The position numbers and the translations under genes were made by a program. The notes below the pieces were generated by a model. That model was given only the letters and a program-made list of their open reading frames with translations, was not told the DNA's origin and made no database searches. A stretch of 56,121 nucleotides of DNA, the filler included, from Sphacelaria rigidula (lineage: Eukaryota), in the NCBI GenBank assembly GCA_964200075.2. It is 5 parts of 5 records of this genome, joined end to end, with 100 filler letters (N's around TTAATTAATTAA, not from the genome) between each part and the next. Parts side by side here need not be neighbours in the genome. Positions count along the whole stretch, not along the records: positions 22,491 to 33,634 come from CAXNAA020005327.1; 4 more parts are not named here. The stretch is one strand, 5' to 3'. Positions 1 through 56,121 of this stretch are shown piece by piece (the stretch's first letter is position 1; the number at the start of each line of letters is the position of its first letter).

Positions 1-1238
1 GACGTCTTCCGTGGTCACAGGCTACCACCTCATGTTAGGGTAGAAGGAAAATCAGGAAATAAAATCGGAATCACCAAAAATTCACACAGACGCGATACAA
101 GAAAAACAAAACAAAACAATACAAAAACAAAAAAGGTGGAAAAACAAGAAGAAGGAAGAAACCTATCCTTGGACCTCTGAGAGGACAGCTATACGCTGCC
201 TCGGTGTAATTCCCTAATGTTTTTTTTTCTAAATTCTGAGGAGTTATGCAGGCCATGACTCTGAAACAGATAAATACCCTCTACTTGAATCAAGTTGCGC
301 ACTTGAATGCACGAGTTACCCCGCGGGCGCGGAGCCCTGCTGGCAGGTAACTTTTGCAAATAGATGGGTTGCATTTTTTCGCGGGCAGGTTGTCTCATTT
401 CGCTTACACGGAAAGTTCGACGCCCGCTATGCGATCGCCAACCCACACGCATCCTCGTTCTAGGATTCCATTTTTTTCTTCAGGATATCGAGCCATCTGC
501 ACATCATAGGTTCAGCACCGAACACTCCACGTTATCCTTTGCCTTGGGTAACGCTCCATTGAGCGGTGGCGCGAAGCGCCAAAAACCTCGTATCATATAT
601 GCAGGTTACATTTCGGCTCGTTTTCAAGCCCTGCAGACAGGTGCATTTTTGGTGTATTTCTTCACTTGATATTAGAGAACACATATTTCGGGGTCAGTTC
701 GTTCTATGAACCTCCGAGAAGCTAGCATTTCTTTTTTACTTGATTTGATTTTAGAGTACACTTTTTCGCTGATTATACGTATCAGCCTCTTCGCTTGAAT
801 TTCGCTGGGCATTAGGGGGCGTTTCCGCTCTACTTGGGTTTGGAGTGCATACGCTTTCCGCGCTGTATGCTCCATGGCGTTTTGATGTTTGATGCATTCC
901 CTCGTTGGACGGTGGGCCCTTTGACCGTCGGAGATGTCGCCTCTCACCGTACACAGACTCCACATTCATTCGTGGAACCGGTATCGTTTTCACTTGACGA
1001 TTGAATCGGTATCATGCTCAGTTGGATCGGCTGTGCGGAACGACTCTCCGTTCAACTTGGGGCACACCGGCAACATGTGGTGATCTTGCCCGCATATCGC
1101 ATCCTCTCGACTGTACTCCCCTTTTACTGTCTCTGGACTGCTGTTGTAGCTACTGCTGCTGCTCTACGGTGCATGCGATGATGTTATCATGAGGCGCAAA
1201 AAACACCGGCTTCTCTTTCAGATTTGAGTCGGCAGCTG

Positions 1239-1390
1239 GTTGCCCCGGTGGCCCAATTGGTAGCCTCGAAACCCTCTGATGGTTGGGTCGTGTGTTCGAA
1301 TCTCAAAGCAGTCACACGATCTGGGATTTTATCTCACACCATGCCCAACAGTGGAGAGCGACTATGTCGTGGGGGTAGATAAAATTCGAC
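1239..1390 (+). mobile_element. tRNA-derived SINE, 5' part
   Basis: A-box-like TGGCCCAATTGG and B-box GTTCGAATC, followed by a non-tRNA body (GTCACACGATCTGGGATTTT...AAAATTCGAC). A clearly similar copy lies on the minus strand at 50725-50874 in another scaffold. Confidence 0.7.
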
Positions 1391-2043
1391 AACCCGTGTG
1401 TTTTTGGTTTGCGGGAGCAATGCGATCCACGCGTTTAATCGAGCTGTGTTTTCCGTTTGCGTGGGCAACCAGTTTCCCGCGTTCACCTCTGATTGTGTTG
1501 GGTTGTTTGTCATATGTCAAGCCTTTGCATGAGCTTCTGTCATCGGGACACCCACGTTGTTCCCCTTCTGGCTAGAAACGAGGTACATCTTTTCATATTT
1601 GGAATCGACATCATGATCAATCGAGAAATGTGTGAAACAGCAGCGTGCCGTCCTTCTCCACTGAACGCTCGAGGTGGAGGTAGAAACAGGCCCTTCTTTT
1701 TCGAATTTATATCGGCACCAGCTCAACGGGAACTGACCCTTTTCCTCTTCGGTGGGACGCGCGTCTCGCCCAAATCATCGTCTGTCATGGAATTCTGAAA
1801 AATTTTGCGCAAGGTCTCCAACAATATGGTCAGCTCATGAGCTAGCTGCTACTACGGCTTTGCCAAACTGTACTATGTACCATTACGCAAGGCACATGAG
1901 TATCAGCACCGGTGCTCATCTATCTTTGCTGTCGATCCATTGCAGGGCGACGATAGCCGCAGAATCTCTTGTCGTTTTTTCGCTCTATTTTCTCCTCCGT
2001 GACACCCTTATTGACGCGGTTCTTTTAAGCTAAAGAACGTTTC

Positions 2044-2248
2044 AAGGGCAGGTCGAGTAGAGTATACTCAATTGCGGGGTATTTTGAAATTCGCACTTGA
2101 GGTACTCAAAATAGGGTACAGCATTAGGAGTCGTACCCAAAAAATCGCTGGAAGGCGATCCCTAAAACCCTACCCCCAATTTGTGTACTTCAAGTACGAC
2201 TTTCAAAATACCCCGCAATTGAATGTACTCTACTCTACCTGCCCCTTA
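2044..2248. mobile_element. Hairpin MITE with about 85-bp imperfect terminal inverted repeats
   Basis: Left arm GGGCAGGTCGAGTAGAGTATACTCAATTGCGGGGTATTTTGAAA pairs with right arm TTTCAAAATACCCCGCAATTGAATGTACTCTACTCTACCTGCCCC. The GGG ends and CAA/TTA flanks loosely resemble PIF/Harbinger (Tourist) elements. Confidence 0.7.
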
Positions 2249-2378
2249 GATTGTTTCCGTCGCCCAAAAAACAGAGGAATGGCGTGGAGCCATCATTTCC
2301 TATACGCCACCGTAATAGTTCAACCAGTCAATATATCTCTACTTCCCGCCTTGGCATCCGTTTCACGGTGAAATTCAG

Positions 2379-3545
2379 GGTGGATATCTTCGACGGGTGC
2401 TTACGGAGCGTAAGTTGTGCACGGCGTGCAATCTCCGAGGATGGGCCGGTGACGACATTTACGAGGATGGGGTATTCAATTACAACGGCACGGTCGTGAT
2501 CGAAATACGAGTCCTCTACCAACTACGCACGGCCTTTCACATGGGTACTCCGATATCAACTTGGGTGGGGATTTTCCTGCAACGCGGGTCGCATGATCTC
2601 AATTGGCTGGAACGAAACCCGATCCTGGGTTCGCGGTGAGTGTTGGTGTTACCTGAGCGAGTTTACGTACCCACGCACGACTGTAGTGTATAAGTGCTGC
2701 TGATCCCGCAGTCCTATGCATCAATGAACCATGGAAGGGATGCTACGGTAGGGAGGTTGTTGCACTTTGCTTTTTAGCAAAAAGGGTTCTCGGGGCTGCT
2801 CGAGGTGTTGAACGGGCCATTTTGAGAATTGTCACCATTTTTACTCGAATAAGACAGAAAATGATGCCGACTGACGAAAAGGCCCCTGCGTGCAAGCTCC
2901 ATGTTTCAGGGAGTCTGGTCCCCCGAGATTTGGGTTGCACAGTAAGCCCCATGTATTTGGGCTCCCACAAAAAAAGGTATCAGAAGCAAAAAAGTGCGAC
3001 CCCTACCGTAGTATTGATTATACGAACATGTTTTTTCCGGGTTAAATACTGGAAGGCATGCGCTGCGACAAGGTGCTGACAACTCGCCGTCGCCTCGACT
3101 GCTGTGCTGCGTGTCCGCTCGTCTCCGCAGTATCGGCGACCACAAGTTTCGCGCGCAGATCGCAGAATCTTACTGTGCCTTCGAAGCATTAGGACGGCAT
3201 CCGTACGACTTTACGAGCTGCAAACACGGATACTCTCCGGAGATTTTTACAGTCGATGGTTGCGCGAACGTGGCGACGGACAACGTCTCCACGGCGCAGT
3301 TCGAGGTTGCTCGGGTGGAGGGGTACGTCGACGGGGACCTCGACCATCAGCTTGCGAAGATTTCGATGATATCCAAGATGATGTTCACCTCGCGTCTCCG
3401 CTTCGTATTCGAGCCTCTCCCGACCTTCTCCCCCCACAACCGCGTATCGAACGTAATATACCGGGGAAAACGAGGGGAAATGCCTTCTCCAGGCTCTCCC
3501 GACGACGGGGATGGCGGGGAGCTTGTGCGCGCACTGGGGGGGTGA
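2379..3545 (+). pseudogene. Spliced CxC cysteine-cluster / HMGXB3-like (Kyakuja-Dileera-Zisupton type) transposase fragment; exons 2379-2635 and 3131-3545
   Basis: Exons join in frame across a GT-AG intron (CG|gtgagt...ccgcag|T). Product contains CTAC...EDGVFNYNGTVVIEIRVLYQLR and YCAFEAL...YDFTSCKHGYSPEIFTVDG, resembling recalled HMGXB3-like/KDZ motifs. Frame ends at 3545 just before a minisatellite. Confidence 0.55.
2746..3008. mobile_element. MITE with CGGTAGGG termini flanked by TA, inside the intron of the transposase-like fragment
   Basis: TA|CGGTAGGG...CCCTACCG|TA. A second copy lies in inverted orientation at 27630-27883. Confidence 0.75.
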
Positions 3546-3589
3546 TGCCGTCACCGACCTCAAGACCAAGACCGTGGACGACCTGAGGA

Positions 3590-4700
3590 ACCCCCTTATC
3601 GTGAGTATTTTTACCCCCCCCCCTGTCAGTGGTCAGACGACTAAGGCAAGCAACACATGAGAACGCCCCCCCCCCCCCCTGTCGTGAGTATTTGTTTCAA
3701 TCCCTATGGTGAGAAGTTTTACAGTCTTCCCTCTCGCGCGTATTTTTCAAGCCCCCCCATGGTGAATATTTTCTCAGTCTCCCCCATCGTGACCGAGGTT
3801 TTAGTCCTCCCTGCTACGGTGGGTGTTTTTAACCGCCTTGTTGTAAGTATTTTTTTCAATCCCCACTATGGTCAGTAGTTTTCCAGTCTCCCCTATGGTG
3901 AGTGAGGTTTCAGTCCCCCCTGTCATGCGTATCTTTCAACCCCCCCGTCGTCAGTAGTTGTACAGTCTCCTCCATCGCGACTGTGTTTTCAGTCCTCCCT
4001 ATCGTGAGTACTTTTAACGCCCCCCCCCTATCGTACGTATTTTCTTCAGTCCTCCGTATGGTGAGTAGATTTACTGTCCCCCCTATCGTGAGCATTTTTT
4101 AACTCCCCCCTATGGCGAGTTTCTTCCCAGTCTCCCTCACCGTGAGTGAGTTTTCAGTCCTCCCTATGGTGAGTATTTTTAACCCCCCCCCCTCTTGTTG
4201 TCAGTTTTTTTTCAGTCCCCCCTATGACCAGTAGTTGTACAGCCTCCTTCATCGTGAGTGAGTTTTCACTCCTCCCTATGGTGAATTTCCCCCCCTCCGT
4301 ATGAGCCTGGTCCGGCGAAAACCCGGCGTGCTCCGTGCCGGCTTTGTCGAGATGCGAGGTCAATGGTCTTATGACTATGGCATGCATGATCATGAGTACA
4401 CCCTTCCCCTTGTTGTCAGTATTTTTTCAGTCCCCCCTATGGTCAGTAGTTTTACAGCCTCCCCTATGGTGAGAGAGTGTCCAGTCTTCCCTGTCGTTAG
4501 TACTTTTTAAGCCTGCCCCCTGTCGTCAGTCGTTGTACAGTCTCCTTCGTCGTAGGTGTGTTTTTAGTCCCCCCTATTGTGAGTGTTTCGACAGTCCCCC
4601 TTATCGTGAGTTTGTTTTCCGCCCGCCTCTATCGTTAGTGTATATACAGCCCCCGCTATCGTGACTGTGGCTTCCGTCCCCCCTTCTCGCGGGTGGGGTA
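3590..4700. repeat. Degenerate minisatellite, about 21-22-bp unit (CCCCTATCGTGAGTATTTTTCAGT-like)
   Basis: Dozens of diverged tandem units, interrupted by LINE 3'-end fragments at about 3625-3680 and 4301-4410. One more unit occurs near 4968-4990. Confidence 0.85.
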
Positions 4701-4719
4701 CCCATGGGGCAATGTATAA

Positions 4720-4950
4720 GCCGTGGCTGTCTCTGGAAGTGGCGATACCAGAAAATAAAGCAACTCATGGGAGGCTGTCATCCGACTGCAAAATAATCAG
4801 TAGGCTACGGGCCGAACAATATTGTTAAGATGCNNNNNNNNNNGAGTGCGAGCCTGGTCCGGCGAAAACCGGGCGTGCTGCGTCCCGGCATTGTAGGGAT
4901 GCGAGTTCAGTGGTCTCATGACTATGGCAGGCATGATCATAAGTACACCC
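4720..4950 (+). mobile_element. 5'-truncated retroelement 3' end, family A (...GAGCCTGGTCCGGCGAAAACC...GATCATGAGTAC-C run)
   Basis: Same sequence with the same 3' terminus at 4301-4410, 6895-7175, 8598-8700 (minus), 22491-22650 and 48477-48760. The 5' ends vary. Confidence 0.7.
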
Positions 4951-5124
4951 TCTCGCGGTGACTTATCAGTCCCCCCTATCGTGAGTATTTGCACAGCTGT
5001 TATGGGGGAGGTAGCAGCGACGTGAGAACTACGTGTGTCTTATTTTTAAACATGCTCATGTATTATGACAATATTCGCATCCATGTCGATGTCTCAGTGA
5101 TGCAAGTTTAGTTTTATTTCCGTC

Positions 5125-6445
5125 TTGAAGGTGTCGTCCTGCCCTCCTTTTTATATTTATGTACCGTGCATGATCCAGCTAATCGTAGACAAGCTACGCC
5201 CCGGTCTGCTGGAAAATGGGCGTGCCGTACCCCGTCGTGCGGACGGTGTTGTGTCCATGCCAGCGCTACAGCACGTGGGCAGGGCCGCGGACGATTTTGT
5301 GGACCAGCACACTGTGCGGGTGCCACCAGGAGGGTTTCTTTCCCTTTCACCTGGTGCCGATAACGTTTATGCGGCCTATGCACAAGCCGAGCCACATCAG
5401 CGCGTCCAACCGTATATTGACTTCCGCGCCCTACTGATGCGCGCCGCGGCTGCTGGTGGAAGGAGTGCAAGTGATGTTCAAGGCTTGTCTTATTCGCCTG
5501 AGCACATTTGCGCCCTCGCCCGGGCGGACCTCCGTCATCTTCGCCAGGATGGATGCTATGCTATGACCCTGTTCGAGGTAATAGTTGTGTATGCGACTTG
5601 GTTTTCCGCAGCTGCCAGGGGAGAGGTGGGCGATGCAAGGCAGAGCATTCAGTCGACAAGGGAAGGCAAAGAGCGTATTCCGCCGGATCTCACGGTTGGC
5701 GGTTTACGGCACTCGGAAGTGAACGACGGAGAGCAAATACTAGTGTCGGAAGTGAGAGAGGAGGCGGGTGGAAGCGGAGGAGACACACCCCCACCGGAGC
5801 GCACGATCGGCGATTTGACAAAGTCGGATTATCGTTCAATCTCCACGTTCTTGTGGAAAGTTTTGGCAGTAGCAGTCGGATCAACCGATACCGAGTTCAA
5901 GATGGCCATGCCTTCGTTTATGCCGCTTGCGTTGTACGAGGATTGTCCCGATGAGGGTGCTGGCAGGACTCTTCTGAGGCCGTTTGGGAAAGTCGCCGGC
6001 GAGTACCACATGGTGAGACTTCGCTGATGTTTTTTTCACGTGGATATTGTCGGCGACTCTTGCTGCATGATTGATGCCTCGGTAAGGTCGTGTGGCATAC
6101 GGGGCACCGGATACTTTGCCTTGCATCTCAATCCGTCTTTTGCCGAGCTCGTGGCTGATGCCAATTCTTGCCGCGCCCTTCCTTGCTCCCATCCTATTGT
6201 GTTCACTCACCAGAGAAAGGTGTCCTTTATCACGCAGCGCCTGGGAGCCAAGAACTCTACCCTCGAACAACGAGCATGTGAGAGAAGCTGCTGTTTTGGA
6301 GGTTGTTTCGATTTCTGGCGTACCCGCGAAGGCGGTGTTCCACAACGTGAACATATGCCGCCGCGAGCTAACAGATTCATCATACACATTTTACACTCAT
6401 ATGCCCCCAACGCCAAGGTGGGGCTTTGAGCCTCTTGAAAAATAG
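5125..6445 (+). pseudogene. Unidentified long coding-like region; 300-codon ORF continuing past a stop at 6025-6027 and an apparent frameshift
   Basis: Long protein-like ORF with a possible acceptor near 5178. Overlapping ORFs 6040-6429 and 6092-6445 continue it. No family recognised. Confidence 0.35.
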
Positions 6446-6606
6446 CTGTTTCTTATCAGCGGACCGGCACTGTAGGACACTTCGGCGTTGAACGGGGTGC
6501 ACCCTGAGAAAACTCACAAATTGTGGTAGCTGCTGGTTTTGGGAGCAATGTGTCGATTACAATGAGCAATCTTACCCCCCCCCCCTCCCCCGCGCACCCT
6601 CCTATT

Positions 6607-6850
6607 AGCCTGGTCCGGCGAGAACCCGTCGTGCTCCGTCCCGGCTTTTTAGTGGCGGACCCCCGATGGGGTTGGCGTCGGTAGGCAATGGCGCTGTAAA
6701 ACACGCCACTCACTGCGTTAGCTGGGCAACCAGATTACCGTTTTTTTTCCGCGCTTGCGTTTTTTTCGCGGTAACCATGATGACAGTCGAACTCGATCAT
6801 GTTGTGCGGCGTGGGAGAATATCAAGTTCGCACAATGGGGATGATCGTAC
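6607..6850 (+). repeat. Interspersed repeat family B (CCTGGTCCGGCGAGAA...CACAATGGGGATGATCGTAC)
   Basis: A similar copy lies at 44327-44570. Both follow a C-rich tract and share their first about 40 nt with family A. Confidence 0.7.
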
Positions 6851-6894
6851 TCCGTAGTGTTTGAATGGTGAGACACCCATGAGGTAGTGTATAG

Positions 6895-7175
6895 GACGTG
6901 GCTGTCTCTGGAAGTGGCGATACCAAAAAATAACGCAACTCAGTGGAGGCTGTCATCCAAATTCAAGATATTCAGTAGGCTTCGAGCCGAACAATCTTTG
7001 TAGGATGCAGCTCACCCTCCATGCGACTCGCCCAACACATGACGGCGCTTCGCGCTGGGTGATTGAGTGCGAGCCTGGTCCGGCGAAAACCCGGTGTGCT
7101 CCGTCCCGGCTTTGTAAGGATGCGAGTTCAATGATCTCATGACTACGGCATGCAAGATCATGAGTACCCCCCCCC
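6895..7175 (+). mobile_element. Retroelement 3' end, family A (longer copy)
   Basis: Colinear with 4720-4950 and 48477-48760; ends ATGAGTAC followed by a C run. Confidence 0.7.
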
Positions 7176-7878
7176 GTGCGCGCCCTTTGCTCTTGCGCTA
7201 CAGTTCCCAGCCGTGCCACCTGGTCTACTTACGCTTTTACTCCCTCTTTTCTTGTCCCGTGTTTTTCTTTTGCCCTGCTCGTGGATCAGACCGCCTCGTT
7301 CAAGCGGGAGTCGGGTTTGGCGTGCCAGAACACACCGTTAAAGCGTTGCAGATAGTGCTTTCCAGTGACGCTTTGGGGGGAGGGCTGGATGACAATGGGA
7401 GGCTAAGTGGCTACAATATTTCGTTTCACTTTCAACGGAATCGGGAGCGATGACTACAGGAGTACGGCCACTTCTACCGTGGGACAAGAGTGGGCGTTTC
7501 GCTAGGGCCGGATGGACCGCACGAGGGCATTCATCAAGCTCCTTGCGAAGAAAAGTATCATGGCCTTTCCACGTGCAAGCAGCTCATTGGGGTTAACGAT
7601 AATCCACACGAACAAAACCATTCGAAAAAAACTAAGTATCTCTCTACCGCTAGTGGGATGGGTTTTGATGCGTTCACGTTCAACATCACCTTGAAAAATG
7701 AGTTGGAAAACGCAGCAAATAACGGTAGGACGTGCGACTTGGCAGTCGGGCATGCAAGGAATCACAACCGGCACGCCCGTGCCTGCTGCCTACAGGCGTG
7801 GGTCTACGGGCGCTGCTTCTGCGAGTCGCCTCTCATGAGGTCGTTCGACAAGCGCGGTAAACTGCGCATCACACCACT

Positions 7879-7962
7879 GCCGGATAACCAGGATACTTAG
7901 TTGAGCCAGGTCATCGAGAGGCCGGATAACCAGGATATTTAGTTGAGCTAGGTCATCGAGAG
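7879..7962 (+). repeat. 42-bp tandem duplication
   Basis: GCCGGATAACCAGGATA(C/T)TTAGTTGAGC(C/T)AGGTCATCGAGAG occurs twice. Confidence 0.9.
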
Positions 7963-8597
7963 GGATTCGGGGCATATGGTTGGCGGCGTCTACATTGTTG
8001 CCGTACGGGTAGATTGAGTCGCTGCAGGACTTCGGCCCATTCTGGGCCCACCTTGTTACTCCTTGTATCGGTCATGATCTGGTTTTGAAATTCTGAGGTG
8101 GGAACAAATGCTGACCTTTTGTGATTCGAATCTTTCGTTAGAATCTACCGTGCCACCCGTAGCGAGTGAACTGAGGCAAGTGGACTGCCAGGCTAACTAT
8201 GGGTTCAAATTCCTCTCTACACAACTGTTTTATCGCAAGTGTTTCATCTTATTTTTAAATTTATTTTTTCACTTCCTGGCCGCGGAGGTTGATTGCAGGG
8301 ATTGTTTTATTTTTGGAATGTTCGGCGGATACCACTGATGCCGCGACAGCCCCGCACAGGAAAGTGGCTGGTGTGTGAAGGCAAAATATACTTCCTTCAA
8401 CACACAAGTGAAGTCGGTTAGGTTTACACAGGCCCTTAACCTTGTGCGATGCCGCTAGCGATGATATCGTTGAATCCTTGCCATTTTTTTGGTTGGATCC
8501 CATTTGTTTTACGCGGCCTCCTGCATGGGCCAGCGGCCGAAAACCAAATCAGTCGGCTCATAAATGGCCGTTTTCTCCCCGTTTTCGGAAAAAATGG

Positions 8598-8790
8598 GGA
8601 GGGGGGGTGTACTCATGATCATGCATGCCAAAGTCATAGGACCATTGACCTCGCATCCCTACAAAGCCGGGACGGAGCACGCCGGGTTTTCGCCGGACCA
8701 CGCTCGGGAAAAAGGGGGGGGGGGGCGTACTCATCTGTTGCTTGCCTTAGTCGTTTGACCATTGACCACGCATCCCTTTCGAGACGGACG
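8598..8790 (-). mobile_element. Adjacent 3'-end fragments of retroelement families A and L, each ending in a C run
   Basis: Reverse complements of the family A tail (8598-8700) and the family L tail (about 8713-8790). Confidence 0.7.
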
Positions 8791-10134
8791 GGAAAAAGGG
8801 GGGGGGGGGAATGGAAACCCGGAAAAATGGCGAAAAACGCAAGAAAGTGCAAAAATGGCTTCTTCTTCTCGCTTCATCATTGATTCCAATTTTACAAGGT
8901 GAAGTTGGTTTCAACACGAGATTTTACAAATGAGGGATGGATGTTTAATTGGCGATGAAAACCCGGAGGATTACAGACTGGTTCACGCAAAAGATCCAAA
9001 ATTCTGTCACCAGCAAATGCCTTCTGTAATACGCACCGAATAATTGCTTACATAGTGTCATACTGACCGCGATGAACAGACGAAGAGGGTGACATAGCAG
9101 GAATTTTGTTGCAGGCTGTAGCGGTGGCGCTATGGACAAAAATGTGCCCATCAGCGCCTTTCAAATTGTTCCGAAATTGATAATACGAATTCCAAGCCCA
9201 GTTTCCACCGAATCTCCACGTGCTTCAAATCGTAGTGACCGTCGTCACCTCAGGAATCTTATGGGAGAAATAGATTTGAAAACGGTTCCAACGGGGTCGA
9301 AGCATACCCGAAACCGTAATGTTTCGGTGATGTGGAGGTTGGCGTCGTCTAATTTCCATTCATGATACGCAGGAAAGACAGGAAGCCTCGTGACGATTTC
9401 CCTTATATCTGTTGTAGACAAGCTCAGATGATCCTCGAACTTGGCTGTTCCGTAGGTACTGGTGATCCAAATGGAAAATTTGTGTTCTTGGCAAAAGTTC
9501 AAAGTTTCTTCCTTCTCTACCGACTTCCGGGGGACCCAGTACAAATGCCCCCGGAAGGCGGTGCAGAATGACTCAGAAGAAAAAAGAATAACATCATCCC
9601 GCGATAGTCCAAGGAGCACATGTACAAAGTTTGGTGGACAAATTCGAAAATCTCACACAATTTTTCCTGCCTTGACGTAAAATTCACCCCCAAAAGACGT
9701 TTTTATACCAAAACCAAGTAGTTGGAAGTTTGCACGTTTAAAGCTCACATCCTCGCACAAATGCGCAAACCTTCACGCGGTTATTAGGAGTTAGACCCTG
9801 AAACTTTGCACAAATGTGCTATGAATCATTACGCACGTTTCGATTAACGAGGGTTTTCTACTTCTTGATTTTTTTACCGTTTTTTGGGGGTCCGACGGTA
9901 TCCAAGTCGTTTCTTCGAAGTCGTCCATTCTGGGACCCCGGAAAACCGGCACTATGATTTTTTTTTCCATTTTCTTCGCAAAAGCTCTGTCGTCGCAAAA
10001 CCCAAGGAAGAACCCCACAAAGTTTTGTGGCTGAACTCGAATAACTGGTGCTTGGATTTTCATGTTCACGTCAAAGAAGGCCCCCATTTTCACACCAAAA
10101 TCTAGCAGTTTGTCGTTTAACCGTGGCACGGCAA

Positions 10135-10790
10135 GGTTCATCGCACAAACGCGAAAACCTTCACGCCGTTTCGAGGAGTTAGACCCTGAAATTTTGCACA
10201 GGTGTTCTATGGGTCATGACGCAACTTCGGATGAATGAGATTTTTCGATTTTTTCTCGTTTTCACCGTTTCACGGGGGTCCGACTGGATCGAAGATTCCC
10301 GGACAAACCTGGGACCCCGGAAAAACGGTGAAAAGAAACAAGAGTAGAAAAAACTCGACCTCGGAAAGTTGCGTAATGACCAATATAATACCTGTGCAAA
10401 ATTTCGGGGTCTAACTCCTCAAAACGGCGTGAAGTTTTGCCGATGAGTGTTTCATGGGTCTTTTCCGTGAACCAGCCTGTACAATCTTCGTATCCACACC
10501 AAATTTCCGAAGTTTGCTTCCATTTCTTCACTTGCTGGTAGCTATCGGCAACTACTACACGCCATACAAACTTGGATTTCGATCACGGAAATATCGGCGT
10601 CCTAGGTGAAAAACCGATCTTGGCGTCCGATCAGACACCAAAAATCCCCCGAAAGTGGTTTTTCACCTAGGACACCGACATTTCGGTCATCGAAAATCCA
10701 AATTTGTGTGGCGTGTAGTAGTTGCCGATAGCTACCAGCAAGTGAAGAAATGAGAGCATACTTCAAAGATTTGGTGTGGATACTAAGATT
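10135..10790. repeat. Two adjacent foldback (long inverted repeat) structures
   Basis: 10135-10230 pairs with 10360-10450 (with a direct copy at 9740-9840). 10483-10616 pairs with 10657-10790, including CATTTCTTCACTTGCTGGTAGCTATCGGCAACTACTACACGCCA and its reverse complement. Confidence 0.8.
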
Positions 10791-11145
10791 TTAATTCTCC
10801 GGATTTTCATCCCCAATACAAGATCCATCCTCAATTTGTAAAATCCCGAGTTTTTCTGCCAAGGGCAAAAAATCGACTGACCGTTTTTTTGCGACTCCGT
10901 TTCCGCGACAGGATTTTTGCGATGTAATTTTTGCGACCCGATTCTTGCGATAGTTTGCTTGCTAAATTTTTCCACTCTGAGAACTTTATTGAAATCGTTT
11001 TTTGGGGGATAGCTTCGTCAATCAGACACCAAACGCACCCTGCTCCGCGGTCTCCTTGAACCGCCCCGAGTCATTACCATTTCTGTTCAGCTCGAGCCTT
11101 CTATTTTCCGGCTACGAAATGCCCCTATCCGAAGCCGCGATGCCT

Positions 11146-11245
11146 NNNNNNNNNNNNNNNNNNNNNNNNNNNNNNNNNNNNNNNNNNNNTTAATTAATTA
11201 ANNNNNNNNNNNNNNNNNNNNNNNNNNNNNNNNNNNNNNNNNNNN
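11146..11245. other. Artificial scaffold-joining spacer N44-TTAATTAATTAA-N44
   Basis: Identical 100-bp spacer with stops in all six frames, repeated about every 11.24 kb. Confidence 0.97.
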
Positions 11246-11589
11246 CTCGACGATGACCTCCATCATCTTTGCCAGGCTTTGTCGAGACCGCGAGCCCACG
11301 CCAGCGTCGTCGGCGTAGAGCATATATATCCCGAAAATGGTAGACTGACGCCCAGAATAAATGGGACGACAACACACACAACACATTCTAAAACGCCCTC
11401 AATCAGTGAAAAATTGAATAAAATTTAACCTCACCCATTTTTCTTGGTTAATCACGACCTAGCAAGGTCCCGCACAAAGGTTTCAACCCACAAACACCAA
11501 ACGTGGGCGGATAAACGGCCTACTGTTCCGAATTTCCGCCGCCTCGGTTTTTCAAAGGTAAGATCGCAATTTTTCTCTTGGAGTTCGAA

Positions 11590-12040
11590 AGTGAAATTTG
11601 TTATGGACAATCAACAGGGCATGAAGAAAAGCTGTATGTGAGGTCCCGGCGATTTTTTTTTCGTGAATGAAAGGCAATATCAATTTTGAGGTTTTAGTAA
11701 AATGCTCCCAACTCAAGAAAAAAAAAATCGTTGGGACCTCACAGACATCTCTTCTTCGTACCCTGTTGATTGTCCACACCAAATTTCACTGTAACTTAAA
11801 AAAAAAAAATCGAATTCGCCTGCAAAGTACAAATCCGCTAGTAGGCTGGCCCAGCCTGTAGGAATTACTAGACATGGGGTTGAATCAACGGTAAACTATT
11901 GGCCCAGATTTTTGAGCAGATGGATACCTTCCCCTTGATTAGGCGATCAAGACGAAATGCGGATCACGGCCCAACTCGTCCGTGTCGATGAGATATTGCT
12001 TTTAGATCTGAAATCCTTTTTTAGACTGGCCCAGCTCGTT
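11590..12040. mobile_element. Fragments of non-autonomous TIR elements with GGCTGGCCCAGC termini and an internal foldback
   Basis: Foldback at 11590-11790; termini at about 11844-11860 and 12025-12040. 11866-12040 resembles 55710-55890. Confidence 0.55.
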
Positions 12041-12962
12041 CCCACCTCATGTAGTATATCTTTCGACGGTTTAGTACTGTATTTTCAGTTCAAGTCAAGC
12101 GTCACTTTGCTTGTGGATTTCTCCGCCATGTCTCGAGGAACTGGCCTTCAACTTGGCACAGAGGTAAACCACAACGTAGATTGCGGAAATAATAATCATA
12201 ATAAGATAATAATAAGATAGCATATTCCCGGTTCGGCGGCACGTGTTGGGGGGGGCGTAAGACGCACCCCAGCAAATAAGTGCAGAATTTGGGCAATACC
12301 GTCGATATGCCCCGAGAACGTCGTCCCAGACTGCGTGAGACGTCAGTGGATGCATATGTTGACACGCTGATGCGCTCACTTCCACATCATCACCTGCTGG
12401 GTGGCTCCTGCACCGGCAAACAAACATTGATGCGTATTGGGCACACTGGATGGTGTCATTCTACGCGGTACCGATCTTGGTATCGCCTGTAGAGGTGCCA
12501 ACTCCAGGATGCACGGCCGTCCAAGCGCTGTCAGTGCCTTTATGCGCTGAAACTTCGACCACATGTCATGTAGACAACAGACGACAACCTCATCTTACTG
12601 AATCTGGGGTTGCGCAGTGTATGCGTGCGTATGGGGGCGAAAATATGTCGGATTGTGTCCCTTTTTCTTTCCTTCGTTTGTCGTAAGACCAAGAATGATG
12701 ACTGTACGCCAGCCAGCGTCGGCCGCTCTTTTTCGCTGTGCCAGGTGCAAAGGGTATGACTCTGGCTGCTAGAGTCATACCCTTTGGCCAGGTGCAGGAA
12801 ATGGCCACAAAAACCTCAGGAGGTCTGAATTTAATTCAATGTATAGGATACCCCACAGCCGTGTGCGAGCAGAGCCATTTCGGTATCTGTTTCGTCCAGC
12901 ACCAGTGATCACGTATCTGTGTGGAAGTGTGAGGACACTGACTGGCTGAGGGGTTACACAGT

Positions 12963-15900
12963 ATGGCGACATGGGATGGCTCAGGGATGACACAGCAGGA
13001 CTTCATGATCAAGGATGAGGTGACCAGCTGTTGACCGTTGTTCTCCCACAACTATACTAGAAACCTCACCCCACATGCTCAGCTCATTTTGTTCTAATAG
13101 TGTCTCTTCTGATTTTGGCGTGTGGAGGCGCACCCGTCCTGACGATAGGGTAGCGCACACATGCCTTCCACTTTATGTCAAAGTTGCCTTGTGTAAGCCC
13201 ATTTAAGGATTTTGTCCGAGAGCTAAGCCGTTCATATTTGACCAAAAATGATAATTGTGCGATCAGCGATGTTTGTTCCAGCTGCTCTTGGAAGACGTCG
13301 CAGAGCTGTAGGGTGGCGGCGAAATTCGGTTCTGTACCGCAGTGCACAATCTGCAGCGCAGTCAGCATCACCTTCGAAGTGGAAGCATCTTTTCAAGTAC
13401 CTACCCCTGGTATTAACGCAAGACGCAAGACCTAGCCCAGTTGGCCAGTTGGTATCCCACTTTGTCCGAAAGCGAAACGCCGTTCTTTTCATGTGCAACC
13501 CAACCACCCCTCTGCGCGCTGGCGGACTTCTCTGCTGGCAACGTCAAGGTGATCGCGCTCGACGAAAACGACCAAATTGTGGGGCACGTGAATAAGTATC
13601 TTTCGCATCGGTTTGTGCCTGGCACACCGAGAGGAATTCTACATCGAGCCTTCTCGGTGTTTCTCTTCGACCAAGATGAAAACCTGCTGCTGCAAAAGGT
13701 GCAGTGCAATCTGTTACTTTTGTGCGGGAACCAGCTACAGTGAGGGGCCCGATATAGTGCGCGTGCCCGATATAACGCGGGTGAAATCGCTTGGCACAAC
13801 TTAGATAGACCCCTCTATAGTGCTCGTGCCGCACTATTGGGGCACTCCTATATAGTGCGAGTCTGACGTCACCCCCGCCCATATGCGGTCAAACCAACAC
13901 GCACACACGCACAAATCACCACACAACCACGTGAAGTATAGAGTACAGGTACAATATTTTGACGCGTAGAGCGATTTGCGTTTTGCCGCACGCACAGAAG
14001 TTACTGCTGTCGGGGGGGGGGGGTTGGCCGGGTCTAGCGGGTGCCTGACTTCCGCGTGTGGTTAAGGAGTCGATTAGTCGAGAGTTGGCGCATTTTTCTT
14101 CGTACATTCAGGCCGACTTCGATGACCTCTTCTTGAAGCAACAGAGGTAGAGGGTGCGAGAAGTAGGGACTTTCGGGATGGACCCTTTTTGCTTGCCGGG
14201 TTTTTTTTCCAAAGGTGTCTGGGTCCTGTTGAAGACGTCGTTCCGTTGCGCAGGTTTAGGTTTCGTGTGTAGCCTGAATTACATTGTGAATCCCTGTGAT
14301 TTTTTTCGTAGTCAACAAGTGGTGGCGAAAGCATACTGAAACAACCATGGGACTTTGCACACGCAGCCAGTTGGTACGCCCAACCTGCGAACATGTCATG
14401 AACGATTTCCTGTACAGTACTCAACCACTAGTATCATTTTACTCACGTTCAGGATGCGGATTCGCCTTTGCGACATGCTGTCCTCTTCTCACCACGAACA
14501 GACGCAGGATTCAACACGTTGTTTGCGTGCGTACACCTTGTTGTTGGTTGTTTCCTATCCTTTAAACAAGTGATATCCTCAATAGTGCGCCTTCTCGCAC
14601 TATTCAGGCCCAATTTTATATAGTGCGCGTGCCCACTATAGTGCGGGTTTTACCTCGTGGTTCATACCCGCACTATATTGGGCCCCCACTGTATCCATAT
14701 GCCGTTCATTTGAGCGTCTTAGATGTCAACGTGCAGTCGTTATGCGTAGGTCAACGTGAAGCTGTTCACTCCTTGTCCGGGGAGGTCACGTCGTCTGGGT
14801 CTTGTTCTGATATTTTGAGTTAGATTCATCCCGAATCAACACATGGCCTGTGCTGGCTGGCGGTCGAGGAATTCTCCCCTAGACGGCGAGAGTAGGTCAT
14901 TCTGCTGAATCGGCGGCAGTTTCACTTGAAAATGTATGCATGATCCAGATAGACTACCCTCGCGGCCCAATAGTTGAGATGAAATAGTGTGTCCGCATAG
15001 CCACCGGCCCAAAAGTTCTTTCGTGATGTTCATTACACCTTTGAAGGCTTGCGCAATGCAATAGCGGCAGCCCGACGAAGAAATTTGCCGTCGTTTCGTA
15101 GCATACTGCTTGCGGTCGATCTGGGCTCATGATACTGTAAAGTCCTCTTTGTAGTGCCGCGAACAAGGCCTGGCGCCATTTCACCCACGAAACACCGACA
15201 CCCCCCCCCCCTCGCCTGTATGCCCACCAGCGTGCATCTACCAAGATTACGTTCCCGAATGTTTGGACAAACACATGCTGCTCCCACCCGCTATTTGGCT
15301 ACGATCCCCGTGAGGTGAGCCCGTGAGGTGAGGTTGAGGTTAGTGCACATGATCGAGAATACCTGCCTTATGGTACGTGCACGCGCTGTACGGTGAATGT
15401 CTCTCTTGTGTTGGAGGTTCAATGGGAGGTATCATGTGGTCAATAATATCCCCTTGTTGGCCAAGAATGGTGACGCAGTCCGAGAAACCGCGGCTAGGGG
15501 TAGGAACCAACTGTCGTGCACGGCAAATTATGAAACAGGAACTCGTGTCCCGATGATGTCGGCATGCGTTCATGCTCTCGAGACATGAGTGCGGGATTTC
15601 TCTCTAGAAGAGGTAGTGCAGAGTATAGCAGCTGCAGCGGAACCACGCTGCCGCAATGCTTGGCCCCGGTTTGTGCAAAGGCAGAAAGCGTGACAACCTT
15701 TCGAGTTCACGGATGACAAGACGTTGTCTTCTGACTGGTCATCATTTCGGCTGCACCCTCCCATCACCGTGTCAGATGCCTTATTTATGATTCACAGACG
15801 CCCCATGGCTGGGGAGAAATGGCAAGGCGTGGCCAAAAACATAGCAGCGGAAGGTACTTCCCGCGCGCACTCCCACTAGCATAATCAAGTCATGAACGGA

Positions 15901-18900
15901 GAAAAAAATGTCGCAGAGCACCAGCACTACGGGAGTGGGCGGTCTGACTATTCAGGGGTGTTGATGTGTTTTCCTCGCGTACCACTCTTCAATATTACTC
16001 GAAATTCGTAGCGTCGGTACATTTTGGTACAGTAAACAGATCATCCTCGAAATACGGTGCCCAAGTCAGTCTTGGTTGGTGTCATCGGGCGATACGAGTT
16101 AATACCTCGTTTATCAGGAGGGTGTTCTTGACCGTGAAACAAAGTTTTCGGGCTCTAGTGCAATGAGTAGGTGAAAATTTAGAGAAAAAAGAGTGTACAT
16201 TTCTTCCCAAATATTATCGGGATAGGCTCGATCGATCGGAAATACCGAAGAGTAAGAATCTGAGCTGAAACGTGACAAAACCCCCGATGACCGGTCAGCC
16301 CGTAAGTCACCCAATATTGAGTACAGACAAAAAAAATTCCTTGGAATGTGGAGAGGGTACGAACATCTTTGGATCCCCAATGTGATAAGGGGTGGCAGGC
16401 GAAAACAGCCCAAGAAAATCGCCAATTAAGGAAAAATCACGAGATGACACAAAATGAATAGTAAAACCGCCCACTTCTGTATATCGGCTACTCCCCCTAG
16501 CACTTTCAAGCGAACGAAAGCCACTATGGTGTATCAATAGAGGTTGCTGGCAAGAAAACAAACTGGTGTATTTTGTAAGGATGCGCGATCATGTTTTCCA
16601 ACCGGTGGACAGGTGGGCATGGTCACCCGAACTACGGGGTACCGGGTGCATATAATATCCGCCCACCCTTTGTCACCCAAAACTACCACGTCACCCCGAT
16701 CTTGTTTTCAACCCACGCTTTAATGTCACGTGCTTTGCCATATTAAGTCAGGGCAAAGAAAACGGCATTGAAATAGCGAGGGCAATGCACCGTTATCATC
16801 TGTACTACAGTCGCACTCGAAGTACGCGGTACAAAAGTAAGTGCCTGATTTATGTCGGGTGAAGAACAAAAACACTGAAGTACCCGATAGGAGGCCGGGT
16901 AGTGAAATTTACCGGCCAATCGGTACCAGCCGTAATGCCCAAGTTACCTTATTCTTGGTCCAGCGCAGCGGCGGCATGTGGGTGCAGCAACCACAAGGCA
17001 CCAAAGCACCACCTCTCCGACGGTGTAGGGCCTCTTGTTGGTAGTGCTGAGTGCCATTGTCGGATGGCGTGTGTACCGCATACGGTGTGTGCTGATGATA
17101 TGTGTAGTACCTCTCGATACTAACGTACCGGATGTGCATATGCAAAAGGCATTGCAATCATTAATCGCGGGTGCCATCCCCAGCGCTTCCGCCCATGCAC
17201 GAGTATGAGAGTGCTTCATTTTGGTGAAAAAATGCTGATACACAGATAAAAGAACGTTGACCCTGACCTCATCGAAAAAAATTCACGTAAAGTTCTTCAC
17301 CGAACAGATGATGAGCACTGACGACATGAGTGGCAAATCCCTCGATTTCAACACACGTTTTCAGCAAGCATTTGATGAAGCACCGAAGATCTCATGGGTG
17401 TAGGTGGCAGGTAGTACTTTAATTCCAAACGCGCAATTGGTGTGTCAGCAGGAAAATCTTGTGACTATTTTTTCAAGAAATATGGTCGCAGTGTGCCCTG
17501 CTGGGCCTCGACAATAACAGGTGTTGTCACCTCGAAATCACGGCCACGAGCAAGCCAGTGCGAAATGACATCTTGTATGCACGTTATTGTATTCTGATGT
17601 CACAGGTGGATCAACCGGCTGACGTAGCAGACGGATCCGTCCCAGGGGTCAAGAACGCTGCCGTGCGCAAGTTGTATCACGAGCTTGGAATTCCGGCGGA
17701 GTACCTCCCCATGGAGTCGTTCAAGTTTCTGACTCGCCTGCACTACTATGCAGCAGATGCCATTACTCACGGTCCTAACTCGCCCTGGGGAGAGCACGAG
17801 ATAGATTACATCTTATTTATACAGGTGAGTTTTGGAGCAAATTGTCCGTCATTAGTGAGCGAAATCACGTGTCCAAAAATGGCCATTGCGGCAGTGATTG
17901 GCTCCCTATCGTGCCTTTCGCGACCACACGTAATTTCCACCGAGGTCGAGACGAGGTACTGTGACTCCATACCATACCTCGAAAAGGCTTGCCTCTAAAA
18001 TAGCGGGACAGCTCAAAACTACTCGCTCCCCTCGTCGTGGTTTGAAATTCCAGGTAGACCGATCCATCCCAGTCAAGCCGCACCCCGATGAAGTTGATGC
18101 TGTCAAGTGGGTATCCTTGGGCGAGATGGATGCTATGATGGAGGACCCGGGTGCGTGGTTGCACGACCGTTTTCCCATGTCTTCCAAGCTTGGGACAGTA
18201 AGCAGTCCACGTTTCCTACGTCATTGTTGTTCGTTTTGGAAACTGATTCCCAGTACTCCGATTGAAGTTGTCGAACTGCTTACGCTGGCGTACGCTGGTT
18301 CATGCCCGGCTTGAACATGATTCAGGCCCGAGAACTCCATACGCTTGGCTTACGTACAACGTTTGTTCGCAGCTCCTTGTGACACTCAGCACGTCTCCAC
18401 GACGTGTAAAATAGCATTCGCAGAGGTTCAACGCATGAACAGAAAGGCTCTGTCTTGCTTTGTTTTTTCAGCTGATGTTCTGCGTGTATGTGAGGAAACG
18501 CGAGGGGCAGCTATGATGAGGACGCGTTGACTACCCGGAAAGAGCGGTTCTACTCGATATAGCGTCCACCGACACAAGTACACACGTCGCGCATCGCTAG
18601 GATGCCAGCGGTATCGCACAATGTGACTGCGGATGCACAAGTGCAAAGTGCTTGTTCTGCTATTATCATGGTGCGTTACTCATGTTCATATCTGTATAGT
18701 TGACGAGTGCGTATTTGCGTCATCGCGTTTGTGCTTGGCCTCAGCCAACCTGTGGTCTCCCTGGTTCCGCATCATTGTTGAGCGGTTTGCTCGAGAGTGG
18801 TGGCAACACCTATCAGACGCCCTCAAGACTGACAAGTACGTGGACACGGTGAACATTCACCGATTCGATCCACCTGCGAGGTATCGTGGAGGAGCAGGCG

Positions 18901-21883
18901 TTACAGGTTTGCTGGAGGAGGGTACTGCGACTGCAAAGATTGAGAAGTGAGTTTTTTCATCAAGTCAGGTAAAGGTGACAAACACAGAACACGGAGGAAG
19001 CAGAGCTACGCCGAATACCCACAAATACAAGGGTGAGAATCAAGCAAAGCCGTATCGAGACCGTAAATATGGTGCAGGCTCTGCACGCCAGACCTTGCTT
19101 TCTGTGGTGCGAGGCATGATGCGCGATGAAACGAAAGATGCTTGACGTTGTTTGTAAGTCGTAACCATAGTTTTCTAACAATAGTTGCACTTCGTCGCGA
19201 GCTCTCCAGGTCGTTGCCGCCATGGCCCCACATATATCCGTACCGCACATCAAATATGCCCACATCACCGCTTGCGATGGACTGAGTCATTGCGGTGGCG
19301 CCATCCGCGGCCATCAAGTGTATGTCTACCGCATCGCTGAATGGTTCACGCGTTAGCACCGACTTAGTATAAGACTAGGGGCGCCTTTCCCATGCATTGG
19401 TGCATGGCTGAACATACGTCAAGCAGACGCTGCATGTGTTTTTTCATTCGCCAACTTTGAGCGTACATTGATCACGTTTCCCTCCTGATTCCGCAGGTCG
19501 AAGAAGCAGGGGGCTTACGGAAAGGTTCCCGTCATATCTCCCGGGAAGGTGGCGCAGTTGTCACATGTGGATGAGGTAATGCCGGTTTCTCTGGAGTGCT
19601 TACCTTCCCGTATGTGCGTGGGTCGGCTTCAAAGGATGGAGATATCCATGGTCTGGGCGCGTGCGCAATAATCATCTCATATCTTGCCTGTAGGGCACAG
19701 TCGTACCCATCACTTTGCCGAGTTTCGAATTTTGAAGGTCCTGAATTAAAAAATACATTCTTCCACTTGTTCACAGATATGCAGCTAGTCATGGATTATG
19801 CGGTGGGATGGGGTCAGCTCGCTCACACACAACCGTGCACGTCATGTCGTGTTTGGTCGACTTGTATGCAGGTCTTTGCAGCGTTGTTGTACAAGGCTAA
19901 GGGCTCTTCAAGTAACGTTGATCGGAGTGATCCTGATGTTGCTTTCTGCGACGACATGCTGTGCAAGGTACGTGCCCGAGGCCACAGTTACCTCACATCA
20001 GTCAGGTTGGTACTACAGTACACGACTCTGAGAACAGCGAGGTAGGGGCAACTTTCGTGTCGTAGTTTGAATATGAAGAGCAGGGGGCGACGGCGCTGCC
20101 ACCAAAACGCGCTCATCTTATGGGTCGTCGACCGGGTGCCAAGTACAAAATATACTTGTATCTTTTTCAGCTCACGGCTTACCTGGGGTTGCAACGTTCG
20201 ACCTCGTTATATAACGTCGGTCTGACCGGAGTGCACAGCATGAAAAACGACTCATGACCCTACCCGGCCACCCAGCACGCTCTTATTATAATACATTATT
20301 CTATTTGATCCACCGATAGCATCTTTTTCATCGGTGTCCTGGTGGCATTTGTATTTGTTGCAATATCTCGCAGGTCAGCCGTTCTTTCGCCGCAGTGATT
20401 CAACAATTACCGAAGATACTGGTGCTTGATGTGCTTGTGTTTTATCTAGTGCTGCGTGGGCTGGACACCGTGGAAGACGACATGACCGCGTTCAAGGACG
20501 CCCAGGTGACTATAAAAGGCCGGTTTGCTGTCACCGCTTGCTCCCTATTTACTCAGCACGATCCCGTGACGTCAGACAATCGGTGGTGTCTGATAGCGCA
20601 AGTTGTATCACGTTGTGAGTGCGGCGTGTAGCGCACACTTCCTGTATTCGATTACTGTACGATATTTGGACATGCACAACACACATGCACAATCTCTCTC
20701 GCCTACCGATCGGATGATGGATGATCGATATTGCCATGTCCTCATCAGCGCCTTCTTCGTCTGGAACAGGTGAAAATAGACTTACTAACGAACTTTCACG
20801 AGACAGCACTAGTGGACAAGAATTGGAAACTCGAGGGAGTTGGAAATGGCGACGAGCGTAAGCTGCTTGAGCGTTTTCATTCTGTGACAGGCGTCTTCCA
20901 GTCTCTACCGCCGGCCAGCCAAGAGGTATGTAAGTGCGGTTGCACGCACCGTGTATCGGAATCGCATATCACTTGACCCACTATTACTATATACTAGACT
21001 AAACTATACTGTACTTGAATACTGTATTCTGATCATAATCCAGTCGTGGTCACAAGATGAACCCAAAAGTGTATGATGAATGAAGAGAAATTGGCGTGTT
21101 GCCTAATGAAGAAAGAGCCTCGTCAAAGGGGGAAAATGAAAAGAAGAGAAACACGAAAGTAAATCGAAAACGAGAGGAAGACGAAGGGAGGGAAAGAGGG
21201 AGAGAGAGGGAACGAAACAAGAGAAGGATAAGACAAGACGCGAGAAATATGCCCTTTGCTACCATGTAGTCAGTAGTGATGAGTACCGATCCCGAGAGAA
21301 AAAGAAATAAAAAGCTACTTCATGGTTTCCGGTAAGGAGGCCGCACAAAAAACGAAACACTAGAAAAGATAGCATGCCCGTTCCATCATTATGGACGGTG
21401 AGAGTTGAACGCGGGAACGGTCTGGGCTAGGGTATCGTGGCATAACACCCCTCATGCCTCACGGTCCCACCTGTTGGTGGTCCGCACCGGGGTGCGATCT
21501 GCACCCCAGTTTGTTTTGTACTAGACATCCGGTGCAAACTGGATGGGGTATTGACGGGATGTCAAATTTGTTCTGTGTCGATCGATACTACCGGCGGTGT
21601 TCGTTATATAGGCCAAGGCGAAGAAACTGTATCGTACATGTGACTTCGCCGTCGCTCCTCTGACGCGTGATCGCTAGGTTATTACGGATATCACTAAGCG
21701 CATGGGGGCCGGGATGGCCGAGTTCGTGTGTAAGGACCTTGGTCAAGGCACTGTATCCACAGCGGAGTACAACAAGTACTGCCATTACGTGGCTGGGCTC
21801 GTCGGAGATGGACTGACTCGACTATTCGCGGCTACTGGTGTTGAAGGACCTGAAGTACTGAATGCTCCGAACCTTTCCAACAG
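12963..21883 (+). CDS. IDI-SQS: Isopentenyl-diphosphate delta-isomerase / squalene synthase fusion protein, 3'-partial. Exons 12963-13019, 13549-13698, 15231-15314, 17606-17824, 18054-18150, 18745-18946, 19497-19575, 19872-19967, 20374-20505, 20770-20925, 21678-21883
   Basis: All junctions are GT-AG and phase-compatible (1478 nt). Type I IDI motifs: [53 protein letters not shown]. Linker [13 protein letters not shown] motifs: [34 protein letters not shown]. The remaining SQS exons are not found before the scaffold end. Confidence 0.95.
13738..14691. mobile_element. Tc1/mariner (pogo-like) non-autonomous element in IDI-SQS intron 2
   Basis: TA|CAGTGAGGGGCCCGATATAGTGCG...CGCACTATATTGGGCCCCCACTG|TA, with repeated subterminal TATAGTGCG motifs at both ends. 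Confidence 0.8.
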
Positions 21884-22390
21884 GTGAAGTGCGTTGAAAG
21901 GGGATACACTAATGATTTTCGACGCAGGACGCAGGTCTTCGAGCATGCCTAACGTCCGGTACTTGAATGCAGGAATATTATGAATGGGACTCTGTCATGA
22001 TGAAAAATTGAGACGGCACCTGCTAATCAGATTGTGCTCCCTCACCTTCCCGCGTTCCCAGCGAGATGATGAAGTTACGGTCTTGATAGCGCACATTTTG
22101 CAGTGCAAGAGACGATGTGACGGAAACACGGCAGAACACATGAATGGTCGAACGGAGTTGGTCGACTGCCATGAAGCGGCAGCACGCACGTAGCTTCAGC
22201 TGTTGGAGTGAGATATTGCCAACTTACTCGAAAGGGTGTTTGCTAGGGTTGGAGACTGGACCCAGTATTTACCGATAGTATTCCTGTACTGCGTCAGAGG
22301 GTGCCAGTACAGCCAGTACACGCCCATCTTACGTACGTCCTATATCATGCCTCCTAAACCACTTGCAAGCCCACCGAAACTGCGCCGCAT

Positions 22391-22490
22391 NNNNNNNNNN
22401 NNNNNNNNNNNNNNNNNNNNNNNNNNNNNNNNNNTTAATTAATTAANNNNNNNNNNNNNNNNNNNNNNNNNNNNNNNNNNNNNNNNNNNN
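22391..22490. other. Artificial scaffold-joining spacer
   Basis: N44-TTAATTAATTAA-N44. Confidence 0.97.
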
Positions 22491-22650
22491 GACTCGCCGA
22501 GCACAACACGGCGCTCCGCGCTTGGTGGTTTGAGTGCGAGCCTCGTCCGGTGAAAACCCGGCGTGCTCTGTCCCGGCTTTGTACGGATGCGAGGTCAATG
22601 GTCTTGTGACTATGGCATGGATGATCATGAGTACCCCCCCCCCTCCCCCC
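22491..22650 (+). mobile_element. Retroelement 3' end, family A
   Basis: Matches 6895-7175; ends ATGAGTAC followed by a C run. Confidence 0.7.
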
Positions 22651-23217
22651 CAAAAAAACTCAAGGAAAATGACGGTTTCGGTTGGCGCTGCAAACCCACA
22701 GAGTCGGTATTATGCGCTGAAAAAATATATACGTGATTCAGGGGCACCAGGTCGACAAAAAGATGATAGGGTATCATCGCTGTGCGGGGAAAGCAGGGTT
22801 CCGGGCTTGAACCTCATTTCATCGCACCACCTCATTTTATAGAATTGTTTGTTAATGGGTGTTGGTATTTCAAGTAATATAGCAGAAAACTAGCGAAGGT
22901 AAAAACGAGGGAGTGTACCATATGGAACAATATCGTCTTATACGAATGAGCAAGGCGCAGGAGAAAACATGATGGACACGGATTTCAATAAGGTGAGCAC
23001 AATACGCACGCGTCAGCCAACCCGCAGGAAGCAGGAAATACATTTTCTACGCCACTGTTGCTTCGTGAGGCGTATGAGGGCCGTTCAAGAATTTGTGTCG
23101 CACTTTGTTACGTCTTAGTCTACTATGTCGTTCTGTTCGACTTAGTTTTTCTTCTGCTCCTTCTTTTCTTCGGCGAGTGTTTCAGTTTTGTTTTTGTTGG
23201 GTACGTCTACCATGAGA

Positions 23218-23290
23218 CCACGGCTGGACCCCTGGGGGGTCAGTTAAAGTGGACAATCAAATAAAATCAAATATAATCAATCAATCAATC
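23218..23290 (+). mobile_element. Short retroelement 3' end with (AATC)n-like tail
   Basis: CCACGGCTGGACCCCTGGGGGGTCAGTT followed by AATC repeats. A second copy lies on the minus strand at 42690-42753. Confidence 0.55.
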
Positions 23291-23516
23291 TCGCGGATTT
23301 TGGCATCAATAATTGCCATGATCGACTCCGGTGGCGTCAGAAAAATCACACTCCTGGAAACCTCAACAATCACCAAGTTGGGAACCGCAGGGCACGGTGA
23401 CGTCCGACTACTCGAAAGAATGCTGAAAATCAGTGACAAAGGCATTATGGTTAGACGGCCTTGGGAACACGACCGATTCGAGGATAACACGGCAGTCTAG
23501 TAGGAACACGTCATAC

Positions 23517-26500
23517 TTGCCCGTTACACAGCAGCAGTGTTGCAGCAGCTGGAAGCACTCGTCTGTCGGCACATTGCGGGAAGCGTCTTCGGAAACGTCG
23601 TGCTCTTCCTGCCCGGCGGCGGGGTCGGGACCGTGACTGTCCGGTAAAAGGTCACTGTTCTTCACAGCCCTGAAAATGAAAGTACGTTGGTGATATGGCC
23701 CAGGTGGTCGGCAAGAAATCTAATCATGAACTCTCGCGATATCAATGCCGCGTGCGATCGAGGAAAAATACATTACAACGGTGCAGAGTCCGAACATTTC
23801 TCGCGAGCTTCTTCATTCTACGCTCACCAACGTACGCTGAGAAAGCATCAACGGTCCTACTAGAAAGTCACCGTCTACGTTCGCGGCCGGAAAACGCCAT
23901 ACTATGCCTTCAACGTTCGCTGAGTGTACTTGACTTGGTGGATCTTTCACGGCGGGAGGGGGGCGTAGCGAAGAGGCAGCGGTGCATCCAGGGAATCAGC
24001 CAGCCGATAGGAGAGTGTCTTGCTTGAAAGACTCTCACCTCAACCAGCGGTACACCCGCTTCAGGTCACGATCAGGCGACAGCTGCACCGAATCGTCCAC
24101 GATCTCGGCTACCTCCATATCAAGAGCGCTTGGTTCCACCTGTTCGTTTCCGAGATTGTTAAATACAAAAAGGGTAACGAACGAACCTGAGCACAAGCGA
24201 TGGAATGCGGGCGTCTGAACGAGTCTCCGTAACATGGTTGCTACAATGTCCACCAGTTGTGGGAAATACACTGCACACGAGAACGACAAGTATGCACGAG
24301 GTTTTCCCAGCGTAATTTTCTGCACGTAGATGTTTTTCGCCTGTGCGGTTTAAGCGCATAACTCGGGGTAGGAGTGATGCTACGGTAGGGGTGCACACAC
24401 ATTTCTGAGGTTAGAATTGTTAGGAGTCTTCTATCTCATCCAAAACACGATTTAAAAAACATATGAGAGTACACCAGGATTACTGATTCAATAAGCTAGG
24501 GATATCCCGAACGAATGTGCAAACGAGGATGCCCTGACCCATATGATTGTGCATCTATAATCGTAAGGAGCCCTGAACCAGACACGGTTTTGCGCAAAAA
24601 GTGCATCCCTACCACAGCATTTCTCGTAAGGAAGTGTGCTCATGTATTCACGAAGTGCAACCCATATATAGGAAAATGCTCCGTGGACAATGCCCAAGAG
24701 AATGAAATAGAAACGGACGACCTGAAAAGATGCTCTCGCTCTTCTTTGGTGGGGATGTGACATGCAATCGGAGTGGCAAGCCGTTCGCGCGGGAAAAGAT
24801 TGTTCCACCAGCGAGAGCATAGTGAAATAATGGCCGATGGAGCACTCCCTGATATTTCGTTGAAAAACTAAAACCTTACGCCAGGCGGCACAGTCACGGT
24901 GATAGCTTGAAAACGTCCATTTCATGACTACTATGCTCCGACCACACCGACCTTGAGCATCACCGTCGGCAACAGATGGCAGAAGTGCAGAGATTCTGCG
25001 ACGCGGTCGCCTTCCGAGTTAGGGACTTCCACGAAAAAGATATCCTCCGATTGTCGTGCCAGAATATCTCGCGTAAGCGGATCCCTGCCACGAAAATGAG
25101 TACCGTCGAGGAAATGTTTTGATCACGCTAATCGTTTATCCAAACGAATTGAATACTTGCTGCGGTTTGTTGGGGTACACGCAATGGTGCATCAGCACGA
25201 TTCTTTGCGAGCGTTCGCCGAGCTAAGATGTACCATGTCTCTACATTATTCCAAACACGGGCTGACCACAAAAGACCCGAGGCAGCAGTAGCACTCCCTG
25301 GCGGCCCCCAAATGTGAACCCAAGTACCCATAATAATCATCCATACGAATGTGATCCGGCAAACGCCGTCGGATACAATCACGGTGCGTACGCAGACTGA
25401 ATCTTTCTGCACTTGAATGTCAAGAGCATGACGAATGAAACGCCGGAAAATTAGAAGAGATATAAAGTGAAAGATACCATCTCACAGAGTAAACAACGTT
25501 GGGAAGGCGTAGGTGCCGATACCCGCGAAAACTTCGACGCGATGCTGGTGCACCGCCCAAATTGTTCCAACGTATCCGATGAATCGGCGAAGTGCCGGCT
25601 GACAAAACATGCTTCGTTGACTTCATACACACACAACGTCTCACCGGACGCAGCCCTCGATGAGGAGCTGGAAGAGGAAAGTGTTGCAGTCTGTGGGGGG
25701 CACATGCCCTAAATCGAGATGAACTGCGCGCGGTGTCGCGGGATTAGCCGCTCTAGATTTTAAAGCCTGGTGAAGGCCTCGGGGTGTGAACGACTCTCCC
25801 ACGGGCATCCGCACGTATTGTGGGGCGACGGACGTTGCTGCCTGAAAAAAGGCGCGCACGCGAAGACAGTAGGAGCATGCAGATAGGGAGGAAAATCGGC
25901 CATTTTCTCCTGTTCACCGTTTCCAATCGAGACCATTTTGGCATGCATCACCAACGTTCTACCGTTTTCACGGTACGACTGGTCCGTATCGTGTGCGCTT
26001 CTTTGTAAATTTTTCGTACAGGACAATACGTATAATAAGCACGACCATAAATGTCTTGCAAAGAGGGCGGATGCCAGCAGCATCGGCTGGCTGCAACCTC
26101 GCGCCTATCATGCACCGCATCCGTGACACAGACGATAGCATAACAGGCGAGCGTCAGCCCATGTTGTCCCACATCAGCCCCATTCCCCACCGTCGCAGAG
26201 TATCAACATGTTGAGAACGTGCATGGAAGATGCACTCAGGCTGTATTACCTTTCGTGGCTTTCAGAGCAGGTCAGTCGTTGAGTTGGTACCATACTTTAC
26301 ATATAAAATGACTATGACCCAGATGACCCACCTCGCGTCAACTGTAGAGGATCAAACTTTAGTGTCGGCGACGACGTACGTTGAAAAGTCTGTGTTCATC
26401 TCTTCACGGGAAACGTCACGAGTCACTAATCGAACCTACGGACGCCCCACCTGCTTCATGATGTAGTGAGTCTTCCCACCCCCGTTGGTGTCGCTTCGGA

Positions 26501-29500
26501 CGGCCATAGTCATACCTACAAGCAAGCAGAGGCACACACAACTCGATCAGACCCTACTATTAAAAGCCGCTGTCTGAATCTCCTGCGCCACACGCACGCG
26601 CACGCGAAGTTTGCGTATCCCGGACGAGTAGTGAGAGCGCCACAGTAATATTTGCCAGCGCGACCACGAAGATTTTAGTCGCATATGCAAGTCTCGGATC
26701 CGCGCGATATAAGGCTTCAGCATGCATGGCAGGTTTTCTCAGGCAACGACTCAACCTCTCCACCCCTACCCCACCGAATACTTCGTGGGACAGAAGCAAT
26801 GTCTCCCACAATCGATTTTTGGTCGCTTCACTGAAGCCTGGTGCTTCAGGAATTCACACCGGTTTATTGCCCACAAACTGAGGAGCGGCGAAACTGCACA
26901 CGTGACCGGTAGGGTACCTTGAGGTGGATCATTCAACATCCTCGTTGCGGTGGAAGCACAAAATGATGACGCTGAAACACCGTGCCGTTTCCTTCCCCTA
27001 AGATGCACCAAACCCATACTCTACCTCGGTAGTGCTTCTGGAGGGCGTACGAGACGGCCTTCCTCAGAGCGTCCGCAGGCAGCGGCGGCACTTCTACTAT
27101 ATGACCGCTCAGCCAGCTCAACAGGGCTTGTCGGGGTTCGCCAGATATCACCAGCAACACTGCTCCTCTGGCCACCCGATCGGGGCCGTTCTTACGTTCA
27201 TCGGGCCTGGTGATTTAGGCGGGGCGGGGTAGATTATCTGGCGCTGCTTGATCTGTTGCTTGCGTGTATGCTTTCGTTGTAAAAGTTACAGAACAATCCG
27301 AGCCACATTAGATATCGTTCGAGTCACACCGTAGTAGCTTTTTCCTGGGAAAATCGATATTGGTTCAGAGGGTGCTGTGGGAGAGACGTAAGGCGTGCTG
27401 AGAATCTAGATTTCGTTCTAATGTGCGGCAGGGATTGTGAATTCGTAGGTTGCTCTAGCGGAAAGTGAGACGGTAATGGGCATGTTCTGAGGTAGTCACA
27501 CACCACTCATCTCAGTGCCTCTGGGGCACGCTGCAATTGCTGGAAGTAGCAACCACGACCGGCAACCTGTTCACAAACGATTCCCTCGGAAATATTGCCG
27601 GCCATCAGGTCTCTTCAGGAGCAATGCTACTGTAGGAGTTGCACTTTTTGTTTCTGGGGCTCTTCTTGTTGGAGCACAAATATATGGAGATTCCTGTGCA
27701 ACCCAACTCTCCGGGGACCGGACTCCCAGAAAGATGGTGTTTGCACGCAGGGGTCTTTTCGTGAATCGGCATTATCTTCTGTCATTTTCTAGCAAAAGTG
27801 ATGCCAATTCACAAAATGATCCATCCTACACGACGAGCAGCTCCGAGAAACATTTTTGCTGAGAACGTGTGCAGCCCCTACCGTAGCATCACTCCCAGGC
27901 GTATCAACAGGAATAATCAGCATAATCACCTGGAACCTTTGCCATCCCCACCCAACCCACCGCCGCCGGCAAAAGTGTCTTCTCCATCATTCTCCAACAC
28001 CTTAGACCGCAGGTGCCCTAAAAGCTCAAATTGGGTACTGTACGACAGGCGATGTACATCTGCGATCACGAAGACTCCCTCATCGGTATCACCGGCAACC
28101 AACTCTACTCCCCTCTTCTCCCCAAGCCCATCCTCCGCAGCGACACCGGTGAGTTTCTCTCTTCCAGTACGGGTGGCAGCGGCCGTCCGCGATCGTCTCG
28201 CGGCGAATCTTCTCACGACAAGCTCCAATTCCTCTTCGGTAGTGTTGGATGTGCAAAACACTACTTCACCGGGTTGCGGTAGCCTACCCCTCCTCACGTA
28301 CAAGGAGAGCACGGCAGGGATTACTTCTTCATGTCCCGCAGTACATGCAGCGAATATACACTGCCCTCCACCGCCCCTACCCTCGCCACCACCTGGCTGG
28401 TCAACACCAATTCCACTTGCATCATCGCCGCTGCCGAGATTATGACTCTCAATCATCTTTGCGGTGGCAGTTTTCGCGGCAAATGTCATCGTGGTAGCCA
28501 CCAGAGGGTCCCATAGATGGGGCGTTTCCGGTAGCGGTGCGGGTACGTTCCGCTTAGCGGCAGCGATGGATCCATAGTTGCAACCCGCTGCATCTGAACT
28601 GTTTTGTGGCTGCAGCGCAATTGTAAGAGCTTCACCGAAGCTGTCTAGCATGTTTTCCATGACTCCGGTGTTTCTCTCGCCCGTATCGGATTGGTCTCCA
28701 CTATAGGGCGTTGTCGGCCTGATCCACAGTCTGAGTAGCATCATAGCCACGTCATGCTCGAGCTCGCGGTCGGTTGCGGGCACGACTAGGCGCAGGGTAG
28801 GCTGGAGTGCCGATATTGCTTCCTGGACATCCATGGGCTCTCTGAGTGATGTGCTGGTTAAACGGTGGCCGCTTAGCCGCAAAACGTCTTGCATGGTAAA
28901 ATGATTCACCAGTGGCCACCTGCGAACGGTGTCGGCCGGCGGTGGTAGTAACACGAGCAGTTTCGGCGAACACTGGTTGACAAAGACTAGAAGTAACGAT
29001 GAATTGTCGCGCTGCATGATACCGAAGGTGTGATCAACAAGCCCCAAGACTGCATCACACTACCATTGGGGGAGTTCGATTGTCAGTGAATCGTGCGTCC
29101 TTGGTGTGTGCTACGGTCTAACGCATACCAAGGTATGTTTGCACATCTGTCTCAAATGATATATATTTACACTTTTCGGTATATCCTAGACTGTGAAACC
29201 GTCCATCTACCATACGGAAGAAACCTAAAAAAAACGTCACCAAGCGCGAATACCAGAGGACAAAGCAAAGGGTTGGGCTCACCTTTCTCTAGCTTTCATG
29301 ACCAGCGCAGTCCATGTTTCGGCCCCGAAGCGCACGTCCTGAAGGGCCTCTACTACTGCGTCTTCTCCTTCCAGTTCGAATCGTCGCCTGTGACTCGGCA
29401 GCAAGCAGCGAAGAAGTCCTTGATCGTTACGATATCCACTGTGATACATTATTGAATTCTTTCGGCGCCATGTACGTCGCGTATGAATCACGCTGGGACT

Positions 29501-32500
29501 CACGAATATTCCCTGGTGCTAGCCTGTCCGGGGCGCTAATCGCGGCTCCAAGAAAAAGTGTCTGATATATCTGCGGAGATGTGTGCACACGTGGTCATCA
29601 CAGATAAGTCGACTTCATTCTGCCTAGCTCTAGAGCCGGCGAAAAAGCGATCTCAAACGTCGCCACATCAGGGATATATCAGCGTGCCTACCTTATTTCC
29701 CACTCTCCCTGGTAGCTGGGGTGACCGGCTTCGCACAGGCCTTGGACGGTGTAGAGAATATCCGCCATAACCTGATGGACGTATATCCCCAATCGCATCA
29801 CGAGGGCACCAAGCTTCGGACAGAATTACCCAGGGCTAAGAAAATCGATCGCTTGTTGACATGGACCGTGGTTGCAACTCTAGTGACGATATTCAGAACT
29901 TATTCAGGGCAGAAGTCATCGAGGTCATGCTATACGACTGTGTGACCTGCATGCTCTCAGTCAATGATTCCCGCACCTTTCGGAAAAGCCCACCGCGGGT
30001 TCCTGCTGTGATGACTCAATCAGCATACCTCAACCCGCAGTGCTCCCGACGACTACACGCTGTCATATTACGAGGTTCTCGAAAGGACTGGCTGCAATTT
30101 TATCGAGGCTACTGCGACGAGACAAATCATACTATTTGCCGACCACGTTGCGCGCATGCGTGAACAACGCCCCCTCGGAATCGTCATGAGTAAAGAAATG
30201 GCCGTCGGGAAGAGGATGACAGGCCGACCCGCGGAATGCATGTGACACCATGTCACTGGGTACTCCTCTGACGTCGGAAAGGACGAGACGTCATCAATGC
30301 AGATCGCCTGAGATGTTTCCGGATGGTACTGGGTCATAGAGGGGACTGAGATCTACATGGCAAACTAGACCACCACGTAAGTGAACGCGATCAGCGCGCG
30401 CCGTGCAAATAAACTCTTTGCCTTGTTACGAACAGAGGTTCCTCTGTGCTGATGGTCGCCGAAATGTCACAAGGAGCCCACCGGCAGTGTGCTCGCTGGT
30501 GCGTCTGCCGTCTCCCTCAAACCTTTGTTGCTTCTCTCCGTGGGTACCTGAGGATATTGTTCAGCTCTCACTTGGTGATCAAAATAATACCCTCCTGTCG
30601 TGTGCTGCTTGTTGCCCTACTTGCAACAACATCTCTCGAGTTTCTTGACTTTATTGGCAGATTTGACTTGTTTTGTTTTCACCACCCGGCGACCAACTCG
30701 GGGAGAGGTTCCTCTCTTCTGTTATCTTGACGTCTCTCGCTGTTGTTGCTCCATCTTGCTTTGCTTCGGAGTCTCAAAAGAAGCCCCTCAGTAAGCCCTT
30801 CTATCTCATGTACGGAATAGTAGTGGAGATACTGGAAAGATGAGCCTACGTCTATGACCAAGGGTTCGAGAGGTCAGGCTAATGCGTGCGAAAGTTATAA
30901 GAAAAGGCAAGGGAAACGTCGCAGAAACTCAAGTCTCAAATGTCGTACAACTTTACACCTGAAGTTGAGTATTCAAGCCTTCCACGGCAGCTTGCACGCC
31001 GTGCCCCCGATCTTTCTTCCAGCGAATCTCTTCACTCGGGGGTACCTCCATAATCGCCAGTCGGGCGCGTAGACCTAGCAACTCCTCTTTACTCTTCGTG
31101 CTCAAAAGTTCGTCCGATTCGTCCTCCGCCAGAAGATCAAGCGAGAGAGAGAACGACAGTTGACCGCAGCCGCCGCCGCCACAATATTCTCGGGAATATC
31201 TCATGGCGGCAGATTCCCCAGCACGAATGACAAATGTTCCGCGATCCAGGATATTCCCGAGAAGCCGGAGAGCTTGGATGCCCGGAGATACTGTTTGTTT
31301 CTCGAACAGCTGAGAAAGTGGGTAGAAGAACGCGCCCAGCATTCACGGCGACGAAGGCAGCCATGAGTAGACTATACCTCAACCTCTTAGCAACTAACGC
31401 CCTACATAACGAGCCGTGTGTGAAGGCGGGTTACACAGAGGCATCAGCACGAGAAAAGTAGGCAATTTCCCGGAGAAACGAGCATGTGAATTCTAGTATG
31501 CGTATTTCGGCACACATTGTGGGTCCAAGCATGGGGGGTGTGAACACTAACGATCAGCATTCGAACACGCATATTTTTCGTGCAAATAGCTCTAGGTCTT
31601 GAAGGGCTAACTAAGCGTGAGTAAGTTATCGATCCACGATGCCACGATTTCGATCGAATAGGAAAAAGCAAAGTGACAGCTTGCGTTGTGTGGTGCCCAG
31701 TCGTTTCGAATAATGTAGTGCTGACTGCCTTAAGCAGAAACTTCTGCGGCGAAAAGCTCGTTGTATGCCGCCGACTGTTTCCTCAATCCTGCTGAGCGAC
31801 GACCTGCCCTACATTACGATAACAACAACCTCATCATGCAAAGGCAAGATCTCATGCGCAAGCAATCGATTGTGATATCGCCCTTCGTGTTCCCTACCGA
31901 GCAAACTGCAATCCAATATCCAGATGCCTCCGATACTGGTGAAGCCGTGAAAATTCTATCTACTCCAACTCCAGTGAGCTGGACCCGTCAAAATAGCTGG
32001 TCGTATGAAGTGCAATTGTGTTTTAACCTATTGGGTGTGCTGAGGAAGCGCTGCGGAAGATGCTCAACTCAGGATTCCTATGGATGATTCTTCTTTATGT
32101 AGGGAACGGTTGCGTATAATGTTCTCTTTTGTAAGGGGAAGCACTTCCGCGTTAGATATAAAATATGGAAAAAGCATGCGGTAAAAGTAAATTACATGCA
32201 ATCGCAATACATCGATTGTGTGGTGAACAGAGTACCAAGTCACGATGTTAACAGAGAGAGGGATTCGACTATGCACCTGAAATCAGGGCTGAAGATCGGT
32301 GCGGCATCAAACCGTGAAAAACGACACGCAGTTGTAAATTTTGAGTCCCACATCAAGTTCTCACCTCCACCAAACCTCTAAATCTGCCGATCACATTGGC
32401 AACGTGCCAAACCGGACTTCCCTCTTTCTCGGCAGTCGAAGAGCTAAGACCCTCAGCCTCCGGTGTATCGCTGTGGTCATACTCTGCCAGTTGTACTGTG

Positions 32501-32901
32501 GAGAATGCACTCAAGAGCTCATCCAGGCCATTGAACGGTTTGTCAGGAAACAACACCGTGCTCAGCCTGTGATCCCCGCCAAGCACCGTCGAAGATTGAG
32601 CGAGGGCAGGGAGAGATTTGATGTAGTGAGCAGATTGATGCACCGCGCTACACGAGCTCTGGGGAAACCCCACCACAACACACAGCACTACATGACAAAT
32701 CTCAGACAAAACAACATGCCTTGTATCCCCTACCCCTTCCCAACAAAATCCCAAGCTCTCTCCAATGCTTTGCCGGTAACCAGTCGGAACTTGCCTCTCA
32801 CGGATCTCAACGAGCGAAGCGATAGACGAAAGGAGTCCGGGGTCGTCCGTGCAGGATCGACATACTTCTAGCGACTCCTTGAAGTTTTTGTCCGGTGGAT
32901 G
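23517..32901 (-). CDS. RNF213/mysterin-like giant AAA+ ATPase, internal fragment. Exons in transcript order 32901-32365 (possibly split by intron 32794-32567), 31309-30959, 29771-29692, 29387-29283, 28919-27930, 27206-27025, 26515-26451, 25841-25645, 25084-24952, 24139-24039, 23669-about 23517
   Basis: Phase-compatible GT-AG exon chain. Motifs appear in the order recalled for RNF213: LCEAGHPSY; RWPLVNHFT; RLPQPGEVVFCTSNTTEEELELVVRRF; FVIADVHRLSY; Walker A SDTNGGGKTHY; AVHLDLGH...NTFLFQLLIEG; IFFVEVPN; ECFQLL. Confidence 0.8.
27630..27883. mobile_element. MITE, same family as 2746-3008, in an intron of the RNF213-like gene
   Basis: TA|CTGTAGG...CCCTACCG|TA; the body resembles the reverse complement of 2746-3008. 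Confidence 0.75.
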
Positions 32902-33070
32902 CTGCAGGTCGGTGTCATCGATCATTGGGGACGCACGTGTTGCCCATGACATGCAGATGCGTATCTTTCAAACAAGAATTTGACTGGACAAAGATCGCGA
33001 GAGATGTGCCCGCTCGATGCATTGAAAGATGTTCAACAACGAAAACCTCGCGAAATTCACTCTTCCCCGC

Positions 33071-33072
<2 letters not shown>

Positions 33073-33129
<57 letters not shown>
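33073..33129. repeat. (TG)n microsatellite, about 28 units
   Basis: Perfect dinucleotide run. Confidence 0.97.
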
Positions 33130-33131
<2 letters not shown>

Positions 33132-33634
33132 TTTTTGAAGGGTTTGACGGTATGGTTCGGCGACTAACCCTTTAGGCGCGGGACCCCCTTCCGGAATAAT
33201 ATTGTTGACTTACTTTCAACGCCAGCGTACGCAACCCTGCGGTTGAGCATGACACTTTCTACGCCCCCCCCCCAAATCAGCCCAAAAGTGTCACGAAAAA
33301 ATTGCCATACAGCGCCTGATGTTTGGGTTCAGGCTGCATGAAGCGCCTCATATTAGCGACATTGGAAAGAACGAACCCGAGCGTGAGAATTCCCAGCTGG
33401 TCGTTGTGCTCGGCTTTTACCATTCCGATTTACGTGAAGATTTTGGGGGGGGCTATCGTAGAAAGTGTCGCAGGATCTCTCTGCTTGCGAGTATCGCCTT
33501 CAGAGACAAAATGCCTTGCAGTCCGTCGTCCCTGAACCGGGATTCACGCAATATTTTTCAATCAATAACAACAAATTGTGAGAATTGAGGTTTAACTTCG
33601 AGATGAGGCTCAAGCCTAAAACAGTGCTTTCCCC

Positions 33635-33734
33635 NNNNNNNNNNNNNNNNNNNNNNNNNNNNNNNNNNNNNNNNNNNNTTAATTAATTAANNNNNNNNNN
33701 NNNNNNNNNNNNNNNNNNNNNNNNNNNNNNNNNN
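33635..33734. other. Artificial scaffold-joining spacer
   Basis: N44-TTAATTAATTAA-N44. Confidence 0.97.
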
Positions 33735-35824
33735 CATCCTCAATGAAAAGCACCATCCTCAACATAGATGATCGGCTGTTAATTCCTGCGACAGTTTTTT
33801 TTCTTGAATTGGATTCATTCAGGCGAATCGACCGACAAAAAATCATGAATAAACGTTTGTTGTTGTTGTTGTTGCTGTTGTTTTCTTGTCAAAACGATAG
33901 CGTTAACATTACCACCCAAGCTCGAACATGAGGCCCTCCGAGTGCCCTCGGGCAGGCGGGACAAAGATACATGCAGCTGTTGTTCTCCAGGCGAAATGTG
34001 CGTTGCTTTTTGCTCGAACCGGCGCCTACAGCGCATTTTGAACTGTAAAGGCAAGGTATCTTCCAGTTGAGAGGACCTCTGGTCTCGGGCTTTGAACCCC
34101 GAGATCCCCTCGTAATGTCTGGGACACTTTCGTATGACTGCCGCCTTAGTCGGAAGAATCAGAAACATTAATGTCGCGATTGACGGGAAATCCTGTTTTG
34201 CTGAAAAGTCAGTGGAGTGTTCGGGGAGTCAAAGATCGGCTCTTCGTGCCGAGCAAACCTGGAATTGGGTTCTCCAGGTTCTTCGTCTGAGTTCAGGTGG
34301 TTGAGATGGAGGTTGACCTTTTATCGGCAGGGCTGCGGAAGACTGGAGTAATGACGGCGGCAGTCATTTCTCACGCCGTCTTCGAGAGTGGGGAGACGAA
34401 ATTTCAAAATTTGACGCACGTGCTCTTCTTCAAGGCATGCCCGAGGTCGCCAGTTTGTGGGCCTAAATAGGTCCGATCGCCTTCACCGGTTTCTTGGCGT
34501 GCCCTTTCGGGGTCCGCGGGATTGCTTGGTTTCGGTCGGCTTCACCGGATTCTTGGCGTACCCGACCGTTTCGCGGACCACGGAAGGGGACGGCAAGCAA
34601 CGGGTGCAACAACCGACCGAAACTCGTGAAGCTTCATACCTGGCGACCGCGGGCTTGCCTTTAAACATGTGCGTAAAAATTTCGTTTCCCCCAACTCTGG
34701 AAAACGACGCGAGAAATTGAGCGAACATGAAATTGTTCCGAGAATGTGTTGGAGGCTAGTAGTCCCCGAGGATCCCCAAAATCACATTTGGTGAATGTCT
34801 ATATTCATTTACAAGTGTTGAAAAAAGGAAGCTCCACACACGTGCCCCTGGTGACTAACTCGAAACCGTTAGTAGGTGTGTTCATTCAACCTCGCTAGTT
34901 TTCGCAGGTTTCTTGGGGTTTCTGGCCAGTTCTGGCGGCTGGGTATCCCGACAAAACGGTGAACACGAACCAGGGGAGAATATCCAATCACTAGCCACGT
35001 TAATCCTTAGACAGCACGCTTCGCCTCGGAATAGTTTCACAGGCTGACAGTCCGGAGACATCCAGGGGTGTTCAGGGGGGGGGAGGGGGAGGGGGGGGAA
35101 TGTCTGTCCGTAGAGCAGCCGGAAGGCGCACAAAGTGTGTAATTGGAAGTTTCCGGCGGAAGATTCCAAGCCAGGAACGAGGCCCGAGAGGCGTGGAATG
35201 ACTATTCTGACCTATCACGACTGTCGAAATGGTCACGTTGTCCCCCTACATGTGGACTACAAGTGGAGTACTTGGCTTTCTAGCGGTATTTCTCATGTTG
35301 GTCATGGCAGTTCAACCATGGACTAATGACATTGGCACAAGTAACGTGTTTTTGCTCTGCTCGTGGGCTATGCCGCATGTCTGACCCTCCATGTGTTGCC
35401 AGCATAGCTTCACACTGTTGTGTTGTGGTGAAACAGACATCAGCATCATGCAGTAGACTGTGTTCAGTGGAGAGCTATGACATGCTGACCGTTTCTTGCC
35501 GTTGTATCCAGCGCAGACCTGCAGCACACATACTGACTCTGCTCGCGATGAGCTGCAGGATCGATCAGGGGTTCTCCGGGACTATTTTCTATATACTTGC
35601 CCAACATCCAGATGTTTATGGGAGAGGCGTTTTGGGTAGCGAAAAAAAAGCTGTTTTGGACCCCGAATGTGGCACTGTCCAACTCATTACACCTGCGGGG
35701 GGGGGGGGGGGGGGGGGACTTCTTTTTTTTCTGCCTTTTTCGTTTGACCCATGCCCCNNNNNNNNNNGGGAGCGTGGGTCTGCCTCTTTTGTTGCTTGCC
35801 TTAGTCGTTTGACCATTGACCTGC

Positions 35825-36161
35825 GGGGGGAGGGGGAGGGCGCGTACTCATTCGTTGCTAGCCTTGGTCGTTTGACCATTGACCACGCATCCCTTTCGGG
35901 ACGAACCACCATTCCTACTCCCAATAGAGATACCTCTATCATTCCGGCGCCCATTACGTTTCTTCCATACATGACACAAAACCGTTTACGTATCTTCTCC
36001 CAGTCGTGTTTCGCCGTCTGTGGCCACCATATGTCTACAAGTATAACCATCGGTTTCTCTCCACTGTCTGGTGCATCGAACGAATCCACACCACCTTCGT
36101 TTACGTCCCGCATTTCCCCCTCTAGCGCATTCCGTTCCTTCTTTTATAGTCCACATTCTGC
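35825..36161 (-). mobile_element. Decayed 3' end of a non-LTR retrotransposon (family L), longest copy in the window
   Basis: Translates to a degenerate ORF2-like C-terminus (ECGL*KKERNALEGEMR...DIWWPQTAK... then GCVVNGQTTKAS after a frameshift), followed by ATGAGTAC and a C run. Shorter copies with the same 3' end lie at 3625-3680, 8713-8790, 35768-35820, 42025-42200 and 44979-45060. Confidence 0.65.
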
Positions 36162-37309
36162 AAGTCGCCCTGCGGGGGAGGGTCGCTCTCTAAGGGTTTA
36201 AGCTCTACGCAGGAACTCGTGTGCGAATAGCGGTTCAATGAGTTATTAAAAAAGCGGGCCAAGAAATGCAGCAAATGTACCTCTTTCTATTTTGAGAATG
36301 TGGGGCAACAGTGAAGTGGCATGAAGTCGTGATTAGGGTAAAGTTCTCATTCACTTGTTACCTCGGGCATGTCAAGGAATACGTGTCCGCAAAATTATTT
36401 CTTCCATTTCCGGAAATCGACCGTCTCAGAAAAAAGGAAACATGAAATTCTTCTCGGAATGTGAGGCATCCGATGGCTATGGACCCCAAAAAAACGGTAA
36501 AACTGAGGATGAAGAATCAAACCTTACTCACAGACCCTTACCGGCGCCCTGGACAAAAATGCAGTGAACGAGAAAATGTTCCGAGATTGCTAAGTGCACG
36601 TTGGGGTTACGGCAGGGAAATCGCACCCCGTATTGTAGACTATGGGCGATTGATTCTATATGTGATTCAACCCTCCTCCGAGGCTGTATTACTGACTTCT
36701 GTAGTAGCTATGATCGGCACCGCACCCTTCCTAAGGCCAAGTGTCACCACGGTTCCCGGCGCGCATCTCGTACCAAAAACATGCGGCGCATCTACCAGAA
36801 GTTGACCGCCAAACCAGCGGCGTGGTTGCTTTTCGGAGATGCACTTCGCCTTGAACTCGCACACTTTGAGACCCCCTGTTTTGCACGTCTATATTGTAGC
36901 ACCCCGTCACACAACCCGGCACGGAGAAGGAAGCGACGTCACAACGTATGTACCTCACATGCATACATGGCACTCTTTGCACGCTTGAAGTTTGTCTGGA
37001 TCTGCTTCGTGTGCGCTGACAAAGCATTGGCCGACAGTAGTTCGGTTTCTTGGGCGCATCAACGGAGATCACCGGACAGCCGGAGAAGCGATAAGTATGT
37101 GTGCGGCTCCAGTGATGCGACTGTGAAATGTTGGATCCTGTCACTGGTACACGCAGACGGAGATGCCATAAATTTACCTCGGTCGCAGAAGTTGCGGCAC
37201 TACTCACGAACGGCGCGTGACGAGGAGCTGGTAGACCACGACACCACAATTATGATAACGCTCTGGCTAGGCTTGTACCGATTGTGCTATTAAGGCCGGA
37301 TGTTATTGT

Positions 37310-38249
37310 ACACAGATTTTTGGCCCATGGATTGTTCACTTTTGGGACGTTTGAGCCACTTTTTGACCCCCAAACAGGGAAAACCGCCAACACACGTCTT
37401 GGACACTTTGTCTCACCCCACTGAGAGGAACTTAGCCCACTTTCCAGATTCGCTTGGCTCCAAGGTTTCGAGAGCAGACGCTAGGGCCGCTCCTTATAAT
37501 GGACAAAAATAAAAATCTCGAAAAGCGCCTTTTTCGAGCTTTTATATCGTTTTACGCCCCAAAAGACAGCTAGTCGGAGTTTGACACCCTGGAATGACTC
37601 GCTCTACTAGTTGAGGCGGTTCCAGGACATCTTCTCATTTTCCGGTGACCGCAGTTTTCATTTTGGCCGAACAAATTTTTTTGGCCAAGAACGGTGAAAA
37701 ACAGTCGAATCTAGAAAAAAATCGCCACTTTTCTCTGGACGTGACTGACTTTTACCGTTCTTGGACAAAAAAAATGTTTGGCTAAAGTGAATACTGCGGC
37801 TACCGGGAAACGGGAAGATGTCGTGGAACCGCCGCAACTAGTAGACTACGTCATTCCAAGATGTCAAACTCCGCCTAGTTCTCTTTTGGGGCGTTGAACG
37901 ACGTGAAAGCTCCAAAAGGGCACTTTTTTAAATTTTTATTCTTGTCTATTTTAAGGAGCGGCCTGAACAACAATCCGTGTGCAATAATAGCTACAGCGAT
38001 TTCCACAGATTAGTGGACAAACTGGCGGGGTGATCGGCAAACACAGCTTTTTTCACACGAATTATTGTTCAGCGGCCAATCTCGAAACCTCGGAGCCAAG
38101 CAAATCTGACAAGCAGACTAGGCTCCTCTCGTGGTGTGATGCAAAGTGTCAAACACGTGTGTTGACGATTTTCCCTGCCTGGGGATTCAAAACTGGGTCA
38201 AACGTCAAATGTCCCAAAAGTGAAGAATCCGTGGGCCAAAAATCTGTGT
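37310..38249. mobile_element. About 940-bp foldback element
   Basis: 37310-37472 pairs with 38080-38249, and 37485-37705 pairs with 37745-37963 (imperfect). Confidence 0.8.
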
Positions 38250-38858
38250 GCCATACTACGAGCATAATTTCGAGCATAATTTCACGTTGAAAGCATTAAA
38301 GGCAAAGCGATCCGGTAAGGAGCATAAATGGCACAGGATTTCAGCGAGTAGCACGAAGAAGAATGGTATACACATTACTAGCATAATCGAGCATAATTTT
38401 CCGTCGATGGGCTGGTAAGCTAGCCTTATATGCTTGCCTCCTCCCATATTTTGGGCGAATAGCTACGATTGACTCAATCTCAAGAAAATTAGTTGACTCT
38501 ACTGACAAGACGAGCACGGGCTTCTAAGTACTACAGTTTTCCTCTCCTATCTCTGTGGGGGGAAGGTTTCGGACGTTCCCGACGTTGCGCAACCCCGCTC
38601 CCATAAGCGGCTTCCACGAAAGGTCATCCTCCAGCACGAGGCAGCGTGCCATCTCGCTTGTCCCTACAACGGGACCGCTCTGTCCCGAGCATCTTTTATG
38701 TGCTGCACGGTCACTCCGTTGCATCCACCAGCGCCGACTTGACGATCAGAGCACAAATAGCGCGCCCCCCACCTTGGATGACCAGTCTTCTGCAGGAGAG
38801 CTTAGTGTCTTGTATATGAGAAGAGACGTCTGTGACTTACTCATGTATCCGTTATATA

Positions 38859-39615
38859 CTCCCTCTGTCCGGGGATATAAGATCGGTATGGATGTCCGGA
38901 ATATAAGATCGGTTTCTACTATATGCCCCGAAGTAGGTGAGCTAGCCGTTGTAGCAGGTCCTACAGGTTGTATATATGATAGTAGATGAAACTGGATGAA
39001 AAGGAAATAATCCGCTCTAAAGGGGGGGGGTGTCATTATCCCCGGGTAGGTGAAATTGTGGAAAATCCAGCAAAATTGTACTCGGCCATAGAAAAAGACG
39101 AACTGCGGACGCTGAAGATGCATCCCTACAGACGAAAGGAACGGCTTTCTGGGCGTGTTCAAGAAAGCAACGCCCCGCATATGTCGAGTGGAAAAGCTCG
39201 GACATCAATTTCGTGGGGGCCGGGGGGTCAAGTTGTCGTGTGGACAGCGTCGTGTCGCGGCCACAGCGGTAGTGGATTGTCGCTCTTCACAGATGCCGAA
39301 TCACGTGCAGCTCTTTCGAAGCTATCGAGGTTCTTGCGTTTTGACACCTGGGAGGCACTCCCAGCAGAGGACATGCCTCACCAGAGGATTGGAAGGCTTT
39401 TGACCTGGTCCTCAAAGTTTGTGTGGTGATTTCGAGCGACTTGTGCCGGGGTGGGCTACAATTTTTTGGTTTGTGCTAAAACAAAAAACCGGTTCTACGG
39501 GCTCGGCGTGAGTGCGGCGAAACCGGGCAAAAAAACGGTTCAGAAAAAATGTCCCGTGGTCCCAAGATGTCCCACTTTTTGTCCATATCGTTCTTATATT
39601 CCCGGACAGAGGGAG
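38859..39615. mobile_element. Stowaway-like (Tc1/mariner) MITE
   Basis: 34-bp TIR CTCCCTCTGTCCGGG(G/A)ATATAAGA(T/A)CG(G/A)TATGGA with 3 mismatches; flanked by TA and TG. Confidence 0.8.
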
Positions 39616-39690
39616 TGTATACTTAATCTTATCGAGTATATGTGTAAATATTTGAAAAAAAAAGCGTCGTGCGTTGTGTCACAAAAACAG

Positions 39691-40888
39691 GAGAAGCGAG
39701 GGCGAGGATGCAAGACCGGAACAGGTGGAGGAGCGGGAGCGGGAGAAGCAGGGAGGACGTACTTGGACAACAGGATCAACAGCAACACATAGCGACGGTG
39801 GCATTGCCGGCGAGTTCGAAGAGAAGGCGACGGGTGAAAAAATCCCGTCCGCCCCGGCAGGCGCCGAAGCATTGGCCGAAGCACCCGATACTCCCATCTC
39901 AAACACCAGCTCCGGCGACGACGACAGTGGCATCCGCCTATTGTTATCCTCCACTCCCCCGCGTCAGAGGGAAACCCTGAGCGTCGATCTTCTTCAAAGC
40001 GCAAGCCGTCCCGGCGGCGCCATCGCACCCGTCACCACGTCATCCGCCAAAGCAGTTGGTGGTGCTGCGGCCGTCCCCTCTCCCCCAACCCCCCGCACTG
40101 AGTCGTCGTCTCCAGCCACCGCCACCCCCGTGAGCATCCGGGGGGGATCTCGGCGCTCTACCGCCGGGGGGGCGGGTGGACGGGCGGGCACCCCGTTTCG
40201 TCGGCAATCGCCCACCGTCGCGGCGTCGGCGGGGGCGGGCGTGTCTGCGCCGGTATCGACGGCCGTTGAAACCGTCGGGTATTCATCGCCTTTTTCATCA
40301 CCGCCTTCGTCTTCTTCGTCTCCCTCTTTCTTATTTTTCCAGCATCAGCATCAGCAACCGAATTCGAAGTTGAAGTCGAAACAAGAACAGCAACGACGAG
40401 AACATCTGCCGAGCAAGCCGGAGCTTCCCATGGCGGTGATACCACTGTCGGCGTTGGCCGCGGGGGCGTCGACGACGGCCGGAGTAGAAGCAACAGCGGG
40501 AGGAGGCAATGGCAGCGGCGGCGGTGGCGGCGACGCAGGTGGTGGTAGCCAGAGTAGTGGTGCTGTTGTAGGGGGCGGTGGGTTTCCAACACATCGGGCG
40601 GCGAGGGAGAGCGGCATCTTGGTGCCCAGCGAGTCCCTTGATCGCAGCTGTGCATTTGTCGTGTTCGTGTCACATCGATGGGTGGCGGACGGAGGGGATC
40701 CAGGCGGGGGGGATGTCAGTGAGGACGGGGGGGGGGCTGAGGGCGGCGCCGGCGGCATGGGGGCGTGTAAACCTGATGTTGGATCGGCGAAGCACGCGCT
40801 TGTGTTGGAAGGGTTAAGCGCGCTGATGCCGACGCTGCCGCGAGGTGTCACCGTGTACGTCTGGATCGACTGTTCCTGCATTGATCAG
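39691..40888 (+). CDS. Large internal exon: S/T/P/G-rich low-complexity region followed by the N-terminal half of a HET/TIR-like domain
   Basis: Lies within the 442-codon ORF, with acceptor AAACAG at 39690 and donor CAG|gtgcca at 40888. Motifs VVFVSHRW, KPD...KHALV and VYVWIDCSCIDQ. Flanking exons were not identified. Confidence 0.7.
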
Positions 40889-42024
40889 GTGCCACCCACC
40901 CGCCCTTGCTATAGGTTTTGTTCTTTTTCAAGTTCATATTTACTCCCCGGAAGAGAGGCTGGAAAAAACTTTGGCCAGTACTTTCCCCCGTTCCTCGGGT
41001 AATTGTGATGAATTCCCCGAAGGTACGATCCCACCGTCGTTTCCTTGGTCATGTGGGACAAGTACCCCACCGTGAGAATGTTCCATGACTTGGATAGTGT
41101 GGTAATCTCACCCAATCAAGAGAAGAAAAATCGAGTATCCATACCCCCTCGGAAAAGCTCTCACAACGTCAACCAACGAAAATTGCCCCTCTGACTCTTG
41201 AGTTGCGATATCGAGATAGAAAGATGCACCGGTCAACAGGTTCTCCAGAAAAAAAAAACACGTATGAGCATACTCTGTTTCGAGATCGATGCCTTCCTTC
41301 ACCCTTTTGGAACCGTTAATGGAAAATTGACGATTTACCATTGACGTTTTATGGGCAAGATAGGGTTGTTTTTCTCCAAGTGTGGATGATACAGCCCACC
41401 AAAAGGGTGCACCACTCTTACTTCAGGTGTACTGATATTACAGATTCGTGCACCGAACTCAAAGTGATGTTTTTTCCGGTGACGAAAGCTCGCATATGGA
41501 AGTTCGCACTGTTTTCCGCGAGTTTCAAAAGAGTTAACTAGCCCCTTGGGCACACCAGACGTCGTTTCGACAGCATGTTGGCCGGTAAATGTTCAACATC
41601 AGTAACCCCAACGCTATGGATAAGCAGCTCCTCTCCGTTTGCAATTATCGGTTGCGATGATTCCATAAAAATTTCTTTGATGCCCGGTCCTTTAATCATG
41701 TGACTCGTTCCACCAAATCAGCTGTTCTACACATATTTACAGCGGTTAAGATTGATCTGCGGCAGATTTGTGGCATGTAGCGCGCGAGGAGTTGGTGAGC
41801 CAGTGTGAAACAGACTCTTCGAAGAAAAAGAAAGATGGGATAAATAGATTAATATATATACATGAACACAATTGACACACTTTTCGGGCCGTTGTTTGAG
41901 CCAACGTCTGAAAATCCGCGCCCCTTGAACAGAGTCTCCCAAAAACCAAACTAAACGCCAACCGTGTTCTATCATTGATTGTTGCGGGGACGAAGCTCAA
42001 GTGATCAAGTAGAGCCCTCCTGAC

Positions 42025-42200
42025 GGGGAGGGGGGGGGGAAGAGGGGTACTCATTTGTTGCTCGTCTTGGTCGTTTGACCATTGGACACGCATCCCTTTT
42101 GAGACGGAGCACCCTCTGTCCGGGGGGGGAGGGGCAGGTGCGTCCTTATTTGCTTCTTGCTTCAAGTCATCCAACAATTGACCACGCATCCCTTTCGAAA
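42025..42200 (-). mobile_element. Two stacked family L retroelement 3' ends separated by C/G tracts
   Basis: Both match TTGCTTGCCTTAGTCGTTTGACCATTGACCACGCATCCCTTTCGAGAC loosely. Confidence 0.6.
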
Positions 42201-42814
42201 CAGAGGGGGGGCGGGGGGGGGGGCGTCCTCTGATTGTTACTGAGAAAGAACGTGCTGCTTTTTGCCTCGCCGGTCAGTGCGGGCTATGACAACACAAACG
42301 TGTTGCTGTGTCGTGGTGGGCTGCTTAATTTCATTGGACCAGCTAATCAATGAAGCATTCTCAATCAACCTACAATCCTTGAATCTCGCGAGCTCCAGGT
42401 ACTGTACTGTACTGCAGATCGGCGCTCGTCCGACCTCTGGGGAAAACATCCGAGATTCACATAATTATGTCGACCCAAATTTCACGAGCTAGGAGTTGAA
42501 AAACACGGGTCATTACACGGCGTTATGCTGTCGTCGGGATGAGTACTCCGCAAACAGAGAGGAGGAGCTGCTTGCTCAGGTGAAGATCTTTTGGACGGGA
42601 CATTAACTATTCCGAAAAGATGTCTCTCGCTCAACGGGGGTTGAACCTTCTGACCGCTTTCCCCGAAACAGACGGGTTCATGCTGTGTGATGTTTGTTTG
42701 TTTGATGGATTGACTGTCGAACTTGAACTGACCCCCCAGGGGTCCAGCCGTGGATGTACAACTGTATATATTTCCTTTCTGAATTTTAGTGGGATGAAGC
42801 ATCGTTAAAAGCTA

Positions 42815-43427
42815 CGAGCTGGGCCAGCCAACAGTGGGTGATTTTCTCGCTCAGGCTACACACGGCGTGATATCAGGCGTTGGACGCTGAAATTTTGACA
42901 GCAGCTTTTCGTAATCGACATGAAGAACATCCTGTGAGCAGCAAGTAAATGAATAAAAAAGTCATGGGATTTGAAATTTCAGCAAAAACTAAAGGGTGTC
43001 ATGAGTCCAAGAAGAAAATGAGAGTCTGCAGCTGCTCGCAGGATGTATCATTTTCCTGGGTGCACAAGGTCTCCGTGAAATTTCAGTTCGAGATTCTTCG
43101 AATTAGGCCGTGCGCGCAACGTTTTGCGTGACCCTGCTGCACCCCTATAGTTTAGGCGATGGGAGACACCTGTTATGGAGGATGAGTTCGAATCCCGACA
43201 GATTCTCTTTTTTTTTTTCGTCCGTCGTTAAGGTCATATATTATGTAGTACGTTTTCATTCTTCACTCAGCGACGGTGCCGTGTGTCACCAGGTTGGTCT
43301 ACACTTCACAGTGATATGCTTACATTGGGTTCATTCGNNNNNNNNNNGCTCTCCACTCGTTCCTTCCACAACCCTCTTCAGCTCTGGTGAGAGCACTTTG
43401 TTACAGCTTTTAAGCTGGCCCAGCTCG
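42815..43427. mobile_element. Non-autonomous TIR element with CGAGCTGGGCCAGC termini
   Basis: TA|CGAGCTGGGCCAGCC...GCTGGCCCAGCTCG. The left 300 bp are repeated at 44570-44878. Confidence 0.55.
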
Positions 43428-44326
43428 GACCCGCTTGTCGCGGCATATCAACGTGATCGTAACCTAGGTATAGTAGTAGATGACACGGTGTGTACTGATA
43501 ACACCCCCTTGGTTATGATGGCATTCTTTTTTTTTTTGCACCCCGTTTGCCCAAGTACCGGGGCAGCCACACCCTCCGTCCTAGGATGTTATCATTAGAT
43601 GGAGAGATATCGATTGAATCTCCTCCTTTCGGTACGAAAAGCTAATATTATAGTTATGGTAGTGCGAGACCGGGTGTTTTTATAGTGGAGGGGATCGAGA
43701 TTCAAAGGGCTCGTCGCTCGGGCTGGGGGTGACACATCTCTCGGTCCCGGCACCACCCTTTTCTCGCCCCTCTCGCCCCTTTCTTGTGGCCTGAGGACAC
43801 CAAACACCAAACCAGTAGTGTGACGCCCTCTGCAAGCAGTTGCATTGGCTGCGGGCTTGATCCGACGTACACGGGACACTTGGCTCGGGCAATATATTAT
43901 ACGTACGTTTGCCCCAGTAGAGTACGGCGCGGTCTCGAGTCAACAGCAGATCTTGCCGCATCACTTTTTTTCAATTACCACATCATTTGGTTTTTTTACT
44001 GACTCGCGGTCAACTTGAACCCAGCAGTTTCTCGACAACCTTCTACACAAGTCCTTGGTCTAAGTCCAACAGCATACTCTCAAGATGTGGATCAATCGGC
44101 GTCGTGACTGATATGCTTATCTATAGAATTTAGTATACTACCACCCCGTTATTAGAGAATGGATGGGAATGCGGACAATTTTTTGCCTACACGATCAAAG
44201 GGTGTAGTAGTGGAGTTTTCAATTTTCTTTCCACAGTTTCTTTCTGCCTTGAACGACGTCTCAAGGTGGTGGTTCCTTCAGAGATAGAACGGTCGACCTG
44301 ACCCTCCCCCTCCCCCCCTCTCCCCC

Positions 44327-44878
44327 GCCTGGTCCGGCGAGAATCCGGCGTGCTCCGTTTGACTTTGTAGGGGCGAATACCCCTACGGAGCTGGCGTCGG
44401 TTGATCATGACGCTATAAAACACGCCACTCACGGCGTAAGCTAGACAACCAGGTTACTGATATTTTTTGGCGCGCTTGCGTTTTTTTTGCGGTAACCATC
44501 ATGTTAGTCGAGCTACATCATGTTGTGCGGGGTGAAAAACCTCAACTCCGCACAATGGGGATGATCGTACGAGCTGGGCCAGCCAAGAGTAGGCGTGAGC
44601 CTCGCTCAGGCGACGCACGGCGAGATATTAGAAGTTGGACGCTGAAATTTTGACAGCAGTTCTTCATGATCGAAATGCAGAAGATCACGGGAGCAGCAAA
44701 TAAAAAAATAAAAAAATAAAAGAAGTTATGGGGTTTCGAAATTTCACGATAAAAACTAGATAATGTCTTGAGTCCAGGAAAAAGAAGAGAATCTGCAGCT
44801 GGACTCGTGAAGTATCAGTTCCTTGGGTGCAGAAGGTCTTCCTGAATTTCAGCTCAAGACTCGTCGAATTGGGCCGTG
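44327..44878 (+). repeat. Repeat family B copy directly followed by the left end of a CGAGCTGGGCCAGCC TIR element
   Basis: 44327-44570 matches 6607-6850; 44570-44878 matches 42815-43110. Confidence 0.7.
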
Positions 44879-44978
44879 NNNNNNNNNNNNNNNNNNNNNN
44901 NNNNNNNNNNNNNNNNNNNNNNTTAATTAATTAANNNNNNNNNNNNNNNNNNNNNNNNNNNNNNNNNNNNNNNNNNNN
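44879..44978. other. Artificial scaffold-joining spacer
   Basis: N44-TTAATTAATTAA-N44. Confidence 0.97.
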
Positions 44979-45134
44979 GTCTCGAAAGGGATGCGTGGTG
45001 CATGGTCAAATGACTAAGGCAAGCAACAAATGAGGATGCCCCCCCGCCCCGCCCCCCAACACACACACACATACACGACCCTTTTTGTTTCACCTATCAT
45101 CCAACGTGTTTTTTTCAATTTCAATCATGTACAG

Positions 45135-48100
45135 GCGCAAAGCCAGCGGGCAACTCGTCGGGGACAACAGCAGTTTCCAAAACTACCACTACCTCTTCCT
45201 CAGCCTCTGGAGACCAAAAAAAACAATTCCCCCCGAGTAGTGAGGGAAGCATTGTACAGGACTCTTCACTCGCAATGGAGCTAGACTCCCTTGGCATTGG
45301 AGGCGTCCCCATCGGATTATCCGATGATGTTGTTGCCACGGCCGATGGGACGGTCGAGGACGGGGATGGAGAAAAAACTGGGCAGGTGCGTGGCAGGTAA
45401 CTGGTACGTGTTGGGCGTGGCTTGCACTGTGTTGTGCAAGCTTCGGTGGAGTGGAGAGCGATGGTCCAAGTGAGTGCGAGGTTGCTTGAAGATGCAGGGA
45501 CCATGTTGTTCATTTTCCCGTCTTGCTTGCATTGTACAAGTTCGGCCTTGCGTTGATCTCGGCCGTGTGTGAACCTTCCTCGCATGCGTCTCCTGTCTCC
45601 TGTCTCCTGTTTTTCTCCTTCCCAAGATTCCGGAGGAGCTTTTGAGGCCGAGCTACCTCTTGCTGGAGCCGGTGCGCTACACCCTGGCGGAGATCTTGAG
45701 ACTGTGTCGAAGACCGATGGTTTTGCCGGGGCCCCTTGTCAGATCTTTGCTGCAAGATTTGCTGGGTGCCGTTGCTGTCTGCCATGACCACAACGTGGTG
45801 ATCAAGGCGATTGATGCGGAAAAGGTGAGTGAGTGTATTTAGGGAGAAGTGAAAACTTTCGATAATGGCACAGTATTTTTATTGTCTTAGCTTGGTACAC
45901 TTGGTACACTTGGTACACCAAAATCCGTCTGCGAGCTTGTCCGACTGTCTCACGCGAAGCGAATACGTGGAGCAGGGCCGAGAGTCTGTGGCGAATGAAA
46001 TTCGCCCGTCAAGTACGCTAATATGTTGAGCAAATGCGAATCTATCTGGAGTGAGGCTGCGGTGGGTGCCTTGCAAGTAACTGGAACTCGGGGAGGCAAA
46101 AGGCGAAAATAAACGGAGTCGGTCGGTCTCGTGAGCAGTTCATCCGCTTGTTGTGCTTCTCGCTGCAAGCATCACAAGCGCGCAAAACGCAATAAACTCT
46201 GCACAGCATGTCGAAGCTGACGAAGACATTGAGAGGTGTACGATAGATAGCGACCCCACACTGCCGTTATTATTGCTCATGTGACGTGATGACAAGCCGA
46301 GGCAAAATCTGAAACCTGCTCGTTGTGTCAGTTGTGCTCCGAGGTTTCGCCCTAGGTATACTGTATGGTGGGGTATACAGCGCGCACCCTGGCGAGCACC
46401 TAGCGAGCACTTGAGACTGCCAGTGCCGAAACGATCCGATCGCGATGGTTTCCTCCAGACTGCAACCAATGTATATTCGTATATTTCAACCACTGGACGT
46501 TGGCGACGGATTTGCCAACGTTTTACAGCGGACCTTCATGCCACGTCCCCTGGATCTTTGCACAGGCGTCGTCGTCGTGTCCACAAATAAAAATGGCGTC
46601 TCGTTGGCTGAAAACCGATTTCGATTCTTCACTGACGATGTCTGACATGATCTGTATCGGTAGCGCGACGTGAGATTCGTCACCGTACCGTCATGGGCTG
46701 CATGGGCTGGCTCAATCGACCGCGTCGAGACAGGCGTCCTTGTTGGCTGTTGGCAATTTCGGTTCGTTTTCGTAGGGCAGGTTCGGGCGACACGCTTCTG
46801 TCACCGATATGAATCAGACGGGTTCGTGGGCTGGTTTTTAACCCCGCCTGCCCCCCCGACGGGCAAATTTCAACGTTCGGGCACCCGAAAGTTGTCAACA
46901 GGGCACCGCACAGGACGTAAGGCGGCTTCTTGTCGAAGGTGATCCTCACTTTTCAAAAATATTTTTTTCGGAAATAACTTTTTGAAAACGAGTCCCCCCA
47001 CAACGAGCAGTTTGAGTCGCATGGAGAAGCAACTCTTGTCCAGATCGAAGCCCAGATCTACATGACGATTCAGAAATGCAGCGGTTCTGGACGTGGTCGT
47101 TAGCCCAATGTCTTTGTACTGCTACAGACAGGAGGCGAGAGGGCAATACAACACCCACACACCGAGCCCCGAAAAATCACGCACAGACTCTCACCTCTTA
47201 CGCGCATTAACTCATCCATACATGGCAGTGTTATTCGACGGAAATCCGTCCTGTAGTGGAGGAAAGCCGGCCGCGTGCGTGTCGAATTACAAACGAAAAC
47301 GTGTCGTTGCTGACCGTTCGTGTGCGTGCGCCGTGCGTGAGTCTCACGCTAGTCAACTTTCATTGAATTCTCAACAGATATGAGGAAGATAACGTACAAC
47401 GGGCCCAGCCGACCAGCTACGACTCGAGCTGTGTATTTTGGTTTGCGGGGGCAACGCGTTCCTTACGTTTGCTTCACGTTCGATTATATTGGGTTGTGTG
47501 CCAAGCCTTTGCACATGCACCTGTCAACGAGACATTTCATGTTCCCGTTCGTGGTGTACACAAAAATCACGATCACTTCCGTAAAGTGATTATGAGGATG
47601 TGTTTTTCTTCTTCCTGGCATCACTTTTGCGGAGTGATTTTCGGGCAATTTTCTCGGGGGGGGGGGGGGGGGGTATCGCAGCCACCTGTCACAGGCCGTT
47701 TTTTTCCCAAAAGTGATCATGTGAAGAGTGACGACCATCTTCGATCAGAACCTGCCGGAGTGTTGAATATATGTAACAATCCATCTGTGATTTATTTTGT
47801 CTCCTTGCTTCCTGTAGTAGTGCACTGTTTTACTTGCTAAGGTGCTCCCGATCTTTGGGTCGCAAAAAACAAATGTTACTGTTGCACCAAGCATAGGAGG
47901 TGGGTTTCGATAGGTTCGCGCAAACTCTAACGCGACTGGAGAAGGAGCAAAGGCGTCAGAAGATTTCGCGGTTTGTCCGGAGTTGTTCACAGGCAACCAG
48001 TTGCGCAGCTTCCGTCCATTTCGATCATTGTCGCATTCATGGACAAGTGAACCATCGGAGCGTTGCATGCACGTCAGTCCGCGGCTGCGTGGCCGGTACT

Positions 48101-51100
48101 CCATGGCACAGTAGTATTGTGGCTTTGACACAGCGCGTCCGGTATATCATGGTTGCATGGTTGTACCATTCGGTCCAGGGCATATCGATCCGCACCCCGT
48201 CGCAGCGCAATGTAGCGACTCAACACGCAACTCACGATGACGTTCGCCCTCCTTTCTCATTTCGTTTATCCGTTAATGCTTCAATTCAGTGAACACGGCC
48301 CTCCCAAGAGGTGTGAACTGGGAGCATAAATATATCCTAGGTGTCCTCAATTTCCCGGTTGTTCGTCCTGCTGTCATGCATGCCCATATCATCCTGCACG
48401 CCGTCCCAACCCAACGCAAATCCCACGGCGGACTGCACCCCCTAGTCTCCTGAGTTCTCCCCCCACGGGCTACAAGCCGTGGCTGTCTCTGGAAGTGACG
48501 ATGCCAGAAAATTAAATAACTCCTTGTAGGCTGTCATCCAAATGCAAGATGATGAGTACGCTTCGGGCCGAATAAAATGAGCAGGATACAGGTCACTCTT
48601 CATGCGACTCGCAGAAAACATAACGGCGCTTCGCGCTTGATGATTGATTGCGAGCTTTGTCCGGCGAAAACCCGGCGTGCTCCGTCCTGGCTTTTTAGGG
48701 GTGCGAGGTCAATGACCATATGACCACGGCATGCAAAATCATGAGTAACTCCTTCCCCGCACGGGCTAAAAGAGTTTACCTATGGTCAGTTAGCGTGCCA
48801 GCAGGCACGATCGGGTGTGTGTGTGTGTGAGCGAAACACTGCGGGATGTTTTTCTCTTTCGACTTTCCTACTGGCGATGCTGCACACATACATGCGCATG
48901 TTTCTAGCCGTCCACACGCGCCGTCCAAGAGATTAATTGAAGGAATTTTTAGACGGCACATGCACGGTACATTCTCACCTTGGTAGGACACGAGGGCAGG
49001 ATTGTGTTGACTCGGCATCTGATTGGTCGACCTGCGTGCACGTGATTTGCCTGAGGGATGCCGTTGCGTGTTTGCATGTATAGATTCGGATTTTCAAAGT
49101 GTTTTCCCACACCCTCATGCGGGGCGGAGCGTCTACATGGTGGGACTGCTTGACACTCCCGTGAATTCGCAGAGCACAGCGCTTCCCATCAAGTAGCGTC
49201 GTGAGGCGGTGTAAGCTTTTGGGGGGGGGTCGGCCTATCGCCAAAAGGTAAAGTGTAGACTTCCCGGTGAACCCACGGTCTCATGTCCCTCTGTTTTCAT
49301 ACGGCTGGGACCCAGCATCGTCACACGATTGATGCATTACTTTGGTTGTTGGACATGCTCGCGGTGTGTTTTATCCCTGTCCGTTTGTTCTGCTTTCGTT
49401 GATTGTCATCCCTTGGAAGGTGTTTCTCAACAGCAATGGTAGTCTGAAGCTAGGCTGCTTGGCTCAGGCGATGATGGTTAACTCCAAGGATTCAGGGAGC
49501 GCTGGCGCTGCTGGTGCGAAAGGAGACGGACAGGGAAACGTCAATATGGACGTGGAGGTATGTTGAAACAGAGGCGGGCGACAAACGTGCTGTCGTCATT
49601 TGTCAGTGCTTCAGATATTTATAATGTTTTTTTTTTTGTATGTGTTCTGGCATGGCTGGAGTGTAAGAACTTGTGCTACTGTTGTACGCAGCGTAATTTT
49701 TGGAGAGAACCCAGCGATGCAGCAGCAAACAATCGGCCATGTTTTGTCACGCGTCCCTGCAGCAAACCTCTGCGGGACGAAAAGCTGCTCACAAAGAAGG
49801 CAAGCTGAAATTGAAGAAGGAGAAGCTGGCGAGAGAGAACGCCTCCAAAAAGGTGAGCTGATCTACATGTGACCGGCTCAACGGCAATAATGCATTCCTA
49901 TGATGGACCGCCAACTTGGCGGTATGGGTATGCAGTGCGAGCGGGTTGTTACGAAAATAGTCCGAATCCCCAACAGACCAGAGAACCCGAGGGCGGACAA
50001 AAGACTGACTGCTGCGCCTACTACTTTTTTGCGTCGCATTGTGCCTACTGCATCGTGGTGCTCAGCGAGCGCGCAAGCAATCCACGGCACCCACTCCTGA
50101 GCCGCCATGTGCCGCATCATGTACATAAATAGATAATCAGTTGAACATGCACGAGCGCGTCATTTTTTGTTGTTGTTCGTGCTTTTGCGCCCAACAGGCT
50201 GTGGCTGCGATCCAGAAGGAAGGCGAACCCGCGAAGACTGTTTTGTGGGGCATGGCACCGGAGGTACTTGTGGATCACAAACATCCACATGGACCAGCAA
50301 CAGACATCTGGGCAGTCGGGTGAGTTGACGTGCCCGCGTGCACATTTTTTCAGCACAGAGTGCTGTGTTGACTCGTCATCGGATCAGCCCTGTAGCATCG
50401 GGCAGTGTTGTCTTTACCAAGAGACAAGTTAGAGTGACACCAACTTTTGTAGGTCCCCTCCCGGGTGGTGGATGGATGAAATTTTCAGACCGACTTCTGA
50501 GAGACTCTGTGCGTGTTGTCATCCCATCTATTCTGGACGTCAGTCTATCTATACCTTTCCGTGTATGTGGGCGCATCAGCCGGGCTCACACAGGAGGAAG
50601 GCCACCACGGAAGGTTTTCCTTTTTTATTTTGTTTTTATAATGCTCCACCTTTCTTCTGCCTTGCTTGCCTCAGTGTTGATCGCGAGTGGGGTTCAGCGA
50701 TCCCTTTCCGTCGTAGACCGTGAAGTCGAATTTTGTGTACCCACGACATGGTCACTCTCCACTGTTGGGCATGGTGTGAGAAAAAATCCCAGATCGTGTG
50801 ACTTCACCTAGATTTGAATCCACGACCCAACCGCCAGAAAGTTACGAGGTTACCAACTAAACCACCGGGGCGACCGGGTCTAAATGTACGAAAAAATAGT
50901 TCTCAGGATATATCATTTCAAGGCGATTCTCTGCAAGGTGGTCGAACCTGTTATCCACGGGGTGCGTACAATGATGACGTGACACATGGAGGGTGAAACT
51001 GATCAATAACCCGGTCCTTTGATATCGATGCTCGATAATACACCAGCGCTGTATTTTTTGGGGTGCCACGTTTTCAACCACGTGCAAGTGCTTGAGTGGC

Positions 51101-53106
51101 GGTGTCTTACCAAACACTCCGTCCCATCGACATGACTTGTGCTGGAAGAGAATGCTCCAAAGTGGATACGTTTTGGAGCTCGACACAACTGGGTGCTCTT
51201 TGGTCACATGAAGTTGGCGTCCATCTTCCCCTCGCGCCCTGCCGCTGTGTGTCACTTACATGCAGATGTCTGGCGGCGCAGCTTGCGCTAGGTAAGCCCA
51301 TTTTTGGGGGGCGCACCCGTGCACAGCAGTTGGAGTATGTGTTCAAGTGCTGCGGCTCTCCCGGCCAGGGGAGGTGGCCGGAGGGGAATAAGGCTCCGCT
51401 GTATCGGCATCTGCGACCCACGGATAAAGAGGGCAAGAGCCTCCACTTCAAGCCTCGCCTCTCTAAGGTGAGTGTCTCGGCGTTGCAAAATGCCTTACTG
51501 TGGTTAAGAGGAGGGAAGCAGTTTCGTCTGACGTGCACTGCACGATGCCAAGGTTGTGTGATCGATAGAGGGACAATGGAACCATGATGCGCGTTGGGCT
51601 GTTGTGTGTGCCGTGCTTTCAGCGGGCCAAAATTATGCCACCAACTCTGTATCACACACGCTATGGAGTACAATACGCACCACCAGGTTTCACGCCGGAG
51701 AGCGCAGGTACAGAATCACCCGGAGTCGCTGGTGCAACATGGAGCTTTTGTCTATGTGTATACGTTTCGTATGATTCTGGCGCTGGTCTTCGCCCTTTTG
51801 GACGTGAGTCTCGGCACTTTCTTTATGTGTCGCCCTCACCCCTGAATCGTATCTACTTCTGTTTGGGTTTGTGCATGACTCGCGAAGGTTCTATCGGCGG
51901 AAGGAAACAAAGGTGTCCCTCTCGACCCAGAGTTGTGTGACCTTCTGCAGGGCCTGCTGAAGCTCGACTCAAGGCATCGCCTCAGTGCGAGGGATGCACT
52001 CGCCAGTCCGTACTTCACACCCCGTCCCAGGGCGATAGACGAGAGGGTAAGAGAAGATAGGTCAAACAGTCTCGATTAGTTCCATCGAATAGTGTATCTG
52101 GGTCGTGACTGCATACCTGGCTATGTTGAATTTGGACAGTATTCCGTGTAGCACCCTCGCCGTACATTCAGCTCGCAAAATACAGCGCCGTCGCGTTACA
52201 CGAAGTCCTCCACCACAACATGAGCGTCAGGTAGACAGCACCCAAACCCTCTCTCCGCTAGTGCAAGCGAAATTGCCGACGATTTGTCCACTGGTCATCG
52301 TACATGAGAAAAAGTTCCTAACCTGACCCTCGCTCCCGACTGGCGTGCACGCTCTTTTCACCTTCACATTGAACTAAATGCTTTGCACACAGGTCGACGC
52401 ATGGAACACTCTGAGGGGCGACCTGGACAAGGTCCAGATGGGAGTAGCAACCCCAGACCAACTTCGCGGCACCTATGCGGCAGCGGCTGCGACCGCATCG
52501 ACGACCCCTCGAGGACTCGTTGCTCCATCGCCATCCCCTCCCCCTCCACCCCCACGCGAAAACAGGCACTTGCATGACCCCAACGGGCACGGGCACGAGG
52601 GTCTGCCGGGGCGTGTTCCATCCCCGCGTGTTCCATCCCCGAGTCCCCCCCCCCCGCCGCCACGCAATGGTGCTCTCTCGCAAGCTATAGAGCTTCCTCT
52701 ACCTGTGGCCGGGGCGCCAGTGCCAGCTGTCGACATGAACTCGAACATCGGTGGTGGTGGTGGCGGTGGCGGTGGCGGTGATGGAGCAGGGTTTGGTGGA
52801 GATAATTGGGGTGATCGTGGTCGCGGAGGCAGCGGATATAACAGGGACCAGAGTCCAAGCCCCCGAGGGGGGCGCAGACGGCGGAGTCCGGCGAACGGCA
52901 GGAGTAGTAGAGACAGAGACAGCAGGGGGCGGGAGAATAATTACAGGGATCGAGAGAGAGAGAGGGATGGGAGGGAGAGAGACAGGAAGAGGAAGCGAGA
53001 CCGCGAGAGAGAGAGGGACAAGGGGAGGGACAGGTCTCGTAGTGAGCGCTCTGGAAAAGAACACCGGCGGACTTCTCGCGCGGACAGTGGCCATCGTCAC
53101 AGATAG
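45135..53106 (+). CDS. CDK9/12/13-like protein kinase-fold protein (likely pseudokinase) with Pro-rich and RS/RD/RE-rich tail, 5'-partial. Exons 45135-45385, 45627-45824, 49420-49557, 49763-49852, 50198-50319, 51266-51467, 51888-52046, 52393-53106
   Basis: Phase-compatible GT-AG exons. Kinase C-lobe motifs: LWGMAPE, DIWAVGC, KPIFGG...QLEYVFKCCGSP...WP, LLKLDSRHRLSARDALASPYF. Stop TAG at 53104-53106. Confidence 0.85.
48477..48760 (+). mobile_element. Retroelement 3' end, family A, in the kinase intron
   Basis: Colinear with 6895-7175. Confidence 0.7.
50510..50874 (-). mobile_element. tRNA-derived SINE, near full length, in the kinase intron
   Basis: Head matches 1239-1390. The 3' end (TAGACTGACGTCCAGAATAGATGGGATGACAACAC) matches 11340-11380. 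Confidence 0.7.
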
Positions 53107-54268
53107 TGGAGCCGTTGCAACAGTTTTCCCCGGCAGGTTTTCATCCTATTTTTAGCGTATGAACGACGGCTGCATGATGACGCTGCACGGGAAGGTCAGG
53201 AATGCCGATATACCGTAGGTGACAGTGGATGACACCCCCCGACCTGATTGTGCACTTTCAGCTTCGTTTTTGGTCCGAGAAATTAGTGACGCCGAGATTC
53301 GCGTCATGTGCAAGGTCTTGTGAAGATTAATCATTCTCGTAAAACATGGCGTGTGCACGCGGTCACTGTCGGTGCAGGGTGTTTGTTCATCGTCGAGAAA
53401 ATCGAGACTGAGAGGGTTGAATTCCTCAACGAATATGTTATCCATCCCCTCCGAATAGAGGATGGGGCATCGCCGAATCTGTGTGTAGCTGTAAGATCTG
53501 CGTGGGGTACATGCGTACTTGTTGAGATTGAAAAGTAACGAGGTGAGTGGGATGCTCTGGGTCCACGGCGGGAGTCGACGTTGCGCTCTTGCATTTATCC
53601 ACTTGATGAAATAGCACTGGCTTCCCAAAGGGTTACAAGAACGGCGGGGAGGGGGTCGGTTTCGTCAATTCATCGACTTGTAAAGGCGTCCGTCTCATCT
53701 GAGGACGCGAGATGCACAACGCATGTGTTGGTCTCTCCATGAGCCGTTCCGACTGTTTTCCAGTAATTCTTGTGCGGCGCAGTTGATGAATCACCCGTGT
53801 CAGTAGCCTTGTGAAGGGTATGATGTTCGGGTGTACTGCACTTGGCCACTGTGTTGCAACGCTGTAGTTGAAGGTGTTATTCATCGCGACGTGCTCGTAT
53901 ATTTGTGTAGAAAAAATCGCATTTTTTGTGCGGGGAAAATATGGTCTGATATGTATACCCAATAACGTTTTTGTGAGATTGAGAGTAGAGCGCTGATTGA
54001 AAGTGGCTTTGATCATTCGCTTTAACTTGCCCAATTTTTCACTCAGTGTGTGCTTTTTTCCTGGCCTCCATTACTGGCGTGTGCTCACAGCTACACGTCG
54101 ATATCCTACTCAGGGATATCAAGGGCCCTAGTGGCAAGCTACTACAGGTAGCATATACCGGGCTTCGCGGAGGGAAATTCCGGAACTGACACGCTTCAAT
54201 CACTTATTGACCGCTTTTCACTCTCAATCTCACGAAAACGTTGTTACCCGCATGTCAAGTAATGACTA

Positions 54269-55890
54269 CGAGCTGGGCCAGCCTAGAGGCGAATTTGAAG
54301 TTCGCAAGTCCATGCCCAGCCCAATATTCAGAGTTAGAGCGTGAAATTTGGTATCGACATTGCATGGGGCATTGAAAAAAATTACGTCGGTACCATTTTT
54401 TTTTTTTCATGAGTTGAGGGCATTTTACTGATACCTGGAAACTGATTATTGCCCTTGACTCCTGAGGAAAAAAAAAATGGTACCAACGTAATTTTTTCTT
54501 CATGCCCCATGCGTTGTCGATACCAATTTTCACGTTCCAACTCTAAATTTTGGGCTGAGCATGGGCCTTTTAAGAACCGGATCAGTAGAAATTCGGAACA
54601 GTATTTCGAAGGCCACTCACCGGCCCACGTTTGGTTCTCGTGTAATGAAATTCTGTGCGGGCGCTCCCTAAGGCATAATTAACAACGCTCACCGGGTCGT
54701 TTTGTTTTTCCATTATTTTTTTCACTGGTTTAGGACGTTCTAGTATGGTAAATACCATTTCTTCACGAGACCTCGACACAAAAATTAAAAGAATGAAGGC
54801 CCAATTTTTTTTTTCGGCACACTTTTGTGGTACTCCATGCTAACTTTCAAATCACAGTTCTAAAAATTGAGCTGAAACATTGATATGAGGCCTAAGAACA
54901 ATGTTCATTTCTCCTCACAACTCCAGCAAAGACACGAGAAAAAATGAAGGATGAAAAAAGGTAACAAGCTGTTTTACTTGTTTTATTATGCGCTAGCGTT
55001 TCACCACACGAAATATTATGGAACAACTCTCAACAACTGAGACGCAATATTCAGATTTAGGGCATGTAGTGCCTCTGCTCGTAATATATTGATTTTAGTA
55101 TAGGAACTCATGTGCGCCATATCTCGGCATAGTCGACGAAATAGGTGAAGGTGACGATATCTATCGTCTCCCCATGCTCCAGAGAGTGTCAACACCAAAA
55201 TTCGTCGTCATCCGCTGAATGCATCGATCGGGGGTTTCATGTAGATTTTAGTACGGACGTCATCTCCGGTAGGTACAGGAATTACTCAGGGAGGGATACG
55301 GGATACGTGACGTTTTAATGTAACACATTCGAAAAGACGTAAGTTTGGATCATTTAACGGAACGAAGATTTGATTTTTTGGATGGGATGTATGTAGCGTA
55401 ACGTGATACAAGGTGTGGTCCTTCGCATGAACCCTAACATTGCGTTCTATTTTCCAAATGTGACGAAACCTCTCCTTGTTTTCGTGAATATGTCACGTGT
55501 CACGTTCAAAATTCACAAAAACAGCCTTGTTTTACATATGGAAAACACCAAGAGACACTGCTTCAAGGTCCACATGTTACATCACGTTGCGTTGCGTTTG
55601 TCCCATCCAAAAAATGAAACCCTACGTCGCGTTAAATGGCCCAAATTCACGTTTTTTCCGGTTTTATCCAATATGTCACGTGTGTCACGTATCCCTCCCT
55701 GGAATTACGAATTACTAGACATGGGGGTTTCATCATCGAGAAAATGTGGGCCCAAACTTTCGGACAGATGGGCACCTCCCCCTTTGTTGGACGATTAATA
55801 CGATATGCGTATCACGGACCAACTCTTCTGTGTCGATGAGATATTGATTTTAGAGGTTAATTAAATCCGTTTTAAGGCTGGCCCAGCCCG
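54269..55890. mobile_element. About 1.6-kb region bounded by CG(A/G)GCTGGGCCAGCCT inverted termini and TA; probable non-autonomous Tc1/mariner-type element
   Basis: TA|CGAGCTGGGCCAGCCT...AGGCTGGCCCAGCCCG|TA, with an internal foldback at 54310-54567. No transposase ORF recognised. Confidence 0.55.
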
Positions 55891-56121
55891 TATCACCAAT
55901 GTAAACTACACATCAGAACCAGTACGGTTGGCTGCCTCGACAGAGATGCTGCAATCCGAGGGCCACCGAGGCTGGCGGCGCGAATCTGGCCACATCAAAG
56001 ATGGCGCCCCCTTCCCTTATGGGGACTTGACATCGAAGGAGGACGCTTTCAACAGTGTTTTCGTGAGATCGAGAGTAGGTGATACGATTGAGAGTGTCTT
56101 TGATCATTCGCTTTAAGTGAG

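What the first reader, a model, noticed from the sequence alone, without database searches (positions are those of the whole stretch)
23517..32901. RNF213/mysterin-like giant AAA+ protein in a probable brown alga
Seen: 11 phase-compatible minus-strand exons (about 900-965 codons), several missed by the ORF track, including a 65-nt exon (26515-26451) carrying an intact P-loop GGGKT. Knowledge: the motif order (LPxxxEVxxC...EExxLxxRR, AD.LSY, GxGK, HLD, FLFxLL) matches my recollection of the stalk to AAA1-AAA2 region of animal RNF213, a dynein-like AAA+/E3 ligase that ubiquitylates intracellular pathogens. Inference: an expressed algal homologue, possibly a cell-autonomous defence factor. I know of no functional description in this lineage. 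The AAA3-6 and E3 parts are outside the scaffold.
Basis: partly seen in the sequence, partly recalled or inferred. Interest (0 to 1): 0.78.

Follow-up and report, generated by a model that had tools for sequence, protein, structure and literature searches.

The report
Brown-alga RNF213-family gene fragment
This is a real, multi-exon piece of a brown-algal gene for a relative of RNF213, the giant ATP-driven ubiquitin ligase that marks invading microbes in mammals, but only the front part of its motor ring lies on this short contig and its role in the alga is untested.

Summary
They include exactly the 65-nt exon 26515-26451 with the GGGKT P-loop.

The RNF213 reading also holds:
- The largest exon alone hits only RNF213 among solved structures (E 1e-4).
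- A profile of this exon plus 29 relatives hits only RNF213 (E 2e-31). It aligns collinearly from the end of the linker through AAA1 into AAA2.
- The algal GGGKT lies on the AAA2 Walker A, and HLDLG on the Glu-less Walker B site.
- Long relatives carry dynein-type AAA domains and the RZ finger.

The organism is a brown alga. A deposited 140-aa partial product, named by its source as Sphacelaria rigidula, is encoded exactly here.

The window is a chain of ~11.1-kb contigs joined by N/TTAATTAATTAA spacers, so AAA3-6 and the E3 part are simply off this contig.

Expression and a defence role are not shown. I found no usable RNA data, and the fold search was inconclusive.

Relatives occur in many protists, and this scan had already noted one in Naegleria. 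Verdict: a new member of a known family, badly under-annotated, of moderate interest.

The parts
32795..32931 (-). Exon 1 of the fragment (linker region).
   Evidence: tblastn with P0083 residues 1230-1275, 63% identity. Junction search, model, acceptor sequence.
32365..32566 (-). Exon 2 (linker). The 228-nt intron before it is itself open and in frame.
   Evidence: P0083 residues 1275-1353; junctions 32795|32566 and 32365|31309.
30959..31309 (-). Exon 3 (linker).
   Evidence: P0083 residues 1343-1464, E 3e-19. Eight other homologues also hit here. Donor GTGTAA.
29692..29771 (-). Exon 4 (linker).
   Evidence: P0083 residues 1464-1491, 61% identity; profile hit E 0.024, positions 11-38.
29283..29387 (-). 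Exon 5 (linker).
   Evidence: Junction search against P0083. It is read through without a break in the profile alignment of the spliced model.
27961..28919 (-). Exon 6: end of the linker and first half of AAA1. Its P-loop position is degenerate (CTAGHEEV), and it holds the motifs LPQPGEVVFC..EEELELVVRR and ADVHRLSY. The deposited annotation removes 96 nt (28170-28075) as an extra in-frame intron.
   Evidence: RNF213 is the only significant solved-structure hit. Profile E 5e-62. P0002 blocks. The intron ends are read from the sequence.
27025..27159 (-). Exon 7: rest of AAA1 (VLLVISGEPRQ...PPLPADALRKAV). An alternative acceptor lies 8 nt upstream (exon start 27167).
   Evidence: Profile E 1e-18. 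The junction is as in the deposited product P0002.
26451..26515 (-). Exon 8, 65 nt: Walker A (P-loop) of AAA2, TNGGGKTHY.
   Evidence: profile E 2e-7. In one search it aligns with the RNF213 AAA2 motif RAGVGKSLY.
25645..25841 (-). Exon 9: AAA2 core, with AVHLDLGH at the Walker B position (Asp present, catalytic Glu absent) and FLFQLLIEG.
   Evidence: Profile E 3e-13. In one search it aligns with RNF213 IFHIDIS...LFKLLIL.
24952..25084 (-). Exon 10: AAA2 continued (DIFFVEVPNS...HLLP).
   Evidence: Profile E 3e-11; 20 homologues hit here.
24039..24139 (-). Exon 11 (weakly conserved; SALDME...LKRVYRWLR).
   Evidence: Profile hit E 0.78 on its own, but it is read through in order in the spliced alignment. 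The phases fit: 24952|24139 phase 0, 24039|23669 phase 2.
23517..23669 (-). Exon 12, the last one on the contig (PTDECFQLLQHC). The 3' edge is the donor GTATGA after 23517, or alternatively GTAACG after 23528. The gene runs on beyond the contig.
   Evidence: P0063 residues 2437-2478, E 0.05; profile E 0.06, positions 518-555; sequence.
22391..22490 (.). Artificial spacer (44 N + TTAATTAATTAA + 44 N) marking the low-coordinate end of the true contig 22491-33634.
33635..33734 (.). Artificial spacer of the same N-run layout (44 N, 12 bases, 44 N) marking the high-coordinate end of the true contig; its 12 middle bases were not read.

Best explanation
The stretch is a contig-truncated part of an apparently intact brown-algal gene, most likely of Sphacelaria rigidula, for a member of the RNF213 (mysterin) family of giant AAA+/E3 ubiquitin ligases. 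The 12 exons encode about 870 residues: the C-terminal part of the linker, the degenerate AAA1 unit, and most of AAA2.

Shown:
- homology and collinearity with RNF213;
- a P-loop-less AAA1;
- an AAA2 with an intact Walker A lysine but no Walker B glutamate, the same pattern as mouse RNF213, where AAA2 holds ATP without hydrolysing it.

Inferred from the family:
- the missing downstream exons encode AAA3-AAA6, a hinge and an E3 module with an RZ finger;
- AAA2-bound ATP glues AAA2 to AAA3;
- nucleotide binding in the ring switches on ubiquitin transfer.

A role in cell-autonomous defence is only an analogy with mammals.
For: 1. Direct hit. Exon 6 alone matches RNF213 chains only, at E 1.1e-4.

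2. Profile hit. The profile of exon 6 plus 29 homologues gives RNF213 for 9 of 9 significant solved-structure sequences (E 2.2e-31). It aligns profile positions 45-617 to 7oik_A 1630-2236 in one stretch, with Walker A on Walker A.

3. Splice model. The model aligns as one unbroken domain to a profile containing no window sequence: 514.6 bits, residues 222-867 to profile positions 4-550.

4. Long relatives.
- P0043 (4,123 aa) matches the model over residues 9-868. It hits human and mouse RNF213 at E 4e-168 to 1e-162 and has an RZ finger and AAA_5.
- P0080 and P0084 also carry RZ fingers.
- P0050, from the related alga Phaeothamnion, continues into a dynein-type AAA domain about 600 residues after the AAA1 motif. 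That is the spacing seen in RNF213.

5. Gene integrity. No stop in 872 codons, and the splice sites are canonical.

6. Host. P0002 is encoded exactly here: 139 of 140 residues in three blocks, and its contig has the same length as this one, 11,144 bp. The Pylaiella littoralis product P0083 is 45% identical over 781 alignment columns.

7. Truncation. The spacers show the contig ends at 22491 and 33634.
Against: - Only about a sixth of a typical family member is present. AAA3-6, the E3 module and the RZ finger could not be examined for this species.
- No named brown-algal protein with those parts was found: searches returned none named as a brown alga, and one search gave no names.
- Pairwise similarity to vertebrate RNF213 is confined to one 48-residue motif. 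The wider alignment rests on the profile.
- Exons 4, 11 and 12 are individually weak (E 0.02-0.8).
- The first intron needs a GC donor.
- The deposited annotation calls only 140 aa here and splices exon 6 differently.
Confidence: 0.9

Rival explanations
1. It is RNF213-derived but dead: a partial duplicate or decaying pseudogene copy, not part of a working gene.
For: - The deposited annotation has only a 140-aa partial product here.
- A second, 93%-identical 41-aa product on another contig of the same species (P0013) shows more than one copy or haplotype.
- The contig ends in high-copy sequence (table 2, bins 22491-23606 and 33279-33634).
Against: - 872 codons across 12 exons have no stop or frameshift.
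- All 11 introns keep phase, with AG acceptors and GT/GC donors.
- The family's invariant residues and the Walker A lysine are kept.
Confidence: 0.08
2. It is a different AAA+ protein (dynein, midasin or MoxR type) that merely shares P-loop motifs with RNF213.
For: Sources label some relatives 'MoxR-like ATPase' or 'EcfA2'. Pfam finds only generic AAA models in relatives.
Against: - The profile search returned RNF213 only, with no dynein, midasin or MoxR at E<=0.01.
- The strongest conserved motif lies in the P-loop-less AAA1 of RNF213, not in a generic ATPase motif.
- Relatives carry the RZ finger.
Confidence: 0.01
3. The contig comes from a contaminant (an epiphyte or other protist in the culture), not from the alga.
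For: RNF213-like proteins occur in many marine protists and metagenomes. The contig is short and unplaced.
Against: - By far the closest long relative is from another brown alga: Pylaiella, 45% identity, against 26-36% for the other long relatives listed (P0035, P0043, P0050, P0056, P0080, P0081, P0084, P0093, P0121).
- The other close fragments (44-56% identity) have no names.
- The gene is split by 11 introns.
Confidence: 0.02

Closest known systems
Mammalian RNF213 / mysterin (solved structures 6tax, 6tay, 7oik, 7oim, 8s24, 9g08)
   Same: - The order of linker end, AAA1 and AAA2 is collinear.
- AAA1 has no P-loop and shares the motif GH.EV.P..L..Y......P...EV..C...T.EE.EL..RR.
- AAA2 has a Walker A GK(S/T) and an H.D. 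site lacking the Walker B Glu (PMC7311170 passages).
   Different: - Pairwise identity outside the AAA1 motif is too low for phmmer to detect.
- The P-loop reads NGGGKT rather than AGVGKS.
- There are long lineage-specific loops in exon 6.
- The gene is cut into many small exons.
- Whether a RING, RZ finger and E3 shell follow is unknown for this species.
Protist RNF213-like giants: P0043, P0080 and P0084 (unnamed sources); P0050 Phaeothamnion confervicola; P0035 Bigelowiella natans; P0047 Picozoa; P0131 Cercozoa; P0134 Polarella glacialis
   Same: - They align with the whole 872-residue model at 23-36% identity.
- Dynein-type AAA domains follow at the expected distance.
- An RZ finger is present in P0043, P0080 and P0084.
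   Different: - None has been studied.
- No RING model hit P0043 or P0080 at E<=0.01.
- Six of the 120 listed relatives of the Phaeothamnion protein carry a U-box (PF04564), five of them together with the RZ finger (precomputed domains).
Naegleria RNF213 homologue noted earlier in this scan (e1-670194, e1-670193)
   Same: It is another non-animal RNF213-family giant. This suggests that the family is old and widespread.
   Different: It is reported as intronless, RING-less and without the ATP-hydrolysis residues. I did not check those notes. Here the gene is intron-rich and only the AAA1-AAA2 part can be seen.
Cytoplasmic dynein and midasin/Rea1 (six AAA units in one chain)
   Same: General design of a single-chain AAA ring with an upstream linker (PMC7311170 passages). 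Pfam dynein-type AAA models hit the relatives.
   Different: There is no detectable sequence match to the profile of this region. In dynein AAA1 is the main motor, whereas here AAA1 has no P-loop.

Membership tests
RNF213 (mysterin) family | Significant, collinear sequence homology to the RNF213 linker-AAA1-AAA2 region, with RNF213 as the best and only solved-structure match | tested here: met
   E 1.1e-4, and only RNF213 is below E 1. E 2.2e-31, 9 of 9 hits are RNF213, in one alignment of about 570 positions; spliced model against a window-free profile, 514.6 bits.
RNF213 (mysterin) family | AAA1 without Walker A or Walker B | tested here: met
   CTAGHEEV stands where RNF213 has CGHSEV, with no GK(S/T). 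ADVHRLSY aligns with RNF213 FADQLSY. Passages of PMC7311170 say that AAA1 lacks both motifs.
RNF213 (mysterin) family | AAA2 with a nucleotide-binding P-loop but no catalytic Walker B glutamate | tested here: met
   NGGGKT (exon 8) aligns with AGVGKS, and HLDLG aligns with HIDIS. Sensor I was not mapped. Supplementary file 1 of PMC7311170, which marks these residues, could not be opened.
RNF213 (mysterin) family | Catalytically competent AAA3 and AAA4, and six AAA units in all | not testable with these tools
   These parts lie off the 11,144-bp contig. No whole genome is held, and the rest of the window is other contigs. Relatives P0043, P0080, P0050 and P0035 have AAA_5 downstream.
RNF213 (mysterin) family | RZ-type zinc finger (catalytic ubiquitin-transfer site) | not testable with these tools
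   Off the contig. It is present in relatives P0043 (E 7.5e-19), P0080 (E 4.8e-18) and P0084. No named brown-algal protein with it was found.
RNF213 (mysterin) family | E3 module with a RING domain | not testable with these tools
   Off the contig. No RING model hit P0043 or P0080 at E<=0.01. Some relatives have a U-box.
RNF213 (mysterin) family | Ubiquitylation of pathogen surfaces or an interferon-type defence role | not tested
   This needs experiments. The mammalian function is known to me only from abstracts in search listings (PMC12440826, PMC12075652).
Dynein heavy chain / midasin | Sequence homology of this region to the dynein or midasin AAA1-AAA2 region | tested here: not met
   No dynein or midasin chain appeared at E<=0.01 with the family profile, or at E<=10 with exon 6 alone.

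The most novel reading that the evidence does not exclude
RNF213-type AAA+/RZ-finger ligases are an ancient eukaryotic cell-autonomous immune device, not an animal invention. Brown algae would then keep a working copy, possibly with a U-box in place of the RING. That copy would tag intracellular invaders such as phaeoviruses, oomycete or plasmodiophorid parasites, or endophytic bacteria in an ATP-gated way.
Probability: 0.15. Interest if true: 0.7.

Novelty: new member of a known kind. Interest (0 to 1): 0.35.

Why it matters
RNF213 is studied almost only in vertebrates, as the moyamoya disease gene and as the ligase that ubiquitylates bacterial lipopolysaccharide.

A clear family member in a multicellular brown alga, next to relatives in chlorarachniophytes, cercozoans, dinoflagellates, picozoans and Naegleria, supports a very old origin for this machine. 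It also offers a photosynthetic, experimentally accessible lineage in which to ask what the ancestral job was.

Practically, the deposited annotation of this contig captures 140 of at least 872 coding residues. Genes of this family are therefore likely to be missed or shattered in fragmented algal assemblies.

I found no paper linking RNF213 to brown algae, Ectocarpus or stramenopiles in the searched library. Four further searches returned nothing on algal or protist homologues, judged from titles and abstracts.

Tried and rejected
- **Word-index search.** The 377-aa ORF against longer proteins found nothing. The exhaustive search then found 81 relatives.
- **Pfam.** Six window ORFs gave no family above cut-off.
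- **Whole genome.** None is held.
- **Rest of the gene.** tblastn with 26 long relatives at E<=5 gave only noise outside 32940-23517. This is explained by the contig chain.
- **Plus-strand hit 3638-3841.** E 0.001 with one protein, but the family profile did not find it. I treat it as unproven.
- **Fold test.**
  - AlphaFold2 of exon 6 with alignment A1 gave a mean pLDDT of 69.5 and pTM of 0.48.
  - Foldseek against the PDB gave no match at E<=0.001. RNF213 entries had the highest probabilities (0.85, 0.69, 0.60), but at E 3-8 over only 114 columns.
  - In the VIA second look, 6 of the 57 chains were not aligned (over 3,000 or under 30 residues, or not in that library) and no RNF213 row came back; the best other Z was 4.7.
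  - The result is inconclusive. The spliced peptide itself could not be sent to the folding tool.
- **RNA evidence.**
  - No RNA holder was listed.
  - Two runs guessed to be RNA (X5, X7) put almost nothing on the gene, and no contig joined exons.
  - X1 contig pieces cover much of the gene with 0 differences, but X1 may be the source sample, so this is not independent support.
- **Names for the closest full-length relatives.** None were given.
- **Repeats within the contig.** None at least 30 nt long.
- **Nine large ORFs on the other contigs.** Only a sub-threshold NUDIX hit.
- **Direct phmmer of the Pylaiella protein against the PDB.** Only the same 48-residue motif, E 0.008.
Full report
**What the window is**

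The 56-kb window is not one scaffold. It contains five pairs of 44-N runs, each pair separated by 12 bases; the one pair read (22391-22490) has TTAATTAATTAA in the middle. That is an all-frame stop spacer of the kind used to chain unplaced contigs.

The pieces are 1-11145, 11246-22390, 22491-33634, 33735-44878 and 44979-end, each close to 11.14 kb where both ends are seen. The finding lies on the 11,144-bp piece 22491-33634. Anything beyond those limits is other DNA.

**The observation**

- The longest minus-strand ORF (29059-27929, 377 aa) was searched against 1.84 billion representative proteins. It gave 81 relatives at E<=0.001, 23 at E<=1e-10 and 7 at E<=1e-30.
- Laid back on the window by tblastn, these 81 proteins gave 182 HSPs. 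Of these, 181 are on the minus strand between 32934 and 24943, in the same order as in the proteins.
- With the Pylaiella littoralis product P0083 and other relatives as guides, I searched every GT/GC...AG combination around each gap.
- The resulting model has 12 exons: 32931-32795, 32566-32365, 31309-30959, 29771-29692, 29387-29283, 28919-27961, 27159-27025, 26515-26451, 25841-25645, 25084-24952, 24139-24039 and 23669-23517.
- This is 2,618 nt, 872 codons and no stop. The 11 introns are 228-1187 nt, all with AG acceptors, with ten GT donors and one GCAAGT donor.
- A profile made from 29 relatives, with the window row removed, aligns to the spliced model as one unbroken domain: 514.6 bits, residues 222-867 to profile positions 4-550. 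So the junctions read through as the family expects.
- The same profile scanned over all 2,493 six-frame ORFs of the window finds eight collinear minus-strand ORFs on this contig. Five have E between 5e-62 and 2e-7 and three are weak (0.024-0.78). Nothing convincing appears elsewhere.
I find 12 exons and 872 codons. The small exon 24139-24039 is weakly conserved and easy to miss.

**What it is**

- Exon 6 alone hits only RNF213 chains among solved structures: nine distinct sequences at E 1.1e-4 to 7e-3, with the next hit at E 1.5. The match is a 48-residue motif at 7oik_A 1796-1845.
- An alignment of exon 6 with 29 relatives (A1) turned into a profile hits RNF213 and nothing else: 9 of 9 distinct sequences at E<=0.01, best E 2.2e-31. 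It aligns profile positions 45-617 to 7oik_A 1630-2236 in a single stretch.
- By the domain limits in PMC7311170 (passages read), mouse RNF213 has the N-arm at 1-1290, the linker at 1291-1774 and the AAA core at 1775-3405. The aligned stretch is therefore the end of the linker, AAA1 and much of AAA2. The construct's numbering offset from the native protein was not checked.
- In that alignment the family's NGGGK(T) falls on the RNF213 AAA2 Walker A (AGVGKS). The family's H-x-D falls on HIDIS, and LF.LL on LFKLLIL.
- The window has NGGGKT, HLDLG and FLFQLL at these places. AAA2 thus keeps the P-loop lysine and lacks the Walker B glutamate.
- AAA1 has CTAGHEEV where a P-loop would be.
- The same paper's passages state that mouse AAA1 lacks Walker A and B, and that AAA2 binds ATP but lacks the catalytic residues. 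The algal pattern is the same.
- I could not open the paper's Supplementary file 1, which marks the motif residues.

**Transitive evidence from long relatives**

- P0043 (4,123 aa) aligns with the spliced model over residues 9-868. It hits human and mouse RNF213 at E 4e-168 to 1e-162 and carries an RZ finger (PF20173, E 7.5e-19) and AAA_5.
- P0080 (4,781 aa) and P0084 (4,932 aa) also have RZ fingers.
- P0050, from the ochrophyte alga Phaeothamnion confervicola, has the AAA1 motif at 1284-1346 and a dynein-type AAA domain at 1893-1967. This is the spacing expected for AAA3.

**Whose gene it is**

- P0002 is a 140-aa partial product that its source names as Sphacelaria rigidula, on a contig of 11,144 bp. 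It is encoded exactly by the window in three blocks, 139 of 140 residues, with the odd residue spanning a splice site.
- The best long relative is P0083 of Pylaiella littoralis: 45% identity over 781 columns.
- Other named relatives come from Bigelowiella natans, Picozoa, a cercozoan, Polarella glacialis and various animals.
- A 41-aa product on another contig of the same species is 93% identical (P0013), so there is a second copy or haplotype.
- The deposited model removes 28170-28075 from exon 6 as an in-frame intron. This cuts out DEGV, which is conserved in Pylaiella, so I keep those bases as coding.

**How it most likely works**

Shown here: an open, spliced reading frame for the linker end, a dead AAA1 and a nucleotide-binding but non-hydrolysing AAA2.

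Inferred from the family:
- The contig breaks within introns at both ends, at high-copy sequence.
- The complete protein would go on to AAA3-AAA6, a hinge and an E3 module with an RZ finger.
- ATP at AAA2 would tie AAA2 to AAA3 (PMC7311170 passages).
- Nucleotide binding in the ring would activate ubiquitin transfer (abstract of PMC12075652, seen in search listings).

A defence role is an analogy only.

**What failed or stayed open**

- The fold test was inconclusive.
- No RNA holder was listed, and the two possible RNA runs did not cover the gene. Expression is therefore not shown.
- No named brown-algal protein with the C-terminal modules was recovered.

**Novelty**

- RNF213-like giants are plainly widespread in protists. 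This scan had already noted one in Naegleria (not re-checked by me).
- I found no paper in the searched library that connects RNF213 with brown algae, Ectocarpus or stramenopiles. Four further searches gave nothing relevant by title or abstract.
- Verdict: a correctly recognised, real, under-annotated new member of a known family. Interest is moderate, because only a fragment is present and no new mechanism is visible.

Noticed in passing
window 11146-11245, 22391-22490, 33635-33734, 44879-44978: The window is a chain of ~11.14-kb contigs. They are joined by 100-bp spacers of 44 N, 12 bases and 44 N; in the one spacer I read (22391-22490) the 12 bases are TTAATTAATTAA. Neighbouring genes in the window are therefore not physically linked.
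   Followed up: yes
window 28075-28170 (minus strand): The deposited partial product P0002 treats these 96 nt inside exon 6 as an in-frame GT..AG intron. Homology to Pylaiella (conserved DEGV before FVIADVH) favours keeping them as coding.
   Followed up: partly
window 3638-3841 (plus strand, another contig): Weak tblastn similarity (E 0.001, 35% over 72 aa) to the AAA2 part of one RNF213-like protein (P0034). The family profile did not find it. It may be a decayed fragment or chance.
   Followed up: partly
window 33063-33138: A (CA)n microsatellite lies just upstream of the first recognisable exon. Reads appear cut there.
   Followed up: no
window 22491-23606, 24351-24722, 27699-28070, 33279-33634: Contigs of very high depth overlap these bins in all four runs laid. 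This points to dispersed repeats at both contig ends, in intron 10 and in or near intron 6, which probably explains why the assembly broke here. No repeat of 30 nt or more recurs within the contig itself.
   Followed up: partly
proteins P0118, P0119, P0120, P0129, P0130, P0139: Six of the 120 listed relatives of the Phaeothamnion RNF213-like protein carry a U-box (PF04564) in the precomputed domain lists, five of them together with the RZ finger. This hints that some protist members use a U-box where animals have a RING.
   Followed up: no
window 17465-17995 (plus strand, another contig): An ORF with a sub-threshold NUDIX hit (E 0.0011, 19.5 bits against a cut-off of 21.1).
   Followed up: no
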